64,000 nt of DNA from an uncultured bacterium (GTDB lineage Bacteria; Acidobacteriota; Blastocatellia; Pyrinomonadales; Pyrinomonadaceae): positions 16,032-80,031 of the forward strand of contig CBFGMX010000001.1 of the NCBI GenBank assembly GCA_965649955.1, in the 5' to 3' direction. Both the position numbers and the translations under genes were made by a program. The notes under the pieces were generated by a model. It worked only from the letters and a program-made list of their open reading frames with translations. It had not been told where the DNA came from and searched no databases. Numbering within the stretch: the first letter of the stretch is position 1; every line of letters starts with the position of its first letter. Below, piece by piece: positions 1-64,000 of the stretch.

Positions 1-409
1 GGCGACCGCGTCCGCGGAGATCAGTACGGCCACGCACAACATGCGTTTGCAGTCGGATCAGGTTGCCAAGGCAATGCGTGAACAAGCGCGAACAACGCAC
101 GAGATGAGTATCGGTGTTGCGAGTGTTTCAAAAGAAGCGTTGCGGATCACGAATTCCAATCGCAACCAGCTCGAGGCGGCTGAGAAGATTCGTGACGCGG
201 TAAGAGAACTTCGCGACATAACCAATCGCAACGCCGAAGGCGTTAAAGAAACGTTGATCAGCACGTCGGGACTCGTGGACCGCGCGCGCCAACTCGGCGA
301 GATCATGGACACCTTGGTCGTCGGCAACGGCGTTCCACACTCGCCACCGGCGAGCAAACCGAAACGGAAGCGCCCCAGCAAATCAGTGGAAACGGACCGT
401 TCGCAGTAA
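1..409 (+). CDS. methyl-accepting chemotaxis protein, C-terminal fragment (5' end lies upstream of the window)
   Basis: The frame is open from base 2. The translation ATASAEISTATHNMRLQSDQVAKAMREQ... resembles the conserved MCP signalling and adaptation helices. The rest of a che operon follows 12 nt downstream. Confidence 0.75.
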   Translation, partial: ATASAEISTATHNMRLQSDQVAKAMREQARTTHEMSIGVASVSKEALRITNSNRNQLEAAEKIRDAVRELRDITNRNAEGVKETLISTSGLVDRARQLGEIMDTLVVGNGVPHSPPASKPKRKRPSKSVETDRSQ

Positions 410-421
410 CCCAGGTACCTC

Positions 422-2602
422 GTGACCAGCACGCAAGCGTCAGTAGGCGTTTTTACAACAGATACTCATCTCGTTATTAAGGTATGGGACGCCGCGCTGG
501 CGCGGCTCACCGGTATCAGCGACGAGTCTGCCTGTGGCCAGGCGTTGACTACATTCCTGCCCGATCTCGAGAAACGCGGCTTGTTGAAACGCTTTCAGCG
601 ATCGCTTAACGACGGCGTCGTCGAGGTGCTGGCAACCGCGTTTCATCACTACCTGATCCCTTGTGCTCCGGTCACTCCTTCGAAACACTTCGACAAAATG
701 CAGCAACGCGTAACTATCGCGCCGTTGCGTGACGACGAGTCGATCGCGGGACTTATCGTCACCATCGAGGACGTTACTGAGCGGCTGGAGCGTGAGCGCG
801 AACTGGCGGCGCACTTGGCCCAGGGTGACGAGGCGACGAGGTTGAGTGCGGCTGAAACGCTGAGCGACGATCAGTCCTACGACGCAACCTCTTTACTTGG
901 CGCACTGAGTGACGAGAGTTGGCGCGTTCGTCGTGTTGCGATCCAGGGAGTGGCGCAACGTGCCGCGCCTGAGGCGATCTCCGCGTTGTTGAGCTCGGTC
1001 GTCGAGAACCATCACAATCCTTCGCTATTGAACAGCGCGCTTCAGGTGCTGGCCTCGACCGAAGTCGACACTTTTTCGCCGTTGTTGGACCTGTTGCAGG
1101 GTCCCGATCCTGATCTAAGAATGCAGGCGGCACTGGCGTTGGGTGAACAAAGCGATCCGCGTGCAGTGCCTGCGCTGATCCAGGCGTTGAATGACGACAA
1201 TGCCAACGTGCAGTATCACGCGATCGAGGCGCTGGGAAAACTCAAGGCGGTTGATGCGGTGAATCGAATCGTCGAAATCGCCGAATCAAAAGATTTCTTT
1301 CTTGCATTTCCCGCACTGGACGCGCTCGCTAAGATCGGAGATGCGCGCGTTGCACCTCGCATCGCGCCGCTTCTCGAAGACGAACTCCTGCGCGAACCAG
1401 CAGTCAACCTGTTGGGCCAACTCGGTGACGATGCTGCCGTCGTTCCGCTGACGGCGTTGCTAAACAAGCCGAATGCTCCCGCGGATGTGATCGCCGACGC
1501 ACTCGCCAGCCTGAGCGATCGCTACCAGGAACAATATCAAGAAGGCGCATACATCGCCGATCTGACCAGCCGCGAAATTTCGCCGACAGGCGTCCAGAAC
1601 CTGCTGGAAGCACTGGAGACGCCCGGCAAAGAAAACCTGCGTTCGATCGCATTGGTCCTTGGCTGGCTTAAACGACCCGGCGTCGATCGCGCGCTCACGC
1701 GATTGATGGGCCGCGTCGATCTTCGCGACAACATTATCGAAGCGCTCGTGCGTCATGGTTCTACGAACGTCGATCTGCTGATGTCGCAGTTAACGGCGGA
1801 AGACCTGGAGGTGCGGCGGTCGGCGGTTGTGGCACTCGGACGCATCGGCGACCCGAGGGCAACTTCAGCGCTCGTCAACATACTCGATGACGAGTCGCTG
1901 GCTATCGACGTGGCGAATGCACTCGGCCGGATCGGAGATCCACAAGCGGTCGATGGACTACTGAACGTGATCGGCAGCGGCGATGCATCGATCAGACAGG
2001 CAGCGGTAAGCGCCCTGAACTCGCTGGCGGATCCGTCAGTCGCGAAACGTATCGTTCCGCTGCTCCACGACTCCGATCCGAACGTTCGCGAATCGGCAGT
2101 CAGAGTTGCGGGTTACTTTGGGTATCCCGAAACGGCAAGTGAGTTAGTCGAACTAAGCCGTGATCCCGACGAGAGCGTCAGATGCGCCGCGATCGAGCAC
2201 CTGCCGTACGTGGAGGACGTGCGCGCGTTTTCCGTCCTCACCCACGCAATGCAGAAAGACACGCCTAAGGTTCGCGCGGCCGCCGCTCGTGCGTTGGGAA
2301 ACACGGACGGTCCGCAGGTCGTCGATCAGTTAATCAACGGACTCGAGGACGATGACGTCTGGGTGCGCTATTTCAGCGCGCGTGCATTGGGCCGCCAAGG
2401 GTCGGAAAAGAGCATCGACGCGTTGGAGAGTGTGCTCGAGAGGGAGAAGTTCAATCATGTTCGGATTGCTGCGCTGGATGCGCTGGGCCAAATAGGTGGT
2501 CAACGCATCGCCGGCATTGTTACGGAATATGTTAAAGACGACGATCCGGACGTGGCGCAAGCGGCCCGGGCCGCGGTCGATAAGAGTAGAAAAAGCGGGT
2601 AA
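422..2602 (+). CDS. PAS domain protein fused to a long array of HEAT_PBS-type repeats
   Basis: GTG start. N-terminal PAS ends in IVTIEDVTERLERE. At least a dozen repeats of the type D-x-VR-x-A-x-ALG-x-IGDP-x-AV-x-L follow, for example EVRRSAVVALGRIGDPRATSALVNIL. Confidence 0.85.
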   Translation: MTSTQASVGVFTTDTHLVIKVWDAALARLTGISDESACGQALTTFLPDLEKRGLLKRFQRSLNDGVVEVLATAFHHYLIPCAPVTPSKHFDKMQQRVTIAPLRDDESIAGLIVTIEDVTERLERERELAAHLAQGDEATRLSAAETLSDDQSYDATSLLGALSDESWRVRRVAIQGVAQRAAPEAISALLSSVVENHHNPSLLNSALQVLASTEVDTFSPLLDLLQGPDPDLRMQAALALGEQSDPRAVPALIQALNDDNANVQYHAIEALGKLKAVDAVNRIVEIAESKDFFLAFPALDALAKIGDARVAPRIAPLLEDELLREPAVNLLGQLGDDAAVVPLTALLNKPNAPADVIADALASLSDRYQEQYQEGAYIADLTSREISPTGVQNLLEALETPGKENLRSIALVLGWLKRPGVDRALTRLMGRVDLRDNIIEALVRHGSTNVDLLMSQLTAEDLEVRRSAVVALGRIGDPRATSALVNILDDESLAIDVANALGRIGDPQAVDGLLNVIGSGDASIRQAAVSALNSLADPSVAKRIVPLLHDSDPNVRESAVRVAGYFGYPETASELVELSRDPDESVRCAAIEHLPYVEDVRAFSVLTHAMQKDTPKVRAAAARALGNTDGPQVVDQLINGLEDDDVWVRYFSARALGRQGSEKSIDALESVLEREKFNHVRIAALDALGQIGGQRIAGIVTEYVKDDDPDVAQAARAAVDKSRKSG

Positions 2603-2605
2603 ATC

Positions 2606-3457
2606 ATGGTGTTACGTTCACAGAATTTAGTGTTACCTGAGGGCGCGAGCACTCTGATTCAAAACCTCATCCACGAACGCACCGGTATGTCTTTCGACAA
2701 CGGCAAGCGCGACTTGCTAATCGACAAACTCTCGCCACTGGTTATCGAACGAGGTTTCACGTCGTATCTCGACTATTACTACCTGTTGAAATACGACACC
2801 GCAGCGTGCGTCGAATGGCGAAACGTGATCAATGCGCTGTCCGTACAGGAGACCTACTTCTGGCGAGAGATTGATCAGGTGCGATGCCTGGTCCAAACCT
2901 TATTGCCACAATGGCATGCCCAACATCCGCGTTCGACTTTACGCATTTGGAGCGCCGCCTGCGCCACAGGCGAAGAGCCGTTGACGATTGCCATGGCATT
3001 GAACGAAGGCGGGTGGTTTGAACGCGCGTCCATTGAGATCGTGGCCAGCGACGCGAGCTCAAAAGCAATCGACAGGGCCCGCGAAGGTGTCTATCGGGAG
3101 CGTTCGTTTCGAAATTTACCGGCCCACCTGCGCGACCGTTATTTCGAGCAGGACGGTTCGACCTGGCGCATCAAAAACGACATGCATCAACGGGTCAAGT
3201 GGAGCCTTGCGAACCTGATGGAGGATAACGAGATCGCCCCACTCGCAACCGCGGACGTTATTTTCTGTCGCAACGTTTTCATCTACTTCTCAGAAAACGC
3301 CATTCGTCGCGCGGTCCGTTCTTTTGCACGGTATATCCGGCCTCCAGGCTATCTCTTTGTCGGCGCTGCGGAATCCTTAATCCGATTGACGACCGATTTT
3401 AACCTTGTCGAAGTCGACGACGCCTTCGTGTATGTGAAGCGCGAGAAAGTAATCTGA
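2606..3457 (+). CDS. cheR: chemotaxis protein methyltransferase CheR
   Basis: ETYFWRE and the SAM-binding motif WSAACATGEEPLTIAM are present. The ATG lies 3 nt after the upstream stop. Confidence 0.92.
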   Translation: MVLRSQNLVLPEGASTLIQNLIHERTGMSFDNGKRDLLIDKLSPLVIERGFTSYLDYYYLLKYDTAACVEWRNVINALSVQETYFWREIDQVRCLVQTLLPQWHAQHPRSTLRIWSAACATGEEPLTIAMALNEGGWFERASIEIVASDASSKAIDRAREGVYRERSFRNLPAHLRDRYFEQDGSTWRIKNDMHQRVKWSLANLMEDNEIAPLATADVIFCRNVFIYFSENAIRRAVRSFARYIRPPGYLFVGAAESLIRLTTDFNLVEVDDAFVYVKREKVI

Positions 3458-3471
3458 CGAACGGAGCATTG

Positions 3472-4527
3472 ATGGATCGAGTCTTGAAAGTTGTGGTGGT
3501 CGACGATTCCGCTTACGTGCGGAAGGTGGTTCGTGAGATCCTGTCGCGCAGTCCGTTCGTCGAAGTTGTCGGCACGGCGCGTGACGGTCGAGAAGCACTG
3601 GATGTCGTAGAACGTCTCGATCCTGACGTGGTCACATGCGATCTCATCATGCCGGAACTTGATGGCGTCGGGTTTGTGCGCGAGCAAATGCAGCGGCGGC
3701 CCGTACCGATCATTATTATGAGCATCGCCAACGAGACTGCCGAAGCTGCTTTGACGGCGCTCGATCTGGGGGCGATCGATTTTGTGCAGAAGCCGACAGC
3801 ACTCGCGAGTGAGAAGATCTTCGAAGTCAGCTCAGAATTGATCGAGAAGGTCAAAGCAGCGGGAAGCATCGCGCTCAACAGGATCTCCAGTTCAGCGTCA
3901 TCTCAAAACACGGAGACGCCGGCACGAGAGCCCGGGCCGCGGATTGCAGGAAGTCACGCGGTTGACATGGTCGTGATCGGTATTTCGACTGGTGGGCCAC
4001 AGGCGCTTAAGCGTTTGATACCCCAGTTGCCGGCGGACTTTCCTGTTCCGATCGCAATGGTGATGCACATGCCGCTCGGTTACACCGAGATGTACGCGGC
4101 CAAGTTGAACGAACTATCGCAGCTTGAAGTACGAGAGGCAGCCGATGGAGATGAGATCAAACCGGGACGGGTTTTTCTTGCGCGCGCGGGTCGCCATCTG
4201 AAATTATCACGCGTTGCGAACGGCAAAGTCATCACCCAACTCGATGCCAAGCCTTTTGATTCATTGCATCGGCCGGCGGTCGACGTGTTGTTTCAATCGG
4301 CTGCGGAAGTTTATGGTAGTCGATTGTTGGGTGTGGTGATGACGGGAATGGGATCTGATGGAAAGCAGGGAGCGGCCTGGATCAAATCGCAGGGCGGACT
4401 TGTGTTCACCGAGGCGGAGAGTAGTTGCGTCGTCTACGGAATGCCGTCCGTCGTCATGGAAGCCGGACTGAGTGACCGAAGTGTCGCTCTCGACGACATG
4501 GCGCGGGCCATCAGGGAGGTTGTATGA
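3472..4527 (+). CDS. cheB: protein-glutamate methylesterase CheB (REC + methylesterase)
   Basis: REC domain (VVVVDDSAYVRK...CDLIMPELDG) and esterase motifs GISTGGPQAL and GMGSDG. ATG at 3472, preceded by GGAG. The ORF track begins one codon earlier at a TTG. Confidence 0.92.
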   Translation: MDRVLKVVVVDDSAYVRKVVREILSRSPFVEVVGTARDGREALDVVERLDPDVVTCDLIMPELDGVGFVREQMQRRPVPIIIMSIANETAEAALTALDLGAIDFVQKPTALASEKIFEVSSELIEKVKAAGSIALNRISSSASSQNTETPAREPGPRIAGSHAVDMVVIGISTGGPQALKRLIPQLPADFPVPIAMVMHMPLGYTEMYAAKLNELSQLEVREAADGDEIKPGRVFLARAGRHLKLSRVANGKVITQLDAKPFDSLHRPAVDVLFQSAAEVYGSRLLGVVMTGMGSDGKQGAAWIKSQGGLVFTEAESSCVVYGMPSVVMEAGLSDRSVALDDMARAIREVV

Positions 4528-4907
4528 GCGCAAAGATTCTCATTGTCGACGACTCGGCCCTGTCGCGGAGGACGTTGCGGCGAATCCTCGAATCCGGCGG
4601 TTACGACGTCGTGGAAGCGAACGATGGAATGACTGCGCTCGAAACGTACTTTTTGGAAAAACCGAACCTGGTGTTGCTGGATCTGGTGATGAAAGGAATG
4701 TATGGACTTGATGTCTTGACGAAGTTGCGTGAGATGGATCCGAAGGCGCTCGTTGTGGTTGCGAGCGCCGACATTCAGAGCTCGACGCGCAAGCTGGTTG
4801 ACGAAGCAGGCGCGCTTGGATTTATCCATAAGCCTTTTGTTTCAGAACAAGTGATTGCGGCTACCGAGGCAGCTCTCGCGGAAGGAGCCCCGAGTGAAAC
4901 TAACTGA
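4524..4907 (+). CDS. cheY: CheY-like single-domain response regulator
   Basis: KILIVDDSALSRR...LLDLVMKGMYG...HKPF. Overlaps the cheB stop by 4 nt. Confidence 0.85.
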   Translation: MSAKILIVDDSALSRRTLRRILESGGYDVVEANDGMTALETYFLEKPNLVLLDLVMKGMYGLDVLTKLREMDPKALVVVASADIQSSTRKLVDEAGALGFIHKPFVSEQVIAATEAALAEGAPSETN

Positions 4908-5508
4908 GCGACAGAGGGACGCGCTTTCCGAACTCATCAACATAGCGTTCGCGCGCACCGGAGCCGCTCTGTCCGAACTGACAGGACATCGAGTGATGCT
5001 CAATCCACCGGCTGTCGCTGTTTATCGGACTGAAGAATTGCGCGAAGCGCTGGCGAAATTTGTTCCGGGAGACGTGGCTTCGATTCATCAGGTGTTTGCC
5101 GGACCGGTCGCGGGCGATGCGTTGTTGTTGTTGAACTACGAAGGCGCCGTGCACCTTACCGACCTGCTCACAGATGAAAACAACCCGTCGAACTTTCTCG
5201 ACGAATCTGCGCGCGAAGTATTGACTGAAGTCGGCAATATTCTTTTGAACGCGTGCCTCGGAATGTTTGGCAACTTGCTGAACGTACGCGTTACGTTTTC
5301 CGTCCCGCGCCTTCATCTCGAGTCGCTGGACGAGTTGCTCGCGTCGCTCACGACGGACAAAGAGATGCATTACGCGCTCGTGGTCTACACTGCGTTTCAG
5401 ATTCGCGACAGTTCAGTTAAAGGATTTCTGGTGATCGTGTTGAGCGTTGCTTCGCTCGATCGCCTGATTCAGGAAGTGGATGCCTGGGAGGCAGAGCAGG
5501 GTAAATGA
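4894..5508 (+). CDS. cheC: CheC-family CheY-P phosphatase
   Basis: Two copies of the CheC active-site pattern (D/S/E)-x3-E-x2-N-x22-P: DALSELIN...NPP and EVLTEVGN...FSVP. The likely start is GTG at 4894, overlapping the cheY stop. The track start at 4855 would overlap cheY by 53 nt. Confidence 0.8.
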   Translation: MKLTERQRDALSELINIAFARTGAALSELTGHRVMLNPPAVAVYRTEELREALAKFVPGDVASIHQVFAGPVAGDALLLLNYEGAVHLTDLLTDENNPSNFLDESAREVLTEVGNILLNACLGMFGNLLNVRVTFSVPRLHLESLDELLASLTTDKEMHYALVVYTAFQIRDSSVKGFLVIVLSVASLDRLIQEVDAWEAEQGK

Positions 5509-7211
5509 CGTCGCAAGCACAGCGTACTGGCGTAGCGACTGAAGCGATCGGAATGACAGAAACAGGTTCCAGGGAAACATTACTCAACGCCGCGGTCCGG
5601 CACTGGATGCACGACCTGGCGGCGCAGGGGATCGTTGCGACCGACGGCGCGTTGAAGGTCGTCGAGTGGAACCACTGGATGGAGGAGCACACCGGAAAAC
5701 GTGCGGCTGAGATCATCGGTAAAAATCTGCTCGAGCTCTTTCCCGAACTCATCGAACGCCGCCTCGATCGACATTACAGATCGGCGCTGGAAGGTGAGGT
5801 GAGATTGTTGTCGCAAGCTTTGCACGGCTACCTGATCGCCATGCCTCCGGTATCCGGCGAACATCGCTACGAGCAGATGCAACAGGCGGTGCGAGTCTCG
5901 CCACTCAGTCACGAAGGCCGAATAATCGGAACGCTAACGATTATCGAGGATGTAACTGAACGTGTAGCGCGGGAAGCGGAACTGCAAGCCCAAATCGAAG
6001 ATCGATCGCGGCTCCTTTCGAATGAAAAACAAGCGCGCAGTGAAGCGGAGCGAGCCAATCGTTTGAAAGACGAGTTTCTCGCGACGATCTCCCACGAATT
6101 GCGTAATCCGTTGAACGCGATCATGGGCTGGGCGCACATGTTGCGCCTTGGCAAACTGACTCCCGCTAACGTCGAGCGCGCCGTCGAAACGATCTACCGG
6201 AATGCGAAATCTCAGAGTCAACTGGTCGCCGACCTCCTGGACGTGTCGCGCATCATTTCCGGAAAGCTCCGGCTTGACGTGCGAACAGTCGACCTGATCT
6301 ACATCGTCAATGCAGCGATCGATTCGATTCGTCCGGCGGCGGATGCAAAAGGTATTCGGCTGCAAACGATACTGGATCCCGCCACTGGTCCAATTTCCGG
6401 CGACGCCGATCGACTGCAACAGATCGTTTGGAACCTCTTGACGAACGCGGTCAAGTTCACGCCGAAAGGCGGCAGTATAGAAGTCAAGGTGCAGCGCCTC
6501 GATTCGCATGTGGACGTCGTTGTGAGTGATTCAGGCATGGGCATTCGCAAAGAGTTTCTACCTCACGTTTTTGATCGTTTTCGCCAGGCCGATGCGAGCA
6601 CGACGCGCATACACGGTGGTTTGGGACTCGGTCTTTCCATCGTTCATCAACTCGTCGACCTTCACGGTGGAACGGCGAGTGTGCAGAGCGAGGGAGAAGG
6701 GAAGGGCGCTACCTTCACGATCAGTCTGCCGTTCGCCGGCGTGGTCAGCAACCAGGACGACGCTGAGCCCGCTCACCCGGCTCACGGGCACGAGATGGTT
6801 ACTCTCGAGGGTTTGCCTTCACTCGAAGGACTCAAAGTGTTGGTCGTAGATGATGAGGCTGACACGCGGGAGTTGATCCGCGAAGTACTTAAAGAGTGTG
6901 GTTCGGAAGTGATAACGAGTGGCTCCGTCGAGGAAGCGCTGGTGGCACTGGAAGAGCATAAGCCGGACATTCTAATCAGCGACCTGGGAATGCCTGACGA
7001 GGATGGTTACTCATTGATCTCAAAGATTCGCGCACTACCTTCGGATCGCGGCGGACACATTCCGGCGGCCGCACTCACCGCGTACGCACGGGCCGAAGAT
7101 CGCATGCGCGTACTTCGTTCGGGATTCCAGTTTCATCTTCCCAAGCCGATCGATTCCGCTGAGTTGGTGACCGTCGTCGCCAGTCTCGCGGGCCGCGCGT
7201 ACAAGGGCTGA
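5505..7211 (+). CDS. hybrid sensor histidine kinase (PAS-HisKA-HATPase-REC)
   Basis: H-box FLATISHELRNPLNAI, G-boxes DSGMGI and GGLGLGLSI, C-terminal REC VLVVDDEADTRE...ISDLGMPDEDG. ATGA overlap with the cheC stop. Confidence 0.9.
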   Translation: MTSQAQRTGVATEAIGMTETGSRETLLNAAVRHWMHDLAAQGIVATDGALKVVEWNHWMEEHTGKRAAEIIGKNLLELFPELIERRLDRHYRSALEGEVRLLSQALHGYLIAMPPVSGEHRYEQMQQAVRVSPLSHEGRIIGTLTIIEDVTERVAREAELQAQIEDRSRLLSNEKQARSEAERANRLKDEFLATISHELRNPLNAIMGWAHMLRLGKLTPANVERAVETIYRNAKSQSQLVADLLDVSRIISGKLRLDVRTVDLIYIVNAAIDSIRPAADAKGIRLQTILDPATGPISGDADRLQQIVWNLLTNAVKFTPKGGSIEVKVQRLDSHVDVVVSDSGMGIRKEFLPHVFDRFRQADASTTRIHGGLGLGLSIVHQLVDLHGGTASVQSEGEGKGATFTISLPFAGVVSNQDDAEPAHPAHGHEMVTLEGLPSLEGLKVLVVDDEADTRELIREVLKECGSEVITSGSVEEALVALEEHKPDILISDLGMPDEDGYSLISKIRALPSDRGGHIPAAALTAYARAEDRMRVLRSGFQFHLPKPIDSAELVTVVASLAGRAYKG

Positions 7212-7252
7212 AAGAACCCCCAAATCCTGGACTGTACAGGTAATATTGGCTC

Positions 7253-7864
7253 ATGTTGGTCCGAAAACAGGGGTTCCTGGCCGCCGCCGTCTTTGTTGCT
7301 CTCCTTTTACTGCTGTGGTTACTGCTCGCGTTGGATTGTCCGCCCGCTGGGATAGCACTCACACCCAGGGCGCGAGAGCTTCACCGGTTAAAGAACCGGA
7401 CCATCATTCCGCAAGCTGCCGACTTCGATCCCGGAGTTACACTCGATGCTTTGCTGCAACGAGGTGACGACCGAAACCGCTGGTCCGTCGATCGCGCTGC
7501 ACGGGTCCGGGGGCTCGTGATCGACGTTGCCTATGCCGGTTCGGAGGCTGCCAACTGTTTCAATCCCTGCCGCCGCGATATTCATATCCTGATCGCGAAT
7601 CGCAAAGAGGCGCCGAAGAGCGAGCAAGTCGTACTCGAAGTCACGCCAAACCTTCGCGACTGGGCTGGCGCAGAAGGAGTCGATTGGTCTGAGGAAACGT
7701 TACAGGCGCAGTTGGTCGGCCATTGGTGTGAATTCGAAGGCTGGTTGTATTTCGACGTCGGTCACGCGGAGGAATCCGAAAACACCGCACCGGGAAATCC
7801 TGAAAACTGGCGCGCGACTGCCTGGGAAGTCCATCCGATTACGAAGATTACAGTGGTTAGATAA
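7253..7864 (+). CDS. hypothetical membrane-anchored or exported protein
   Basis: ATG start and an N-terminal hydrophobic helix (FLAAAVFVALLLLLWLLLAL). No family recognised. Confidence 0.6.
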   Translation: MLVRKQGFLAAAVFVALLLLLWLLLALDCPPAGIALTPRARELHRLKNRTIIPQAADFDPGVTLDALLQRGDDRNRWSVDRAARVRGLVIDVAYAGSEAANCFNPCRRDIHILIANRKEAPKSEQVVLEVTPNLRDWAGAEGVDWSEETLQAQLVGHWCEFEGWLYFDVGHAEESENTAPGNPENWRATAWEVHPITKITVVR

Positions 7865-7884
7865 TCCTCGGTTCTAGCGAGCGA

Positions 7885-8400
7885 TCACTCGTTATCCAAT
7901 AACCGGGTCGTGTGTTCGGTGACGCTTGGACGTTGGGCCAGATCGTTTGTTCTCACTTGTTGCCGGCCGGCGCCGGGTACCGGCACGTTGATAGGTGGAG
8001 GAAGTGCGCCGCGCGTTGCCGTGGAATTTAGCGTGGTGGTTTGAGCTGCCGGGATGTTCACGAGCGGGGGGTTCTTATCGCTGAAGAGTCGCGCATAGAG
8101 CATCATGGCGAGCGAGATGAAGAAAAGCAGGGCTGGAACCGCGATCGGTCCCGGCTCGCCCACCCCGATACTAATTATCAGGAACAGGGGAAACAGTACG
8201 CCGCTGAAGAACATCAACTTCGCTGCGCGCCGGATCCCCTTGCGCCGCGGTGACAAAGCAGTCGTTTGTGCTTCGGCCTGTTTTAAGGGCAGTCGACTAC
8301 CCGCGAGCCACTCCGCCAGGCCGGTGAGCGCGAGCCCACAGCGAGAACAGAACCTCATCTCATCCGAGATTTGCTGCTGACCACAATCAGGACAATACAT
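7885..8400 (-). CDS. zinc-ribbon domain membrane protein
   Basis: N-terminal MYCPDCGQQQISDEMRFCSRCG (two CxxC pairs) followed by two hydrophobic helices. Confidence 0.65.
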   Translation of the reverse strand: MYCPDCGQQQISDEMRFCSRCGLALTGLAEWLAGSRLPLKQAEAQTTALSPRRKGIRRAAKLMFFSGVLFPLFLIISIGVGEPGPIAVPALLFFISLAMMLYARLFSDKNPPLVNIPAAQTTTLNSTATRGALPPPINVPVPGAGRQQVRTNDLAQRPSVTEHTTRLLDNE

Positions 8401-8529
8401 AGGCGTTCAACGTTGGCGATTTTAGCCGAACGAAGGAGAGTACGGTAACAGATTTAAGGATGTTCCTGTTCAACGTGATCGATCGCGGATTTTCAGGCGT
8501 CACGTGTTAACTTTCGTGGTTTTCAATCC

Positions 8530-8556
8530 TTGTTCACAATGGTCGTTAATTATAAT
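8530..8556 (+). promoter_or_regulatory. candidate sigma70-type promoter for the aldo/keto reductase gene
   Basis: TTGTTC at 8530-8535, a 15-nt spacer, and a perfect TATAAT at 8551-8556 in an AT-rich patch. The spacer is shorter than optimal. Confidence 0.3.
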
Positions 8557-8588
8557 GCAGGGTACACAAATTGAATGGTGACTCCAAC

Positions 8589-9473
8589 ATGGAATCAAAT
8601 CAAGCCACTAATCGCGCGCCTCAAGTAAGAACAACCTGGTTACCGTCCGAACGAGCGATGCCTGTGCTCGGCCAGGGAACGTGGAGGATAGGTGAAGATC
8701 GTTCGCGACGCGAACAGGAGGTCGCCGCGCTTCGTCTCGGTCTCGATCTCGGAATGAACCTTATCGATACGGCAGAGATGTACGCCGAGGGTGGAGCTGA
8801 AGAGGTGGTTGGCGAAGTAATCGCGGGCCGGCGCGATAAGGTCTGTGTAGTTAGCAAGGTGTATCCCCACAACGCGACGCGGCGAGGCGCAATTCAGGCG
8901 TGCGAACGAAGTTTGCGACGGCTGAAGACTGACTACATCGACGTTTACCTGCTGCACTGGCGTGGCGACGTTCCGCTTTCAGACACTCTCCAAGCGTTTC
9001 AGATCTTGAAGGAGCAGGGGAGTATCCGGGACTACGGCGTCAGCAACTTCGACGTCGACGACATGGAGGAAGCATTTGCTTTGCCGGGAGGAGACGCGAT
9101 CGCCACCAACCAGGTGTTGTACAACCTTCTGCATCGCGGGATCGAATGGGACTTGATCCCCTGGTCTCGCGAGCGGCGCATTCCGATCATGGCGTATTCG
9201 CCGGTGGGGCATAACGCTGCGGAGCAGAAGCGATTGTTTGGCAACCGGACAATGAAAGCGATAGCGGCACGACATAACGCGACTCCCGCTCAGATCGCAC
9301 TGGCGTGGTTCTTCCGTCATCCCGATATGGTGGTGATTCCCAAGGCGGGGCGGCCCGATCACATTCGGGAGAACCGTGCCGCACTCGATCTCCAACTCAC
9401 CGAACGTGACTTCAAAGAATTGGATGAAGCCTTCCCACCTCCGAAACGAAAGGTGCCTCTGGAGACGCTTTGA
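8589..9473 (+). CDS. aldo/keto reductase
   Basis: LGQGTWRIGE, IDTAEMYAEG, YIDVYLLHWR and IPKAGRPDHIRENRAAL are present. The start is ambiguous: TTG at 8571 or ATG at 8589. Confidence 0.85.
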   Translation: MESNQATNRAPQVRTTWLPSERAMPVLGQGTWRIGEDRSRREQEVAALRLGLDLGMNLIDTAEMYAEGGAEEVVGEVIAGRRDKVCVVSKVYPHNATRRGAIQACERSLRRLKTDYIDVYLLHWRGDVPLSDTLQAFQILKEQGSIRDYGVSNFDVDDMEEAFALPGGDAIATNQVLYNLLHRGIEWDLIPWSRERRIPIMAYSPVGHNAAEQKRLFGNRTMKAIAARHNATPAQIALAWFFRHPDMVVIPKAGRPDHIRENRAALDLQLTERDFKELDEAFPPPKRKVPLETL

Positions 9474-9496
9474 TTCGTTTATTTCATGTTTGAACC

Positions 9497-9525
9497 TTGA
9501 CACCAATTTCAATCTAAATAAAAAT
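9497..9525 (+). promoter_or_regulatory. candidate promoter of the TetR gene
   Basis: Perfect TTGACA at 9497-9502, then 16-17 nt, then an A/T-rich -10-like TAAAAAT that abuts the palindrome at 9519-9542. Confidence 0.35.
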
Positions 9526-9542
9526 ACGGACGTTCGTTTTTA
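9519..9542. promoter_or_regulatory. palindromic operator candidate 1 (AAAAAT-ACGGACGTTCGT-TTTTTA)
   Basis: A 12-bp near-perfect palindrome with A/T-run flanks, 8 nt upstream of the TetR ATG. A second, perfect copy lies at 10314-10337. Confidence 0.5.
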
Positions 9543-9549
9543 TAGGCGG

Positions 9550-10269
9550 ATGCCCAAACTCAGTCCCAGCGCGATCGAAAAGAACAAGAGTCGTATCGAA
9601 GAGGCGGCCAAGAAACTCTTCATCAAACAGGGCTTTCACGCCACTTCGATGCGCAACATCGCCGCCAGAGCAGGGACGTCGCTCGGCAATGTCTATAACT
9701 ACTACCGCACCAAGGAAGACATCCTTGGCTCGATCATTGCCAAGTACCAGACGACCATCGACGGCCGCCTGCGTTCGATCTTCGACGAGATCGACGAGCC
9801 GCTTCAACCCGAGTCGCTCATGCGCTTCGGCGGGCAGATCAAGAAGATGGTGAACGACCATCACGACTTCTGGCTGTTGATGTACATCGACGTACTCGAG
9901 TTCGAGAACCGTCACTTTCGCAAGATGTTTGAAGGCCTGGTCCATAACCTGCGCCGTCGCTTCGCCACGCAATTCGCGGAGCTGAAGAGTTGCGGCGCCG
10001 TGCACGGCGACATGGACCCGGCAGTTGGTTTCACCGCCGTCTACATGCAGTTTTTCAACTACTTTCTGGTGGAGAAACTCTTTGGCGGAAACCAGCACTT
10101 CGGTTTGACCGACGAGCAGGTGATCAAGCAGTTGACCGACATGTATTGTCGGGGTTTGTTGGAGAACCACAACGGTGGTTCGCGGGCCACGAAGACTTCA
10201 GCCACAAAAAGGCACAAACAGAAAACTTCGACCACAAAAAGACCGAAGAGGCGCAAACAGAGAACATAG
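9550..10269 (+). CDS. TetR/AcrR family transcriptional regulator with a basic low-complexity C-terminal tail
   Basis: HTH region FIKQGFHATSMRNIAARAGTSLGNVYNYYRTKEDIL. ATG at 9550. The track ORF from 9376 is an upstream in-frame extension. The last ~35 aa (SRATKTSATKRHKQKTSTTKRPKRRKQRT) are encoded by the repeat element at 10186-10315. Confidence 0.85.
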   Translation: MPKLSPSAIEKNKSRIEEAAKKLFIKQGFHATSMRNIAARAGTSLGNVYNYYRTKEDILGSIIAKYQTTIDGRLRSIFDEIDEPLQPESLMRFGGQIKKMVNDHHDFWLLMYIDVLEFENRHFRKMFEGLVHNLRRRFATQFAELKSCGAVHGDMDPAVGFTAVYMQFFNYFLVEKLFGGNQHFGLTDEQVIKQLTDMYCRGLLENHNGGSRATKTSATKRHKQKTSTTKRPKRRKQRT

Positions 10270-10315
10270 ACTCGATCCTTTTGTGTTTCTTGTGTCTTTA
10301 TGTAGCGAAGAAAAG
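10186..10315. repeat. degenerate copy of the CAAAGA-unit hairpin repeat family
   Basis: Direct units CCACAAAAAGGCACAAAC and CCACAAAAAGACCGAAGAGGCGCAAAC are followed by inverted CTTTTGTGTTTCTTGTGTCTTTATGT. The motif family matches 31394-31576 and 61695-61830. Confidence 0.45.
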
Positions 10316-10337
10316 AAAAACGAACGTTCGTGTTTTT
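10314..10337. promoter_or_regulatory. palindromic operator candidate 2 (GAAAAA-ACGAACGTTCGT-GTTTTT)
   Basis: Perfect 12-bp palindrome ACGAACGTTCGT at 10320-10331 with A-run and T-run flanks, 24 nt upstream of the TonB-receptor ATG. Confidence 0.5.
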
Positions 10338-10360
10338 CCCAGACTTGTAGGAGGCAGATT

Positions 10361-13300
10361 ATGTTCACGTCCACTCGAGTAGCTCTCACCTTTTTAATCA
10401 TCCTGGCGTGCTGCGTGGCGACTGCTTTTGCCCAGGGCGGCACCGGACAGCTCAGCGGCAACGTTGTCGATACCAACGGCGCAGCCGTTCCCGGCGCCAC
10501 CGTTAAGCTGACCAGCGGCGTCACCACCCAGGAGCGCGAGGCCGTCACCAACGACTCGGGGGACTTCGTGTTCACACTTCTCCCGGCCGGCCTTTACAAG
10601 CTGGAGATCGCAGCCAGCGGATTTCGCACCGTCGTTGTCGACGAAGTGCGAATCAACGTCACGCAAACCACGACGCTGCCGATACGGCTCGACGCGGCGA
10701 CTGTCTCCGGAATGGTGACGATCAAAGCCGAAGCTCCGCTGGTCCAACAGGAGTCTTCACAGGTCGGCCGCACCATCGAAGAGCAAACGATTCGACAACT
10801 GCCGCTGCCTACCAGGAACTTTCAACAGCTACTGACGCTTTCACCCGGCACCTCCTCGTCGGTCTCGAACAACACGGAGTTGGGACGCGGCGACGCGATC
10901 ATCACCGTCAACGGCCAGCGCACCACCAGTAACAACGTGCGCATCAACGGCATCGACGCCAACTCGATCGGCACCAACTCGACGCCGAACATCGCCGTTC
11001 CGGCCACCGACTCGATCCAGGAGTTCATCGTGCAAACAAGTCTGTACGATGCTTCGCAGGGACGTAATGCCGGTGGCAACGTCGAGGCCATCACCAAATC
11101 CGGCGCAAACCCGTTCCACGGCAACGTTTATTACTTCCTGCGCAACAAGGCGCTGAACGCAAATGACTTCTTTCTCAACGCCGCGGGACGTCCGCGACCG
11201 GAGCTGAGCCGTCACCAGTTTGGCGGCACGCTCGGTGGCCCAATCATCAGAGACCGGCTGTTTTTCTTTGGCTCTTACCAGGGGACCCGCGAAACGAACG
11301 GCGCTTCACTGAACAACAGTTTGATGTCTCCGATAATTCCACCGCAGTTGCGTGACGACAATCGGACGGCGGCGGGCTTGGCTGCCGCTTTCAATCTGCC
11401 GGTCGCGACGATCAATCCCGTGATGGTTAACGTGCTCAACGCCAGGTTGCCGAATGGTGAATTTGCGATTCCGTCGGCCGCGACAGCAACGGGTTTGACG
11501 CCGATCTCAGGTCTGTCTCGCTTTCGTGAAAACCAGTTCAACGCCAATATCGACTGGCGTTTGAACGACCGCCACACGATCAGTTCGAAGAACTTCTTTG
11601 CCAGCAATCCGACTTTCCAGGCCAACTACAATTTCGCCGGTCTCGGCAATGGTCCTACTCAACTGCCGGGCACTGGCGGGACACTCGATATCATTCAGGA
11701 TCTGAACTCGATCACCCACACGTGGGTGATGTCGCCAAAAATCGTCAACCAGGCGCGTTTCGGTTTCAGCCGGTTGCGCGTGACTTCATCCGCCGAAGAA
11801 CCCTTCACCGCGCAGCAGTTTGGTATCAACAGCCCGCTACGCAACCTGTTTCCGGGAATGCCGACGCTGACCGTGACCGGACTGTTCACGCTCGGATCGT
11901 CGCCCTTTGCCGATCAGTCGTCGCGCATCAACGCGTTCACTTACGGCGATACGTTGTCTGTAGTCGCGGGCGATCACCGGTTGCGTTTCGGTGGTGAGTA
12001 TCGGCGTTCGCAGGTCAACTTTTACTTCAACGCTTTCTCGCGAGGACAGGTAATCTTTTCGACCTTCAACAATTTTCTGATCGGTAATGGCGTTTCGATC
12101 ATCGGCTCGGGCGTTTTTGATCGTGCTTTGCGGGTGAATGATTGGAGCGGATTTGTGCAGGACGACTGGAACGTCAACTCGCGCCTGACGTTGAACCTCG
12201 GCCTGCGTTACGACTTCTACGGCTACCCCGTCGATACTCGTGGACGGCTCGTCAACTTCCTGCCTGATCAGTTTCGGCAGGGCACGACGGCGGCGCCCGC
12301 TGGTCCACCCAACGGTTTTGTTCAGGCAGGCAACGGCACACTGCCAGGCGTGCCCGCGGTTGATGACGCACTCATTCCGAGTGATCGAAATAATTTCGCT
12401 CCGCGCATAGGTTTTGCCTACAAGTTGAACGACGAAGGTACGATCGTGGCCCGCGGCGGCTACGGCATCTATTACGATCGATTTTCAACTCGTTACGCCA
12501 ACACGCAGTTGCTGAACTATCCGTATCTGGCATTGGCAGTGGGTCTGCCGGGCATATTGCGGACGATGTCGGATCCGTTTATTCCCGTACCGCAGCCCGG
12601 GCAGTTTCCAGTGAACCCGACGATCCCGTCGCCGTTGTCGCCGCTGTCACCAATCGTCGGTGTGCCGATCAGCGGCATCTTCATCGATCCCGAGCTGCGA
12701 ACGCCGTACGTTCAGCAGTACAACGCGAACGTGCAGTGGGAGTTTGCGAACAACTTCCTGCTCGAGGCGGGCTACGTCGGCTCGAAAGGAACGAAACTGT
12801 TGCAGGTGATCACCCTGAACCAGCCGGTCTACAATCGTGCCGCCAACGTGTTCACGGCGCCGTTTGGCACCTTCTTGTCGACTCAGAAGAACGTGGCCGG
12901 CGGCATTCAACAGGTGCAGTCGAGCTCGAACTCCGATTACAACTCGCTACAACTGAGCGTCACGAAGCGCTTCAGCCGCGGGCTACAGTTCTTGAGCGCG
13001 TACACGTACGGGAAGTCGAACGATTACTATTCGGGTGGGGCCATCAACGAATTGTTTGCCGTCGCCGGCGATCAGTTCAACTGGAAGACCAACTATGGTC
13101 CATCCGATTTCGATAGAAGACACCGGTTCGTCACGAGTTTTGTCTACGATTTGCCGAAGCTGGTGTCTGAATCCAACTCGGCGCGAGTAGTACTCAACAA
13201 CTGGCAATTGAACGGCATCCTGACATTGCAGACAGGCACTCCGTTTTCGATCGTCGACATCGTCGGCAACAACATCATCCAGCGGGCAAACTTTGCCCCC

Positions 13301-13732
13301 GGATTTACTGGCAGCATTGAGACCAGCGGCAGCACGCAGTCGCGTTTGAATGCGTTCTTTAATCCGGCGGCGTTCGTACTGTCACGCCCGATTATCGCGG
13401 GCGGCAACCTGGGTACGCCGAACAACCCGAGGTTCGATCCGAACAACCCGTTTGGCAACACTCCGCGGAACTTTCTCTACGGTCCGGGACAGAAGAACAT
13501 GGACTTTTCCGTCGTCAAGTTCATTCCGATCACGGAAACGGTGAGAGGCGAATTTCGCACGGAGTTTTTCAACCTGTTCAACTGGGCCAACTTCGCGAAC
13601 CCAAACAACAACATCGCGGTGCCTAATTTCGTGAATCCGAACGGCACCGTTGTACCGTCGCCGTTTGGACGGATTACGTCGACGAGCGCCGGTCCGCGAG
13701 TCATCCAGTTTGCCTTCAAGGTGAACTTCTAA
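10361..13732 (+). CDS. TonB-dependent receptor with N-terminal carboxypeptidase-regulatory-like domain
   Basis: GGAGG RBS at 10349, ATG at 10361, signal peptide MFTSTRVALTFLIILACCVATAFAQ. CarboxypepD_reg-like GNVVDTNGAAVPGATVKL...FVFTLLPAGLYKLEI and plug-like region. The C-terminal residue is Phe (FAFKVNF). Confidence 0.9.
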   Translation: MFTSTRVALTFLIILACCVATAFAQGGTGQLSGNVVDTNGAAVPGATVKLTSGVTTQEREAVTNDSGDFVFTLLPAGLYKLEIAASGFRTVVVDEVRINVTQTTTLPIRLDAATVSGMVTIKAEAPLVQQESSQVGRTIEEQTIRQLPLPTRNFQQLLTLSPGTSSSVSNNTELGRGDAIITVNGQRTTSNNVRINGIDANSIGTNSTPNIAVPATDSIQEFIVQTSLYDASQGRNAGGNVEAITKSGANPFHGNVYYFLRNKALNANDFFLNAAGRPRPELSRHQFGGTLGGPIIRDRLFFFGSYQGTRETNGASLNNSLMSPIIPPQLRDDNRTAAGLAAAFNLPVATINPVMVNVLNARLPNGEFAIPSAATATGLTPISGLSRFRENQFNANIDWRLNDRHTISSKNFFASNPTFQANYNFAGLGNGPTQLPGTGGTLDIIQDLNSITHTWVMSPKIVNQARFGFSRLRVTSSAEEPFTAQQFGINSPLRNLFPGMPTLTVTGLFTLGSSPFADQSSRINAFTYGDTLSVVAGDHRLRFGGEYRRSQVNFYFNAFSRGQVIFSTFNNFLIGNGVSIIGSGVFDRALRVNDWSGFVQDDWNVNSRLTLNLGLRYDFYGYPVDTRGRLVNFLPDQFRQGTTAAPAGPPNGFVQAGNGTLPGVPAVDDALIPSDRNNFAPRIGFAYKLNDEGTIVARGGYGIYYDRFSTRYANTQLLNYPYLALAVGLPGILRTMSDPFIPVPQPGQFPVNPTIPSPLSPLSPIVGVPISGIFIDPELRTPYVQQYNANVQWEFANNFLLEAGYVGSKGTKLLQVITLNQPVYNRAANVFTAPFGTFLSTQKNVAGGIQQVQSSSNSDYNSLQLSVTKRFSRGLQFLSAYTYGKSNDYYSGGAINELFAVAGDQFNWKTNYGPSDFDRRHRFVTSFVYDLPKLVSESNSARVVLNNWQLNGILTLQTGTPFSIVDIVGNNIIQRANFAPGFTGSIETSGSTQSRLNAFFNPAAFVLSRPIIAGGNLGTPNNPRFDPNNPFGNTPRNFLYGPGQKNMDFSVVKFIPITETVRGEFRTEFFNLFNWANFANPNNNIAVPNFVNPNGTVVPSPFGRITSTSAGPRVIQFAFKVNF

Positions 13733-14533
13733 GTGCCTAAGATCTCCGTCAATGGTCTGAAGCTTTATTACGAGATCGAAGGCGATGGCGAACCGGTTGT
13801 TTTGATCCCGGGCTTTGCGGCAGGTCGCTGGATTTGGTTCAAGCAGACCAGTGACCTGTCGCGCAACTTTCGCGTTATCGTCTTCGATCCGCGCGGTGTT
13901 TCTGCTTCTGACAAACCGGAAGGCTCGCAGACGATCAGTTTGCTGGCGGACGACGTCGCACATCTGCTGCAAACAATCGGTATCGAGAGTGCGCACATCG
14001 TAGGGGCGTCGTTTGGCGGATTTGTTGCGCAGGAGTTTGCGCTGAAGTATCCGGCGATGACTCGGAAGCTGGTGCTTTGCTGCACGAGTTTTGGTGGTCC
14101 AAACCATGTCGTGCCGACGGTGGAAACGCTGCTTGCACTTGCGTCGACGAAGGGACTCAACAGCGAGGAACGGATGCGCGCAAACCTCTTGCTTGCCTTT
14201 TCGCCCGAATACGTGCAGACGCAAGTCGCGGAGGTGGACCACGTCGTTCACCTGCGATCGATAAACGAGGTGCCGGAACATATCTACCTGAGCCAGTTGC
14301 AGGCGGCGATGAGTTTCAACGCCGAATCGAGACTGGAACAGCTCGACAGGCCGACGCTCGTGTTGACTGGGAATGCAGACGTGATCGTGCCGGTGCAAAA
14401 CTCGCGCAACCTTGCGGCCAAGATTCGGGGTGCGGAGTTGCGGATTATCGAGGGTGGTAGTCACACATTCTTCATCGAACGATCGGCTGAGTTTAATCGC
14501 GTTGTGAGAGAGTTTCTTTCGAGAGGTAATTGA
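13733..14533 (+). CDS. alpha/beta hydrolase (cytoplasmic)
   Basis: GTG start directly after the receptor stop. HG-type oxyanion region and nucleophile elbow GASFGGFVA. C-terminal GGSHTFF. Confidence 0.85.
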   Translation: MPKISVNGLKLYYEIEGDGEPVVLIPGFAAGRWIWFKQTSDLSRNFRVIVFDPRGVSASDKPEGSQTISLLADDVAHLLQTIGIESAHIVGASFGGFVAQEFALKYPAMTRKLVLCCTSFGGPNHVVPTVETLLALASTKGLNSEERMRANLLLAFSPEYVQTQVAEVDHVVHLRSINEVPEHIYLSQLQAAMSFNAESRLEQLDRPTLVLTGNADVIVPVQNSRNLAAKIRGAELRIIEGGSHTFFIERSAEFNRVVREFLSRGN

Positions 14534-15525
14534 GATTGTCGTTCGCAAACATCGTCGGTACCGGTATCTACGTTCCGGAAAAGATCGTCACAAACGATGA
14601 CCTTAGTCGAATACTCGGCGAGGACATCAACGAGTTTGTTACTCAGGTCCTTGGGATTCAGGAACGGCACGTGTGTGCGGAGGATGAAAGCACGGCCGAT
14701 CTGGCGACGAACGCCGGACGGCGCGCCTTGGAAGCCGCTCAACTCGATGCGAGCGAACTGGATCTGATCATCCTCGCTACCGACACCCCGGAACAACTCT
14801 CGCCCGCCACTTCCGTGGTGGTTCAGCACCGGCTCGGCGCGGTGAATGCGGGAACGTTTGATGTGAACTGCGCTTGCGCGGGCTTTGTAACGGCACTCGA
14901 CACTGCGTCCAAATTCATCATTGCCGACGACGCTTATCGCAACGTTCTCGTCATCGGCGCATATGCCATCAGCAAGTTTCTCGATTTGCACGACAAGAAA
15001 ACCGCGACGATCTTCGCCGACGGGGCGGGTGCGGTGGTGCTTCGCGCAGCAGAGGACCGGCCAGGTTATCTCGCGGGCAAACTGCATGCGGACGGCAGTT
15101 TTTACGATCACATGGGGATCTACGCAGGCGGGACGCACTTGCCCATCACCAAAGAGGTATTAGACGAAGGGAAGTGGACCAAGGTGCGTTTTGCGAAGAA
15201 GTATCCCGCCGAGGTGAACACAGAAGGCTGGCCCGCGATCATCAACCAGGTGCTGGCAAAGTCACGGTTAACACTCGGCGATGTCAAGCTGTTTCTCTTC
15301 ACGCAGGTTAACCTGAGCACGATCAAGGAAGTGATGTCGAAGCTTGACCTGCCGATGGAACGCACGCACACGATCATGCAAAAGTGGGGGTACACAGGCT
15401 CGGCGTGCATACCGATGGTCCTTCACGACGCGGTGCAGGCGGGCAAGTTAAACCGCGGCGACAACGTGATCATGTGTGCTTCTGGTGGCGGGTTGAACAT
15501 GGCGTGCGTTGCGTTTCGCTGGTAG
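14530..15525 (+). CDS. FabH-like (KAS III family) protein with a non-canonical active site
   Basis: Full-length colinearity with FabH motifs: IVGTGIYVPE, DVNCACAGF, FADGAGAVVL. The FabH His and Asn positions read T and Y. The TTG start overlaps the upstream stop (TTGA). Confidence 0.85.
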   Translation: MRLSFANIVGTGIYVPEKIVTNDDLSRILGEDINEFVTQVLGIQERHVCAEDESTADLATNAGRRALEAAQLDASELDLIILATDTPEQLSPATSVVVQHRLGAVNAGTFDVNCACAGFVTALDTASKFIIADDAYRNVLVIGAYAISKFLDLHDKKTATIFADGAGAVVLRAAEDRPGYLAGKLHADGSFYDHMGIYAGGTHLPITKEVLDEGKWTKVRFAKKYPAEVNTEGWPAIINQVLAKSRLTLGDVKLFLFTQVNLSTIKEVMSKLDLPMERTHTIMQKWGYTGSACIPMVLHDAVQAGKLNRGDNVIMCASGGGLNMACVAFRW

Positions 15526-15532
15526 TCGATTC

Positions 15533-17155
15533 ATGAACTATCCGACCGTCTATTCCTTGTTTGTAGATCGAATGCGGAAATACGCGGGGGATAATGCCGA
15601 ACCGAGGGATGTCTTCTACTTCCGTTCCGGCGATCGCTGGCAGGGCATCTCGTGGCAGCGCTTCGAGCAGGAGACCTTCGACTTCGCGACCGCTTTGTTG
15701 TCTTACGGTTTGAAGCGCGGCGGCTCGGTTTGCATCCTGATGGGTAACGTCCCCGAGTGGCCCATCAGCGACATCGGAACGATCATCGCCGGTGGAGTCG
15801 GTGTCGGTCTCTATCCGACAAGCTCAACTGAACAGATCGCCTACATCATCGACCATTCTGATGCTGAGTTTGTGTTGGTCGATTCACGCGAGCAATTGCA
15901 GAAGGTCCTCAGCATTCGCGATCAGCTTTCAAAAGTACGACACGTGATCGCGCTGGAAGCGGATGCGTCAAACGACGTCATAAACTACCGCGATTTCATC
16001 GAACGCGGCCGCGCGGAACGCTTGCGACTGGCGTCGTTGCTGAAAGAACGTGCTGAAGGTGCGAAGCCTGACGATGTTGCCATCATGGTCTACACGTCCG
16101 GCACGACTGGCGCTCCGAAGGGCGCGTGTTTGAGTCATCGTTACATCATCAACAGCGTCGAGTCGCTGCGACAAACGATCCCAATCTACGACACCGACGT
16201 TTCATTTTCGTATCTGCCGTTCTGTCACGTGGCGGAAAGAATCTCCGGTCTTTACAACCGGCTCTACGCCGGCGCCTCGGCTTATTTTGTCGACGATCTT
16301 TCACGGCTCGGCGAGTACATGCTCGAGGTGAAACCGACGGTTTTTGCGAGTCTGCCGCGTTTTTTTGAAAAGATTCACGCGCGAGCTGCCGCGGATATGG
16401 AACGTTTGCCGAAGAGTGAACACGCTCGGTTCCTGGCGACGAAGGTCAAAGATTACTTTGGCGGACGTATTCGTCTTGCGACGTCAGGAGGAGCGCCCCT
16501 GCCGCTCGAAGTCGCGGAGTTCTTCGCCGCGGCGGGCCTGCCGATCTTGCAGGCGTATGGCCTGACTGAAAACGTTTGCGTCGCTTTCAATCGTCCTTAC
16601 GAATACAAGTTCGGTACGGTGGGACCGCCGATGCCCGGATGCGAAGTGAGGATTGCCGCGGACAAGGAGATTCTGGTTCGCAGTGAAATGATGTTCAGCG
16701 GCTACTACAAAGCACCGGAGGAGACAGCGAAAGTCTTTTCTGACGGCTGGCTGCTCACCGGCGATCTTGGTGAGTTTGACGAGGATGGTTTTCTGAAGAT
16801 CATCGGCCGCAAGAAGGAGTTGATCGTTACTTCCACCGGAAAGAAAGTCTCACCGGCGCTGCTGGAAAACATGCTGAAAGAGCATCACGTGATCAGCCAG
16901 GCGATGGTCTACGGCGAAGGACGAAGCTACCTGGTCGCATTGATCACGGTGAACGCCGCCGTTGAGCGCGATACGATTCAGTCAATAATCGACAACGTGA
17001 ACCGACGCGTATCGTCCACTGAATCAATTCGCCGCTTCGCGATCCTCGACCGTGATTTCGAGATCGAGCGCGACGAGATCACTCCCACCGGAAAACTGAA
17101 GCGCGACGTAATTACCAACCGTTTTCGAGAGGTGATCGATGAACTCTACGCTTAA
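15533..17155 (+). CDS. long-chain acyl-CoA synthetase (AMP-forming, FAA1/FadD-like)
   Basis: P-loop YTSGTTGAPKGA, YGLTEN, TGDLGEFDEDGFLKIIGRKKELIVTSTGKKVSP. ATG at 15533; the track starts at a TTG 24 nt earlier. Confidence 0.88.
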   Translation: MNYPTVYSLFVDRMRKYAGDNAEPRDVFYFRSGDRWQGISWQRFEQETFDFATALLSYGLKRGGSVCILMGNVPEWPISDIGTIIAGGVGVGLYPTSSTEQIAYIIDHSDAEFVLVDSREQLQKVLSIRDQLSKVRHVIALEADASNDVINYRDFIERGRAERLRLASLLKERAEGAKPDDVAIMVYTSGTTGAPKGACLSHRYIINSVESLRQTIPIYDTDVSFSYLPFCHVAERISGLYNRLYAGASAYFVDDLSRLGEYMLEVKPTVFASLPRFFEKIHARAAADMERLPKSEHARFLATKVKDYFGGRIRLATSGGAPLPLEVAEFFAAAGLPILQAYGLTENVCVAFNRPYEYKFGTVGPPMPGCEVRIAADKEILVRSEMMFSGYYKAPEETAKVFSDGWLLTGDLGEFDEDGFLKIIGRKKELIVTSTGKKVSPALLENMLKEHHVISQAMVYGEGRSYLVALITVNAAVERDTIQSIIDNVNRRVSSTESIRRFAILDRDFEIERDEITPTGKLKRDVITNRFREVIDELYA

Positions 17156-18029
17156 ACCCGCGAGACGTCTTATCAGCACGTTGCTGTTATTGACCGCGAG
17201 CGTCATCACGGTTGCCGCGCAAACAAGCACAGCAACTGCGCCGGCGGCGAAAGAGGTGCTCGTCTTCGGCCAGAAGATCCAGTACGTCGAAGCGGGTTCG
17301 GGACCAACCGTGATCCTGCTGCACGGCCTGGGTGGTTCAGCGCAGGTGTGGCAGCTCAACATCGGGCCGCTGGCTGAGAAGTATCGCGTGATCGTCCCCG
17401 ACCAGATCGGCTTCGGAAAGTCCGACAAACCCCTCGTCAACTATCGCATTCGTACTTACGTCGACTTCCTGGATCAGTTCTGCAAGCAACTGAAGATCGA
17501 GCGCGCGTCGCTCGTTGGCAATTCGATGGGTGGATGGATCGCAGCGATGTTTGCTGCGTCTTTTCCCGATCGTGTCGACAAGCTGGTGCTGGTGGATGCC
17601 GCCGGTTACGCGCCGCCGAAGGGGTTCGATACCCGAGTATTTTACGGTTTGAATCCGACGACGAGGGAAGGGATGAAAGTCCTTTCGGCGAAGGTCTTTT
17701 ACAGCAAGATATTTCAAACAGACGTCGCCATCGACCAGGCGATCGCCGCGCGGCTGGCGGCCGGCGACGGTTACACGATCAACAGCATCACGGAATCGAT
17801 TATCCGCGGCGAAGACCTTCTAGACGAGACTGTGAAAACGATCAAGCGGCCGACGCTGATCGTTTGGGGACGCGAAGACGGTCTAACGCCGCTGTCGGAC
17901 GGTGAGCGATTCAATAAAGACATTGCCGGTTCGAGGCTGGTTGTTTTCGATCAGTGCGGGCACGTGCCGAACTTTGAAAAAGCTGTGGAGTTCAATGCGG
18001 CGGTAATCAAGTTTCTGGGAGAGAAATGA
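17139..18029 (+). CDS. secreted alpha/beta hydrolase
   Basis: Signal peptide ...LLLLTASVITVAAQ, HGLGGS, nucleophile elbow GNSMGGWIA, C-terminal CGHVPNFE. Overlaps the ligase gene by 17 nt. Confidence 0.85.
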   Translation: MNSTLKPARRLISTLLLLTASVITVAAQTSTATAPAAKEVLVFGQKIQYVEAGSGPTVILLHGLGGSAQVWQLNIGPLAEKYRVIVPDQIGFGKSDKPLVNYRIRTYVDFLDQFCKQLKIERASLVGNSMGGWIAAMFAASFPDRVDKLVLVDAAGYAPPKGFDTRVFYGLNPTTREGMKVLSAKVFYSKIFQTDVAIDQAIAARLAAGDGYTINSITESIIRGEDLLDETVKTIKRPTLIVWGREDGLTPLSDGERFNKDIAGSRLVVFDQCGHVPNFEKAVEFNAAVIKFLGEK

Positions 18030-18430
18030 AACTCAACGCCGGCGACAGCGCCGAAATAACAAAGACCATCGGGGAAGCGGACATAGTTGCGTTTGCTGAG
18101 GTGACAGGAGATCACAATCCCGTTCACCTCGACGAATCGTTCGCGCAAAAGACGCGCTTTGGACGGCGGATCGCGCATGGGATGTTGACCGCGTCGCTGA
18201 TCTCGGCGGTGCTTGCAAACAAACTACCGGGGCAGGGAAGCGTGTATTTAGGTCAGACGCTTCAGTTCGTGGCGCCGGTGTTTCCGGGTGACGAGGTGAC
18301 GGCTCGCGTTACTGTGACGGCGGTCCGCGACGACAAACCCATCGTGAAGCTCGAAACGATATGCGTGAACCAGCGCGGCGAGACTGTTATTCGCGGTGAA
18401 GCAACGGTTCTTCTTAGTGATGTCGAGTGA
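18026..18430 (+). CDS. MaoC-like (R)-specific enoyl-CoA hydratase
   Basis: Hydratase motif FAEVTGDHNPVHLDESFA, hot-dog-fold size (134 aa). ATGA overlap with the upstream gene. Confidence 0.88.
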   Translation: MKLNAGDSAEITKTIGEADIVAFAEVTGDHNPVHLDESFAQKTRFGRRIAHGMLTASLISAVLANKLPGQGSVYLGQTLQFVAPVFPGDEVTARVTVTAVRDDKPIVKLETICVNQRGETVIRGEATVLLSDVE

Positions 18431-18436
18431 TGTGAA

Positions 18437-19720
18437 ATGAGCTCAGCCGAAACATCGACGATCGACAACGCCGCGACAGTAGTCAAGGAAGACGTCAGCA
18501 GCTATTCGTGGTACGCGCTCGGATTGTTGACGCTCGTCTACGTCTTCAACTATCTCGACCGCACGATCATCTACATCCTCCTGCCGCTGATCAAGAAGGA
18601 GATGGCGTTCTCTGACGTCCAGCTCGCGATGCTCGGCAGCATGTCGTTCGTCATTTTCTTTACTGTCCTCGGGATTCCATTCGGAAGGTTGGCCGATCGC
18701 GCGGTCCGGAAAAACATGATCGCCGTGGGCCTGGCGGTCTGGAGTCTGTTTTCCGGCCTGACAGGATTCGCAACCGGTTTCTGGTCGTTGTTGATCTGTC
18801 GCGTGATGGTCGGTGTCGGCGAGGCGACACTTGGACCAGCGGCGTTGTCGTTGTTGAGCGACTACTTTCCGCCGCGCGTCAGGGCAACGGTGCAGGCGAT
18901 CTACTCTTCCGGCATTGCCGTAGGCGCTGGTCTCGCCTTCTTTCTCGGCGGGTGGTTGGGCCAAAACTACGGCTGGCGCATCGCGTTCTACGCTTTGGGT
19001 TTTCCGGGAATCGCGATTGCCGTGCTGGTCTATCTACTGCGCGAGCGACCGCGAGGCACGACGGAGGTCGCCACCACGAGATACACGTCGAACGACTGGA
19101 AGATTCTCTTCAAGTCTGTGCCGCTGCGTTATCACTATCTCGGTTACGGGTTCTTTGGCCTGGCAGCGAACAACCTGTCGTTCTGGGGCCCAACGTTTCT
19201 CACTCGCGTTTACAAACTCGATTTGTTGACGATCGGATTTTATGGCGGCGTGTTGACGTTGATAGCCGGCGTGCCAGGGACGATTCTCGGTGGTTACCTC
19301 GCTGACAAGTTTCGCCGGTTTGGACGTGGCGGGCGGATGTTGTTCGGGGCGTTGGCCGCGCTGATCGCGGTGCCGTTCTGGTTTATGTTTATATTCTCCG
19401 GGAGCCTTTTGCTGCTGCTGATTGCGAACCTGGTTTTGCTGGCGCTATCGCTGGTGTGGCTCGGACCGGCCGCGGCTGACATTCACGACATTGCAGGTCC
19501 GCAACTGCGTGGTCTGGGAATTGGTGTTTACTTCTTCGCCGTCATCATTGCCTTCGGGATCGGTTCGCTTGTGATCGGCCAGCTTAGTGATTGGTTGGGC
19601 GCCGCCGCCGCACCGCTTAACATGCGATTCTCGATGTTGGTGTGTCCGATCGCATGTCTGGCGGCGGCGCTGAGTCTGTGGCAAGGTCATCGATCCGCCA
19701 ATCGAACCTTGCCTGCCTGA
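18437..19720 (+). CDS. MFS transporter
   Basis: About 12 hydrophobic helices and the MFS loop motif GRLADRAVRKNMI. Starts 6 nt after the MaoC gene. Confidence 0.88.
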   Translation: MSSAETSTIDNAATVVKEDVSSYSWYALGLLTLVYVFNYLDRTIIYILLPLIKKEMAFSDVQLAMLGSMSFVIFFTVLGIPFGRLADRAVRKNMIAVGLAVWSLFSGLTGFATGFWSLLICRVMVGVGEATLGPAALSLLSDYFPPRVRATVQAIYSSGIAVGAGLAFFLGGWLGQNYGWRIAFYALGFPGIAIAVLVYLLRERPRGTTEVATTRYTSNDWKILFKSVPLRYHYLGYGFFGLAANNLSFWGPTFLTRVYKLDLLTIGFYGGVLTLIAGVPGTILGGYLADKFRRFGRGGRMLFGALAALIAVPFWFMFIFSGSLLLLLIANLVLLALSLVWLGPAAADIHDIAGPQLRGLGIGVYFFAVIIAFGIGSLVIGQLSDWLGAAAAPLNMRFSMLVCPIACLAAALSLWQGHRSANRTLPA

Positions 19721-20395
19721 TTACGCTGCGCGAGGCAATCGCTCCGCCACACTCGGCTTCGGTGCGACTGCATGCTTCGTAGAGTTCGCCAGCGCTGCAC
19801 GAATGTCGTACCAGTGAAGCGCAACGTCGGCCAGCGGTACTGATGCGACCAGGCATGTCCAGATGACCGCCTGCACAATCTCCACACCCAACGCCTCCGC
19901 ACCGGTTACTCCGAGGACGAAGCGTCCGCCAATAAATACCAGCGCTACGGCGTAACTCCGTGTGGCCCATTGGCGATGCAGGGCGATCTTTCGTTTGAAG
20001 GCGAAGAAACCTGCGAGCGTAGTCGTACCGATGAGCAGTGCAGCGTCGACTATCGCGAGAATTGTGAATGAACGCGGTGCGCCTCCGCGCTCCTGGAAAT
20101 ATTGAATGTACGCGCCGGTTGGCGCCAGCACGTAAACGCCAAGGACGTAAAGTCGGCCCATCACACGATGCGCCTTGGTGAAACGTTGCCGCAGCCTATT
20201 CGAAAACTGAAACGGGGCGAACAGCAGCACGATGCTGCCGAAAACGGCGTGTGGCAGTAACCACCACTTGAAAGACTCATACCGCTGCCATGCCGGGTGG
20301 TCTGCTTGTACCACGAAGCGTTCGTTGTGCCAGAGGACGTAAACCGTAGCCAGTGTAATCGCGGTAAATACAACGCGTTTCGCGTCAACCTTCAT
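19721..20395 (-). CDS. DUF2306-like integral membrane protein
   Basis: Six predicted helices; pattern LPHAVFGSIVLLFAPFQF...HRVMGRLY. The stop abuts the convergent MFS stop with no spacer. Confidence 0.55.
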   Translation of the reverse strand: MKVDAKRVVFTAITLATVYVLWHNERFVVQADHPAWQRYESFKWWLLPHAVFGSIVLLFAPFQFSNRLRQRFTKAHRVMGRLYVLGVYVLAPTGAYIQYFQERGGAPRSFTILAIVDAALLIGTTTLAGFFAFKRKIALHRQWATRSYAVALVFIGGRFVLGVTGAEALGVEIVQAVIWTCLVASVPLADVALHWYDIRAALANSTKHAVAPKPSVAERLPRAA

Positions 20396-20493
20396 CGAGG
20401 GACTCCTTTTGGCCAGCCATCAAGAGCTAACCTGTTTAATAACGCGAAGTTCAGTTGTGTTTCGGTTCACGTGAGGAGGGATCTTGTAGGATT

Positions 20494-21138
20494 TCAGGTC
20501 CAGCCGCGGAAGCGGGCGTAATCGACGACCTCAGCCCGGCTCTTCAAATCCAGCTTTTGCATGGAGTTGGCTTTATGGGTCTCGACGGTCTTGACGCTGA
20601 TTGAAAGCTCGTTCGCAATCTCTTTGTTCGTGTATCCGTTCGCAACCAGCGACAGCACCTGGATCTCCCGCTGTGACAACGGTTTGCCTTGCGGCTCGCC
20701 TTTAAAAACGCGGTCGTCCAGTGGTGAGTGTGCCAGCGACTCCCGAGAGGCGCGGTCGACGTAGGTGCCACCTTTTGCGACTGTCTGGATGGCATCGATC
20801 AGTTCATCGATCGCCGCTTGTTTGAGGACGTAGCCCGAGGCACCCGCCTTCAAGACCTCGTTCAAGTAAGCGCTCGCACGATGGCCGGTCAACGCAATGA
20901 CTTTTACATTCGGACACAGCTCCCGAATCTTCACGGTTGCTTCAGCGCCGTTGAGTCGCGGCATCGTGATGTCCATGAGTACGATGTCCGGCTCGAGCTC
21001 CTTGGTCTGTTGCCAGGCCGCGACGCCGTTGTCCGCTTCGCCTATGACCTCCATGTTCGGCTGTTCGGCGATCAGTCTTTTTAGTCCGTCACGGAGTATT
21101 CGATGGTCCTCGGCAAGCAGGATTTTTAGTTTTGCCAT
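20494..21138 (-). CDS. NarL/FixJ (LuxR-type HTH) response regulator
   Basis: MAKLKILLAEDHRILRDGL..., receiver Asp in VLMDITMPRLNG, C-terminal LSQREIQVLSLVANGYTNKEIA. The ATG at 21138 is preferred over the upstream extension to 21222. Confidence 0.88.
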   Translation of the reverse strand: MAKLKILLAEDHRILRDGLKRLIAEQPNMEVIGEADNGVAAWQQTKELEPDIVLMDITMPRLNGAEATVKIRELCPNVKVIALTGHRASAYLNEVLKAGASGYVLKQAAIDELIDAIQTVAKGGTYVDRASRESLAHSPLDDRVFKGEPQGKPLSQREIQVLSLVANGYTNKEIANELSISVKTVETHKANSMQKLDLKSRAEVVDYARFRGWT

Positions 21139-21148
21139 ACTCCGCACC

Positions 21149-22558
21149 TCACGACTGAGCGATCGGGATGGTAACGACGATCGTCGTTCCGGCGCCGGAG
21201 TCGATCTTGAATTCGCCGCCAACCATCTGCACGCGCTCCTGCATGCTCATCAGTCCCAATCTTCGGTTCTCGACCGGACTGCTCAGGACCTTCTCGACGT
21301 CAAACCCGACACCGTCGTCTTCGATTGTCACGCGCACCTGTTTGTTATCTCGCTCGAGGATGATACTCACGATTTGTGCGTTTGAGTGTCGCGAAGCGTT
21401 GGTGAGTGCCTCCTGCACGAGTCGATAGATTGCGACTTCAACGTCGAACGGCAGCCGGATGTCCGGATTGCCAAACCCGCTGCTGTTGAAAACAACCTTG
21501 ATTCGCCCGTCGTGTCGCCTGGACCACTCGCGCGCAAAGCTCGACAACGCCGCTTCCAACCCAAGGTCGTCAAGCGTTGTCGGCCGCAACTCCAGCGCGA
21601 GACTGTGCACGTCCAACTCAAATTGTTTCGTAGTCTCCGTCAGGTAAGACAGTTGATTCACGGCCGCGGGAGGAAGATTTGGAACGCGCGCCAACGATTC
21701 AAGCCCCAGCAGCAGTGCGGAAAGATATTGTCCGAGGTTGTCGTGTAACTCGCGAGAGAGATGGCGTCGTTCGTCCTCCTGGGCGGTGATGAGCCGTTGC
21801 AACAAACGCCGGCGTTCTTCGTCGGCACGTTTTCGCTCGCTGATGTCCTGGCCGATGCTCACGCTCGTGCCGTCCGAGAGTCGAGCGACGGCCCACGACG
21901 TGTCGATCATGCGACCATCGCGGGCCTGCGATCTGAAATTGCCCCACTGCGAATTGGCGGCGGCGATCGTGGCCCTGGCGCGGCGGCGATTGATCGGATC
22001 CGGATAAACTTCGTTCAGGATGTCGCCGTTACGTTCCTCCAATTCCGTTAACGTCCAGCCGAACGTGCGTTCCCATTCGCGGTTGACGAGTTTCATTTTT
22101 CCATCGGCGTCGCGGAAAGCGACCATCACCGGGATGTGGTCGAAGATCTTTTGCAGAATCTCCGTCTTTTGTCGCAGCTCCTCCTCGGCTCGTTTTCGTT
22201 TTGTGATGTCGAGCATGATGCCGCTGAGGTAAACGGCGCCACCCGGTTCGATCTTCACGGAGACGATGTCGTGCAACCACACGACACTGCCGTCGGCCGC
22301 GATCATGCGATATTCAAACTCGTGGTCCTCCCGACGTTTGGTGCAGTCGAGACAGAACGCCGCGCACCAATCAGTGTCTGCCGGATGTGTGTGATTGCGC
22401 CAGAAGTTTGGTTCGAGCCACTCGCGGAGCGGATAACCGAGGATGCGTTCCGCCTGTGGACTGACGAATGTGAATTGAAAGGTCTCTCCGTCAGCCTCCC
22501 ACACGATGCCGTCGAGAGAGCTAACCAGTTTCGAATACAACGTCGTCGTCTGCTGCAT
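21149..22558 (-). CDS. PAS/PAC sensor histidine kinase (HisKA_3 type)
   Basis: Multiple PAS modules, H-box RRHLSRELHDNLGQYLSAL, HATPase IEDDGVGF. Ends 10 nt before the cognate regulator. Confidence 0.88.
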   Translation of the reverse strand: MQQTTTLYSKLVSSLDGIVWEADGETFQFTFVSPQAERILGYPLREWLEPNFWRNHTHPADTDWCAAFCLDCTKRREDHEFEYRMIAADGSVVWLHDIVSVKIEPGGAVYLSGIMLDITKRKRAEEELRQKTEILQKIFDHIPVMVAFRDADGKMKLVNREWERTFGWTLTELEERNGDILNEVYPDPINRRRARATIAAANSQWGNFRSQARDGRMIDTSWAVARLSDGTSVSIGQDISERKRADEERRRLLQRLITAQEDERRHLSRELHDNLGQYLSALLLGLESLARVPNLPPAAVNQLSYLTETTKQFELDVHSLALELRPTTLDDLGLEAALSSFAREWSRRHDGRIKVVFNSSGFGNPDIRLPFDVEVAIYRLVQEALTNASRHSNAQIVSIILERDNKQVRVTIEDDGVGFDVEKVLSSPVENRRLGLMSMQERVQMVGGEFKIDSGAGTTIVVTIPIAQS

Positions 22559-22802
22559 ACAGTGTGACTCGAGTAGCGTTAAATCGGGATTTGCGGATTA
22601 TATCGCTAATCTTCACAGCACGCGTTACAACTCAGGGAAAACCCTGATTTCGCCATGCGTAGGGCAGCACTAGAATTTGCACAGAGGTGCGAGATCATTG
22701 GAGACCCGCTGATGCTAGCCGCGCACGGGTGTCATGATTGTGGTTCATCGCCCACTAGAGTGAAGCGAAGCACTCGAGTTTCGCGTGGGGTGAAGGCACG
22801 TG

Positions 22803-22838
22803 AACCATAAAGGCGGGGACAGTGGGAGTTACCCGCCT
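22803..22838 (-). terminator. weak candidate terminator hairpin downstream of the xylB-like gene
   Basis: On the minus strand, GGCGGG-(14 nt)-CCCGCC is followed by TTTATGGTT. The stem is short and the U-run poor. Confidence 0.3.
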
Positions 22839-22879
22839 CTCTCGCACTCTATCTTCATGTGATCCGTGTTTCCGGATCG

Positions 22880-24376
22880 TCAACAGGCTTCAATTGCGGA
22901 AAGTGCGTGAGAAACAGGCCGAAGCGTGGGATAGAGCGATTGGTACTGGCGATACATCTCCGCGTAGCGTGAAACATTCGCGAGGTCAGGGCTGATTCGC
23001 TCACTCACTCGGATCGTTTGCGCGCAGGCGGTGTCGACGTCGGACCATACACCGGCGGCGACGCCCGCTAACAACGCCGCGCCGTAAGCGGCGCCTTCCG
23101 TCGTGTTGACGGTTACCGGTTCGCTATCGAGTACGTCAGCGAGAATCTGTCGCCAAAGCATGCTCTTCGCTCCGCCTCCGGATACGCGTACCTGATGGAC
23201 GTCACGCATTCCCACCTCCAACATCAAGGCGAAGATGTCTTTCAATCCGAACGCGACGCCTTCGAGCACCGCACGCGTCAGATGGCCGCGCGTGTGACGG
23301 TTAGTCAGTCCGATCCACGCACCGCGAGCGAGTGGGTCCGGATGCGGTGTGCGTTCGCCGCACAGGTACGGTAAAAACAAAAGCCCGTCACTTCCGGCGG
23401 GAACGCGAGCCGCTTCAGTTACCAGCTCATCGAAACTCACGTTTGGACACAACGCATCGCGATACCACTGAAGACTACCCGCAGCGCTCAACATCACTCC
23501 CATCAAGTGCCACCGATTCGGTACCGCGTGACAGAACGCATGAAGGCGTCCCTGCGGTTCGATGAGCGGAGTTTCAGTCGCAGCGAATACTACTCCGGAC
23601 GTTCCCATCGTCACTGCGAGAACACCTGGACGAATCGCTCCCACGCCAACCGCCTGTGCGGATTGATCTCCCCCACCCGCGACGACCGGCGTGCCTTCTC
23701 GCAAACCGGTCGCTTCAGCGGCTTCCCGTGTGATGCGCCCGGTAATCTCAGGACCTTCGAAGGTCGGTGGCAACCATGCGCCCGGAATTTCCAGCGCATC
23801 GAGGATTTCGTTGGACCAGTCGCGTTTTTCGAGATCGAAAAGCAATGTTCCCGAGCCGTCGGCTTTGTCCATCGCGTATTCGTGCGTGAGTTTGTAGCGA
23901 AGGTAGTCTTTCGGAAGCAGGACATGCCGGGCGCGATCGTAAACATCGGGTTCGTGGTTACGGACCCAGACAATCTTCGGGGCAGTGAAACCGGTGAGAG
24001 CATCGTTGCCCGAGATTTGGACCAGTCGATCTTTCCCCAGACGTGCGCGGATCTCGTCGCACTCTTCGGCGCAACGCTGATCGTTCCACAGTATCGCGGG
24101 TCGCAGCACTTCGCCGGCATCGTCGAGTAGCACCAGGCCGTGCATTTGACCGGTCAAACCGATCGCTGCGATGTTCTCCGCATCGGCTTCTTTAACAACG
24201 TTCCTGATGCTGGTGATGGCCGCCTGCCACCAATCGTGCGGATCTTGCTCAGACCAGAGCGGTCGCGGAGTTGATAAGTGTAGCGGGGTAGTGGAAGACG
24301 CGACGATCTCGCCGTTATCGTCGATGAGCAGTGCCTTGACGCCGGTTGTAGATGCGTCGATGCCGAGCAGTGTCAT
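22880..24376 (-). CDS. xylB: FGGY-family carbohydrate kinase, xylulokinase-like
   Basis: LLGIDASTTGVKALL, GLTGQMHGLVLLD, ILWNDQR, GGGDQSAQAVG and GGGAKS motifs. Confidence 0.82.
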   Translation of the reverse strand: MTLLGIDASTTGVKALLIDDNGEIVASSTTPLHLSTPRPLWSEQDPHDWWQAAITSIRNVVKEADAENIAAIGLTGQMHGLVLLDDAGEVLRPAILWNDQRCAEECDEIRARLGKDRLVQISGNDALTGFTAPKIVWVRNHEPDVYDRARHVLLPKDYLRYKLTHEYAMDKADGSGTLLFDLEKRDWSNEILDALEIPGAWLPPTFEGPEITGRITREAAEATGLREGTPVVAGGGDQSAQAVGVGAIRPGVLAVTMGTSGVVFAATETPLIEPQGRLHAFCHAVPNRWHLMGVMLSAAGSLQWYRDALCPNVSFDELVTEAARVPAGSDGLLFLPYLCGERTPHPDPLARGAWIGLTNRHTRGHLTRAVLEGVAFGLKDIFALMLEVGMRDVHQVRVSGGGAKSMLWRQILADVLDSEPVTVNTTEGAAYGAALLAGVAAGVWSDVDTACAQTIRVSERISPDLANVSRYAEMYRQYQSLYPTLRPVSHALSAIEAC

Positions 24377-24456
24377 TGTGGTTCGCTAGTTGGCGTTGCA
24401 CTAGGGACTAGGGTCCGCCACAAAACTTGAGTACCGTTTGTGCAAGCCTCCCTAGT

Positions 24457-26022
24457 TTACAGCGACACGGTCTGTTCGGCCCAGAACTGAAACTCGCGGT
24501 GCTTGTGCTCTTCGGCTTTGGCCGGAAGTCCGCTTGCGACCTCGACGATGCGTTCGAACACGCGTTGACCGACCTCGTCGATCGTTTCAGTGCCGTCGAT
24601 CACGCCGCCGGCTGAAAGATCGAGATCGTTCGACATTCGTTCGAACACCGGCGTATTTGAAGCGAGCTTGATCACCGGTGTGATGGCGTTGCCGATCGTG
24701 GTGCCTCGTCCGGTGGTAAAGACAACCACTGTTGCGCCCGCACCGACGAGACCCGGCGTCGATTCCTGGTCGTATCCCGGCCCCTGCATCAGGTTCAAAC
24801 CGCGAGTTTTCGGCGTCTCGGCGTATTCGATTACGCCTTCGACGCGAGTCGTTCCCGCTTTCGCAATCGCGCCCAACGATTTGATCGTGATGTTGAGTAG
24901 TCCACCCGCGACGTTGCCGGGACTCGGATTATTGTTCAGCACGGCGCCGAATTTCGACGCATATTCCTTGTACCAATCGACGAGGCGATAAACTGCTCGG
25001 CCCGTTTCGACGTCCTTCGCACGACCGGCGAGCAGATGTTCGGCGCCACAGAACTCCGGCACTTCCGTTATCAAAACCGTTCCACCCGAACGGACCAGCA
25101 GATCCGCGGCGCGTCCGAGTGAGGGATTTGCCGAGATCCCGGAAAAACCGTCCGAGCCACCGCACTTCACGCCGAGCACGAGCTCGCTGACCGGACACTC
25201 TTCACGCGCGACCTCATTCACCAGCGGCAGCATTTTCTCGACTTCTTTGAGTCCCTGTTGAATCGCGGCCTGTGTGCCGCCCACTTCCTGGATGCCGATC
25301 TTCGCCACCGGTTTGTCGAACGCCTTATCGCGTTTCAGCAGATACCGCTCGACCTGCGCAAGGTTCGTCTTTTCACAACCGAGATCCATCAGGATCACGC
25401 CGCCGACGTTTGGATGGTCCGCGTAGTTTGAAAGCGTGCGCAACATCACGTCGATCGTCGAACCGTCCTGGCAGCCGCAACCCTTGTTGTGCGGAATAGC
25501 AACCACGCCGTCGACGTTTGGATACTTCGCTCGATCGTAGATCGTGAACTCGGCGATCGTCGAAATCTGCATCGCTTCGTGACTCGCACACATGCTCGTC
25601 GGCACGATGAGAACGAAGTTGCGCGTTCCCACTCGACCGTCACGCCGCCGGTAACCCATAAACGTCGCGCGCTGATCGATCGGGAGATAGTCGGGTGCGG
25701 GCGTGTGCAGGTTTTCCGGAAGATCGCGCACGATTGGAACATCGTCAGACATGTTGTCGTGCGTGATCTGTTCGCCTTGTTTGATACCCAGCGAAGTTCC
25801 GATTGGTTGTCCAAACTGGAGCACAAACTCGCCGGCCGGAATATCTTTCGTCGCGAAGCGGTGACCCGGCGGCACTGCAGCGCGAACCTCGATTGACGAT
25901 TCGTCCGGCAGCAAGAGCTCGAGTCCGGGCGACGTTTCTTTCTTGACGACGGCAACATTGTCCGTCGGATCGACGATGATCGCGAACTCGGTTAAGAACG
26001 AAGGCGTTTGAACGCTTGACAT
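24457..26022 (-). CDS. uxaA: altronate dehydratase / UxaA-family hydro-lyase
   Basis: N-terminal SAF-like domain (DNVAVVKKE...PPGHRFATKDIPAGE), then HNKGCGCQ and a GD_AH_C-like C-terminus. Confidence 0.82.
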   Translation of the reverse strand: MSSVQTPSFLTEFAIIVDPTDNVAVVKKETSPGLELLLPDESSIEVRAAVPPGHRFATKDIPAGEFVLQFGQPIGTSLGIKQGEQITHDNMSDDVPIVRDLPENLHTPAPDYLPIDQRATFMGYRRRDGRVGTRNFVLIVPTSMCASHEAMQISTIAEFTIYDRAKYPNVDGVVAIPHNKGCGCQDGSTIDVMLRTLSNYADHPNVGGVILMDLGCEKTNLAQVERYLLKRDKAFDKPVAKIGIQEVGGTQAAIQQGLKEVEKMLPLVNEVAREECPVSELVLGVKCGGSDGFSGISANPSLGRAADLLVRSGGTVLITEVPEFCGAEHLLAGRAKDVETGRAVYRLVDWYKEYASKFGAVLNNNPSPGNVAGGLLNITIKSLGAIAKAGTTRVEGVIEYAETPKTRGLNLMQGPGYDQESTPGLVGAGATVVVFTTGRGTTIGNAITPVIKLASNTPVFERMSNDLDLSAGGVIDGTETIDEVGQRVFERIVEVASGLPAKAEEHKHREFQFWAEQTVSL

Positions 26023-26025
26023 AGC

Positions 26026-26961
26026 TCAGTTTTCTAAAAGGTTCTGCAGTATCAGCGACCGGACGTTTGGATGAACTCGCAACCAGAGTCCGGGGTTTTG
26101 ATCGAATTGTGTTTGCCGCGTCTCTGCGTCGGCGGCGATTTTGGTGTTCAATAAATTTCGGTAACTCTCACGCTTCGCGGGCGCCGTGTCCGCGTCGACG
26201 ATCGATTGCACCACTCTGCGTGCGCCGAGAATCGCGGCCGGACCGAGCGTCAGAATGTGACGCGCCGCGCGGCACTCAGCTTCGTCGGCTTCGGTGACGA
26301 CCGTGCCGCCTGCTTTAAATTTTTTGATGTGGTGCTCGAGAATCGATTCGGAGAGGGGAATTAGCCCGCCGATGTCCGTGTAAGTCGCGCCGGAATTTGG
26401 TTTGATGTAGCACAAGTGAGACGCGCCACCCGCTTCCGGTCCAAGACCCAGGAAGAAGAGATCGATGCCGCCCAGCCATTCGAGGCGCTCGACGTATCCC
26501 GCCAGTTCAGCCTCGAGGTCTTCGGCGTCCGTGCGCATGGAGGTAAAGCTCTGAACTTTGCGAAAGAAGTCCGGCCCGAGCAGTCGTTCGAAATCGCGCA
26601 CGAAACTCAAACCATTGTCCATCCGAAGGGGCGCGAGGGCGTCCTGCGTAAACACGTTGAGGCGACCGAGTAAGTGATCGTATTCGCTGGTTTTGGCCAT
26701 CTCGCCGAGGAGCCGGTGCAAAGCCTGCCCGCCCCGTCCGCCGACGATGACGATTACGAGCGATCCGTCTTTTGCACGGCAGGCGTTCGTAATCTCGTCG
26801 AGCATCGCGCGACCGACTGCCTCTTCTGACGGTTGCACCTGGTACGGCAGGTTGTGGACGGCCAGCGTCGCTAGATATCCCGGGTCGGCAGAGTCGTGGG
26901 AAAGCCAGATATTTCCACCGACCGCCCGACGCCGAATGATTTGTTTGCCAGTCGCCGACAT
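26026..26961 (-). CDS. NagB/6-phosphogluconolactonase-superfamily sugar isomerase/deaminase-like protein
   Basis: IVIVGGRGGQALH and DLFFLGLGPEAGGASHLCYIKP resemble the NagB G-x-G-x-DGH region. The start is set at ATG 26961. The stop lies 3 nt before the uxaA start. Confidence 0.55.
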   Translation of the reverse strand: MSATGKQIIRRRAVGGNIWLSHDSADPGYLATLAVHNLPYQVQPSEEAVGRAMLDEITNACRAKDGSLVIVIVGGRGGQALHRLLGEMAKTSEYDHLLGRLNVFTQDALAPLRMDNGLSFVRDFERLLGPDFFRKVQSFTSMRTDAEDLEAELAGYVERLEWLGGIDLFFLGLGPEAGGASHLCYIKPNSGATYTDIGGLIPLSESILEHHIKKFKAGGTVVTEADEAECRAARHILTLGPAAILGARRVVQSIVDADTAPAKRESYRNLLNTKIAADAETRQTQFDQNPGLWLRVHPNVRSLILQNLLEN

Positions 26962-27137
26962 TTTGGTAATACCAATTCCGATAAGGAAGCAAGACTTTAC
27001 CACGCAGGCCGCGACTACACAAGGAACATTTTCCCTTGAAACGGCCCGTGGAAAGCCCATCTAATCGTAAATCAGAACGCGACTTTTTGTGCTTGACGGC
27101 AGCAGAGGCCCGGTGTTACACAGTATGCGAATTTTCT

Positions 27138-27156
27138 AAAAGTGGTCTAACCTTTT
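27138..27156. promoter_or_regulatory. GntR-type operator candidate (AAAA-GTGGTCTAACC-TTTT)
   Basis: Lies in the divergent promoter region between the NagB-like/uxaA unit and the SDR/exuT/kdgK/eda unit. Shares GTGGT-N3-ACC with the boxes at 34968 and 35205. Confidence 0.4.
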
Positions 27157-27248
27157 CCAATTCGATACGAAAGCAATCCCCGGATTGCACGAGGAACTGA
27201 CGCGTGTGATCTGAGTCACAATTGGGGACAAAGAAAAAGTCCAATCCT

Positions 27249-28025
27249 ATGACTTATTCGCCTCTTGAACTCAAAGGCAAGGTTGCCGTCGTCGTTGGCG
27301 GCACTTCAGGTATCGGACGCGCCATCGCGCACGGACTTGCCCAGGCCGGCGCTGACGTCGTTCCCACTTCTCGCCGTGCCGATCAGGTTGAAGCCGCGGC
27401 ACGCGAAATTGAAAACTTTGGCCAGCGTTCCCTCCGCGTGTCGTCAGATGTTTCCGACCGCGCATCGCTCGAACGCCTCCTGGCCGAAACCATTCAAGCC
27501 TTCGGCAAAGTCGACATCCTCGTCAACTCCGCCGGCCGCACCAAACGCGCGCCCACGATCGACTTCCCGGAAGACGACTGGAACGCCATCATCGACACAA
27601 ACCTCAACGGCACCCTGCGCACTTGCCAGGTCTTCGGCAAACACATGCTCGAACGTGAGTCCGGCAGCATCATCAATATCGCCTCTCTTTCAACCTTCGT
27701 TGCATTGCACGAAGTGGCGGCGTACTCGGCGAGTAAAGCCGCCGTCGGTTCGCTCACGAAATCGCTTGCGGTCGAATGGTCCAGCCGTGGCGTTCGCGTC
27801 AACGCGATTGCTCCCGGTGTTTTTCGCACTGCGTTGAATCACAAGCTGCTTGACGAAACAGAACGCGGACGCGAATACCTGATACGCACGCCGATGCGTC
27901 GCTTCGGCAATGTCGATGAACTGGCGGGGGCAGCGATCTTCCTGGCTTCTGACGCGGCGAGTTTTGTCACGGGCGAAATCATCGCCGTCGACGGTGGATT
28001 CCTGGCAAGTGGCGTAAATCAATAA
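27249..28025 (+). CDS. SDR-family oxidoreductase, KduD/gluconate-5-dehydrogenase-like
   Basis: GGTSGIGRAIA cofactor motif, catalytic YSASKAAV, and C-terminal SFVTGEIIAVDGG. Confidence 0.85.
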   Translation: MTYSPLELKGKVAVVVGGTSGIGRAIAHGLAQAGADVVPTSRRADQVEAAAREIENFGQRSLRVSSDVSDRASLERLLAETIQAFGKVDILVNSAGRTKRAPTIDFPEDDWNAIIDTNLNGTLRTCQVFGKHMLERESGSIINIASLSTFVALHEVAAYSASKAAVGSLTKSLAVEWSSRGVRVNAIAPGVFRTALNHKLLDETERGREYLIRTPMRRFGNVDELAGAAIFLASDAASFVTGEIIAVDGGFLASGVNQ

Positions 28026-28047
28026 CAACTCCAAGGAGTGAAAGCAC

Positions 28048-29643
28048 ATGGACGAGATCGCGAATGCCGCTGCGCTTCCTTCCAAGACGTCGCCGGCTCC
28101 AGACTCGCAAGCGCAGTCGACGAGTCAAACAGCCGTCTCCTCCGCGGCAGTTACCCCCGAGACAGTGGGCCAGCGGATCGGACGTTATCGCTGGGTCATT
28201 TGCGCGCTCCTGTTCTTCGCGACCACCGTCAACTACGTTGACCGCCAGGTGCTCGGCATCCTTGCGAAAGATCTGAAAGAAGCGATCGGCTGGACCGAAG
28301 TCGATTACGGAAACATCGTCGCCTCTTTCAATGCGGCTTATGCATTCGGACTGTTGCTTGCCGGTCGTTTGATGGACCGCATCGGCACACGTGCCGGTTA
28401 TGCCCTGGCGCTCGTCTGGTGGAGTTTGGCCGCGATGGGCCATGCACTCGCGCGCACGCCGTTTGGTTTCGGTGTGGCGCGTGCGGCGCTGGGAATTGGC
28501 GAGGCGGGAAACTTTCCGGCGGCGATCAAGACTGTGGCCGAATGGTTTCCGAAGAAAGAGCGTGCGTTTGCGACCGGTCTTTTCAACGCGGGTTCGAACG
28601 TCGGCGCGATCGTCGCTCCGCTGACCGTGCCGTGGATCGCGGCCAATTGGGGCTGGAAAGCCGCGTTTATCCTGACTGGCGCAATCGGGTTCGTGTGGTT
28701 GTTCTTCTGGTTGCCGATCTATCGCCGGCCGCAAGAGCATCCAAAGGTTTCGCGCGCGGAGTTGGACCACATCCAAAGCGATCCACCCGATCCGCCGGCA
28801 GCTAAGATTCCGTGGATGCGACTGGTCCCGCACCGGCAGACGTCTGCGTTTGCGATCGGGAAATACCTTACGGATCCGGTCTGGTGGTTCTATCTCTACT
28901 GGATTCCGGGTTTTTTCCGCGAGCAATACGGTCTCGACTTACTCGCCGTAGGCCCGCCTCTAATCATCATCTATGTGATTGCCGACATCGGCAGCATCGG
29001 CGGTGGCTGGCTCTCGTCGGCGTTCATCAAACGCGGCTGGACCATCAACCGCGCACGCAAGACAGCCATGTTGATCTGTGCGATTGCCGTGACGCCAATC
29101 ATCTTTGCATCGCAGATAAAAAACATCTGGGTGGCGGCGGTGCTCATCGGCTTTGCGGCCGCTGCGCATCAGGGTTGGTCGTGCAATCTGTTCACTACGA
29201 CGTCTGACATGTTTCCACGGAACGCGGTCGGTTCTGTTGTGGGCATTGGCGGGATGGCGGGCGCCCTGGGCGGCGCGACGATGGCAGTCGCAACGGGTTA
29301 CATTCTCCAGAGCACCGGTCAGAACTATACGATCGTGTTCATGATTGCCGGAACACTGTATCTGATTGCCTTGGCGGTGATTCACTTGCTGGTGCCGCGA
29401 CTCGATCCGGTGGATGATGTCGAACGCGTACCGGTACGAATGTTCTCGACGGGCACGTTTGTTGGATTTGGTTTTGTCGGTCTGATTCTAGGTTCGTTTG
29501 TTGGTTGGTGCTTCGGGCTGGTGACGCGCGTTGCGGGACAAACGCTGTTTCGCTACATGATACTCGCCGGCGCGATCGGCATCGGCATCGGTATCATTAC
29601 GGGTATGTTGTACAGCCAAAGAGACGCGCAACAGGCTCAGTGA
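28048..29643 (+). CDS. exuT: MFS hexuronate transporter (ExuT-like) with extra C-terminal helices
   Basis: RWVICALLFFATTVNYVDRQVLGIL and GIGEAGNFPAAIKTVAEWFPKKERA are typical of the ACS/ExuT subfamily. Confidence 0.82.
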   Translation: MDEIANAAALPSKTSPAPDSQAQSTSQTAVSSAAVTPETVGQRIGRYRWVICALLFFATTVNYVDRQVLGILAKDLKEAIGWTEVDYGNIVASFNAAYAFGLLLAGRLMDRIGTRAGYALALVWWSLAAMGHALARTPFGFGVARAALGIGEAGNFPAAIKTVAEWFPKKERAFATGLFNAGSNVGAIVAPLTVPWIAANWGWKAAFILTGAIGFVWLFFWLPIYRRPQEHPKVSRAELDHIQSDPPDPPAAKIPWMRLVPHRQTSAFAIGKYLTDPVWWFYLYWIPGFFREQYGLDLLAVGPPLIIIYVIADIGSIGGGWLSSAFIKRGWTINRARKTAMLICAIAVTPIIFASQIKNIWVAAVLIGFAAAAHQGWSCNLFTTTSDMFPRNAVGSVVGIGGMAGALGGATMAVATGYILQSTGQNYTIVFMIAGTLYLIALAVIHLLVPRLDPVDDVERVPVRMFSTGTFVGFGFVGLILGSFVGWCFGLVTRVAGQTLFRYMILAGAIGIGIGIITGMLYSQRDAQQAQ

Positions 29644-30740
29644 GTCTTCTCGAGATCAAAGACAAGGCGCAGTGTCGCTGGGACTTAGTGGCGCTCGGCG
29701 AGGTGATGCTGCGGCTGGATCCCGGCGAGGGACGCGTTCACACCGCGCGTAGTTTTCAAGTTTGGGAAGGCGGCGGTGAATACAACGTCGCCCGCGGCTT
29801 GAAACGCTGTTTTGGAATGGATGCGGCGATCGTGACGGCGCTCGCCGACAACGCGGTCGGACGGTTGGTCCAGGATCTGATCTACCAGGGCGGTGTGGAC
29901 CAGTCGCACCTCAAATGGGTGAAGTTCGACGGCGTCGGACGCACGGTCCGCAACGGGCTCAACTTCACGGAACGGGGTTTTGGCGTGCGCGCCGCTGCTG
30001 GTTGCTCCGACCGTGGCCACACGGCGGTGTCGCAGTTAAAGCCCGGCGATATCGATTGGGACCAGGTGTTTGCGCAGGAAGGCGCGAGATGGTTTCACAC
30101 GGGTGGTATCTTCTGTGCTCTGTCGGAGACGACGCCCGCGGTCGCACGTGAGGCGATGCAGATCGCGAAGAAACACGGCGCCGTCGTTTCTTACGATCTC
30201 AATTACCGCGACTCGTTGTGGCGCTCGATCGGCGGCAGAGAACGGGCGGTCGCCGTCAATCGTGAACTGGCGCCGCTGGTCGACGTCATGATCGGAAACG
30301 AAGAAGACTTCACCGCCGCGCTCGGCTTCGAGGTTGAAGGTCTCGACGAACATCACTCAAAGCTAGACGTCGAAAACTTCCGCCGCATGATCGAAAAAGC
30401 CGTCGCCGAGTTTCCCAACTTCCAGGCCGTCGCGACGACGCTGCGCAACGCGAAGACCGCGACAATCAACGACTGGGGCGCTGTTTGTTATGCCGGTGGC
30501 GAGCTTTACCGCGCGCCCGTTCGCGAGAATCTCGAGATCCTTGATCGCGTCGGTGGCGGCGATTCATTTGCTTCCGGGCTCATCTACGGCTTTTTGACGG
30601 GTCGGGGGCCGCAGTGGGCCGTTGAATGCGGTGCCGCGCATGGTGCGTTGGCGATGACGACGCCCGGCGACACTACGATGGCAACGCTCGCTGAAGTCGA
30701 GCGCGTGATGAAGGGCGGAACCGCAAGGGTAGACCGTTGA
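29640..30740 (+). CDS. kdgK: 2-dehydro-3-deoxygluconokinase (PfkB family)
   Basis: LVALGEVMLRLDPGEG, GGGEYNVARGL, GGGDSFASGLIYG. GTG at 29640 overlaps the exuT stop (GTGA). The track start at 29505 lies inside exuT. Confidence 0.85.
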   Translation: MSLLEIKDKAQCRWDLVALGEVMLRLDPGEGRVHTARSFQVWEGGGEYNVARGLKRCFGMDAAIVTALADNAVGRLVQDLIYQGGVDQSHLKWVKFDGVGRTVRNGLNFTERGFGVRAAAGCSDRGHTAVSQLKPGDIDWDQVFAQEGARWFHTGGIFCALSETTPAVAREAMQIAKKHGAVVSYDLNYRDSLWRSIGGRERAVAVNRELAPLVDVMIGNEEDFTAALGFEVEGLDEHHSKLDVENFRRMIEKAVAEFPNFQAVATTLRNAKTATINDWGAVCYAGGELYRAPVRENLEILDRVGGGDSFASGLIYGFLTGRGPQWAVECGAAHGALAMTTPGDTTMATLAEVERVMKGGTARVDR

Positions 30741-31393
30741 TGTCCGATAAAGCTGAAGTCATTCAAACAATTCGCGAGACCGGCATCATCCCTGTCGTGC
30801 GTGCACAGTCTGCTGACGAAGCGATGAAGGCAATCGACGCGATTCGGGCGGGTGGTATTTCGATCCTCGAGATCACGATGACCGTGCCGGGCGCTGTGGG
30901 TGTGATTGAAGAAGTTTCGCAGCGGTATGGAAGCGAAGCTTTAGTCGGTGCGGGCACTGTACTCGACGGCGAAACGGCGCGGGCGTGTATTCTCGCCGGC
31001 GCGCGGTTTGTCGTGAGTCCTTCGTTGAACCTGGAGACGATCGAGGTGTGTCGTCGCTACGGGATCGCGGTGATGCCCGGGGCGCTGACGCCGACGGAGG
31101 TGGTCCAGGCGTGGTCGGCGGGCGCCGACTTCGTGAAAGTGTTCCCGGCGGGCGCAGTGGGAGGCGCGAGTTACATCAAATCGTTGAAAGCGCCGCTGCC
31201 GCAGATCGAGCTCGTTCCAACTGGCGGCGTGTCGTTGAAGACGGCCGCGGATTTCATTAAGGCCGGTGCGAGTGCGTTAGGTGTTGGAGCAGATTTGGTG
31301 GATGTAAAGGCGATCCGCGAAGGTCAACCTGGATTGATTACTGAACGCGCGCGGGAGTTTGTGCGGATCGTTAAGGAAGCCCGGACCTCTTAA
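30737..31393 (+). CDS. eda: KDPG / 4-hydroxy-2-oxoglutarate aldolase
   Basis: IIPVVRAQSADEA, LEITMT, GAGTVLD, and Schiff-base Lys context ADFVKVFPA. ATGA overlap with kdgK. Confidence 0.88.
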   Translation: MMSDKAEVIQTIRETGIIPVVRAQSADEAMKAIDAIRAGGISILEITMTVPGAVGVIEEVSQRYGSEALVGAGTVLDGETARACILAGARFVVSPSLNLETIEVCRRYGIAVMPGALTPTEVVQAWSAGADFVKVFPAGAVGGASYIKSLKAPLPQIELVPTGGVSLKTAADFIKAGASALGVGADLVDVKAIREGQPGLITERAREFVRIVKEARTS

Positions 31394-31576
31394 ACACAAA
31401 GAGGCACAAGATTTAGCCACAAAGAGGCACAAGGGCAAGACACAAAAAGGCACAAGTTAAATTCAACTCAACGCAGTTTCGAGCCTCGGCACATCCCAAC
31501 CTCTGTCGTGTTATCTTGTGCCTCTTCGTGATCATTTCTTGTGCCTTTTTGTGTCTTGATCTTGTGCCTCTTTGTG
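31394..31576. repeat. long hairpin element built from three direct and three inverted 16-nt CACAAAGAGGCACAAG units
   Basis: 31395-31412 is perfectly complementary to 31559-31576 (18 nt). 31436-31456 is perfectly complementary to 31538-31558 (21 nt). The element fills the whole convergent spacer between eda and the GntR gene. Confidence 0.8.
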
Positions 31577-32305
31577 TTACCGTTCTTCCTCTTCCTGCGC
31601 TTTCTGGGCGAGCATCAGGTGATCTCGCATAGCGGCGCGCGCGGCTTCGGGATTGCGATCACGAATCGCGCGGTAGATTGCTCGGTGCATCTCTGCCGAT
31701 TCTTTCAAGTCGCGGGCGCGGTTCACCGTCTTCTTGCGCACTTCGAAGAGGATCGTCGCGACCATGTTCATCAGCGCCGTGAGAATTCGATTGCCTGAAG
31801 CGGCGGCGACTGTTTGATGAAACCGCATGTCGTGGACCAGAAACTGTTCCGGTTCGTCCAGCGATGCAAACATGCCGGCGATCTCTTCCGACATCTGGGC
31901 CATCTCTTCACCGGTGGCGCGCTCCGCGGCCAGCGCCGCAATCGCCATCTCCAGCGAACGTCGCGCTTCAAACATTTCTGCCGGCGTGAATCGTTGCAGC
32001 GAAGCCATCAAACGCAGCGGACTGCTATCGAGTGACGGTGGCCCTTCAGCCTCGACGACGAACGTGCCCGCGCCGCGTCGCGGTTGCAACACGCCGACGG
32101 CGGCGAGCGAACTGATTCCCGCGCGCAAGGTCGGGCGGCTGACTCCAAGACGCTTCGCCAGATCTCTTTCCGGCGGCAGCCGATCGCCTGGCCGCAGCTC
32201 GCCCTTATGAATCATTTCGCGAAGCTGCGAAACGACTTCCTCGAAAGTCGTTCCGCGCCGTTCCGCATCGATCGTTTTGAAAATGTTGGCGTTTGCCTGG
32301 CTCAT
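31577..32305 (-). CDS. GntR-family (FadR/FCD subfamily) transcriptional regulator
   Basis: wHTH region GDRLPPERDLAKRLGVSRPTLRAGISSL and an FCD-like helical C-terminus. Confidence 0.88.
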   Translation of the reverse strand: MSQANANIFKTIDAERRGTTFEEVVSQLREMIHKGELRPGDRLPPERDLAKRLGVSRPTLRAGISSLAAVGVLQPRRGAGTFVVEAEGPPSLDSSPLRLMASLQRFTPAEMFEARRSLEMAIAALAAERATGEEMAQMSEEIAGMFASLDEPEQFLVHDMRFHQTVAAASGNRILTALMNMVATILFEVRKKTVNRARDLKESAEMHRAIYRAIRDRNPEAARAAMRDHLMLAQKAQEEEER

Positions 32306-32362
32306 GTCGGTGCTGTGATTAGCTTATCCTCCCGCTCTCATTATTGAAAGCAGATTCAGCAG

Positions 32363-34918
32363 TTAGTTTCTTCCAGTCGGAATCGATTGTCTCGCGGTGC
32401 TCTCCATTTCGGTCGCCGCGAGCAGCAGCGACCCGACTCCCTTGGGATCGTTCGTCACCACTTTCTCGCTCAGGTAGTACTCGTAACTTCCATCGCGATA
32501 TGGATTACCGCCTAAACCGGCAACGCTGACGGTCCCTTCGAGATTGAGTTGGCCGTTGGCGTCAGTCTTCAAGAACTTTTCGGCGATCCCGCGATATCCA
32601 TCTTCAGCAACACGAAAATACCGCGGCGGCAAATACCCAAGACGGGCGCCCTTCGCTAACGCATAGACAAACATGCACGCCGCCGACGACTCGAGATAGT
32701 TTCCCTTCGCAGTGGCTTTATCCATCACTTGATACCAGAGCCCCGAGCGTGGCTCCTGATATTTGGCAACTGTTTCAGCCAGGCGATTCAGAATTGAAAT
32801 CAACTCAGCGCGTTGCGGATGGTTTTGCGGAAAGTAGTCGAGCGTGTCGACGAGCCCCATCGCAAACCAGCCCATCGCGCGTCCCCAGAAGTGTGGCGAA
32901 CGCCCCGTATCAGGATTGGCCCAACGCTGCTTTCGCGATTCATCCCAGCCGTGATAGAGCAACCCGGTCTTGTCGTCACGTGAATGGCGTTCCATCAGGA
33001 TGAACTGTTTCGCGATATCGTCGAACGCGGCCGGCTCGTTAAAAGTGGCGGCCCATTCGGCGTAAAACGGCTCGCCCATGTAGAGGCCGTCTAGCCACAT
33101 TTGATACGGATAGATTTTCTTGTGCCAGAATCCGCCTTCGGAAGTGCGTGGATGCGTTTTCAACTGTTCGCGTAAGCGCGTGGCCGCTTTCAGGTATTTC
33201 TCCTGCTTCGTCTCTTTGTAGAGCATGAGCAGGTTTCGGCCTGGCAGGATGTGATCGATGTTGTACTCCTCGATCGTGTAGGTGCGAATGGATCCATCGC
33301 CGGCGACGAAGTGGTCCATGCTGTCCTGGATGAACTTGAAGTATTTCCTGTCGCCAGTGTTGATCCAAACCCGCTCTATGCCTTTCAGCACGAGTCCGTG
33401 ATCGTAGGTCCACTTTGCCGGATAGCCGTTTTCCTTTTTCGCCGCGTCTCGCCAAAGCGCCGTCATCGCCGTTGCGGCTACGCTTTCCGAGATCGGCTTT
33501 GTCGATACGATGTTATCGACTGACCGGCCGTTAATCCTGACGTTATCGTGCGTCATGTCCTGCACGTTCTTCACGATGCTGCCGTTGGCGACGTTGTCGA
33601 ACGTGCAATCAGTCAGGCGTAGGTTCAGGATCGGTGCCCCGGGGAGACCCTGGACGTCGAGTGCGTGCTTGCTCTTCGTGCTGTGCAGGCGATCGACCGT
33701 GTAATCGCGCACGACCGGCGTAAACGAACCTTTCGCACCCTCTTCGTAGTTGAAATCGATCGTGATCACCGCATGGGCCACCTGGCCGACTTCTATGTTC
33801 CGGAAGTGCAGATGTTCCAGCAGTCCGCCGCGCATCGCGTTGTTCTTCACGCGCAACGCGTGATCGAGGTTTGGACTGTCGAGCCGGCAGTTTTCGGCGA
33901 ACAGGTTTCGCACGCCGCCGGAGATCTCGCTGCCGATTGTGATCCCGCCGTGACCGTCTTTCATCTGACAACCCTGCACGATGATGTTCTCGGTTGGCGT
34001 TTTAAGGCGGCGGCCATCGGCGTTGCGACCTGACTTGATCGCGATGCAATCGTCGCCCGTATCGAAGTAGGAATCCTTAATCAACACGTCGGTGCACGAT
34101 TCCGGATTGCAGCCGTCGTTGTTTGGTCCATGACTGTTGATGTGCACGTTTTGAATGGTCACGTTGCGGCACAGCACCGGATGAATCTCCCACATCGGCG
34201 AGTTTTGAACCGTGACGCCCTCGATCAGCACGTTCTGGCAACGATAAGGCTGAATGAATTGCGGCCTTAAATAGTGACCTTCGCCGAAGATGCGTTCGCG
34301 AACCGGAACGCCTTTTTCGGCCATCGCGAACAGCGCATTGCGATCGGGACGCTGGTGCGGCATTCCCTGTTTCCAACCGTAATGCGGACGGCCGTTCCAT
34401 GGCCACCAGTGTTCCCCATCGCTTTGACCGTCGAGTGTCCCTTTGCCGGTGATGGCGATGTTTCGCTGCTCGAACGCATAGATGAAAGGTGAGTAGTTGA
34501 AAACCTCGACGCCTTCCCAGCGTGAAAAGACTACCGGCAGGAAGTCCTTCGGGTTCTGACTGAACTTGATCGTTGCGCCTTCGGAGACTTCGAGGTTGAC
34601 GTTGTTCTTCAGATGAATGGCGCCCGTGAGATATGTTCCGGCCGGAACGACGACTTTGCCGCCACCCGCCCTCGTACATTGATCGATTGCACGTCGAAAC
34701 GCGGCAGTGCAGTCAGTCTTTCCATCGCCCTTGGCGCCGAATCGATTGAGATTGAACGTGCGTTTCGGAAAACGAGGCGGTTTGATGCGCTCGAGGATCG
34801 AAGGCATCACCGTTTCCCACGGACTTGCCTCGGCGCCGAACGCGATAAAACGCGGCGCAACGGCGATCGCGACGCCGCCAACCAGAAGGCTTTTAATGAA
34901 TTCGCGTCGTGTAGTCAT
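32363..34918 (-). CDS. Tat-exported bifunctional GH28 polygalacturonase-like / GH105 unsaturated rhamnogalacturonyl hydrolase-like fusion
   Basis: Tat motif MTTRREFIKSL. GH28 signatures NDGCNPE, GDDCIAIKSG, GHGGITIGSE and RVKN. C-terminal GH105 signatures YPAKWTYDHGLVLKG and EGGFWHKKIYPYQMWLDGLYMGEPFY. Confidence 0.85.
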   Translation of the reverse strand: MTTRREFIKSLLVGGVAIAVAPRFIAFGAEASPWETVMPSILERIKPPRFPKRTFNLNRFGAKGDGKTDCTAAFRRAIDQCTRAGGGKVVVPAGTYLTGAIHLKNNVNLEVSEGATIKFSQNPKDFLPVVFSRWEGVEVFNYSPFIYAFEQRNIAITGKGTLDGQSDGEHWWPWNGRPHYGWKQGMPHQRPDRNALFAMAEKGVPVRERIFGEGHYLRPQFIQPYRCQNVLIEGVTVQNSPMWEIHPVLCRNVTIQNVHINSHGPNNDGCNPESCTDVLIKDSYFDTGDDCIAIKSGRNADGRRLKTPTENIIVQGCQMKDGHGGITIGSEISGGVRNLFAENCRLDSPNLDHALRVKNNAMRGGLLEHLHFRNIEVGQVAHAVITIDFNYEEGAKGSFTPVVRDYTVDRLHSTKSKHALDVQGLPGAPILNLRLTDCTFDNVANGSIVKNVQDMTHDNVRINGRSVDNIVSTKPISESVAATAMTALWRDAAKKENGYPAKWTYDHGLVLKGIERVWINTGDRKYFKFIQDSMDHFVAGDGSIRTYTIEEYNIDHILPGRNLLMLYKETKQEKYLKAATRLREQLKTHPRTSEGGFWHKKIYPYQMWLDGLYMGEPFYAEWAATFNEPAAFDDIAKQFILMERHSRDDKTGLLYHGWDESRKQRWANPDTGRSPHFWGRAMGWFAMGLVDTLDYFPQNHPQRAELISILNRLAETVAKYQEPRSGLWYQVMDKATAKGNYLESSAACMFVYALAKGARLGYLPPRYFRVAEDGYRGIAEKFLKTDANGQLNLEGTVSVAGLGGNPYRDGSYEYYLSEKVVTNDPKGVGSLLLAATEMESTARQSIPTGRN

Positions 34919-34967
34919 GAAGTCTGGGTTATTGTGCCGGCACCTTAGGCGGCTCGGTTGTGTTTGA

Positions 34968-34980
34968 GTGGTAAGACCAA
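34968..34980. promoter_or_regulatory. GntR-type operator candidate GTGGTAAGACCAA (copy 1)
   Basis: Core TGGT-AAG-ACCA inverted repeat, 50 nt upstream of the GH28-GH105 start. Identical 13-mer at 35205-35217. Confidence 0.4.
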
Positions 34981-35204
34981 GAGGCTATGGAAGTGGTATA
35001 TGGCAGGGCCTAAAACTTGAGTCCGATGTGGCTATGGAGATCCGTTTCGGAGACCACCCAAACTCGTTCACTGGCGTTAGTTCTGGCGACGAGACGAGGC
35101 TTCGACCTCCTCGCTGATTTGCATTTGCAGGCGCCGTATTTTGCCTCGCCCGCAGTGACAGTGTCAAGGATGAATAAATTACCAATCGATGCGCCTGAGC
35201 CGTC

Positions 35205-35217
35205 GTGGTAAGACCAA
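35205..35217. promoter_or_regulatory. GntR-type operator candidate GTGGTAAGACCAA (copy 2)
   Basis: Identical 13-mer, 237 bp from copy 1, just downstream of the S9 peptidase stop. Confidence 0.35.
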
Positions 35218-35222
35218 TGGCT

Positions 35223-37382
35223 CTATTTACTTGACGTCACTGTCGCGGAATCATCGAGGTATTTCTTCAGCCACGAATGGACTTCCTGATACCAGTAGCG
35301 ACTATTTTCACCTTTCAAAATCCAGTGATTCTCATCCGGCCACACGAGGAGCCGGCTCGGTATACGCAGCCGTTGCAGGACGCTCCAGTTTTCCAGCGTC
35401 TGATTCAGCGGCACGCGAAAGTCGTTCTCGCCCACTGAAAGCAGGATCGGCGTGCGGAAGTTCGCGGCGAATCGGATCGGGTTCTGCTCGCGCCAGACCG
35501 GACCCTGCTCCCACACCGGACCACCATTGTTCATCTCTCGCGAGTAAATCGTGTCGCTGGTGCCCCACTGCGATTCGAGATTGATCAACCCGGCGTGACT
35601 GATCAGCGTCTTGTAACGCGTAGTCGTCGCCTGCATCCAGTTCGCGAGGTGCCCGCCGTAACTTGCACCCGCGGCAGCCTGACGTGCTCCGTCGATGAAT
35701 GGATACAGCCGGATCGCCTCGTCGGCGCCTTCGTTGATCTCGTTGGCTGGTCCTTTGAACGGATCGCCCTGGATGCTCTGCGCGAACGCTTCGCCGAATC
35801 CCGTCGAGCCGGAGTAATTTGTCAGCAGCACGACGTAACCCGGGCGGCCGAGCAGGAAGTAGTTCCAACGAAGTCCCCAGTTGTCGCGCCACATACTGTG
35901 TGGCCCACCGTGCATCAACACCAGCAGCGGATACTTCCCGCGTTCGTCGAAGTTCGGCGGCAGCGCGATCATGTTGTGAATGCGTTTGCCGGCTTTGCTG
36001 GTGAACCAGAAGTGACGCAGCGGTTGCCAATCGATCCTTGCAACCTGTTGGGCGTTGAATGACGTGAGTGGTTGTTGAGTTTTGGAAGTGAGATCGAGTC
36101 GAAACAGTTCCGGAGGATTGGTTGCGCTTTCCCAGTTCGCGATCAGTATCGTGGACGGGGCTTTCGAAGGGATACGCAGGTTTGTATAGACGCCGCGCGT
36201 CATGTCCATTGCGAGCTTAACGTCACCACCGTCGGCGGGCATGGTAAAGAGTTTTTCGTTTCCCGCTTCTTCCGCTGTCAGGAAGATCGTTCGGCTGTCG
36301 GGGGTGAACGCGAAGCTGCCGATTGAGCGATCGAATTTCGCGGTGAGGGTTGCCGGCTGGCCGGGGTTGGGCCAGGAAAATTTTGCGAGTCGATCGAGGT
36401 TATAGGTCTTGGTGTCGGATTCGATCTCGATCAGCGCGTAGAGTGCTTTGCCGTCCGGCCGGAAAGTGGGCCGAGTGAAACTATCGGCGCTGGTTGTCAG
36501 TCGCAGAGGTTCGCCGCCAGTCGCGGATACTTTGAAAAGCGACGTGTTTGTTTGCGCGTAAGCAGCGCGGTCGCGTGTAGTGCTGGCGACGAAGACGAGC
36601 GCGTCGCCCTCGGGCGTCCAAACTGCGTCGAGTTCGTCGCCGGAGTCGGTGGTGCGCCCCGCGAAGCCGCGTTCGGCTACCAACTTTGTTCCAGCCAATA
36701 AATCTTTGGCTTTCGCGCCGGGCTGCGCCTCTTGAACGAACAGGTGGGCCTGAGTGTCTTCAAGCCATTTGTCCCAGTTGCGAATGGGGAACCTGTCGTA
36801 AACGCGCACGCGGTACTTTTGTGCTTTGCGATCGGCGGCGATTTTCTTGTTTGCATCGTCGTCGGCGGTGCCGGGAAAGACGGTGCTGACGAATGCGAGT
36901 GCTTTGCCGTCGGGGCGCCACTGCGGGGAGCGTGCGCCGGTCGAAAGGGAAGTCACTCTTACCGCCTCGCCACCGTTCGCCACGTCCAGTATATAAATCT
37001 GACTTACTTCGTCGCCCTCGCGTCGCGCCGAAAAAGCGATCTGGCGACTGTCGGGACTCCACGCCACTCCACTCTCGCCGCCTTTACTGAAGGTCAGACG
37101 TCTCGCCTTAGTGCTGCCGTCGCTTGCGACGATCCACAGGTCGGAAATCTGCTCCTTTTCGTCGTATGCCGGTTCGACAAGAGAAAAGACCACCCACTTC
37201 CCGTCGGGACTCGGCAGCGGCGCCCCAACCCGTTTCATCGTCCACATCGATTCGTGCGTTAACGGAACTTTGTTCGGCGCTGTCTGTGCGGTAGCGATTG
37301 AAGCCGCCGAACTCAGGACCGTGGTCAGAACGAGCAGCGACAAGGATGCAAACGCGGATCTGCTGGGACTTTTTATGAACAT
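35223..37382 (-). CDS. S9-family serine peptidase (beta-propeller + prolyl oligopeptidase-type catalytic domain)
   Basis: Signal peptide. TolB-like repeats (SPDGKWVVF, SPDSRQIAF, RPDGKALAF). Nucleophile GASYGGHLANW. Confidence 0.88.
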   Translation of the reverse strand: MFIKSPSRSAFASLSLLVLTTVLSSAASIATAQTAPNKVPLTHESMWTMKRVGAPLPSPDGKWVVFSLVEPAYDEKEQISDLWIVASDGSTKARRLTFSKGGESGVAWSPDSRQIAFSARREGDEVSQIYILDVANGGEAVRVTSLSTGARSPQWRPDGKALAFVSTVFPGTADDDANKKIAADRKAQKYRVRVYDRFPIRNWDKWLEDTQAHLFVQEAQPGAKAKDLLAGTKLVAERGFAGRTTDSGDELDAVWTPEGDALVFVASTTRDRAAYAQTNTSLFKVSATGGEPLRLTTSADSFTRPTFRPDGKALYALIEIESDTKTYNLDRLAKFSWPNPGQPATLTAKFDRSIGSFAFTPDSRTIFLTAEEAGNEKLFTMPADGGDVKLAMDMTRGVYTNLRIPSKAPSTILIANWESATNPPELFRLDLTSKTQQPLTSFNAQQVARIDWQPLRHFWFTSKAGKRIHNMIALPPNFDERGKYPLLVLMHGGPHSMWRDNWGLRWNYFLLGRPGYVVLLTNYSGSTGFGEAFAQSIQGDPFKGPANEINEGADEAIRLYPFIDGARQAAAGASYGGHLANWMQATTTRYKTLISHAGLINLESQWGTSDTIYSREMNNGGPVWEQGPVWREQNPIRFAANFRTPILLSVGENDFRVPLNQTLENWSVLQRLRIPSRLLVWPDENHWILKGENSRYWYQEVHSWLKKYLDDSATVTSSK

Positions 37383-37507
37383 GGTGATCCTCCTGTTGAG
37401 CGGATGGGTTGGCGTCGGAAATAATAACCCAACACTATCGTCATTTTCTTATGAGCGTCTCGAAATCGATTCCGAAGTATAAACTTAGCGTCGGACAGGG
37501 GGTAGAC

Positions 37508-39487
37508 ATGGCGGAAACATCAGAACGTCGCTCGACTTACAGACGAACAGAAGACATCTACCGCAAGGCAATCGAAGACATTCGTGACTACGCGATCTTC
37601 ATGCTCAATACCGATGGGTTAGTCACCAACTGGAACGTCGGCGCGCAACACATACTTGGGTACACCGAAGAGGAGATCATCGGCAAACACGGCGCCAGAC
37701 TGTTTACGGCTGAAGATAGAAGTAAAAACGTACCGGAGCAGGAGATGAGGACTGCTGCGACAACGGGTCGCGCTGAAGACGAGCGATGGCACGTTCGCAA
37801 AGACGGTTCTCGTTTCTGGGCAAGCGGAGTCATGACGCCGGTGTTTGATCAGGCCGGCACACTGATCGGCTTTTCAAAGGTCATGCGCGACATGACTGAA
37901 CGCAACCGGTTGACAGAGGAGCGCGACCGGTTCTTCGCATTATCGATGGACATGTTGAGCATTGTTCATTTGGATGGTCGATTCCAGCGGGTAAATCCGG
38001 CTTTTCCGTCTGCGCTGGGCTTTTCTGAGGAGGAATTGCTCACGATGACAGTATTTGATCTGCTCCATCCCGACGATCTTCCCAAGACGTTGCGCGAATA
38101 CGAGAAGCTTGCGTTAGGCGAGCCCACCCGATCGATGGAGAACCGTTTACGTACTAAGGACGGAGCATATCGGTGGGTGGACTGGAGCTATTTCCCGGTG
38201 CCGGAAGATGGTTTGGCATTTGCCGTCGGACGCGACACTACTGAGAGGCGGCAGATGCAGGAGATCCTCCGTCTGCGCGCGGATGAACTGGAGAACGCGA
38301 ATCGCGTTAAGGATGAGTTTCTCGCAACGATGTCGCATGAACTGCGCACGCCGTTGACGTCGATACTCGGCTGGGCCCGCCTACTGGATTCGGATCAACT
38401 GAAGCAAGGAGATAAGGCACGCGCAGTACAGGTGATCCAGCGCAACGCCGAAGCACAATCGAAGTTGATTGAAGACTTGTTGGACGTTTCACGCATCATT
38501 ACGGGGAAGCTGAGAATCGAGTCGCAGCCGGTGTCGTTTGCCGCGATCACGGAAAGCGTCGTCAGTTCGCTGCGCCCGGCAATCGATGCTAAGCAGTTAA
38601 ACCTCGAGACGTCGATCGATCCTACTGCTGGTCCAATAATGGGCGATCCCGCTCGACTGCAACAGATCGTCACGAACCTGCTCTCGAACGCGATCAAATT
38701 CACGCCGAGCGGTGGAAGCATTTCCCTGTGTGTGCAACGTTTCGATTCTCGAGTTCAATTGAAAGTAAAGGATACCGGCATGGGCATTGCCGCGGAGAAT
38801 TTGCCTCACGTTTTTGAACGGTTCAGGCAGGTAGACTCGTCGAACGTGCGCGCGCATGGCGGTCTTGGGCTGGGACTGGCGATCGTTGATTACCTCGTGC
38901 GGCAGCAGGGGGGCGTTGTCGTGGCTGAAAGCGAGGGCATCGGCAAGGGGGCAACTTTTACAGTCGACTTTCCGTTGACGACCGCTCAGGCAATGCACGG
39001 TGATTTGTCGTCGGTCGCTATGTTTGCAAACGCGGCAAATGCGGCGACGCCGAGTGGCGAGCAGTCGGGAGATCAGAAGCTCAAGAACTGCCGCATACTG
39101 CTGGTGGAAGATGATGTCGACACTCGGGAGTTACTTAGAACACTCCTGCGACGGCACGGCGCGGAGGTGATTTCCGTCGATTCGAGCGCGACTGCTTTGG
39201 AGGAGATCGCGCAGCAAAAACCGCACGTGATCATCAGCGATATCGGCATGGTCGGCGAGAACGGATACGAGTTTATGCGCCGGGTGAGAGCGTTGAGTCG
39301 CGAGGAGGGTGGACACATACCGGCGATTGCGGTAACCGCCTACGCCGGTATCGTCGATCGGCGCCGTGCGTTGATGGCGGGTTTCCAAACGCATCTGTCG
39401 AAACCGGTGGAGCCCGAGGATCTTGTTGCGGTGATTCGCAGTCTGACGTTTCAGCAGGATGACAGTGCTGAACAAACGAAGTGCTGA
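37508..39487 (+). CDS. hybrid sensor histidine kinase (PAS-PAS-HisKA-HATPase-REC)
   Basis: H-box FLATMSHELRTPLTSI, DTGMGI, GGLGLGLAI, and REC ILLVEDDVDTRE...ISDIGMVGENG. The start is ambiguous (37409, 37451 or 37508). Confidence 0.85.
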   Translation: MAETSERRSTYRRTEDIYRKAIEDIRDYAIFMLNTDGLVTNWNVGAQHILGYTEEEIIGKHGARLFTAEDRSKNVPEQEMRTAATTGRAEDERWHVRKDGSRFWASGVMTPVFDQAGTLIGFSKVMRDMTERNRLTEERDRFFALSMDMLSIVHLDGRFQRVNPAFPSALGFSEEELLTMTVFDLLHPDDLPKTLREYEKLALGEPTRSMENRLRTKDGAYRWVDWSYFPVPEDGLAFAVGRDTTERRQMQEILRLRADELENANRVKDEFLATMSHELRTPLTSILGWARLLDSDQLKQGDKARAVQVIQRNAEAQSKLIEDLLDVSRIITGKLRIESQPVSFAAITESVVSSLRPAIDAKQLNLETSIDPTAGPIMGDPARLQQIVTNLLSNAIKFTPSGGSISLCVQRFDSRVQLKVKDTGMGIAAENLPHVFERFRQVDSSNVRAHGGLGLGLAIVDYLVRQQGGVVVAESEGIGKGATFTVDFPLTTAQAMHGDLSSVAMFANAANAATPSGEQSGDQKLKNCRILLVEDDVDTRELLRTLLRRHGAEVISVDSSATALEEIAQQKPHVIISDIGMVGENGYEFMRRVRALSREEGGHIPAIAVTAYAGIVDRRRALMAGFQTHLSKPVEPEDLVAVIRSLTFQQDDSAEQTKC

Positions 39488-39525
39488 ACGTTTTCGTTAT
39501 TCGGATGTGATCTTTCGTTCGGAAT

Positions 39526-40467
39526 CTAAATTTCCATCAGGTCTTTACCGACGACAACACGTCCTTTGAAATGCGTGCGTACGCCTTCGGACCATTGTTC
39601 GTCCGTGATCGATGCGTCGTCGCCGGGGACGAAGTGAGATAAGACAAGCGTTTTTACGCCGGCTTGTGCCGCAATTTTACCGACGTCTTCAGGCAGCGTG
39701 TGTGCGGCCATCAGGTGTTCGCGCAATCGCTTCGCATTCGGCAGACGCCGGATCAGCGCTTCGATACCCGGCAGGTACATCACTTCATGGACCAACACGT
39801 CCGCACCCTTAGCAAACTCTGCCAACTCCGGCGCGTACGCCGTGTCACCTGAGATCACGATCGATCGATCTTTTGCGTCGAACCGGTAGGCGTAAGCCTG
39901 TTTGATTGGCGGGTGTCGAACGAGGCACGCGCTGACCTTGACGTCATCGTTCGTCATCACGACACCGGGTTTACTCACCTCGTGCGCCGTTATCAGACTA
40001 TTCGGGTCGGGCCGGCCTTCATCGGCCATACGCGTTTCGATGTCAAACTTCAGATAGTTGAAGAAATCTCGCGCCAACTGATTCATTCCGGTTGGACCAT
40101 AGGCGTCAACTCGCGTCGGTTGACCCGTTATCCAGGCGTTGTAGAGCAGCGGGCCGAAATCGAGATTGTGATCCGAATGGTGGTGAGTAATAAAGACGTA
40201 CCGCACGCGATTGAGTGCGACGCCGGCAGTGATCAACTGTTTCGACGTTCCATACGCGCAATCTACGAGATAAGGAACGTCGTTGATCATGATCAGCGTC
40301 GAGGGATTGCTGCGACCTGCTTCGCCGAGTCGTGGCCCACCTTTTGTTCCGAGCAGAATCACGCGAGTCGCCGTCGTCCGCTGGCCGGAAGCATTGCGAC
40401 GGAGCAACGCATGTGAAACAGCAAACCCGGTGGCGGTTGTCAGAAATCGTCTACGTGTAAGGGACAT
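39526..40467 (-). CDS. Tat-exported MBL-fold metallo-hydrolase
   Basis: MSLTRRRFLTTA Tat motif and the HxHxDH motif ITHHHSDHN. Confidence 0.85.
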   Translation of the reverse strand: MSLTRRRFLTTATGFAVSHALLRRNASGQRTTATRVILLGTKGGPRLGEAGRSNPSTLIMINDVPYLVDCAYGTSKQLITAGVALNRVRYVFITHHHSDHNLDFGPLLYNAWITGQPTRVDAYGPTGMNQLARDFFNYLKFDIETRMADEGRPDPNSLITAHEVSKPGVVMTNDDVKVSACLVRHPPIKQAYAYRFDAKDRSIVISGDTAYAPELAEFAKGADVLVHEVMYLPGIEALIRRLPNAKRLREHLMAAHTLPEDVGKIAAQAGVKTLVLSHFVPGDDASITDEQWSEGVRTHFKGRVVVGKDLMEI

Positions 40468-40536
40468 GGTTCAGCTCTCGTCTGATACGTGTAATCTCGC
40501 CTCTTTATAGCGGAACTGAAGAACCGGTGGATGATC

Positions 40537-41019
40537 TCAAAGTTGACCGCTCAGGTTGCCGGATCCAGTCGGCGAAAGAAGACGGCCGATCAGTTGATTC
40601 ATACGATCGAGATCGAGCGGCTTGGTTAGATAGCCGGAAACGCCTACGTCGTAAGCGGCGCGCTGAAAGCCCTCGGTGCCAAAAGCCGTAATCGCAATCA
40701 CCGGCACCTCCCGCAGCGCTTCGGTTTCGCGAATCCGGCGCGTCGCCCCGAGGCCGTCCAGCGTAGGCAAATTGATGTCCATCAGAATCAAGTTGGGCAG
40801 CATCTGCGCGGCGATCGTGACGGCGTCCTCACCATTGTTTGCCGTCACGACCCTATAACCCTGGTGCTGGAGATATAAACTGATTACGGCGAGATTATCC
40901 GCAGAGTCGTCCACCACCAGGATCAAAAACTTCGGCTCGGTTTGTTGACCCTCTCTCGGGGAATTATTGCGGTTGAGATTTGGGAGCCCCGCGGTTGCGA
41001 GAGGGTCTTTCTTTGTCAT
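40537..41019 (-). CDS. single-domain response regulator
   Basis: LILVVDDSADNLAV...ILMDINLPTLDG...TKPL, with a ~28-aa N-terminal extension. Confidence 0.85.
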   Translation of the reverse strand: MTKKDPLATAGLPNLNRNNSPREGQQTEPKFLILVVDDSADNLAVISLYLQHQGYRVVTANNGEDAVTIAAQMLPNLILMDINLPTLDGLGATRRIRETEALREVPVIAITAFGTEGFQRAAYDVGVSGYLTKPLDLDRMNQLIGRLLSPTGSGNLSGQL

Positions 41020-41069
41020 AGGACTTCGATTATAGCCAGCATCGGTTTGATCTGTGTAATCTTAGGCGC

Positions 41070-41933
41070 ATGAACGCGAAGTTTCATCCCGCAATGAAGG
41101 CTGTTAAAGCCGGTGACCTGGAGACATTCAAGGAGCTGATCGCGAAAGATCCATCTTTGGCGACGTCGAGATCGACGAGGAGTCATCCGACGTTGCTTCA
41201 ATGCGTAGTGCTCGACGGCAAGGACGGTCCCCATAATGTCGAGATGGCCCGGATCCTGATCGACGCCGGCGCGGAACTGAATGAACCCTTCGGCGCGACC
41301 GCAAGCATGGATAACCGCGCGTGCGCGGAGTTGTTGCTCGATCACGGCGCCGCGATCGATGGAACCGGCGGCTGGTCGCCCCTCGAAGAGGCTCTTTATT
41401 GGAACTCCAAAAACGTGATTGCTTTGTTACTCGAGCGCGGTGCGAAGGTGCAGAACCTGCGGACTGCCGCCGGACTCGGCCGGACCGATCTGATCGAGAG
41501 TTATTTCAATGCCGATGGAACGTTGAAACCCGAGGCGGGAAAGATCAACTGGCCCTGGGGTGATCTCGAAGCCATCGAACGATCCAATCACGATCCGCGA
41601 GGAAAGCAATCACTGGCGGATTGTGTTAAGTCGTGGTCGCAGGACCAGCAGGGAATCGTCAACAACGCCTTCGTCTTCGCTTGCATGCACGGCCACATCG
41701 AGGCCGCGAAACTGTTGTTAGAAAAAGGCGCCGACATCAACGCGATCCCCGGCGGGTTCGACTACGCCGGCACTGGCCTGCACTACGCCGCGCTGAACGG
41801 ACACCGTGCGATGGTCGAGTTCCTACTGGCCCACGGCGCCGATCGCACCATCAAAGACACGAAAGTCGGCTCGACCGCCGCCGGCTGGGCCGAGTACGGC
41901 GGCCACAAAGATCTTCTCGACCTGTTGGCCTGA
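41070..41933 (+). CDS. ankyrin repeat protein
   Basis: Repeats of the type G-x-T-x-LH-x-A-x-x-x-G-H, for example GTGLHYAALNGHRAMVEFLLAHGAD. Confidence 0.85.
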   Translation: MNAKFHPAMKAVKAGDLETFKELIAKDPSLATSRSTRSHPTLLQCVVLDGKDGPHNVEMARILIDAGAELNEPFGATASMDNRACAELLLDHGAAIDGTGGWSPLEEALYWNSKNVIALLLERGAKVQNLRTAAGLGRTDLIESYFNADGTLKPEAGKINWPWGDLEAIERSNHDPRGKQSLADCVKSWSQDQQGIVNNAFVFACMHGHIEAAKLLLEKGADINAIPGGFDYAGTGLHYAALNGHRAMVEFLLAHGADRTIKDTKVGSTAAGWAEYGGHKDLLDLLA

Positions 41934-41962
41934 ATCAACACTTACAAAGGACTCATTTTACG

Positions 41963-43681
41963 ATGAAAAAAAACCTCCGATATTCGCTTGCGTTACTCGT
42001 TCTAATCGTGTCTCAACAGATGGCCCTGGCCCAGGACCATGCGGCGAAGGTGCAGGAGGTCCTGACGCTGGCGAATAAGTACCGGCAGTTCAACGGCTCC
42101 GCGTTGGTCGCGGAGAACGGAAAGATTATCTACAAGGGTGGGCATGGAATGGCCAACATGGAGTGGAACATTCCGAATACGCCGGAGACAAAGTTTCGCC
42201 TGGGCTCGATCACGAAACAGTTCACGGCAATGCTCGCGCTGCAACTAGTCGAGCAGGGAAAGCTCAAACTCGACGGCAAAATTTCAGATTACCTGCCCGA
42301 TTACCGCAAGGACATCGGCGAGAAGGTCACGATTCATCATCTGCTGACACACACCTCGGGGATTCCGAGCTACACGAGCCAGCCGGGTTTCTTCGCAAAC
42401 GTGAGCCGCAATCCGTTTAAAGTCGCGGACTTCGTGAAGCAGTACGCCAGCGGCAATCTCGAGTTCGAGCCGGGAACGAAGTACGCCTACAACAACTCCG
42501 GTTACTTCCTGCTCGGCGCGATCATCGAGCGCCTCACCGGAAAACCGTACGAGCAGGCATTGCAGGAGATGGTGTTCGATAAAGTCGGCATGAAAAACAC
42601 CGGCTACGATCATCACGACACACTGATTCCGAAACGCGCAAACGGTTACGCAAAGACGGCCACCGGCTACGTCAACGCAGCCTATCTCGACATGTCGATT
42701 CCTTACGCCGCGGGTTCGCTGTACTCGACGGTCGAGGATCTGTACCTGTGGGACCAGGCGCTCTACACCGACAAACTCCTCACGTCGCAGTCGAAGGAGC
42801 TGATGTACAAACCATTTCTCGAGGAATATGCCTACGGGTGGGTTGTCACAAACGCGTCGTTTAAGTTGAAGGACCAGCCGATACCCGTCATTACGCACGG
42901 CGGCGGCATCAACGGTTTCACCACCACGATCGCGCGCTACCCAAGAGAGAAGAACCTGATAGTCCTACTCGACAACACCGGCAGCCCAAACCTGGACCAG
43001 TTGAGCGATAAGATCGCGAAGATCATGTACGACCAGCCATATGATCTGCCGAAATTGTCGATCGCCGCGATTGTCGAGAAGACGGTCGGTGAAAAGGGCA
43101 TCGACGCGGCCGTCGCCGAGTATCGCGATCTAAAAGCAAAACAATCGGCGACTTACAACTTCGCCGAGACCGAGTTGAATGCACTCGGTTACCGCCTGAT
43201 GCAGACGGGCAAGTTGAAAGAGGCGCTCGAGATATTCAAGCTCAACGTCGAGGCGTACCCGCAGGCGTTCAACACTTACGACAGTCTCGCCGAAGCGTAC
43301 ATGAACATGAACGAGCGTGAGTTGGCGATACAGAATTATAAGAAGTCGCTGGAACTAAACGCGAAGAACACTAATGCGGTCGAAATGTTGAAGAAACTCG
43401 AAAGGCCTGCCGCAACGGTAGACGCAAACACTTTCGACGCGTATGTCGGCGACTATGAACTCGCACCCGGATTCGTGTTGCGGGTGTTTCGCGAGGGCGA
43501 CAAGTTCATGACGCAAGCGACGGGACAGAACAAGATCGAGATCTTCGCCGAGCAGGACGGCACGTTCAGTCCACGTACCTTCGAGGCGAAGTTAACGTTT
43601 CTCAAAGACGCCGCAGGGACGGTCAACAGCGTAAAGCTCACCCAGGGTGGAAGAGAAACTATCGGGAAGAAGATCAAGTAA
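41963..43681 (+). CDS. serine hydrolase of the beta-lactamase/transpeptidase family with C-terminal TPR and DUF3471-like domains
   Basis: Signal peptide MKKNLRYSLALLVLIVSQQMALA. SxxK (SITK), YxN (YNN), HGG triad motifs. TPR region. The track start at 41633 overlaps the ankyrin gene in another frame. Confidence 0.88.
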   Translation: MKKNLRYSLALLVLIVSQQMALAQDHAAKVQEVLTLANKYRQFNGSALVAENGKIIYKGGHGMANMEWNIPNTPETKFRLGSITKQFTAMLALQLVEQGKLKLDGKISDYLPDYRKDIGEKVTIHHLLTHTSGIPSYTSQPGFFANVSRNPFKVADFVKQYASGNLEFEPGTKYAYNNSGYFLLGAIIERLTGKPYEQALQEMVFDKVGMKNTGYDHHDTLIPKRANGYAKTATGYVNAAYLDMSIPYAAGSLYSTVEDLYLWDQALYTDKLLTSQSKELMYKPFLEEYAYGWVVTNASFKLKDQPIPVITHGGGINGFTTTIARYPREKNLIVLLDNTGSPNLDQLSDKIAKIMYDQPYDLPKLSIAAIVEKTVGEKGIDAAVAEYRDLKAKQSATYNFAETELNALGYRLMQTGKLKEALEIFKLNVEAYPQAFNTYDSLAEAYMNMNERELAIQNYKKSLELNAKNTNAVEMLKKLERPAATVDANTFDAYVGDYELAPGFVLRVFREGDKFMTQATGQNKIEIFAEQDGTFSPRTFEAKLTFLKDAAGTVNSVKLTQGGRETIGKKIK

Positions 43682-43729
43682 ACGCGAGTTGAGTCCGCGG
43701 GCTGGCAGGCTTCATCGGATTAGTGAGGC

Positions 43730-44497
43730 TTAGTCGGTGACCCAGCGCAGGCCTTCCTGCGCGACGTCTACGGGAATCTCGTGATTGCCGTCGAACTCGC
43801 GGAACGTGACGTCGTAGCCCCGGGCGGTCAGGCTCACGGCGATGCGGCGGCCGCACCTATCGATGGGAAGAATGTGATCGTGCGTGCCATGCGAGATGAA
43901 GATCCGCGGCTCGCCATACGCAGCGCCGCTGACGACGAAGCCAGGCGAGAACGCGACGACACTGTGAAACAGATCGCCGTTGATCAATCCGAGTGAGATC
44001 GCGTACGAAGCGCCGTCGGAGAAACCTCCGATCGAAATGCGAGCCGGATCGATCGCTGTAGTTTCGAACACGCGCTTGAGTGCGCGGTTCAGAAATTCAA
44101 CATCCACGCCAAACGCATCGCCACCGATTGCGTCCCACGTCCGAGTGCGAGAGTTCGGTGCGAGCACGGCGAATCCCGTTTCGACGTGAGTACCTTCGAG
44201 ATAATCCAGCATGTCTTCGGCGCTTTGACCCGCGCCGTGCAACATCACGAATAAGGGAAGGGCAGACTGGCCCGCCGTGTTTGGTATCTGAAGAATGGCG
44301 TCACGGTCGTGGTCCAAACCCAGCTTGATCTGTCCGGTTGCGGAGGTTTTCACGTTGTTTGCGGCACGCGCGTTAAGTCTGCCGGGCCCCGAACGTTCTG
44401 TCAGGCGACAGGCATTACCCGCCGCGAGCGAGGCAACGACACTTCCGGCGATAGCACAAAACTCACGCCTGCTGAAAGTCGGGCTCGGTTTCATCAA
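43730..44497 (-). CDS. exported phospholipase/carboxylesterase-family alpha/beta hydrolase
   Basis: Tat-like SRREFCAIAG, LHGAGQSAED, nucleophile GGFSDGASY, and HGTHDHILP. Confidence 0.75.
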   Translation of the reverse strand: MMKPSPTFSRREFCAIAGSVVASLAAGNACRLTERSGPGRLNARAANNVKTSATGQIKLGLDHDRDAILQIPNTAGQSALPLFVMLHGAGQSAEDMLDYLEGTHVETGFAVLAPNSRTRTWDAIGGDAFGVDVEFLNRALKRVFETTAIDPARISIGGFSDGASYAISLGLINGDLFHSVVAFSPGFVVSGAAYGEPRIFISHGTHDHILPIDRCGRRIAVSLTARGYDVTFREFDGNHEIPVDVAQEGLRWVTD

Positions 44498-44629
44498 GGG
44501 CCATAGATTACACCGAACTTAATCGACCGCAAGATGACAGCGAACCTGACCCTAGAAAAACGCGGTGAGATGTTTTCCAAATACCGCGAAAACATTTCAC
44601 CGCGTCGTTCTGAATTAAGCTGCCAGCGA

Positions 44630-45223
44630 TCAGTGATGTGCGTGTTGCGACGGGCTGGCCGGTGCACCACCACCCGGCGTGTCTACCTCTATGACCGTGC
44701 GCATCCAGGGATGAATGCAGCACTGAAAACGGCTGGTGCCGACCGGCAGATCCGAACTGCCGGCAGTCGGACCATCTTCGCTCGCACCCGCGGGAATAAA
44801 AACAATGCCCGCGAAGTTGAGGCATTCGGGGGCAGGAACCGGGTTGCCGGAAATGCCGTTGAGTTCGTTAACGAATCCGCCTCCAAACTCGGCGACCTTA
44901 GTAAACGTGTGGACTTCGCCACCGCGGTTCTCAATCAACGTAGGCCGCCCGACGTTCAGATGCGCCTGGCTTGGTTGATTACGCCACGTGTGTACGTCCT
45001 GGGTTTCTTCGAGCTCTTCGATAAATTCAGCAAAAGTCGTCTTGCCGTTACCGATGCACGCGCCATCGCCCAGTACTGCGTTGAAGCTGGTGGGTTCACA
45101 ATCGTCGTACATCCGGAATTTCTTGTCGCCTTGAACAGCGCCAGCGCCGGCAGTGAGACTCAATAGAGCAACAGCCGCAAACGCCGTCCAGACTACGGTG
45201 CGGACACTAAACTTTCTTTTCAC
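44630..45223 (-). CDS. exported cupredoxin-like (type-1 blue copper) protein
   Basis: Signal peptide. Candidate ligands are His in GGEVHTFT and C-x2-H-x2-M in FQCCIHPWMRTVIEV, which resembles amicyanin CTPHPFM. His-rich C-terminus HAHH. Confidence 0.6.
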   Translation of the reverse strand: MKRKFSVRTVVWTAFAAVALLSLTAGAGAVQGDKKFRMYDDCEPTSFNAVLGDGACIGNGKTTFAEFIEELEETQDVHTWRNQPSQAHLNVGRPTLIENRGGEVHTFTKVAEFGGGFVNELNGISGNPVPAPECLNFAGIVFIPAGASEDGPTAGSSDLPVGTSRFQCCIHPWMRTVIEVDTPGGGAPASPSQHAHH

Positions 45224-45320
45224 GGATCGAAACCTCCTTGACTGCGCCGGCTCGTTCTGGTCTTAGAACACGAGCGGACTTCGTTGGAATGTGAGATAGC
45301 GCGGAAGGATATACACCTCG

Positions 45321-45341
45321 TTAATTGAGATTGTCAATTAA
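45321..45341. promoter_or_regulatory. perfect AT-rich inverted repeat TTAATTGA-N5-TCAATTAA
   Basis: 8-5-8 palindrome about 100 nt upstream of the cupredoxin start and 27 nt downstream of the propeller gene stop. AT-rich in a GC-rich context. Confidence 0.35.
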
Positions 45342-45367
45342 TTAATGTGTCGAGTTCGCGGTCTTGC

Positions 45368-47161
45368 TTACGGCAATCGGAACGCCGCCATCTCTTCGGC
45401 GTTGCGTACCAGCAGCATATCGCCGACAAGCACGGGATGGTTCCACGTCTTTCCCTGTATCGCGGGAACCTTCGCCACCTCCGTAAACTGATCGCTGCGG
45501 GCCTCGACGAGTGCCAGCTCGCCTTCTTCAGACAACACGAGCAGCAGATCCTGATCGGGCAGCAGCACGAGCTGTCCGTTACCGTAACGCCCGCCTTTCC
45601 ACTTGCGCTGGCCGTCGTTGAGATCGACGCACGAGAGAATGCGTCCGTCGAAGCCGAACGCATGACCTTTGTGAACGACGAAATCGTTGAAGTAAGGCTT
45701 GAGACCGTTTGACGTCCAACGCTCGGCAACGCTCCACACGCCCGCATTGTTCGTGAGCGCGAGTCGGCGAATACCCGCTTCCTGGCTCGTGATCAGAACG
45801 TTGTCGCTGGCGATCAACGCCGGCTGCACGATGCTGTTGGCGGCCCACTCGTGTTGCCACAACTGTTTGCCGTCGGCCACGGAAACACTGGTCAACCGAC
45901 CATCGCTCGTCAGCAGCACTTGCGCGACTCCATTGATCGTCACGAGATGTGGCGAACTGTAGCTGCCGCCACCTGCTGGTCCAACCCAGCGTCGATTTCC
46001 GGTGGCAGTTTCGTAAGCGACGAGTTGTCCTGTGGCTGCGACGATTACCAGGTCGCCAACCACCAGCGGCGAACTCGAGAAACCCCAGAACGGAATCTTC
46101 GTATTCGTCTCCGCGGCGACATTTCGCGTCCACACAACAGCGCCATTGCGCGCATCGAGAACGTTCAGTATTCCGGTGGCGCCAAAACTGTAGATGCGGC
46201 CGTTGCTGAGTGTCGGTGTTCCACGCGGACCGGCGCCTGCGTTTGATTCGAAGAAGCGCGCCTTGTCGCTGTGGGCCCATACCGGTTGTCCGGTCGAGGC
46301 TTTGTAGCACGCGACCACTTCGTTATCGCCTCGTTGCTCCTGCGTGTACATCAGATCGGCGTTGACGGCGAATGACGACCAGCCTGGTCCAACCGGACGT
46401 CGCCAGATTTGTACGGGTGGCGATGCTGACCAGTCGGTTTTGATCTTCACTCCGCGTACGACGCCGTCACGTCTTGGACCGCGAAAACCGGGCCAGTCGA
46501 CGCTTGCTTCGGCGGCAGGAGTTGTTGTCTTTGGAGCTTCGCTTGTGGCTGGGGTTAGTGTGGGTTGTGCGTTAGTTGATGTTGCGGCGGGAGTGGACTC
46601 GGTCGCAGGCGCCGAAGTTAATGTCGACGGTGCGTTTCCTTCCTGCGCCAGCAGCCGTTCTTCCGCACTCTGCGACCAGCGCCAGCCGAAAGTCGCGTTG
46701 TGATCCCCGTTGAGACCGTCTTGTCGGAGCAGTAACCACGCACCGCAGGCGATCAGGATCGTCGCAACCATCGTTGCGTGCCGGACTGTGTTTGGAAGTC
46801 GACGTGTGGCCACGGCCCATGTCACGAACGCGAGACTCAAGACGGGAACAGCGTAGGCAAACAACCACTGGAGCCACATCGACTCGTGTTTGAGGAACCA
46901 CGTCGCGACGACTGCGAACGCCATCAACGCGAGAGTCGCCAGGCGTTCGCGCCACGGCGCTCGGCTGAAAAACGCCCACCACACGACGATGACAAGAAAG
47001 AAGACAAGCGAGCCGATGACGGCGTAGCCAAAGCCCTGTATTCCGGGGAAGAGTTCCTTGACACCGAACCGGAATACCCATTGCAGCACGACGGCGACGA
47101 TGCCCGGCCACACTCTGAGCAGCTTGTGGGGAGACTGTTCCCCGGTCTGGGTGGAAGTCAT
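45368..47161 (-). CDS. membrane-anchored PQQ-like (BamB-type) beta-propeller repeat protein
   Basis: About 5 N-terminal TM helices, an Ala/Thr/Pro linker, then propeller blades with recurring A-x-D/N-x-x-T/N-G-x-x-x-W patterns (CYKASTGQPVW, DARNGAVVW, ETATGNRRW, VADGKQLW, LNDGQRKW). Confidence 0.8.
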   Translation of the reverse strand: MTSTQTGEQSPHKLLRVWPGIVAVVLQWVFRFGVKELFPGIQGFGYAVIGSLVFFLVIVVWWAFFSRAPWRERLATLALMAFAVVATWFLKHESMWLQWLFAYAVPVLSLAFVTWAVATRRLPNTVRHATMVATILIACGAWLLLRQDGLNGDHNATFGWRWSQSAEERLLAQEGNAPSTLTSAPATESTPAATSTNAQPTLTPATSEAPKTTTPAAEASVDWPGFRGPRRDGVVRGVKIKTDWSASPPVQIWRRPVGPGWSSFAVNADLMYTQEQRGDNEVVACYKASTGQPVWAHSDKARFFESNAGAGPRGTPTLSNGRIYSFGATGILNVLDARNGAVVWTRNVAAETNTKIPFWGFSSSPLVVGDLVIVAATGQLVAYETATGNRRWVGPAGGGSYSSPHLVTINGVAQVLLTSDGRLTSVSVADGKQLWQHEWAANSIVQPALIASDNVLITSQEAGIRRLALTNNAGVWSVAERWTSNGLKPYFNDFVVHKGHAFGFDGRILSCVDLNDGQRKWKGGRYGNGQLVLLPDQDLLLVLSEEGELALVEARSDQFTEVAKVPAIQGKTWNHPVLVGDMLLVRNAEEMAAFRLP

Positions 47162-47272
47162 GCGGGACTATACTGTCCCAACCCGGGAATTGTTTCGTTA
47201 ATTGAAACGAGAGGGAAGTCTGGACGCTGAACATTCTCTCTCGCGTCCGGCGGAAACACGGAATCTTGCACT

Positions 47273-48166
47273 TCACAGATCGCGGGTGTTGAAGGTGTCG
47301 CCCTGGCGAATGTCGCCGGAGTCGTAGCCGCGTTTGAACCAGCGCAGGCGCTGTTCGGAGGAACCGTGCGTGAAGGAGTCGGGGACGACGTATCCGGTTT
47401 GCTGGCGCTGGATCTTGTCGTCGCCGATCGCACTCGCCGCCGTTAACGCCTCTTCGATGTCACCCGGTTCGAGCACGCCCTGATCTTTCACATAACGGGC
47501 AAACACGCCCGCGAAGAAATCGGCCTGCAACTCAAGACGTACGGACAGTTGATTGTATTCAGCCTGACTGACTCTGCCGCGCATCGCATCCACGCGATCG
47601 GAAATACCCAAAAGGTTTTGCACGTGATGGCCCACCTCATGCGCGATCACATACGCCTGCGCAAAATCTCCCGGCGCATTGAACCGCCGGCGCAACTCTT
47701 CATAGAACGACAGATCGATGTAAACCTTCTCGTCACCAGGACAATAGAATGGACCAACAGCAGCGCCCGCTCTTCCGCACGCGGAATCGACTCGATCGGT
47801 AAACAGCACCAGCGTTGGTTCTCGATACTGTCGTCCATTCTGCTGAAACACGTTGTGCCAAACGTCTTCGGACTTCGCCAACACCACGGACACAAACTGC
47901 TTCGCCTTCTCCTCTTCAAGATTCAGTGGGCGCGAGCTTTGTACTTCAGAAGACGGTTCGGTTGGCAATTGTTCAAGCAGTTGCCGTGGATCAGCGCCGA
48001 AGATTAGCGCGATGATTAATAACAACACTGTTCCGAGGCCACCGCCAACAGCAACCTTGCCCGCCGACATTCCCCGTCGATCTTCGATGTTCGAACTCTG
48101 ACGCTCACCTCTCCAACGCATAGTCGGTTTTACCTCCGCGTGATTTGTATATGCGGAGATTTCCAA
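47273..48166 (-). CDS. YpfJ-family neutral zinc metallopeptidase
   Basis: N-terminal TM helix, GPFYCPGDEKVYIDLSF, and HExxH in VIAHEVGHHVQN. Confidence 0.85.
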   Translation of the reverse strand: MEISAYTNHAEVKPTMRWRGERQSSNIEDRRGMSAGKVAVGGGLGTVLLLIIALIFGADPRQLLEQLPTEPSSEVQSSRPLNLEEEKAKQFVSVVLAKSEDVWHNVFQQNGRQYREPTLVLFTDRVDSACGRAGAAVGPFYCPGDEKVYIDLSFYEELRRRFNAPGDFAQAYVIAHEVGHHVQNLLGISDRVDAMRGRVSQAEYNQLSVRLELQADFFAGVFARYVKDQGVLEPGDIEEALTAASAIGDDKIQRQQTGYVVPDSFTHGSSEQRLRWFKRGYDSGDIRQGDTFNTRDL

Positions 48167-48226
48167 CGTCGTGTGTCGTTCGAACGATACTTTAGTTATT
48201 TTTTAGTCACACCGGAGGAAAAGTGT

Positions 48227-51200
48227 TTACTTCTCCGTGGCTTGCAATGGCAGGCGTAGCAATTGGCCTTTATAGACCAGGTAGACTTTTTTCTCGCGGG
48301 CATCGACCCACATCGACGTGCTTTCGAAGATGAGCTGCGGGACAGCCATTACCGGTTTGAAGGAAAAATCTTTGAGACTGTAGCGACCGATCTGCGTCTG
48401 GTTCTTTTTTCCGTCTGAGACGGCGGCCCAAAACTCATCCGCTTTGTCTGTTGCTTGTAAGAAGTGCTCGTCGGTGTGGAACAGCGGCGTGAAATCTCCC
48501 GACACCGGGCGCGTCGTGCCAGTCACCGGATCCAGTAGAAAGTATTCCGGACGATCTGGTCCGTTGACTGTAAGACCGGGGTGGATGTACGGCGCTTTCG
48601 CGCGTCGAATCAGGACCTTACCAATACCGGGAAGGAACGAAATCGGCTTTAACTCATCGGCAGGCGGCAGGTTCACGCGAAACTCGCGCCCGGAGTGAAG
48701 ATTCAGGCGAACGATGTGATACGGTTCGTTTTCGTCGCTGTCTGTCTTCGAAACGATTAGCCATTTGCCGTCTCGCGTGGCGATCGGATTTGCGTACGAA
48801 GCGTCTTCAACACCGAGTCGCACTGGTTTGCTGCCGGCGAACTGCCTCCACAAGCCGTCGGAGTTTCGCGCGATGACGATCGATTCCTGCGAGAGCACTT
48901 GCATCTGAATATCCGGACCGATGTCCCAATCGATTTCGTACTCGTCGCCCATTACGAATCGTGCCCGGTCAATAGTGGGGTAGAAATCAGGGGCAGAAGT
49001 GATCGCGCCGAGTTGATTGTTGGCGAAGACGCGCCACGACAAACGTGCGTTTTCAAGTTCAATTCTCCGCCGGCTGAGTTGAATTAGCAGTTCCTCGTCG
49101 TCTTCGTCCACCTCATACGACGCTTCACGTTCGTTTTTCTCCTCTTCTGTTGCCTGACGTTCGACAAAAATTCGCAGTTCGCCGTTTTGCTGAGCGACGT
49201 GGTTGACGGTCAAGTCACCCGCATACAAAACTTCAAGTCCTTTGATCTCTTGTTCCAGTTTGTAGTGGATTTTGGCGCCATCACCCGCGATGAGTTGCGA
49301 GAACTGTTGCTGCAACTCCGCCCAATCCTGGTAACCCCCCTGGCTGAAGACACGACGGCCTTTCTCTTTCGTAAGCATCAACAGTTCCCCTGTGGGACAA
49401 CCGTGGTGACAATACATAAAAGTTGGACCACGATCAGCGTAGCCGCCCACCGTCAGGAAATCCTTTAGAGCGCTGACTTCCGCCATCGGGACAATCCGCT
49501 CACGATACCGCGCCGCGTCTTCAAACTCTGTGTAGACCGCCTTATCGGAATAGATGCGCAGGATCTTTGCTTCGTCCATGCCATGCACGTACGCGAGAAT
49601 CTCGATTGGACCTTTCTCTTTCAGAAGTTCTTCGCGTAACTTTTCCTCGCTCTTGACGAGATATTCATAACTGTTGACCCCGTATGTGTTCTCACGCCAA
49701 CCGGTTACGAATGCTTCATTCGGATGGTGCTGCCACAGCAGGTCGCGAGCCTCACGGCTATCTTCGAAGAGCAGGTAGTTTTCAGCGGCAAGTGCCAGCA
49801 ACGGATCCTTGTGGCCGAGGAATTTACCAATGAGTTCGACTGGCAGAGCCGTTTGGGTAAGCCGCGCACAGGCGAGCAAAGCAATCTGCGCGGTTTGATC
49901 CTCAGACGTGAGAATGCCCTGGGCCAACAACGAATCATTGAGCAGGACTGCTCCTATCCCTTGTGCAGCGCCTGCGATTGACGCCAGCCCCTGCAACTCC
50001 GTTTGGAGGCCCTCGCGCATTTTGTCCTTCCGTTGTAAAGCGCCGACGATTGTCTTGGAATCCGCTGAACCGTTGGCGATACGTCTAATGATGTCGAGGT
50101 CTACTTGCTGCCCCTGCCAGACATGAGTGATCTCGACCAACGCATTCGCCACCGCGGGATTTTCTGACTTGAGTTCTTCGGCGCGCACCAGCACTGAGTT
50201 AATCAGCGTCTCGGAAGGCGTTACTCTGGAGACAGCCAGGTATCTTCCCACGCTTAGCGTTGGCGGCAGGGCCTCCTCATGCGGCAAACGGTAGCGCATC
50301 ACGTCTGCCTGACCTTCCGGCGTCGAGATCTTTGCGGCGTATTCTTCAAGCGCTTCGAGTTGTTCCTTTTCTGGCAGCGCGTTGGAACCAAGCAGTCCTT
50401 TAAGAATGCGGAATCGCTGGGATTCGTCTTTTTCCTTGGCCAGCGCTCTCTTGAGTGCGGGCAGTGCGCGAGGATCCTGGTACAGGGCCAGCGATTGGGC
50501 AGCGAAGGTACGAGCGAAAGCTCGCTCCGAATCGTCGTTTTCCATCGCCGCGATAAGTCCCGGCACGCTTTCGGGAATTTTGATAGTTCCGAGGGTTTGA
50601 ATCAGGCGCAGCCTGTGGTTCGAAGGGTCGTTGGCCCAGCCGGGGTTTGTAAGCCATGGCAGCAGGGGTACGAGAGCTTTCTTCGCGGCCTCCTCGTCGT
50701 CGTCGACCAACACCAGGCATGAGACGGCCGCACTTCTCACATTTATGTCCTTGCTCTCAAGCAGGCCCACCATAATCGGGATCCACTTTTCCCTGTCGGA
50801 GTTGAATAACAAGGTGAGTGGTGTCAGCCCGTAATCGCCGTCGTTCGGCTCCAGCAGCGTCCCGTCCTGAAAGAGGCTGATGTACCAGTCGTCACGACCC
50901 GACCATTCAGTGAATGAAAGACTCTGAATTGCCACGTTGCGCGAGTAGAGGGGCTGGTTGCGATTAGACGCGATCGCCTGCAAATCGCGGCGGTAGCGTT
51001 CCTCGTTTCCCAGGTCTTTCTCCGTGACTGCATGTTCGTAGAACAGCGACAGCGCAAGAGCGGTTGCGCGTGGCTGGCCGGACGCCATCAGGCCGCGCAG
51101 TAATGGTTCGGCGTTGGTCCAACTTACGCGCGCCAGCGCGGAGAGTGCGTCTTCTTTATTGACGCCTCCGTCTCGCTCGTTCTCTTTGGCCTTGTGGGCC

Positions 51201-51703
51201 AGGGCAATCAACTCGTCGAGAAAGTAGCTCGAGTTGTAGAGGAGCCATTTTCGAACTTGCTCACGCCAGTCCGGAACAAACTTCTCATCGGTCAGCGTTT
51301 TGTCGTAAACGTTTTTGACTTTTTCGGGTGTCGATTCGGAGTCAGGCAGAAGATCCAGGAACACAGTAAGGATGCCCGGGTTGGCAACACACTCGTCGAG
51401 CAGTCGCTTTTGTACCGCGTCTGATGGCATACGACCACTGTGGGCCCAACGCGCCCAGTACTCGACGAGATCTTTTATCGGCGCGTCGTCTGGCGGAGTA
51501 TTGTTTCGATAGAAGAAGGTGGGAGGCCGCGGCTCCACGATTTCCGGTGGCGTTGGCAAGGCTGCCTGACGTGGCGCCGGCGCAGGCATCGTCAGTAGCT
51601 GTTTCAGCACTTCCGCAGAATCAGTCTTTCGAGGCTGGCCCGCGGAATCAACCGCCGGGCCGCAGCAAAAGACGATCAGGATCGCGAGCAGTATTCGGGA
51701 CAC
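48227..51703 (-). CDS. large exported protein of unknown function with a central HEAT_PBS-like region
   Basis: 1,158-aa uninterrupted ORF. Signal peptide MSRILLAILIVFCCGPAVDSA. HEAT-like segments NVRSAAVSCLV and AAQSLALYQDPRALPALKRAL. No catalytic motif recognised. Confidence 0.75.
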   Translation of the reverse strand: MSRILLAILIVFCCGPAVDSAGQPRKTDSAEVLKQLLTMPAPAPRQAALPTPPEIVEPRPPTFFYRNNTPPDDAPIKDLVEYWARWAHSGRMPSDAVQKRLLDECVANPGILTVFLDLLPDSESTPEKVKNVYDKTLTDEKFVPDWREQVRKWLLYNSSYFLDELIALAHKAKENERDGGVNKEDALSALARVSWTNAEPLLRGLMASGQPRATALALSLFYEHAVTEKDLGNEERYRRDLQAIASNRNQPLYSRNVAIQSLSFTEWSGRDDWYISLFQDGTLLEPNDGDYGLTPLTLLFNSDREKWIPIMVGLLESKDINVRSAAVSCLVLVDDDEEAAKKALVPLLPWLTNPGWANDPSNHRLRLIQTLGTIKIPESVPGLIAAMENDDSERAFARTFAAQSLALYQDPRALPALKRALAKEKDESQRFRILKGLLGSNALPEKEQLEALEEYAAKISTPEGQADVMRYRLPHEEALPPTLSVGRYLAVSRVTPSETLINSVLVRAEELKSENPAVANALVEITHVWQGQQVDLDIIRRIANGSADSKTIVGALQRKDKMREGLQTELQGLASIAGAAQGIGAVLLNDSLLAQGILTSEDQTAQIALLACARLTQTALPVELIGKFLGHKDPLLALAAENYLLFEDSREARDLLWQHHPNEAFVTGWRENTYGVNSYEYLVKSEEKLREELLKEKGPIEILAYVHGMDEAKILRIYSDKAVYTEFEDAARYRERIVPMAEVSALKDFLTVGGYADRGPTFMYCHHGCPTGELLMLTKEKGRRVFSQGGYQDWAELQQQFSQLIAGDGAKIHYKLEQEIKGLEVLYAGDLTVNHVAQQNGELRIFVERQATEEEKNEREASYEVDEDDEELLIQLSRRRIELENARLSWRVFANNQLGAITSAPDFYPTIDRARFVMGDEYEIDWDIGPDIQMQVLSQESIVIARNSDGLWRQFAGSKPVRLGVEDASYANPIATRDGKWLIVSKTDSDENEPYHIVRLNLHSGREFRVNLPPADELKPISFLPGIGKVLIRRAKAPYIHPGLTVNGPDRPEYFLLDPVTGTTRPVSGDFTPLFHTDEHFLQATDKADEFWAAVSDGKKNQTQIGRYSLKDFSFKPVMAVPQLIFESTSMWVDAREKKVYLVYKGQLLRLPLQATEK

Positions 51704-51921
51704 GGCTTGTTCCTAAGTCGTACCAGACGAGGCTCTTTACTTGCGTACCTTCGACGCCACGAGTTGGTGAAAAGTTCCATTATTTGCGAGGTGCTGGACC
51801 AAAAAGAATCTCAAGTGACGAACGTCATTCAGTCCACGCCGCAAAAATTGTCCAATAGGATGCATAAGTTCAATATACTGTTGTTTCCACGCAGTATTGA
51901 TTCTCCACAAGGAGCGGCTGA

Positions 51922-53097
51922 ATGAAATTCACTTTGCTCGTGTTTGCACTGGTGGGCTTTTGTGCGCTGCACGATCTAATTCCACAAAACACGCATGCGA
52001 TGACGACCGCGCAGACTCAACTGACCGTGACTGCGGTGAACAGACTCAAGATCGCGCGCGCGGCGGAGACGATCGAGTTAACAGCGAAGCACCTTGCATT
52101 GCTCACCGAAAAAGACCTGACGAAGCTGCACGTGCTCGATAGTACCGGAAAGGAAGTGCTCAGCCAGTCTGTTGACACTGATTACGACGACTATCACAAA
52201 CCGGACACGCTGATTTTCCAGGCTGACTTCGCGGCCGGCGAGACTAAGACGTTCACCGTAACTGCCGGCGCCAAGCGCGAATACCAGAAAGAAGACTTCC
52301 GCGCTTACGGGCGTTTCGTGCGCGAACGTTTTGACGATTTTGCGTGGGAGAACGATCGCGTCGCGCATCGCACGTATGGCAAAGCGCTGATCACGTGGAA
52401 AGGGGAGCCGCTCACCAGCAGCGCGATCGACATCTGGTCTAAACGCACTTCGAAGCTGGTGATTAACGACTGGTACATGGTCGATAACTATCACACCGAT
52501 ACCGGAGAAGGCGCCGACGCGTACTCCGCCGGACCGACGCGTGGCTGTGGCGGTAGTGGTATCTGGGCCAACAACCAGCTTCACATTCCAACAAACTTTG
52601 TCGATTCACGAGTGCTGGCCAATGGTCCGATTCGCGTGATGTTTGAGCTGGTCTACGAACCGTTTGATGCCAACGGCGTGAAGGTTTCGCAGGTGTTGAG
52701 AATCTCGCTCGACGCGGGCAGTCAACTAAACCACTTCCAACCTCTGTATCGCGCCGACGCGCCTCTGGCCGTCGCAGTCGGACTGAAGAAAGCGAAAGAC
52801 GAAAAGAAGGAATTCAACGCCGAGCGGGGCTGGTTGACGGTCTGGCAGCCGATGGACAAGAACCTCGGCATGCAGGGCCTGGCCGTTTTAGTCAACGCCG
52901 CCGACGTAGACAAGTCGGCGGAGGACGCGCGCAACAATCTCCTGGTGATGAAACCGAAGACGTCGTTTCCTGTGTCCTACTGGGCAGGCTTCGCCTGGGA
53001 CCGCGCCGGACAAATCACTTCGGCTGACGCGTGGAAGAAATACGTTGACGAGTTTGGCGAACGATTGCGCTCGCCGATCGAAGTGACGGTGAAATGA
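51922..53097 (+). CDS. exported DUF4861-like protein (family assignment tentative)
   Basis: AAGGAG RBS and a signal peptide. The FAWENDRVAHRTYG segment resembles what I recall of DUF4861, a family often found in pectin loci. Confidence 0.5.
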   Translation: MKFTLLVFALVGFCALHDLIPQNTHAMTTAQTQLTVTAVNRLKIARAAETIELTAKHLALLTEKDLTKLHVLDSTGKEVLSQSVDTDYDDYHKPDTLIFQADFAAGETKTFTVTAGAKREYQKEDFRAYGRFVRERFDDFAWENDRVAHRTYGKALITWKGEPLTSSAIDIWSKRTSKLVINDWYMVDNYHTDTGEGADAYSAGPTRGCGGSGIWANNQLHIPTNFVDSRVLANGPIRVMFELVYEPFDANGVKVSQVLRISLDAGSQLNHFQPLYRADAPLAVAVGLKKAKDEKKEFNAERGWLTVWQPMDKNLGMQGLAVLVNAADVDKSAEDARNNLLVMKPKTSFPVSYWAGFAWDRAGQITSADAWKKYVDEFGERLRSPIEVTVK

Positions 53098-53098
53098 T

Positions 53099-54016
53099 CT
53101 AATTCGCGTCGTCGAGGTGCCAGCCTACGTTAACGAGCTCGTCACCGCGGCGCACAAACATCTCCGTACCGCGGCCGGTGGTTGTGTTGCGCCGGCCGTC
53201 CTTTTCAGTTTCGAAAACGTAAGTTGTGTAGATCAGCACGGTGTTGCCGTAAGCCTGGATTTCGGTTTTTGGAAACTCGAGCCGCACGAGTTTCGCTCCG
53301 CTGTCGGCGAATGCCTTTGCCCCCTCAAGGATCGCGGCGCGGTTGGACCACTCTTTTGCTCCTGAATTGATCGCAATCGCTTCTTCGGGAATCAACTTTT
53401 CAAGAGTTGGCCGATCGTTTGCGAACCACGCTTTCCAAACCGCTTCTCGTTTTTCCAGGATTCGCTGGCGTACTTCCGGCGTGAGATTACGCGGTTGCGA
53501 CGTCTGCTCGTCGCGCCATGCGGGATCGACGGCCGTGTGCGAAGCGACTTGTATCCAGCTTCCTTTTCGTTTCGCGTAGATGTCCATAATGCGAAACCGT
53601 CGCAGGGTGGTCGTTATGTTGCCGTCTTTGCGAACGAATTCTCCAATGAAGTTCGCCACCGCAAGTTCCGGAGTATAGAAGTGGACGTCAAAGTCGTTCA
53701 TCTTGTATCCGGTGCCCGGTGGATAGTAAGGATGTGACTTGGGCGCATTGGCAGGCTTGGGCCACTCGATACCGTTCGCGCGCATGTATTCGTCGATGCC
53801 TTTGATTGGAGTGGGCGTGCCTTCGAGGAGTCCGCGCCAGTCTTCCGAGTGCGTGTCGTAGATCTTCTGCTCGTCGCCGTCGATGAAGGCCTGGAAGATG
53901 CTCCCGATATGCGCGCGAATGGCTTCCGCGTCGGCGGCGCGATCGGGTTGAGTAACGCCGGCGAAACACACCGCGCCAAGGGCGAATGACGTGATCGATA
54001 TGAGAAGCAGTTTCAT
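53099..54016 (-). CDS. exported tandem NTF2-like (SnoaL/DUF4440-type) protein
   Basis: Signal peptide. Two roughly 130-aa halves, each with an NTF2-like pattern (IFQAFIDGDEQKI... and VWKAWFANDRPTLEKL...). Confidence 0.55.
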   Translation of the reverse strand: MKLLLISITSFALGAVCFAGVTQPDRAADAEAIRAHIGSIFQAFIDGDEQKIYDTHSEDWRGLLEGTPTPIKGIDEYMRANGIEWPKPANAPKSHPYYPPGTGYKMNDFDVHFYTPELAVANFIGEFVRKDGNITTTLRRFRIMDIYAKRKGSWIQVASHTAVDPAWRDEQTSQPRNLTPEVRQRILEKREAVWKAWFANDRPTLEKLIPEEAIAINSGAKEWSNRAAILEGAKAFADSGAKLVRLEFPKTEIQAYGNTVLIYTTYVFETEKDGRRNTTTGRGTEMFVRRGDELVNVGWHLDDAN

Positions 54017-54423
54017 GAATGGTCTCCTTCCTCGCAGTTGCCGGGCAGACGATGTCCGAACGAGAGCACGTATCCATGCAGGTCGCGAACGCTGTAGTCG
54101 CGTATACCGTAATCGCGGTCGGCGATTGGTTGGACGATCTCGACGCCATTGTTTCGATGAAATTCGTAGAATGCGTCGGCGTCGTTAATCACAAAGTAGA
54201 GATAACAACCTTTTGGCGATGGCTCGCCGTGTTCCAGAAATAACTGGACATGGCCCAGGTTGACTCCGGCCATTGTCGGAGGTTCGCCCCACTTGAACGC
54301 CAGCCAGAAGCCGAGCTTGTTCGTGTAGAAATCGATCGCCGCATCGAGGTTGCTCGTCAGCAAACCGGTGTGGTGTTGCTCGCATTCAATCTTCGGCGTG
54401 GGCTTGATCGTCATGGCCGTCAT
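54013..54423 (-). CDS. VOC/glyoxalase-bleomycin resistance family protein
   Basis: 136 aa; HHTGLLTSNLDAAIDFY... and DRDYGIRDYSVRDLHGY. 4-nt overlap with the downstream gene. Confidence 0.8.
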   Translation of the reverse strand: MTAMTIKPTPKIECEQHHTGLLTSNLDAAIDFYTNKLGFWLAFKWGEPPTMAGVNLGHVQLFLEHGEPSPKGCYLYFVINDADAFYEFHRNNGVEIVQPIADRDYGIRDYSVRDLHGYVLSFGHRLPGNCEEGDHS

Positions 54424-54495
54424 CCTACGCCTGGCCTTGTTTGAACGACAACGAAGAATACGCGAGCGGTCTATGTTTGGACGCGAACGGTCGGC

Positions 54496-55695
54496 GTGCG
54501 TTCATTGATGTTGCGCGCGATGAGTGGCGGGCGATACTGTGGCCCGGTGCGATTCTCGCCACGCTTGCGACCCTGGATGATCGTGTCAGCCGCCTGGATC
54601 CTTCCGGCGGTGTTCGCCGCGATCAACCGCATCGTTCAAGCGCACCTTCGAGGTTGGGAACCGGCGACTATTCGTGACGTGCTGTTTGAAGGCGGCGACT
54701 GGTTTCTTTACGCGCTGTTGACGCCCGGTGTTTTTGCAGTCTCGAAGAGATGGCCGTTGACGCGACCGCATCTCGTTCGCCGTGCGCTGATCCATCTGGG
54801 GTTTTCTGTTTTGTTTTGTGTCGCATGGGCCAGTTGCGGGCAGCTCCTGCGGTTGGTCCTGGCGTTGATCTTCGCGCCGGAAACAGTTGGCGGCAGTGAA
54901 TTCTGGCGACAGTTTGGCGTCGAGTGGTTGAGTTGGATCTTCATCACGTTGCCGTTTGGTGTTGCTGTTTATCTGTGCGTCGTCGGGATCGAGCATGCGA
55001 TTCGATACTTTGTCGAGGTGCGCGAGCGTGAGGTGCAGTTGGCACGGCTCTCGGAGCAACTTGCCGGTGCGCGCTTTGCGGCATTGCAGGCGCAGGTCAA
55101 TCCGCACTTTCTTTTCAATACCCTGAATACGATTGCCGTGCTCGTCCGTGATGACGATCGTCAGGGGGCGGTGCGAATAGTTGAGCACCTGAGTGAGATG
55201 TTGCGGCGCACGCTGAGCCGGCATCGAGCAAATCAGGTTTCGCTGGGTGAAGAGTTGGAGTTGGTGCGACAGTACGTGGCGATCGAACAGGCGCGGTTTT
55301 CGGATCGTCTGCGGCCGGAGTTTCGAGTGCCTGACTCGCTGTTGTCGGCTCTGGTTCCGAGTTTCGCGTTGCAGCACCTGGTTGAGAATGCGATTCGGCA
55401 CGGCATCGCGCGCGCTCCTGATGCCGGTATTTTGATTGTGGCCGCGCGACGCGATGGGGACGTGCTCGAGATTACGGTCATCGATGATGGGGTCGGGATC
55501 GATCCGGATGCGCCGATAACCAAAGGCCACGGCATCGACAACACGCGCGAGCGGCTGCGGGCGTTGTATGGCGAGAACGCTTCACTGGAGATCGTGCGGC
55601 ACGCTGAAGGCGGTACAATCGCGACGCTGCGAGTGCCGTATCTTGAATCGACGGCAAACACGGATGACAACGAGCAACAAAGTGACGTCGAGTAA
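54496..55695 (+). CDS. LytS/YehU-type sensor histidine kinase
   Basis: N-terminal TM helices, His_kinase motif QVNPHFLFNTLNTI, and HATPase IDDGVGI. Start uncertain (54496, 54508 or 54577). Confidence 0.85.
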   Translation: MRSLMLRAMSGGRYCGPVRFSPRLRPWMIVSAAWILPAVFAAINRIVQAHLRGWEPATIRDVLFEGGDWFLYALLTPGVFAVSKRWPLTRPHLVRRALIHLGFSVLFCVAWASCGQLLRLVLALIFAPETVGGSEFWRQFGVEWLSWIFITLPFGVAVYLCVVGIEHAIRYFVEVREREVQLARLSEQLAGARFAALQAQVNPHFLFNTLNTIAVLVRDDDRQGAVRIVEHLSEMLRRTLSRHRANQVSLGEELELVRQYVAIEQARFSDRLRPEFRVPDSLLSALVPSFALQHLVENAIRHGIARAPDAGILIVAARRDGDVLEITVIDDGVGIDPDAPITKGHGIDNTRERLRALYGENASLEIVRHAEGGTIATLRVPYLESTANTDDNEQQSDVE

Positions 55696-56416
55696 ATGGA
55701 GTGCACTGATTGCCGACGATGAACCGGCGGCGCGGCGCGGTGTGCGACAACTGCTGGCGGCGTTTCCCGAGTTTGCCGTGGCAGGAGAGTGTCGCAATGG
55801 CGCTGAAGTCCTGGCGGCGCTCGACGTGTCTGCGCCGGATGTCGTGTTTCTCGATATTCAGATGCCGGGTGTTGACGGGTTTGAAGTGATCCGCAGGCGC
55901 AGCGTGGAGCGAATGCCTGCGGTTGTGTTTCTGACGGCGTTCGATCAGTTTGCGATCAAGGCTTTTGAGGCTGAGGCGCTCGACTATCTCGTAAAGCCGG
56001 TGAGTGAACAGCGCTTCGCGGCAACGATGAAACGTTTGGCGAAACGATTGTCGTCTTCCACGCGGATGGCGCGCGAGGAACGGATCGTAGTCACCACCAC
56101 GCGCGGGGCGGCGGTTCTACATTTGAGCGAGATTGACTGGATCGAAGCCGCTGGAAACTACGCACAACTCTGGATCGGTCAACGCAACTACTTTCTTCGC
56201 GAGTCGCTGCAAACACTTGAAGACCGTGTGAACAAGCATGGATTTGCTCGCGCTCACCGTCGCGCTCTGGTCCGTGTTAGTGGAGTGAAGGAACTGGTGC
56301 GCACCCGGGCTGGGGCGCTAATCGCAATTCTGAACAGCGGAGCGCGTATCCCGATCTCCCGCCGCCGCTCCGCCTCCTTCACCGCCGCCATCCGCGACCT
56401 CGGCCTTAACGACTGA
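55664..56416 (+). CDS. LytTR-family response regulator
   Basis: ALIADDEPAARRG...FLDIQMPGVDG, plus a LytTR domain (IDWIEAAGNYAQLW...RAHRRALV). Start is ATG 55664 or GTG 55682, overlapping the kinase gene. Confidence 0.85.
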   Translation: MTTSNKVTSSKWSALIADDEPAARRGVRQLLAAFPEFAVAGECRNGAEVLAALDVSAPDVVFLDIQMPGVDGFEVIRRRSVERMPAVVFLTAFDQFAIKAFEAEALDYLVKPVSEQRFAATMKRLAKRLSSSTRMAREERIVVTTTRGAAVLHLSEIDWIEAAGNYAQLWIGQRNYFLRESLQTLEDRVNKHGFARAHRRALVRVSGVKELVRTRAGALIAILNSGARIPISRRRSASFTAAIRDLGLND

Positions 56417-56508
56417 AAAACAGCCACTTTCGTTATTAAATAGCCACTTTCGACAATTGAAATCTCCTTCGACTCCGGCGATAATCTCCCAGATGGGAGG
56501 AACACTTG

Positions 56509-56685
56509 ATGGAAGCGAAAGAGGAGAAGCCTAAGCCGACGCCGTTGTTCAAAACAGAAAGGCGGCCGCCGAGGGTGCGCATTTCGAAAGAAGAATCCAT
56601 TCGCAGAATGGAGACTATTGGTGAATGGAGAGAAAAACGCCTTGCAGAATTACGTGCCAAGCTACGCACCGAGGGTTCGCGTTGA
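56509..56685 (+). CDS. small basic ORF (58 aa), hypothetical
   Basis: GGGAGG lies 8 nt upstream of the ATG at 56509. Translation MEAKEEKPKPTPLFKTERRPPRVRISKEESIRRMETIGEWREKRLAELRAKLRTEGSR. Below the ORF-track length cutoff. Confidence 0.3.
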   Translation: MEAKEEKPKPTPLFKTERRPPRVRISKEESIRRMETIGEWREKRLAELRAKLRTEGSR

Positions 56686-56998
56686 AGTTTACTTTCCGAT
56701 CCAGGATGAACATGTATACCAGCATTACCTCAAGTGGTTAATCGATGAACTGACGCTAGTTCATGGGGGTTGTACCGTCCTGGAGAACATGAGCGGTTAC
56801 TTCGATTCAGAAACCAGGGGATTAATAGCCGACAGGGTAAATGTAGTTTACAGCGACCTGGAGAGGGATTGGTCTGAGCCAACCGAGCGGGAAAAAGTAC
56901 TCGACTACTGCGCCACGTTAAGAAGGTTCCTCATGGAAAACCTCTGGGAGGAAGAGATTCTGATCAGCGCATACCCCGTTTCACATGTAAGCCCTTAA
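56621..56998 (+). CDS. hypothetical protein (~125 aa)
   Basis: ORF in the track from 56618. GGAG lies 8 nt before GTG 56621. Overlaps the 58-aa ORF by 65 nt in another frame. No family recognised. Confidence 0.45.
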   Translation: MNGEKNALQNYVPSYAPRVRVEVYFPIQDEHVYQHYLKWLIDELTLVHGGCTVLENMSGYFDSETRGLIADRVNVVYSDLERDWSEPTEREKVLDYCATLRRFLMENLWEEEILISAYPVSHVSP

Positions 56999-57243
56999 AG
57001 CGATCCGCAAAGCGTGCCCCCGGCGGATCTTCACAACTCTTAACAAATTTTTACGTCCACTTAACATTGCCCGATCCATCTCGTCGTATTATCCCGTTTC
57101 CGTAACTAAACTCGCGTCCGGCGCGTGGTAATGGCACAATGATGCGGCCGCTTTAAGCGCAACAAAATAGCATCGGCAGTCGTAAGCCAATCAACCCGAA
57201 AATCAGGCTTTAGCCGGAACTTATTAGTGGGTCAGCACGAATC

Positions 57244-58503
57244 ATGAACCGCGAGCACTTGTCTTATCGTCTGAAAAATGTGCTGCTTATTACAGCACTC
57301 GCAGCAGCCGCGTCAGGCTGCGTGAACAAGGCGCAACAGAACTTTGAACGGCCCCCTGCGCCGGTGACCGTAACCGCCGCCGTCTCGCAGGACGTGTCGA
57401 ACTATCTCGACGCGCTCGGCAAGATCGTCGCGCGTGAAACCGTTTCGATTCAACCACAGGTCTCAGGACGCATCACGCAAATCCATTTCACGGACGGCGC
57501 CAACGTCCGCAAAGGCCAACTCCTTTTCACAATCGATCCGCGACCGTTCGAAGCGAACCTAAAACAGGCCCAGGCCAACCTCGCACGCGACGCCGCGCTG
57601 AAGAAACAGGCCGAAGCCAACCTGGCGCGCGAAATCGCACGCGAAAAATGGGGCTACTCGCAGGTTGAACGATATCGCACCCTGGTCGAGCAAGGTGTAG
57701 TTGCCAAGGAGCAGTACGAACAACTGCGCGCCGACTACGACACCCTCCGTGCAAACTCGGAAGCCGCTCGTGCCGTCGTTCGCAGCGCTGACGAAACGAT
57801 CAAAGTCGATAACGCGGCAATCGAAACGGCTAAAGTAGAACTCAGTTACTGCTTCATTCACTCGCCGATCGACGGCCGCGCAGGCCAGCGTCTGGTCGAC
57901 ATCGGCAACGTCGTCAATCCCGGCGGCTCCGGGAATAGCGAAGGCAACTCGTTGCTGGTGATCGAGCGACTCAACCCGATCTACGCCGACTTCACGATTT
58001 CGCAAAACCATCTCTCCGCGGTACAGCGGGAGATGCAGCAGGGAAGCCTCCGGACCGAAGTGCGATTACCCGACACCGGAGACGACGCGGTCACGGGCCA
58101 ACTGACGTTTGTCGACAACGCGGTGCAGAACGAAACAGGGCAGGTCACTCTGCGTGCAACACTGCCGAACCCCGATCAGCGCTTCTGGCCGGGCCGCTTC
58201 GTCAACGTTCGACTCGTCTTAAGCACGACAACCGGCGCTGTACTCGTCCCTGTCTCAGCGCCGCAAATGTCGGCGAACGGCTCCTACGTTTACGTCGTCA
58301 AGCCTGACTCGACCGCCGAACAGCGCACCGTCTTCCTGGGCCAGCGACAAGGCGATCTGATCGTCGTTGAAAAAGGCGTAGCCGCGGGCGAACAGATCGT
58401 GACGAATGGACAACTCGGCGTCACTCCCGGCGGGAAAGTACTCGTCGAACAACCGCGTGAAGCACAAAGCCCGGCCGCTGCGACAAACGGATCGAAGTCA
58501 TGA
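57244..58503 (+). CDS. RND efflux periplasmic adaptor (MFP) lipoprotein
   Basis: Lipobox AAASGC, coiled-coil hairpin region, and barrel-sandwich motifs (SPIDGRAGQRLVDIGNVV). Confidence 0.9.
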   Translation: MNREHLSYRLKNVLLITALAAAASGCVNKAQQNFERPPAPVTVTAAVSQDVSNYLDALGKIVARETVSIQPQVSGRITQIHFTDGANVRKGQLLFTIDPRPFEANLKQAQANLARDAALKKQAEANLAREIAREKWGYSQVERYRTLVEQGVVAKEQYEQLRADYDTLRANSEAARAVVRSADETIKVDNAAIETAKVELSYCFIHSPIDGRAGQRLVDIGNVVNPGGSGNSEGNSLLVIERLNPIYADFTISQNHLSAVQREMQQGSLRTEVRLPDTGDDAVTGQLTFVDNAVQNETGQVTLRATLPNPDQRFWPGRFVNVRLVLSTTTGAVLVPVSAPQMSANGSYVYVVKPDSTAEQRTVFLGQRQGDLIVVEKGVAAGEQIVTNGQLGVTPGGKVLVEQPREAQSPAAATNGSKS

Positions 58504-61500
58504 ATCTTTCTGAGCCCTTCATTCGCCGGCCAGTGATGACGGCAGTCTTAACGCTGTCTGTCATCCTGTTCGGCTTGATGAGTTATTTCCAACTGCCGGT
58601 CAACGATCTTCCGGCGGTCGATTATCCCGTCATTCAAGTTTCGGTTGGTTACCCCGGCGCCAGCCCCGACACGATCGCCAACAACATCGCTACACCGCTC
58701 GAGCGCCAGTTCATGCAGATCAACGGCCTCGAAGTGGTCACGTCGCAGAGCACTCAAGGCGTCGCGACGTTCACGCTCCAGTTCTCGCTCGACAAAAATA
58801 TCGACGCCGCTGCGACCGACGTGCAGACAGCGATCTCGCAGTCAATCGGAAACCTGCCCGCGGATCTTCCTTCGCCGCCGACATACTCGAAGACCAACCC
58901 AAACGATCAACCGATCATGTACCTGGCAATGGTCAGTGACTCGGTCACTTCGGGCCAGCTCTACGACTACGCCAGCACAAACGTGGGCCAGCGTTTGAGC
59001 ATCCTGCCCGGTGTGTCGCAGGTAAACGTTTACGGGACGAAGTCGGCGATTCGGATCAAAGCGAATCCGGCGGCGATGTGGGCGCGTGGCATTTCGATCG
59101 ACGATCTCGGCAACGCCATCAGAAATGGGACCAGTTACACCGGTGCGGGCCAGTTGGACAGTGCTTCGGGCACTTCAGTGTTGCGTCCGCAAGGTCAACT
59201 CGAGAGCGCGGAACAGTACGGGAACCTGATCGTCGGCGGGACCAGCGGCGCGCCTGTTTACCTGCGCGACGTGGCGACGGTGAAAGAGTCAGTGCAGGAC
59301 GAGCGCGTGAACATGCGTTTCTGGGTGCGCGGCTATTCAGTGCCATCAGCAACGGTGATCGTCGCGGTCAATCGCCGGGCTGGTGCAAACGCCGTCGAAG
59401 TTGCGAAGTCGATTTACGGCGTGCTGCCGCAGGTTAGCGCTGAATTGCCGGGCTCGATCCGGATCACGCCGATTTACGATCGCTCGCAGAGTATCGTCCA
59501 CTCGGTCGCCGACGTGCAGATGACGCTGGTCATCGCGTTCGTACTCGTGGTGATGGTGATCTTCGCGTTTCTCGGCCGGGTAACGGACACGCTGATTCCG
59601 GTTGTCGCGTTGCCGTTGTCGTTGCTCATCACGTTCATAGCGATGCGCGGGCTTGGTTACAGCCTCGACAACCTGTCGCTGATGGCGCTGACGCTGGCGA
59701 TCGGGTTTCTGGTCGACGACGCGATCGTGTTTCTCGAGAACACCGTGCGTCGAATTGAACGCGGCGAGCCGCCGTTTGAAGCGGCGATCAACAGCGCGAA
59801 GGAAATCAGTTTCACGATCATGTCGATGACGATTTCGCTCGCGGCCGTGTTCATCCCGCTGGTCTTTATGACAGGCCTGGTCGGGCGTATCTTTCGCGAG
59901 TTTGCGGTCACGATCGTGATTGCGATCCTGGCATCGGGATTGGTGTCACTGACGCTGACGCCGCTGATGTGCGCGCGGCTGTTGAAAGACCGCGGACACG
60001 GATCGAAGCAGAGTTGGATGGAGCGCGTCATCGGGAGTATCGAGCAACGCGTGCTGGCACTCTACGGAAAATCGCTCTGGTGGTGGTTACTGCGCGAGCG
60101 TTGGATCTCGCCGGCGATCTGGGCCATCTGTCTGGCCGGCACGATCTGGCTCTTCATACTCGTCCCCAAGACTTTTCTGCCGCCCGGAGACAGCGGCGTG
60201 ATTTTCGGCGCGTTTATCGCGCGCGAAGGATCGTCGCCGGAGCAGATGCGCGCTTATCAGGATCGTGTTGACGAAATCCTGCATCAGGATCCGAACGTCG
60301 TCACCGATTTCACGATGACGGGCGCGACCGGATTTCTCGCGTCGAATCAGGGCATCATGTTTACCTTCATTGGTCCACCCGGAGAGCGAAAACCGATCGC
60401 GGACGTCACGGGCGAGATGATGGGCAAACTCAACACGATACCCGGGATCATGTCGTTTCTGCGGCCGTTTCCGGTGCTCGAAATCAGCACCGGTGTGACG
60501 AACCAGAATCAGGGCCAGTATGCGTTTTCCGTATCCGGGGCAAATCCGGAGCAGGTTTATGAAGTCGGGCAAAAGTTGATGGCGAAGTTGATGACGTACG
60601 ACGGCTTCCTGTCTGTTTCGTCGGACTTTTACAACAACACGCCCAACGTGAACATCGACCTTCGCCGCGATCAGGCGAAGACCTACGGTGTTTCCGAAGC
60701 GCGCATTCTGACGCTGCTGCGCAACGCTTATTCGCAAAACTATCTCTACCTGATAAAGAAGCCCGAAGATCAGTATCAGGTCATACTCGAGATGGACGAC
60801 TCGGTACGACAAAAACCCGAGGATCTGTCGTTGCTTTACATCAAGTCGGACGACGGTCGAAATCTCGTGCCGCTTGACGAACTCGTGACGTGGAAGACCA
60901 CGCTTGGACCACAAGTGGTAAACCACCTGAACCAGTTCACGAGCATGACGCTCTTTTTCAACCTTAAACCGGGCGTGGCCCTCGGCGACGCGACAAACTT
61001 CATCGAGTCTGCGGCCGCGGAGATCGTTCCGACGGGCGTGCGCGGCGAGTTGCAGGGCGAGGCGCAAACGTTTAGCCGAACCGTTACTAGTCTGACGATC
61101 CTGATGGGACTGGCGGTGTTCGTGATGTACGTGATCCTGGCAATACTTTATGAGAGTTACGTGCATCCGCTGACGGTGCTGTCGACGCTGCCGACGGCGC
61201 TGGTCGGTGGACTATTAACGCTTGTGTTGTTTGGACAGGAAGCTTCGCTTTACGCGTTTGTCGGCATGTTCATGTTGATGGGTATCGTGAAGAAGAACGG
61301 CATCATGATCGTCGACTTTGCGCGCCACCGAGTTGAGGCGGGTGAGTCGGCGGTGCAGGCGATTCACGACGCAAGCATGGACCGCTTCCGTCCGATTCTG
61401 ATGACGACGCTGGCGGCGGTGTTTGGCGCTGTTCCGATCGCGTTGGGTTACGGCGCGGATGGATCTTCGCGCCAGCCGCTCGGTTTGGTGGTCGTCGGCG

Positions 61501-61694
61501 GGCTGATCGTTTCGCAGTTCATCACGCTGTACATCACGCCGGTGATCTACTTGTATCTCGAGGAGTTTCAGGAGAAGGTGCTGGACCGCACGTCGTTCTT
61601 CCGTTCGCGCCGGTCGCAGAAGCCGAGGATTACCCAGGGTCCAAGCGCGCCGGCTCCGCCGTCACCCGCGGCGCCTGAATCAGTGTCGTCGTAA
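58500..61694 (+). CDS. RND efflux permease (AcrB/HAE1-like)
   Basis: MNLSEPFIRRPVMTAVL, 12-TM architecture, LVDDAIVFLEN, and 1,064 aa. ATGA overlap with the adaptor gene. Confidence 0.93.
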   Translation: MNLSEPFIRRPVMTAVLTLSVILFGLMSYFQLPVNDLPAVDYPVIQVSVGYPGASPDTIANNIATPLERQFMQINGLEVVTSQSTQGVATFTLQFSLDKNIDAAATDVQTAISQSIGNLPADLPSPPTYSKTNPNDQPIMYLAMVSDSVTSGQLYDYASTNVGQRLSILPGVSQVNVYGTKSAIRIKANPAAMWARGISIDDLGNAIRNGTSYTGAGQLDSASGTSVLRPQGQLESAEQYGNLIVGGTSGAPVYLRDVATVKESVQDERVNMRFWVRGYSVPSATVIVAVNRRAGANAVEVAKSIYGVLPQVSAELPGSIRITPIYDRSQSIVHSVADVQMTLVIAFVLVVMVIFAFLGRVTDTLIPVVALPLSLLITFIAMRGLGYSLDNLSLMALTLAIGFLVDDAIVFLENTVRRIERGEPPFEAAINSAKEISFTIMSMTISLAAVFIPLVFMTGLVGRIFREFAVTIVIAILASGLVSLTLTPLMCARLLKDRGHGSKQSWMERVIGSIEQRVLALYGKSLWWWLLRERWISPAIWAICLAGTIWLFILVPKTFLPPGDSGVIFGAFIAREGSSPEQMRAYQDRVDEILHQDPNVVTDFTMTGATGFLASNQGIMFTFIGPPGERKPIADVTGEMMGKLNTIPGIMSFLRPFPVLEISTGVTNQNQGQYAFSVSGANPEQVYEVGQKLMAKLMTYDGFLSVSSDFYNNTPNVNIDLRRDQAKTYGVSEARILTLLRNAYSQNYLYLIKKPEDQYQVILEMDDSVRQKPEDLSLLYIKSDDGRNLVPLDELVTWKTTLGPQVVNHLNQFTSMTLFFNLKPGVALGDATNFIESAAAEIVPTGVRGELQGEAQTFSRTVTSLTILMGLAVFVMYVILAILYESYVHPLTVLSTLPTALVGGLLTLVLFGQEASLYAFVGMFMLMGIVKKNGIMIVDFARHRVEAGESAVQAIHDASMDRFRPILMTTLAAVFGAVPIALGYGADGSSRQPLGLVVVGGLIVSQFITLYITPVIYLYLEEFQEKVLDRTSFFRSRRSQKPRITQGPSAPAPPSPAAPESVSS

Positions 61695-61830
61695 GGCCTC
61701 AGAAAGAACTCCCGCAAAGGCGCAAAGACGCAAAGAAAACAAGTACGTGAAGAAAACAAGTACGTGCAGAACTCAACCAATCCTTCGCGCTCTTTCTTTG
61801 CGTCTTTGCGTCTTTGCGGGAGAAAGTCTC
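61695..61830. repeat. long hairpin element built from 8-nt CGCAAAGA units
   Basis: 61709-61738 (CTCCCGCAAAGGCGCAAAGACGCAAAGAAA) pairs with 61793-61822 with one mismatch over 30 nt. The loop holds a direct duplication of GAAAACAAGTACGTG. The element fills the convergent spacer. Confidence 0.78.
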
Positions 61831-64000
61831 CTATAGCTCTTTAACTCTCCGCTCAAGCGTGCGCGTGATCTCCTCAGGAGTTTGTCCGTCGCGGAACTCG
61901 ACAGGTTCACCAAAGGTGACCGTGACCGTTCCGGGCCGGACAAAGAACTGGCGGCGCTGTTTCAATTCGTATAGACCATCCAGACGAATCGGAATCACCG
62001 GGACGCTGAGTTCTGATGCGAGGATTCCAATTCCGGTTCTGAACGGTTGCATCGAACCGTCCCTCGTCTCGTGTCCTTCAGGAAAAATCAGCACGCTCCA
62101 ACCGCGATCGATCGCTTCACCAGCGTAGGCGAAACTCTTGCGAAAACCGCTCTGTCGCGGCAGTGAGAAGATGTTGAACAGCGCGGCGCCGAGCACGTAA
62201 GCTAGTTGTTGCCGCACGCGTGTGACGAAACTGGCGGCGGTGGGATGTCGCCACTCGCGTAGTAATTCTCCCGACATCGCAATCGCGACACGCAAGCGCC
62301 AGCGGAAGGGCAACGCCGATAAGATCAACGCCGCGTCAACATCCGTGACATGATTCGAGATCAATAATGCCGGCCCTCTTAAATTCGACAGCCGTTCGAC
62401 GCCTTCGCGACGCACACTACACATGATGCGCGTCAAAGGCAGCAGAAACACGTGATAGACCAGTGGACGAATCCACGTTATCGGAAACCGCATGGCCCAT
62501 GCGGGGTACGGGTAAGCTACTGTCTGAGACTTGCCCTCGCGCACGAGTCTTTCGAGATCCTGAACAGTGGTTGCTTCCGTGAATGCAGCTTCATCAAGTT
62601 CGATCTGGTAGCGATCTTCCAGTGTGCTGAGTAGCTCGACTCTTCCAAGCGAATCGAGCTCCGAGAGTTGGGGCAGAACCATTGATCCCGGCGTATGGTT
62701 TTTCAGGCCTTCGGCGATCTGCGTTTTGATTACTTTGCGCGTGCCGATCGTGCGAGGGAAATCGGGTTCGGGCCAGGTTGTCCAGTGACGAATGCGCTGG
62801 AACTCGGCCAATGAGTCATTCGCACGCGCGACTGCCACGTTCAAGTCTGCGTTCGTGTCGTGCGGAATCAATACCGCCATCGCTTCTGTGTCGTTCAACG
62901 GGATTACTGCGCTTGCTTTGATCTCGGGTTGCCGGTCTAGTACGGCTTCGAGGTCCGATGGGTAGATCTTCATTCCCGCGGCGGTGACGATGGTGTCCTT
63001 GCTTCGGCCGCGAAAAAAGATGTGGCCGTTTGGCCCAAGCTCGCCGATGTCGCCTGTGTGGACCCATCCTTCCTCGTCGGCAATGGGTGTGACGTCTCCG
63101 CGCCAGTAACCCGGCGAAACGCTGTCGCCGCGCACCAGGATTTCGCCGTTCTCGTTGAGCTTCAGTTCCTGGCCGCGCACGGGTTTTCCAATCGAACCAT
63201 GGACCAGGCGGAATGGATGTGAAAGGCTCGTGACAGAAGCGGTTTCAGTCATGCCATAGCCCTGGATCACGGCGTAGCCGAGTCGACGCCAGAAAGTCTC
63301 CACGTCTTCTTCGAGGGTTGCTCCGCCAGTGATGAAGGCCCACAGTCGCCAGCCAAAGCGGCGATGTATGCTGCGAAACGTCCACCAGTTTCGAACGAAG
63401 TGGCGATGTTCGGCGGCTTCAAGTTCGCGCGCGAGATCTGAGTGATCGTGCAGGATCTTTTCGCGTAAGGTCTCGAGCACGCGTGGCACTGTAACGATGG
63501 TGTTGATGCGGTGCTTCTTCGATACCTCGACGATCTCCGAAGGCTTGTACGACTCTAGAAAGTGGACTTCACCGCGGACGATCTGCGGAACGAAGATGCC
63601 CATCAACTGCCCAAAGACGTGACTCAGCGGCAGCAGGCAGAGAAAACGAAGCGGATGGACCAACCGTTCCCACTTTGCATACTTCCTGAATTCATTTTCG
63701 ATCGGCGTAAGGTTCGCAAGCAGGTTCCGGTGCGTGAGGCAGACGCCTTTCGGGTCCGCGGTTGTACCGGAAGTGAATACGATCTCGACGAGGTCGTCTG
63801 TCTTTGTGTTTTGCGGTGGGTATGGTTCGGCGGAGTGCTGCGCAATAGTTTCTGTGAAAGTGCCAAACGAAACGCAGGGAACGGCAATCCGTCTTTCACT
63901 ATGATCCGACAGCAGTAGTTTCGCGGAGACCTGTTGCTGGACTCTCGCGGCGAAGTCCGGCGCCGACTTGAGATCGAGTGGAACCACCACGACGCCGCGC
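61831..64000 (-). CDS. tri-domain acyl-AMP ligase / carrier protein / PlsC-type acyltransferase (N-terminus beyond the window end)
   Basis: FTSGTTADPKGV, YGMTE and TGDIGELGPNGHIFFRGRSKD (AMP-binding). ELDSLGRVELLSTLE (phosphopantetheine Ser context). NHVTDVDAAL (HX4D) and IFPEGHETRDG (PlsC). The frame stays open to base 64000. Confidence 0.85.
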   Translation of the reverse strand, partial: RGVVVVPLDLKSAPDFAARVQQQVSAKLLLSDHSERRIAVPCVSFGTFTETIAQHSAEPYPPQNTKTDDLVEIVFTSGTTADPKGVCLTHRNLLANLTPIENEFRKYAKWERLVHPLRFLCLLPLSHVFGQLMGIFVPQIVRGEVHFLESYKPSEIVEVSKKHRINTIVTVPRVLETLREKILHDHSDLARELEAAEHRHFVRNWWTFRSIHRRFGWRLWAFITGGATLEEDVETFWRRLGYAVIQGYGMTETASVTSLSHPFRLVHGSIGKPVRGQELKLNENGEILVRGDSVSPGYWRGDVTPIADEEGWVHTGDIGELGPNGHIFFRGRSKDTIVTAAGMKIYPSDLEAVLDRQPEIKASAVIPLNDTEAMAVLIPHDTNADLNVAVARANDSLAEFQRIRHWTTWPEPDFPRTIGTRKVIKTQIAEGLKNHTPGSMVLPQLSELDSLGRVELLSTLEDRYQIELDEAAFTEATTVQDLERLVREGKSQTVAYPYPAWAMRFPITWIRPLVYHVFLLPLTRIMCSVRREGVERLSNLRGPALLISNHVTDVDAALILSALPFRWRLRVAIAMSGELLREWRHPTAASFVTRVRQQLAYVLGAALFNIFSLPRQSGFRKSFAYAGEAIDRGWSVLIFPEGHETRDGSMQPFRTGIGILASELSVPVIPIRLDGLYELKQRRQFFVRPGTVTVTFGEPVEFRDGQTPEEITRTLERRVKEL

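Follow-up and report, generated by a model that had tools for sequence, protein, structure and literature searches.

An operon of seven genes was located in the window (the whole stretch of 64 000 nucleotides that was analysed) of a soil acidobacterium; it is tightly packed and repressor-controlled, with a TetR gene upstream (Table 1). The gene order is TetR–TBDR–ABH1–KAS–ACSL–ABH2–MaoC–MFS, and the six junctions from the receptor to the MFS gene, read from the DNA letters, are 0 nt, a TTGA overlap, 7 nt, a 17 nt overlap, a 4 nt overlap and 6 nt. If the KAS gene starts at the alternative TTG 14536, the 4 nt overlap with ABH1 becomes a 2 nt gap and the product has 329 residues, matching the database protein P0001. 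The initial annotation, made from the DNA letters, had placed the seven genes, their six junctions, the TetR gene and a matching pair of palindromic operators correctly. An Rfam search of the operon region matched no family, and a consensus scan inside the operon returned promoter-like and terminator-like sites at a frequency close to that expected for shuffled sequence.

Table 1. Positions of the genes and control sites in the window
Feature	Position	Strand	Evidence or remark
Promoter-like site TTGACA-17-AAAAAT	9497-9525	+	Consensus scan; upstream of TetR gene
Operator copy 1, core ACGGACGTTCGT	9526-9537, within inverted-repeat arm 9520-9541	+	Directly after promoter-like site
Promoter-like site and operator copy 1 together	9497..9541	+	Upstream of TetR gene
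TetR-family repressor gene	9550-10269	+	Pfam TetR_N, 54.7 bits
Operator copy 2, perfect 12-nt palindrome ACGAACGTTCGT	10320-10331, within 10316..10337	+	Between TetR and receptor genes
TonB-dependent-type receptor (TBDR), 1123 aa	10361-13732	+	CarboxypepD_reg + OMP_b-brl_4 (661 bits)
ABH1, cytoplasmic Ser-Asp-His alpha/beta hydrolase	13733-14533	+	Nucleophile motif GASFG
KASIII-like protein (KAS), 'C-T-Y' clade	14530-15525	+	PF08545 + PF08541; start TTG 14530 or TTG 14536
AMP-forming acyl-CoA ligase (ACSL), FadD11/FAA1-like	15533-17155	+	Pfam AMP-binding 244.8 bits + AMP-binding_C_3
ABH2, exported alpha/beta hydrolase	17139-18029	+	N-terminal signal sequence; nucleophile motif GNSMG
Putative PhaJ-type (R)-specific enoyl-CoA hydratase (MaoC), 134 aa	18026-18430	+	Intact hydratase-2 motif FAEVTGDHNPVHLDESFA
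Putative Spinster-like MFS inner-membrane transporter	18437-19720	+	Best solved relative 6E8J, 122 bits

The second operator copy lies 30 nt ahead of the receptor ATG. This palindrome, with two or fewer mismatches, lies between the TetR and receptor genes at 44 of 44 loci, compared with about 2.4 such matches anywhere in a shuffled 64 kb window, and at least 25 of the 44 relatives have a site related to operator copy 1 ahead of TetR. Relatives likewise have the TetR gene immediately before the receptor gene; in the window, the C-terminal tail of its product is rich in Lys and Arg and is encoded by short direct repeats.

The gene order is kept in nearly all of the 80 genome loci with enough flanking sequence, and in full across Blastocatellia, to KAS identities as low as 65%. 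The seven genes are co-conserved in relatives, so that chance juxtaposition was not borne out; on the strength of gene order, tight junctions and operator conservation, the locus can be described, as it was in the initial annotation, as one TetR-controlled unit reaching from the outer membrane through the periplasm and inner membrane to the cytoplasm. Outside Blastocatellia, members of the KAS-like clade again occur beside alpha/beta hydrolases, an acid-activating enzyme, a FabG-like reductase and an importer, the PhaJ-type hydratase of Blastocatellia standing where these lineages have the reductase. Archaeal and Caldisericia clusters include a thiolase and a CoA-transferase, which suggests degradation. 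In Spirochaetia an acyl-CoA dehydrogenase with ETF adjoins the KAS gene.

The receptor carries a signal peptide and, at the N-terminus, a CarboxypepD_reg domain; its Plug match is weak, its OMP_b-brl_4 barrel is large, and no sequence relative was found among solved structures. It is present at 42 of 43 well-flanked Blastocatellia-type loci, and diderm-lineage versions of the enzyme core also adjoin a TBDR or an AlgE-like barrel plus a lipoprotein. Against a role in uptake stand the Plug score (20.7 bits, under the Pfam cut-off) and Oar, a Myxococcus relative of this receptor class that reportedly serves secretion. The MFS protein is predicted to be Spinster-like, its next solved relatives after 6E8J being Spns1 and Spns2. 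Its slot is held elsewhere by an SSF symporter, a LivK-type binding-protein ABC system or an orthologous Spinster-like MFS, and orthologues of 50–53% identity fill the place of the SSF symporter in sister clusters. Since SSF and binding-protein-dependent ABC systems at the same position are importers, import is favoured over export.

ABH1, which among solved structures is closest to the esterases 6EB3 and 8V16 (185 bits), is a conserved neighbour of the KAS-like gene, with relatives (35–37% identity) in clusters of Caldisericia, Anaerolineales and one unassigned lineage. ABH2 matches 6I8W (106 bits), which we take to be the phospholipase A1 PlaF; its equivalent in other diderm lineages is a lipoprotein hydrolase. 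The conservation in diderm versions of two Ser hydrolases, one exported and one cytoplasmic, supports an ester substrate.

The KAS-like protein shares with FabH the fold, the domain pair, the nucleophilic Cys (Cys116) and the Gly-rich loop, and among solved structures its best matches are FabH enzymes, with identities of up to about 40%. Unlike FabH, it has Thr258 for His244 and Tyr288 for Asn274, both replacements being found in 81 of 81 relatives, and the alignment places a Ser at the equivalent of Arg249, presumably the ACP-docking residue of E. coli FabH. The clade has invariant residues of its own (Asp85, Asn230, Trp234, Cys293 and Ser318), is monophyletic and distinct from the nearest Cys–His–Asn FabH proteins and spans at least seven lineages of bacteria and archaea (Thermofilum); its gene context is uptake and catabolism, whereas that of FabH is fatty-acid synthesis. 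We regard these proteins as an undescribed enzyme clade, and the protein is predicted to be unable to act as a FabH-type condensing enzyme. The source databases name it beta-ketoacyl-ACP synthase 3, the NCBIfam subfamily model of that name is passed (271 bits against 249) and transacylation requires the cysteine alone, all of which would fit a FabH-type primer enzyme or an acyl-CoA:ACP transacylase feeding imported acids to membrane-lipid synthesis. Such a function is hardly credible: His244 and Asn274 are substituted in all members, the TIGR00747 fabH model is failed (234 bits against 292), the docking Arg is replaced, no ACP, FabD or FabF gene occurs in any cluster examined, and the clade extends to Thermofilum, an archaeon, archaea being to our knowledge without ACP-based fatty-acid synthesis.

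Other proteins of the KASIII fold (CerJ, ChlB3, ChlB6 and PqsC) have abandoned decarboxylative Claisen condensation and carry an acyl group on the Cys (PMC9573744). The KSIII-like acyltransferases CerJ, ChlB3 and ChlB6 retain a His together with an Asp (Cys–His–Asp) and PqsC retains Cys–His; the clade described here has neither arrangement. All of these enzymes belong to secondary-metabolite clusters, often with ACPs, unlike the KAS-like clade.

The best NCBIfam match of the ligase is FadD11 (306 bits, under the cut-off of 950), and its relatives among solved structures are distant. The MaoC protein is predicted to be a PhaJ-type enzyme; its best solved relatives, 1IQ6 (133 bits) and 5CPG (113 bits), are both named (R)-specific enoyl-CoA hydratase. 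A PhaJ-type enzyme is carried by 31 of 43 Blastocatellia loci and a FabG-type reductase adjoins the KAS gene at 28 of 36 loci of other lineages; the two occur together at none of these 36 and at five of the 43 Blastocatellia-type loci. This distribution supports (R)-3-hydroxyacyl-CoA as a probable intermediate.

Scavenging and biosynthesis with export had both been offered as explanations in the initial annotation, which also saw a partial echo of OleABCD. The likeness is superficial: a thiolase fold, an AMP-ligase family member and an alpha/beta hydrolase, with a short-chain reductase in sister clusters. One Spirochaetia ligase scores 170 bits against the olefin beta-lactone synthetase model (cut-off 900), and Asp85, which we take to coincide with the position of the catalytic Glu in HMG-CoA synthase, could permit non-decarboxylative condensation. 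An export route, in which the KAS-like protein would condense two acyl groups into an Ole-like beta-lactone or olefin, a beta-diketone or a signal lipid to be exported by the MFS protein and the receptor, is nevertheless very improbable. The His and Asn that define OleA are missing, both hydrolases are of the Ser type whereas the OleB nucleophile is Asp, the operon has no OleD, and the FadD11-like ligase of the window has no OleC model among its best 25 NCBIfam families. The context of the operon is import. In a membership test no defining feature of OleABCD was found, and neither an OleABCD-like nor an export route is supported. Scavenging is the better of the two options, in view of the importers in the transporter slot elsewhere and the secreted esterases and depolymerases in the operons of relatives.

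The operon is best read as a TetR-repressed, envelope-spanning system for the utilization of exogenous ester-linked hydroxy acids, the likeliest substrate being PHA/PHB storage-polyester oligomers (probability about 0.55). The (R)-specific hydratases that are the best solved relatives of the MaoC protein point to PHA. Extracellular type-1 scl-PHA depolymerases scoring 281 and 317 bits, above the NCBIfam cut-off of 150, are encoded at nine loci; at L025, L029 and L141 the gene follows the TetR operator and precedes the receptor gene, within the same gene string. Class III PhaC and/or PhaR genes lie inside or adjoin the cluster at L030, L056, L064, L109 and L148, and in the L030 string (...KAS–ligase...PhaC–PhaC–MaoC) the two class III PhaC genes are followed by a MaoC orthologue that is 61% identical. 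Against PHA count the restriction of PHA-specific genes to about 15 of some 170 loci, the scores of ABH1 and ABH2 far under the cut-offs of every PHA depolymerase model, a ligase type usually tied to long-chain fatty acids and the replacement of the ligase by unrelated ligases or CoA-transferases in other clusters. No gene for a PHA depolymerase, PhaC or PhaR occurs in the window. Secreted class-2 lipases, with PhaZ7 as their sole NCBIfam match, occur in the operon at seven loci and add to the PHA link, whereas the scores of that match (64–96 bits, cut-off 450) tell against PHA.

These lipases, together with a type-B carboxylesterase in variant operons, would suit a more general scavenging of lipid esters, with fatty acids from triacylglycerols, waxes, phospholipids or cutin-like material being released by secreted or periplasmic lipases and esterases, imported, activated by a long-chain-type ligase and passed to beta-oxidation. 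The FadD11-type affinity of the ligase, the resemblance of the MFS protein to the lipid transporters Spns1 and Spns2, the ABH2 match to the presumed PlaF and the acyl-CoA dehydrogenase with ETF of Spirochaetia point the same way. This reading is rather unlikely. Plain fatty acids do not require an (R)-specific hydratase or reductase or an extra thiolase-fold enzyme, those depolymerases that exceed a curated cut-off are of the PHB type, the reading offers no easy account of the PhaC and PhaR neighbours, and in some lineages the ligase gives way to short-chain (butyryl-CoA:acetate-type) CoA-transferases. The substrate clues favour a PHA-type polyester over a generic long-chain lipid; the initial annotation had missed this, as it had the predicted loss of FabH function, the Spinster-like MFS and the PhaJ-type MaoC.

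Alternatively, ABH1, the KAS-like protein, the ligase and PhaJ might be part of the cell's own PHA cycle, imported acids being stored as PHA by passing (R)-3-hydroxyacyl-CoA to PhaC. L030 and L064 interleave the same four enzyme genes with PhaC and PhaR, with no receptor or MFS gene in the sequenced stretch examined there; PhaJ and FabG are classical PHA monomer-supplying enzymes, and in Pseudomonas putida an acyl-CoA synthetase acts on PHA granules. We consider storage improbable, since PhaC is missing within 10 kb at most loci, including the window, the extracellular depolymerases and exported hydrolases indicate an external source, and the thiolase and CoA-transferase of archaeal and Caldisericia clusters suggest degradation.

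In the proposed utilization of exogenous polyester, the receptor would bring fragments through the outer membrane, exported ABH2 would trim them in the periplasm, and the amphipathic acids would cross the inner membrane via the MFS protein to be converted to CoA thioesters by the ligase. The PhaJ-type hydratase would turn (R)-3-hydroxyacyl-CoA into enoyl-CoA, so that ordinary (S)-specific beta-oxidation could complete the breakdown. ABH1 and the KAS-like protein would act as a conserved cytoplasmic pair; as the latter is presumably unable to decarboxylate malonyl units, an acyl-S-Cys116 intermediate resolved by CoA is proposed, in either a thiolase-like cleavage of 3-ketoacyl-CoA or the thiolysis of an ester bond in an oligomer-CoA. 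The presence of a canonical thiolase in several clusters weakens the thiolase-like role. Induction would follow when a pathway intermediate releases TetR from both operators.

The sphingomonad PEG operon comprises the pegB receptor, the pegD permease and periplasmic and cytoplasmic enzymes (PMC11644497). It and, more loosely, polysaccharide utilization loci resemble the present operon in uniting a TonB receptor, periplasmic processing, a permease and cytoplasmic fragment activation under common regulation. The PEG operon presumably also contains an acyl-CoA ligase. The present operon differs in its ester substrate, Ser hydrolases, PhaJ-type hydratase and KASIII-fold protein, in its regulation by TetR with a 12 nt palindrome and in having no SusD-like partner. 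The PHA cycle comprises PhaZ depolymerases, 3HB-oligomer hydrolases, a granule-associated acyl-CoA synthetase, PhaJ, PhaB/FabG and the PhaA thiolase. The literature search found no described PHA system with an outer-membrane receptor, a Spinster-like MFS or a KASIII-fold enzyme, nor any characterized system of this composition, in agreement with the initial annotation, and neither ABH1 nor ABH2 is an equivalog of a known PHA depolymerase. The operon nevertheless shares with the PHA cycle a PhaJ-type hydratase, serine hydrolases and a ligase, its sister clusters add a FabG-type reductase and a thiolase, and its variants physically include depolymerase, PhaC and PhaR genes.

Genes were placed by open-reading-frame listing combined with family scans (Pfam and NCBIfam). 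The junction lengths read from the DNA agreed with those of the initial annotation. The one ambiguity is the start of the gene for the KASIII-fold protein (KAS): a TTG at 14530 gives a 4-nt overlap and a TTG at 14536 a 2-nt gap. The TetR gene and the matching upstream operators described there were likewise both found, the latter as putative sites. The receptor ATG is preceded, at a distance of 30 nt, by the perfect palindrome ACGAACGTTCGT, and a copy with one mismatch lies 5' of the TetR gene, directly 3' of a promoter-like site. Between TetR and receptor, such a putative operator (two mismatches or fewer) was present in each of 44 loci, at least 25 of which also have one 5' of the TetR gene. 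The operon fits TetR–operator control, the palindrome being kept as a putative operator both at the target and at the regulator's own promoter. Matches of TetR to solved structures were too weak to suggest a ligand. The C-terminal tail of this protein (window 10175-10271) is rich in Lys, Arg and Thr (…KTSATKRHKQKTSTTKRPKRRKQRT), is encoded by imperfect direct repeats of 21–26 nt (families D1 and D3) and is unusual among TetR regulators. Base composition is even over the operon region and an Rfam scan of the region gave no family match.

Genes of the operon, their positions in the window and the features by which they were assigned
Gene	Position	Strand	Features
TetR	9550-10269	+	TetR_N
Receptor	10361-13732	+	Signal peptide, CarboxypepD_reg, OMP_b-brl_4 (PF25183) 661.7 bits, Plug just below cut-off
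ABH1	13733-14533	+	Alpha/beta hydrolase, without signal peptide
KASIII-fold protein (KAS)	14530-15525	+	ACP_syn_III, ACP_syn_III_C (Pfam 88.6, 91.2 bits)
AMP-ligase	15533-17155	+	FadD11-like
ABH2	17139-18029	+	Alpha/beta hydrolase with signal sequence
MaoC	18026-18430	+	MaoC dehydratase domain
MFS	18437-19720	+	MFS_1

A scan of genomes with the KAS protein gave 80 loci (65–89% identity) from Pyrinomonadaceae, other Blastocatellia and Chloracidobacterium. When these were searched by tblastn with all window proteins, the order TetR–receptor–ABH1–KAS–ligase–ABH2–MaoC–MFS was recovered in nearly all sufficiently flanked loci; among the well-flanked ones (n = 43) the receptor was present in 42, a hydrolase in 42, the ligase in 41 and the MFS transporter in 38. 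The gene set is thus co-conserved in relatives, and since gene order and palindrome are both kept across loci, the chance juxtaposition that the initial annotation had allowed for does not hold. A DUF2306 membrane-protein gene (window 19721-20395, − strand), the stop codon of which abuts that of the MFS gene, occurs at one or other end of the operon in close relatives, namely 3' of MFS in L003, L004 and L023 and 5' of TetR in L007, L010, L012, L024, L050, L145 and L161 (L numbers denote related genome or metagenome loci). Near-identical IS200/Y1-type tyrosine transposase genes occupy the same spot between KAS and ligase in three different genomes (L063:11046-11627, L066:1278-1901 and L071:11296-11877); they were dropped as a functional clue and regarded as mobile-element noise.

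The remaining genes of the window are unrelated to the operon and comprise pectin/uronate genes, two-component systems and an RND pump. In a uronate and pectin utilization block (22880-34918, − strand), GH28 and GH88 domains are combined in one protein of 851 residues, and other genes include those for an FGGY kinase and an altronate/galactarate dehydratase. At 422-2602 and 48227-51703 lie genes for very large HEAT-repeat proteins (726 and 1158 residues), and an RND efflux pair (57244-61694) consists of a membrane-fusion protein and an AcrB-type pump (955 bits).

The KAS protein has both domains of the KASIII fold, and its best solved relatives are FabH enzymes. It was tested for the FabH triad Cys112-His244-Asn274 (E. 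coli numbering), which is required for malonyl decarboxylation and condensation. Alignment to solved FabH showed that the cysteine is retained as Cys116, the histidine is replaced by Thr258 and the asparagine by Tyr288. This Cys-Thr-Tyr set was found in 81 of 81 Blastocatellia sequences. In a search of 1.84 billion cluster representatives all full-length matches at 41–57% identity carried it, except for one Cys-Asn-Tyr cluster, and canonical Cys-His-Asn proteins started at about 40% identity or below. The Cys-Thr-Tyr relatives (the C-T-Y clade) were monophyletic against the 61 nearest canonical proteins (neighbour-joining, 43 of 50 bootstraps) and have invariant residues of their own: Thr84-Asp85, Asn230, Trp234, Cys293 and Ser318. 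Asp85 stands at what we take to be the position of the catalytic Glu of HMG-CoA synthase (A-T-E-S … C motif). Against NCBIfam the window protein scored 271.4 with the subfamily model NF006829 (cut-off 249) and 234 with TIGR00747, fabH (cut-off 292.1). Ser is found at the position of E. coli FabH Arg249, presumably an ACP-docking residue, and no ACP, FabD or FabF gene was present in any cluster examined.

Members of the clade were found in Anaerolineales, Caldisericia, Spirochaetia, Saprospiraceae and Bipolaricaulota and in the archaea Thermofilum and Infirmifilum. To our knowledge archaea lack ACP-based fatty-acid synthesis, and an ACP-dependent role for the clade is therefore very unlikely. 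Housekeeping FabH was ruled out by the catalytic residues, the genomic context and the archaeal members. Acyl-CoA:ACP transacylation and lysophospholipid salvage of the LplT/Aas type were rejected in view of the Spinster-like MFS transporter and the lack of any ACP link; LplT was absent among the best 25 NCBIfam families of this transporter. The KSIII-like acyltransferases of the CerJ/ChlB3 type keep a Cys-His-Asp catalytic set (PMC9573744). The C-T-Y clade differs in having Thr at the FabH His244 position, the catalytic His296 and Asp301 of CerJ/ChlB3 lying elsewhere; to judge by this residue and the published description, it appears not to be among the known KSIII-like acyltransferases. The database protein P0151 was discarded as a gene fusion because it looks like a chimeric gene call, with an N-terminal KAS half and a C-terminal hydrolase piece. 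Several clusters of the clade also carry a normal thiolase, which counts against a thiolase-like role for the KAS protein. On a Bipolaricaulota-type contig (L091:8380-11020) a Cys-Asn-Tyr KAS variant lies directly 3' of a thiolase and a DUF35 (zf-ChsH2/OB) gene, a trio which we take to recall the archaeal thiolase/DUF35/HMG-CoA synthase complex. Three genes stand in a row at L086:10001-12026: a C-T-Y KAS gene, another KASIII-like gene of a different kind (PRK06840 type, 487 bits, cut-off 315) and a CoA-transferase gene.

Neighbourhoods of the clade in other lineages were taken from exact-protein look-ups and 80 metagenome loci. The recurring set consists of a TetR or MarR regulator; an outer-membrane channel in diderm lineages, which is either a TonB-dependent receptor or a small lipoprotein together with an AlgE-like barrel; a reductase of the FabG type immediately next to the KAS gene, one such reductase passing the FabG equivalog cut-off; an AMP-ligase or a CoA-transferase of the butyryl-CoA:acetate type; and one or two Ser hydrolases, with a thiolase frequent. 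Diderm versions have one lipoprotein hydrolase and one cytoplasmic hydrolase, mirroring ABH2 and ABH1. In many non-Blastocatellia clusters a conserved pair lies 3' of the ligase (L110:13013-15261, with equivalents in L101, L107, L112, L113, L116 and L124), one member being a lipoprotein (about 175 residues) that matched no family, the other an outer-membrane barrel (about 520 residues) with a weak Alginate_exp match. At the inner membrane, import falls to one of three types: an SSF symporter, a LivK-type binding-protein ABC system or else, in the exact slot of SSF in sister clusters, an MFS protein 50–53% identical to that of the window; the Thermofilum KAS gene is inside the ABC transporter operon. 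SSF and binding-protein ABC systems import, and the whole cluster family, that of the window included, is therefore read as serving the uptake of a carboxylic acid, with the CoA thioester as its form of entry into metabolism. Because its proteins pass one subfamily model, the whole clade, from Acidobacteriota to Thermofilum, bears the NCBI pipeline name 'ketoacyl-ACP synthase III' without the residues that define this activity. Residue loss together with the uptake and catabolic context therefore points to an annotation error worth fixing and to a probable new enzyme activity, which the operon would contribute in its KAS-like protein.

The MaoC protein is a single hot-dog domain of 134 residues with an intact hydratase-2 motif (Asp and His; FAEVTGDHNPVHLDESFA), and its best solved relatives, 1IQ6 (133 bits) and 5CPG (113 bits), each bear the name (R)-specific enoyl-CoA hydratase; on these grounds it is of the PhaJ type. 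The MFS transporter scored highest with 6E8J (122 bits), presumably a bacterial Spinster homologue, followed by Spns1 (70 bits) and Spns2 (54 bits), with DgoT and efflux pumps ranking lower; it is Spinster-like (TC 2.A.1.49). Spns proteins carry amphipathic lipids, and the operon offers a testable physiological role for their bacterial homologues. The receptor would be of the TonB-dependent type, defined by a Plug domain and a 22-strand barrel. It had no match among solved structures; its scores of 20.7 for Plug (cut-off 23.9) and 22.3 for PF00593 (cut-off 27) accompany the strong barrel match. A role of ABH2 as an aromatic meta-cleavage hydrolase was rejected, as the protein is exported and has relatives in lineages that we take to be anaerobic. 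Steroid or bile-acid catabolism, hinted at by an HsaD-like score of ABH2 and by keyword-sharing papers, was likewise set aside, there being no oxygenase genes and the clade extending into these presumed anaerobes.

The PhaJ-type hydratase of Blastocatellia is matched by the FabG-type reductase of other lineages; the two occurred together in none of 36 loci from other lineages and in five of 43 Blastocatellia-type loci. Both interconvert (R)-3-hydroxyacyl thioesters with β-oxidation intermediates, from which we infer that (R)-3-hydroxyacyl-CoA is the likely common intermediate. Seven Blastocatellia-type loci are extended upstream to TetR–ABH–depolymerase–ligase–(SDR)–receptor–ABH1–KAS–ligase–MaoC–MFS, with the TetR palindrome 5' of the first added gene and not 5' of the receptor. 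Their depolymerase passes NF050058, the model for extracellular type-1 short-chain polyhydroxyalkanoate (PHA) depolymerase (281 bits, cut-off 150); another, T9SS-sorted and scoring 317 bits, lies beside the cluster of an unrelated lineage, and depolymerases passing this model occur in nine related loci in total. L030, L056, L064, L109 and L148 have class III PhaC and/or PhaR genes in the cluster or next to it; the window MaoC gene does not adjoin PhaC, and a 61% identical orthologue lies directly 3' of two class III PhaC genes in L030. Secreted class-2 lipases were found inside or beside the cluster in seven loci, and for the two that were scanned the sole NCBIfam match was PhaZ7, well under the cut-off. 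Most loci lack such PHA-specific neighbours. A secreted PHA depolymerase was found neither in the operon of the window nor among the larger annotated reading frames outside the operon, no PhaC was found in the window, and neither window hydrolase scored above the cut-off of a PHA depolymerase model. The ligase type points to longer acyl chains, and a broader lipid ester is a real alternative to a PHA substrate.

For a PHA substrate, we infer the following chemistry from the gene-level observations. PHA-type polyester fragments, set free by depolymerases of the cell itself or of its neighbours, would cross the outer membrane via the receptor and be shortened in the periplasm by ABH2. The MFS transporter would import the acids and the ligase would convert them to CoA thioesters; (R)-3-hydroxyacyl-CoA would be dehydrated by the PhaJ-type hydratase to enoyl-CoA for β-oxidation. 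Imported oligomers would be hydrolysed by ABH1, and the KAS-like enzyme may form a Cys116 acyl-enzyme resolved by CoA, in a thiolase-like cleavage or an oxo-ester thiolysis. TetR would come off its operators in response to a metabolite of the pathway.

The most far-reaching reading joins three claims, and we would give it about one chance in five of being correct in all of them together. Firstly, KASIII-fold proteins with Asp85-Cys116-Thr258-Tyr288 would form a catalytic class new to the thiolase superfamily and, with the partner alpha/beta hydrolase, the core of an ancient hydroxy-acid polyester salvage in bacteria and archaea. Secondly, they would catalyse CoA-dependent, non-decarboxylative cleavage via an acyl-S-Cys intermediate. 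The bond cut would lie in a 3-ketoacyl-CoA or would be the oxo-ester of an oligomer-CoA, in which case one ATP would be spent per oligomer and not per monomer. Thirdly, with the acidobacterial receptor and the Spinster-like MFS, PHA-oligomer transporters of the outer and inner membrane would be identified for the first time. PHA serves microorganisms as a major carbon store and is sold as a biodegradable plastic, and its extracellular depolymerases are well known; no description of the uptake of PHA oligomers or of the routing of (R)-acids into central metabolism was found in the literature. The operon gives concrete candidates for each of these steps in Acidobacteriota, a soil phylum that is abundant but poorly represented in culture.

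The initial annotation saw a partial echo of OleABCD, which did not survive comparison, none of the OleA, OleB, OleC or OleD features tested being found. OleA has Cys-His-Asn and a catalytic Glu, whereas the window KAS lacks the His and Asn and scored 109.9 with the OleA-like model NF006720 (cut-off 285). OleB is a haloalkane-dehalogenase-like hydrolase with an Asp nucleophile; ABH1 (GASFG) and ABH2 (GNSMG) both have Ser nucleophiles. The models for OleC, the olefin β-lactone synthetase, were absent among the best 25 NCBIfam families of the ligase, headed by FadD11, and the operon has no reductase gene that could stand for OleD. The same annotation knew of no characterized system of this composition, and literature searches of incomplete coverage agreed, returning no description of the cluster, of Cys-Thr-Tyr KASIII proteins or of comparable transporters for PHA oligomers, and nothing relevant on PDB entries 6EB3 and 8V16 or on PHB-oligomer uptake. 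The nearest likeness in architecture is to the sphingomonad PEG operon (PMC11644497), a receptor-linked polymer utilization operon, and the enzymology overlaps with that of the PHA cycle.

Follow-up and report, generated by a model that had tools for sequence, protein, structure and literature searches.

The window, by which we mean the whole 64,000-nucleotide stretch of bacterial DNA analyzed here, contains an operon in which a TetR-family regulator is followed by genes for a TonB-type transporter, an esterase, a protein with the KAS III (FabH) fold, an acyl-CoA ligase, a secreted α/β-hydrolase, a PhaJ-type hydratase, and an MFS transporter (Table 1). Overlapping stops and starts run from position 13733 to 18430. 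The KAS III-fold protein carries Cys116, Thr258, and Tyr288 at the positions of the FabH catalytic residues, and we call it and its close relatives the CTY clade. Its open frame comprises 331 codons from the TTG at 14530; gene callers applied to identical contigs started at the next TTG, at 14536, which gives a 329-residue protein and is probably the true start. The esterase stop overlaps the start of the CTY gene (ATTGA), suggesting translational coupling.

Table 1. Genes of the operon, with positions in the window
Gene product	Position	Strand	Basis
TetR-family regulator, operon head	9424..10269	+	Pfam TetR_N
TonB-dependent-receptor-like outer-membrane transporter	10361..13732	+	Pfam OMP_b-brl_4 (3e-198), CarboxypepD_reg, weak Plug
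Cytoplasmic α/β-hydrolase (esterase), nucleophile motif G-A-S-F-G-G	13733..14533	+	Pfam Abhydrolase_1
KAS III (FabH)-fold protein, Cys116/Thr258/Tyr288 (CTY clade)	14530..15525	+	ORF, Pfam, alignments, model
AMP-forming acyl-CoA ligase, long-chain FadD11-like	15509..17155	+	Pfam AMP-binding and AMP-binding_C_3
Secreted/periplasmic α/β-hydrolase, MCP-hydrolase/esterase-like	17139..18029	+	Pfam, NCBIfam
(R)-specific enoyl-CoA hydratase, PhaJ type (MaoC hot-dog fold)	18026..18430	+	Pfam MaoC_dehydratas
MFS organic-acid transporter, inner-membrane uptake	18437..19720	+	Pfam MFS_1

Several neighboring products could be assigned in more detail. The longest ORF of the TonB-type transporter begins at 10175, and its called start is 10361. 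For the cytoplasmic esterase, the best PDB match was Est1 (6EB3; 1e-53, full length). The ligase ORF overlaps the end of the CTY gene, with a called start at 15533; its product matched the NCBIfam FadD11 and PRK06187 models below their cut-offs, and no close solved relative was found in the PDB. The second hydrolase begins with a signal peptide (MNSTLKPARRLISTLLLLTASVITVAA, next residue Q; read by eye), has the nucleophile motif GNSMGG, and has CumD, BphD, HsaD, and a PHB depolymerase as PDB relatives. The hydratase matched Aeromonas caviae PhaJ (1IQ6) best, at 4e-38 over the full 134 residues, and P. aeruginosa PhaJ (5CPG) next. NCBIfam symporter subfamilies (anion:cation and aromatic-acid) matched the MFS protein below cut-off. 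The operon context held no fab genes, and the window operon had no PhaC, no dehydrogenase, no depolymerase match above a curated cut-off, and, by Pfam searches of the called genes, no DUF35 partner. Judged by its gene content, this is an operon of the uptake/catabolic type and not a biosynthetic gene cluster.

A preliminary description of this sequence, aligned by eye to E. coli FabH motifs, had proposed that the protein keeps the acyl-accepting cysteine but has exchanged the decarboxylation histidine for threonine and the asparagine for tyrosine. Full-length alignments bore out this register at each position. HMMER aligned the protein over its full length with the solved FabHs 2ebd (7.5e-61), 4ryb, 8vd9, and 4dfe, setting "ftqvn" opposite "pHQANv" and "kwgYtgsa" opposite "kyGNTsaA" at top posterior probability. 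MAFFT L-INS-i alignment with E. coli FabH (a sequence identical to that of PDB 1HN9) likewise paired C112 with Cys116, H244 with Thr258, and N274 with Tyr288; these residues lie in DVNCACAGF (residues 111-119), LFLFTQVNLST (254-264), and KWGYTGSAC (285-293). No His and no Asn or Asp occupied the catalytic positions in the full-length alignments, and a search for a compensating conserved His near the active-site positions found none.

The same three residues define a large group of proteins. In an E. coli-anchored alignment drawn from representatives of 50%-identity clusters, all 17 full-length representatives kept C-T-Y at the three positions, and 96 more distant matches in this set were C-H-N. 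Full-length close relatives carried C-T-Y without exception, down to ~41% identity. Cys116, Thr258, and Tyr288 were also present in 80 of 80 loci from species-level GTDB genomes, which had been retrieved with a pattern that included the Tyr and not Cys116 or Thr258. The Thr and Tyr thus do not vary freely among orthologs, as the preliminary description had supposed they might in a decaying gene, and a dN/dS of 0.04-0.08 indicates from sequence that the CTY gene is under strong purifying selection and is not decaying. A neighbor-joining tree set the CTY proteins cleanly apart from canonical Cys-His-Asn FabHs. The motif was matched by at least 598 loci in genomes and, among proteins, by no fewer than 7,900 clusters, with matching loci in Acidobacteriota, Gemmatimonadota, Myxococcota, Chloroflexota, and Actinomycetota. 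The analysis goes beyond the preliminary description in finding a large and coherent clade, an operon of uptake/catabolic type, and neighbors suggestive of (R)-3-hydroxyacyl-CoA or PHA metabolism. We found no name for this clade in the literature or in databases.

The predicted fold is that of FabH. Both ACP_syn_III (88.6 bits) and ACP_syn_III_C (91.2 bits) of Pfam exceeded their cut-offs, and the AlphaFold2 model was confident (pLDDT 93.1, pTM 0.92). Comparison of the model with known structures, which the preliminary description had suggested, returned canonical FabHs as the best Foldseek matches in the PDB (TM ~0.9, rmsd 1.5-2.4 Å), and Aquifex FabH (2EBD) and E. coli FabH (1HN9) resemble the CTY protein in fold and length at 30-39% identity. 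Family models gave a divided picture. The protein scored 271 bits against the broad NCBIfam PRK09352 (subfamily model NF006829; cut-off 249) but fell below cut-off in the fabH model TIGR00747 (234 versus 292 bits) and in all equivalog models. Matches elsewhere in the superfamily were marginal for NCBIfam thiolase models (20-31 bits), weak for PqsC (6ESZ, 1e-14), and weak and partial for OleA structures (residues 37-134, ~59 bits).

In FabH, His244 and Asn274 form the pair used for malonyl decarboxylation and enolate stabilization. Like FabH, the CTY proteins keep the Cys nucleophile at the amino end of the central helix, an aromatic residue at W32, Gln245 and Asn247 of the "HQAN" motif, the GxG oxyanion loop, and FxDGAGA. 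Unlike FabH, and in addition to the His244-to-Thr and Asn274-to-Tyr exchanges, they have Ser for Phe87, Ser for Phe304, and Cys for Ser279 (E. coli numbering, from alignment), and their genes lie outside a fab cluster. The Phe87 change probably enlarges the acyl pocket. In the tunnel flap (residues 205-216), Met207, Gly209, Val212, and Ala216 are replaced and an insertion is present. The ACP-docking Arg249, found in 78 of the 96 canonical sequences, is Ser in the window protein and Ser or Glu across the clade, and Lys256 and Lys257, further basic docking residues, are not conserved. Cys116 and at least seven further pocket positions are invariant across phyla. These clade-specific changes would be expected to reshape the CoA tunnel as well as the acyl pocket. 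Based upon the oxyanion-hole glycines Gly306 and Gly380, we take FabH Phe304, which is Ser318 here, to be equivalent to thiolase Cys378; with this assumed loop-4 equivalence, the thiolase loop-2, loop-3, and loop-4 positions are occupied by Thr, Tyr, and Ser.

Related loci share much of the window's gene order. Of 69 loci from several phyla, 65 paired the CTY gene with an AMP-forming ligase, and a CoA-transferase took the ligase's place once (L098); this synteny favors the earlier proposal that the adjacent ligase supplies the acyl group. An α/β-hydrolase was present in 61/69 loci and immediately preceded the CTY gene in 43/63. TonB-type transporters (36/69, with Gemmatimonadota among them), TetR regulators (35/69, upstream of the CTY gene also in Myxococcota and Chloroflexota), PhaJ-type hydratases (32/69), and MFS transporters (30/69) recurred as well. 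Importers were always nearby, with SSF or ABC systems elsewhere taking the place of the MFS protein. Eighteen loci encoded FabG/PhaB-like SDRs, six encoded PhaC-like proteins of class III whose Cys box reads G-Y-C-M-G-G, and four encoded an extracellular scl-PHA depolymerase above the NCBIfam cut-off; in two of these four (L014 and L038), the KAS protein is 78-79% identical to the window's. A secreted class-2 lipase or PhaZ7-like esterase occurred in 13 loci; the match to PhaZ7 was weak, scoring 100 bits where the cut-off is 450. A PHA-type neighbor was present in only 21 of 80 loci. Canonical thiolases were absent from all ~95 loci examined, carrier-protein (ACP/PCP) and PKS genes from the window operon and related loci, and acpP, pls, and fab genes from every CTY locus. 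Overall, the neighbors appear to point to (R)-3-hydroxyacyl-CoA or PHA metabolism.

These observations suggest that the CTY gene encodes a functional, neofunctionalized KAS III-fold enzyme that does not initiate fatty-acid synthesis. The earlier doubt about a starter role is strengthened by the joint loss of the decarboxylation pair and Arg249, by the TIGR00747 score, and by the missing fab genes. Without the His/Asn pair the enzyme could not drive malonyl decarboxylation, and without the docking arginine malonyl-ACP is an improbable second substrate; CoA would be the more plausible partner. From sequence and gene context, we consider it likely that the protein works through an acyl-Cys without decarboxylation, on an acyl group that the ligase supplies. 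A CoA thioester made by this co-transcribed ligase would load Cys116 as acyl-S-Cys, using the retained backbone oxyanion hole formed by the G319-G-G321 loop. Whether the operon handles (R)-3-hydroxyalkanoates or other PHA-type substrates is, in our estimate, an even call, with the long-chain, FadD11-like character of the window ligase, which does not look specific for 3-hydroxybutyrate or acetoacetate, counting against it, as do the lack of PhaC, a dehydrogenase, and a depolymerase above cut-off in the window operon and the minority of loci with a PHA-type neighbor.

The best overall explanation, which we advance tentatively, is a thiolase-like enzyme in a TetR-controlled uptake operon. Secreted or periplasmic esterases would free an organic (hydroxy-)acid, the TonB-type and MFS transporters would carry it across the outer and inner membranes, and the ligase would convert it to a CoA ester. 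The PhaJ-type hydratase, or a PhaB/FabG-like reductase in other lineages, would then interconvert enoyl-, (R)-3-hydroxy-, and 3-oxoacyl-CoA, and the cytoplasmic CTY enzyme would carry out a non-decarboxylative acyl-Cys reaction, 3-oxoacyl-CoA + CoA ↔ acyl-CoA + acetyl-CoA, in the direction of cleavage or formation. The hydroxyls of Thr258 and Tyr288, with Ser318 at the position of the thiolase acid/base Cys, could polarize the thioester or enolate and relay the proton. The classical route for PHB and 3-hydroxyacids comprises a depolymerase, an oligomer hydrolase, a dehydrogenase or hydratase, and CoA activation. The CTY loci match this route, a thiolase is the sole enzyme missing, and the CTY gene is the sole gene left unassigned, which would place its product in the thiolase slot. 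That the reaction is specifically thiolase-like nevertheless seems to us somewhat less than an even bet. Thiolases use a second Cys as base and acid and OleA uses a Glu, and Thr, Tyr, and Ser make unconvincing general bases or acids for a thiolase-type Claisen reaction; moreover, the genomes hold many thiolases, which counts against recruitment of a KAS III fold for this purpose. Nor is the protein a conventional thiolase. The enzymes of the PhaA/BktB/FadA type belong to another subfamily of the same superfamily and share with the proposed mechanism non-decarboxylative chemistry through an acyl-Cys, but their Cys-Asn-His-Cys tetrad, which marks them together with the Pfam domains Thiolase_N and Thiolase_C, is not found here, where both the second catalytic Cys and the Asn/His pair are missing and thiolase models match only marginally.

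A close rival to thiolase-like chemistry, although on balance somewhat unlikely, is O-acyl (ester) transfer through acyl-S-Cys116. In the forward direction, a ligase-derived acyl group would be handed to a hydroxyl, for instance the 3-OH of a hydroxyacyl-CoA; in reverse, oligo(3-hydroxyalkanoate) esters would be cut with CoA (ester thiolysis) to hydroxyacyl-CoA units, with Tyr288 (de)protonating the alcohol. CerJ, ChlB6/ChlB3, and DpsC have a KAS III fold and, without decarboxylating, work through acyl-Cys or acyl-Ser; the preliminary description had already drawn the analogy with CerJ-type enzymes, and the CTY protein resembles such acyltransferases in keeping the Cys and lacking the decarboxylation pair. 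The hydroxyls of Thr258, Tyr288, and Ser318, at nucleophile-facing positions of FabH, would suit an alcohol or alkoxide, the neighboring esterases, PHA depolymerases, and PhaC-like polyester synthases act on ester-linked hydroxyacids, and the esterase gene directly upstream appears to be translationally coupled. The characterized acyltransferases, however, keep His with Asp in place of Asn (Cys/Ser-His-Asp) and work with carrier proteins, or on sugar acceptors, in polyketide clusters, whereas the CTY protein has Thr and Tyr, no ACP/PCP or PKS genes, and an uptake/catabolic setting, and we did not assign it to their type. Ester transfer also leaves the regular pairing with SDRs or hydratases and the absence of thiolases unexplained. 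Two other KAS III-related systems were set aside. PqsC of the alkylquinolone-synthesizing PqsBC is FabH-like, Cys-His without Asn, and loaded from acyl-CoA; it keeps its His and needs the inactive paralog PqsB, but the CTY protein has no His and the window holds no second KAS III-like gene. OleA proteins have Cys-His-Asn, a Glu that the partner subunit contributes as base, and oleBCD neighbors; here His and Asn are absent, the structural match is weak and partial, and the adjacent ligase is FadD11-like, with no assignment to OleC or OleD.

The remaining alternatives retain less of the evidence. Acting with the PhaJ-type hydratase, the CTY enzyme might be a retro-aldolase, taking enoyl-CoA via 3-hydroxyacyl-CoA to aldehyde and acetyl-CoA. 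The steroid side-chain aldolases Ltp2/Sal offer a precedent: they have a thiolase fold, MaoC partners, and Tyr/Tyr or Tyr/Cys acid-base pairs that serve retro-aldol cleavage (Tyr302/Cys304 in CtSal, Tyr294/Tyr344 in TcLtp2), with no nucleophile Cys and an obligatory DUF35 partner (PMC12329534). Tyr and Cys are likewise invariant in CTY loci, and the operon encodes a MaoC hydratase. We nonetheless regard this reading as improbable, since Ltp2/Sal belong to an SCP2-thiolase-like branch found in steroid catabolic clusters, the CTY nucleophile is invariant, DUF35 is absent, an SDR or no hydratase replaces MaoC in many CTY loci, and no aldehyde dehydrogenase recurs among them; the MaoC neighbor is the only feature of that family that matches. 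It is a little less probable still that the enzyme performs only the first half-reaction of FabH, transferring exogenous, ligase-activated fatty acids from CoA to ACP for lipids. As a side reaction, FabH itself acts as an acyl-CoA:ACP transacylase, and its His or Asn mutants reportedly retain this transacylation. An adjoining ligase and an acyl pocket widened by the Phe87 change would fit, but the ACP-docking residues are gone, acpP, pls, and fab genes are missing from the loci, and the neighbors are catabolic (esterases, a hydratase, importers, and ACAD/ETF in L093). Comparably improbable is an enzyme that is still decarboxylative, in which the Thr and Tyr hydroxyls, which can provide hydrogen bonds, act as donors to the malonyl thioester in an unusual KAS III or acetoacetyl-CoA-synthase type, for example to supply 3-oxoacyl-CoA for PHA. 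True FabHs are the closest relatives overall (36-39% identity, TM 0.9), the PRK09352 cut-off is passed, and some loci encode PhaC-like synthases along with PhaB-like reductases. Against this stand the joint and invariant replacement of both decarboxylation residues, the reported abolition of decarboxylation in E. coli FabH when either one is lost, the replacement of Phe304, the loss of ACP docking, scores below the fabH equivalog-level models, and the operon architecture. An inert structural or regulatory subunit of the PqsB kind, or a decaying pseudo-enzyme, seems highly improbable: the Cys is missing from a few distant relatives (S-P-Y in P0239, G-S-F in P0232) and tandem paralogs occur in the distant loci L088 and L098, but the invariant pocket, the low dN/dS, and the single copy in the window, with no catalytic partner paralog, argue otherwise.

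A bolder extension, which we think distinctly unlikely, is that the clade constitutes an unrecognized catalytic class of the thiolase superfamily, with a KAS III fold and an active site of Cys plus Thr/Tyr/Ser hydroxyls, that fills a gap by cleaving a C-C or C-O bond during the use of environmental polyesters (PHA) or hydroxy-fatty acids across Acidobacteriota, Gemmatimonadota, Myxococcota, and Chloroflexota. In one variant it would be a non-homologous replacement of thiolase; in another, a CoA-dependent "ester thiolase" would convert imported, singly activated oligo(3-hydroxyalkanoates) to hydroxyacyl-CoA units, sparing ATP per monomer.

Public annotation calls every member of the CTY clade "ketoacyl-ACP synthase III," so that a role in fatty-acid synthesis has probably been wrongly given to thousands of genes in soil bacteria, an error that reconstructions of metabolism in abundant, hard-to-culture soil phyla inherit. 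The clade is also a natural experiment on how thiolase/KAS active sites can be rewired, with the Cys kept and His, Asn, and Phe exchanged for Thr, Tyr, and Ser. The company of TonB importers, secreted esterases and PHA depolymerases, PhaJ, and PhaC-like proteins points to a conserved, undescribed scavenging module, and a module with which soil bacteria take up hydroxy- or fatty acids from esters would bear on carbon turnover and on the biodegradation of polyesters (bioplastics). Cultured carriers, namely Pyrinomonas methylaliphatogenes K22, Archangium gephyra, Pyxidicoccus, and Corallococcus, make the function of the CTY enzyme testable.

The CTY gene, named here for Cys116, Thr258, and Tyr288 at positions corresponding to Cys112, His244, and Asn274 of E. 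coli FabH, is an open reading frame of 331 codons without interruption. Its start and the stop codon of the preceding gene overlap (…AGGTAATTGAGATTG…), and the second TTG (14536) is the start called on identical metagenome contigs, giving a protein of 329 residues. The preliminary description had aligned three motifs to FabH by eye and proposed that the Cys is kept, whereas the His and Asn of the decarboxylation pair have become Thr and Tyr. All three motifs were found exactly in the translation, and several analyses agree that the by-eye register is correct. First, both KAS III domains were detected with Pfam, and a phmmer search of all PDB sequences returned canonical FabHs as best matches (2EBD, 7.5e-61; 4RYB; 8VD9; 4DFE), with full-length alignments placing 'ftqvn' opposite 'pHQANv' and 'kwgYtgsa' opposite 'kyGNTsaA' at maximal posterior probability. 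Second, an L-INS-i alignment of 113 homologues with an E. coli FabH reference identical to PDB 1HN9 mapped Cys112, His244, and Asn274 to Cys116, Thr258, and Tyr288. Finally, an AlphaFold2 model built from an 18-sequence clade alignment was confident (pLDDT 93.1, pTM 0.92), and its top Foldseek matches were FabH structures (TM ~0.9, rmsd 1.5–2.4 Å). The retained Cys and both substitutions are thus confirmed. No other FabH was found in a search of the window.

Among 1.84 billion cluster representatives searched exhaustively with HMMER, 1,427 were relatives at E ≤ 1e-30. Full-length top matches down to ~41% identity were all C-T-Y, with the motifs FTQ[VIL]N and GYTGSAC, and those below this level changed to canonical C-H-N. 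An unrooted neighbor-joining tree contained a single clean bipartition, with all x-H-N proteins on one side and all C-T-Y proteins on the other, where one C-N-Y, an S-P-Y, a G-S-F, and one broken sequence also fell. When 185,579 species-representative genomes were scanned with the pattern, at least 599 loci matched, of which at least 598 were confirmed. The top 80 of these came from Acidobacteriota (Pyrinomonadaceae, Blastocatellia, 'Chloracidobacterium'), Gemmatimonadota, Myxococcota (Archangium, Pyxidicoccus, Corallococcus), Chloroflexota, and Actinomycetota; Cys116, Thr258, Tyr288, and Cys293 were present in 80/80, and Asp85, Ser91, Asn230, and Ser318 also in 79/80. With dN/dS of 0.04–0.08 against orthologues of 86–88% identity, the Thr and Tyr show none of the free variation that the preliminary description had associated with a decaying gene, and the C-T-Y signature reflects neither chance nor decay. 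The source of the window is a Pyrinomonadaceae-type soil acidobacterium; the sequencing runs holding the locus were soil DNA metagenomes only, with no RNA runs found among them.

Comparison of 17 C-T-Y with 96 C-H-N sequences (E. coli numbering) revealed active-site remodelling. Cys112, Gln245, Asn247, the G305-x-G307 oxyanion loop, FxDGAGA, and an aromatic residue at W32 are retained in the C-T-Y set. Clade-specific changes include H244T, N274Y, and S279C (17/17 each), F304S (16/17), and F87S (14/17), the last at the residue capping the acyl pocket of E. coli FabH, as well as T81D, A216N, G209K, M207F, and V212P; Ser279, Phe304, Thr81, Phe87, and Ala216 correspond to Cys293, Ser318, Asp85, Ser91, and Asn230 of the CTY protein. 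In addition, the 190–216 flap, which forms the CoA tunnel, contains an insertion, and the ACP-docking Arg249 is replaced by Ser or Glu. FabH Phe304 presumably corresponds in structure to the acid/base Cys378 of thiolase, as related through the oxyanion-hole glycines (thiolase Gly380, FabH Gly306), which would place Ser318 at the position of the second catalytic Cys of thiolases. Should this equivalence be correct, the CTY clade would carry Cys, Thr, Tyr, and Ser at the superfamily's four catalytic loops. We know of no characterised thiolase/KAS superfamily member reported with such loops, the literature searched contained no example of this active site, and the Cys-Thr-Tyr(-Ser) site seems unprecedented. 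Cys293, in GYTGSAC, was also considered as a thiolase-like second catalytic Cys. We set this aside as the leading idea because Cys293 aligns to FabH Ser279, five residues into the helix past the loop-3 residue, and because type III PKSs have a conserved but non-essential, non-catalytic Cys at the same offset (GNMSSAC); a structural role is more likely.

Features of the window at and around the CTY operon
Feature	Position	Strand	Remarks
HEAT-repeat protein	422-2602		very large, 726 aa; no other recognisable domain
Aldo-keto reductase and TetR regulator, longest ORFs	8571-10269		overlap ~100 nt (9376-9473); called starts later (8658 and 9424), 50-nt overlap remains
TetR regulator	9424-10269	+	first gene of operon
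TonB-dependent-type outer-membrane transporter	10361-13732	+	second in operon
Cytoplasmic alpha/beta-hydrolase (Hyd1)	13733-14533	+	upstream of CTY gene; closest to esterase Est1 (6EB3, 1e-53)
CTY gene	14530-15525	+	KAS III fold
AMP-forming ligase		+	directly after CTY gene; FadD11-like
Second alpha/beta-hydrolase	17139-18029	+	typical Sec signal peptide (MNSTLKPARRLISTLLLLTASVITVAA, followed by QT)
MaoC protein		+	after second hydrolase; 134 aa; best solved relative PhaJ of Aeromonas caviae (1IQ6, 4e-38, full length)
MFS transporter		+	last in operon
Hexuronate/pectin region	22880-34918		unrelated
HEAT-repeat protein	48227-51703		very large, 1158 aa; no other recognisable domain

Within the operon, the genes from 13733 to 18430 abut or overlap. 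No fab, acpP, or PKS genes were found in it, and its architecture is that of an uptake/catabolic locus rather than a biosynthetic gene cluster. PhaJ, the best solved relative of the MaoC protein, is a PHA enzyme. Cytoplasmic meta-cleavage-product hydrolases are the nearest solved relatives of the second hydrolase; being secreted, this protein is more likely a periplasmic esterase acting on an imported substrate. Searching the literature for 6EB3 brought up nothing but 'Est1' telomerase papers, which are unrelated. The aldo-keto reductase gene is syntenic in the closest relatives only and so may lie outside the operon. Promoter and terminator counts across 8000–20600 fell within the shuffled expectation, making that scan uninformative about operon boundaries, and scanning the window for tRNAs and Rfam families gave no match.

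Across the 69 loci in which ORF clustering recognised the CTY gene, its neighbours included an AMP-ligase (65), an alpha/beta-hydrolase (61), a TonB-type transporter (36), TetR (35), MaoC (32), and MFS (30) proteins. The ligase was the immediate downstream gene in 38 of the 60 loci with enough flanking sequence, and an alpha/beta-hydrolase the immediate upstream gene in 43/63. In other lineages, parts are exchanged with the logic retained. A Gemmatimonadaceae locus encodes LacI, CTY, ligase, SSF symporter, MaoC, TonB receptor, and a PHB-depolymerase-family esterase, and an Archangium locus encodes TetR, CTY, ligase, alpha/beta-hydrolase, and a secreted class-2 lipase. Among further loci, P0124 combines MarR, TonB receptor, SDR, CTY, SSF, and hydrolase; P0122 combines CTY, ligase, hydrolase, SDR, ligase, hydrolase, and an ABC importer; P0145 has ligase and CTY beside acyl-CoA dehydrogenase and ETF; and P0134 has an ABC importer and a hydrolase, then CTY and a second KAS-like gene, with a CoA-transferase replacing the ligase. 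What stays invariant is that an acid is imported and activated with CoA, and that the CTY enzyme is accompanied by one or two alpha/beta-hydrolases, usually with a hydratase or SDR as well. Loci L098 and L084 carry, beside the CTY gene, a second KAS III-like family (at 9013–10026 and 3632–4717, respectively; only 23–24% identical) with the motifs R-C-G-T-T, L-H-M-K-R, and G-H-[IV]-G-Q, a Cys with His residues at shifted positions.

At least one PHA-type neighbour was present in 21/80 genomic loci. Paired class III PhaC-like proteins with the diagnostic G-Y-C-M-G-G cysteine box occurred near the CTY gene in six loci (353 bits against a TIGR01836 cut-off of 365), extracellular scl-PHA depolymerase catalytic domains with signal peptides in four (NF050058, 281 bits, cut-off 150), secreted class-2 lipase/PhaZ7-like esterases in 13 (~60% identity between Blastocatellia and Myxococcota), and FabG/PhaB-like SDRs in 18. 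In depolymerase loci L014 and L038, the CTY protein is 78–79% identical to that of the window. These gene sets mirror the classical PHB/3-hydroxyacid route (depolymerase, oligomer hydrolase, dehydrogenase/hydratase, CoA activation), thiolase excepted: a canonical thiolase was absent from every one of the ~95 loci examined, and the CTY protein is the sole conserved gene product with no step assigned to it.

A Blastocatellia variant (L028 7986–14261, L034 7992–15640, L032 8001–15320) has an insert between the CTY and MFS genes encoding a 110-aa protein matching nothing in Pfam or NCBIfam (coiled-coil and phasin-like by eye), two tandem MaoC proteins, one or two class III PhaC-like synthases whose lipase box carries a Cys, and a 423-aa secreted protein that matches no family. 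The lipase/PhaZ7-like esterase is carried by L028, L029, L042, L046, L048, and L056 in Acidobacteriota and by L065, L068, L071, L074, L075, L078, and L080 in Myxococcota. It is 53–77% identical between these phyla, whereas the CTY proteins of the Myxococcota lipase loci are 54–56% identical to that of the window, which hints at module transfer between phyla.

By analogy, the CTY protein would work like a thiolase/KAS superfamily type that uses an acyl-Cys intermediate. Cys116 would be acylated from the CoA ester of the ligase, malonyl decarboxylation would be impossible, and the partner would be something other than ACP. The single most likely chemistry, which we favour only tentatively, is a non-decarboxylative thiolase-like reaction on a 3-oxoacyl-CoA; its main weakness is that the site offers no obvious strong base. 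CerJ-like O-acyl transfer, including its appealing reverse, a CoA-dependent thiolysis of oligo-hydroxyalkanoate esters, is a close rival, although rather unlikely in itself. A retro-aldolase acting with PhaJ is less likely, with precedent in Ltp2 and Sal, whose Tyr/Cys active sites occur beside MaoC hydratases (PMC12329534). The CTY protein lacks the defining features of Ltp2/Sal, as it does those of CerJ-type acyltransferases, PqsBC, OleA, and thiolases. Acyl-CoA:ACP transacylation and residual decarboxylative condensation are also less likely; because it departs from FabH at two defining residues and on the ACP surface, the CTY protein is probably no FabH in function.

An inert subunit is likewise a less likely role for the CTY enzyme. 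Hetero-oligomers or inert subunits may nevertheless exist in some lineages, as L088 carries tandem CTY paralogues (327–2319), both with a complete C-T-Y, and distant clade members P0239 (S-P-Y) and P0232 (G-S-F) have also lost the Cys. An OleABCD-like beta-lactone/olefin module shares the KAS-like, ligase, alpha/beta-hydrolase, and SDR classes but was rejected because similarity to OleA is partial and weak, the His, Asn, and Glu are missing, the ligase resembles FadD11, and importers and a signal-peptide esterase are part of the operon. An ether-lipid (elb) role, raised by the shared Blastocatellia/Myxococcota distribution, was set aside: the papers found concern other enzymes, and the loci have no elb-like genes.

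The preliminary description held that this enzyme is unlikely to start fatty-acid synthesis and more probably handles an acyl group supplied by the adjacent ligase, a view supported and extended by the loss of the FabH pair, conservation across the clade, and the ligase context. The CTY clade forms a sizeable and coherent KAS III subfamily, so far uncharacterised, whose catabolic context is conserved. Full-text literature searches on KAS III-like acyltransferases and their triads, FabH homologues without His-Asn, reviews of KAS III homologues, PHB depolymerase/TonB clusters, and phaJ/phaC clusters with KAS III gave no paper describing it. All public names of its members are 'ketoacyl-ACP synthase III', probably a systematic annotation error. 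The clade offers a well-defined, widespread, and testable target for enzyme discovery, without overturning a paradigm.

Downstream of the CTY operon, the hexuronate/pectin utilisation region encodes an FGGY kinase, an altronate-dehydratase-type enzyme (GD_AH), an SDR, an MFS transporter, a PfkB kinase, and an 851-aa fusion of GH28 (polygalacturonase-like) and GH88 (unsaturated glucuronyl hydrolase).
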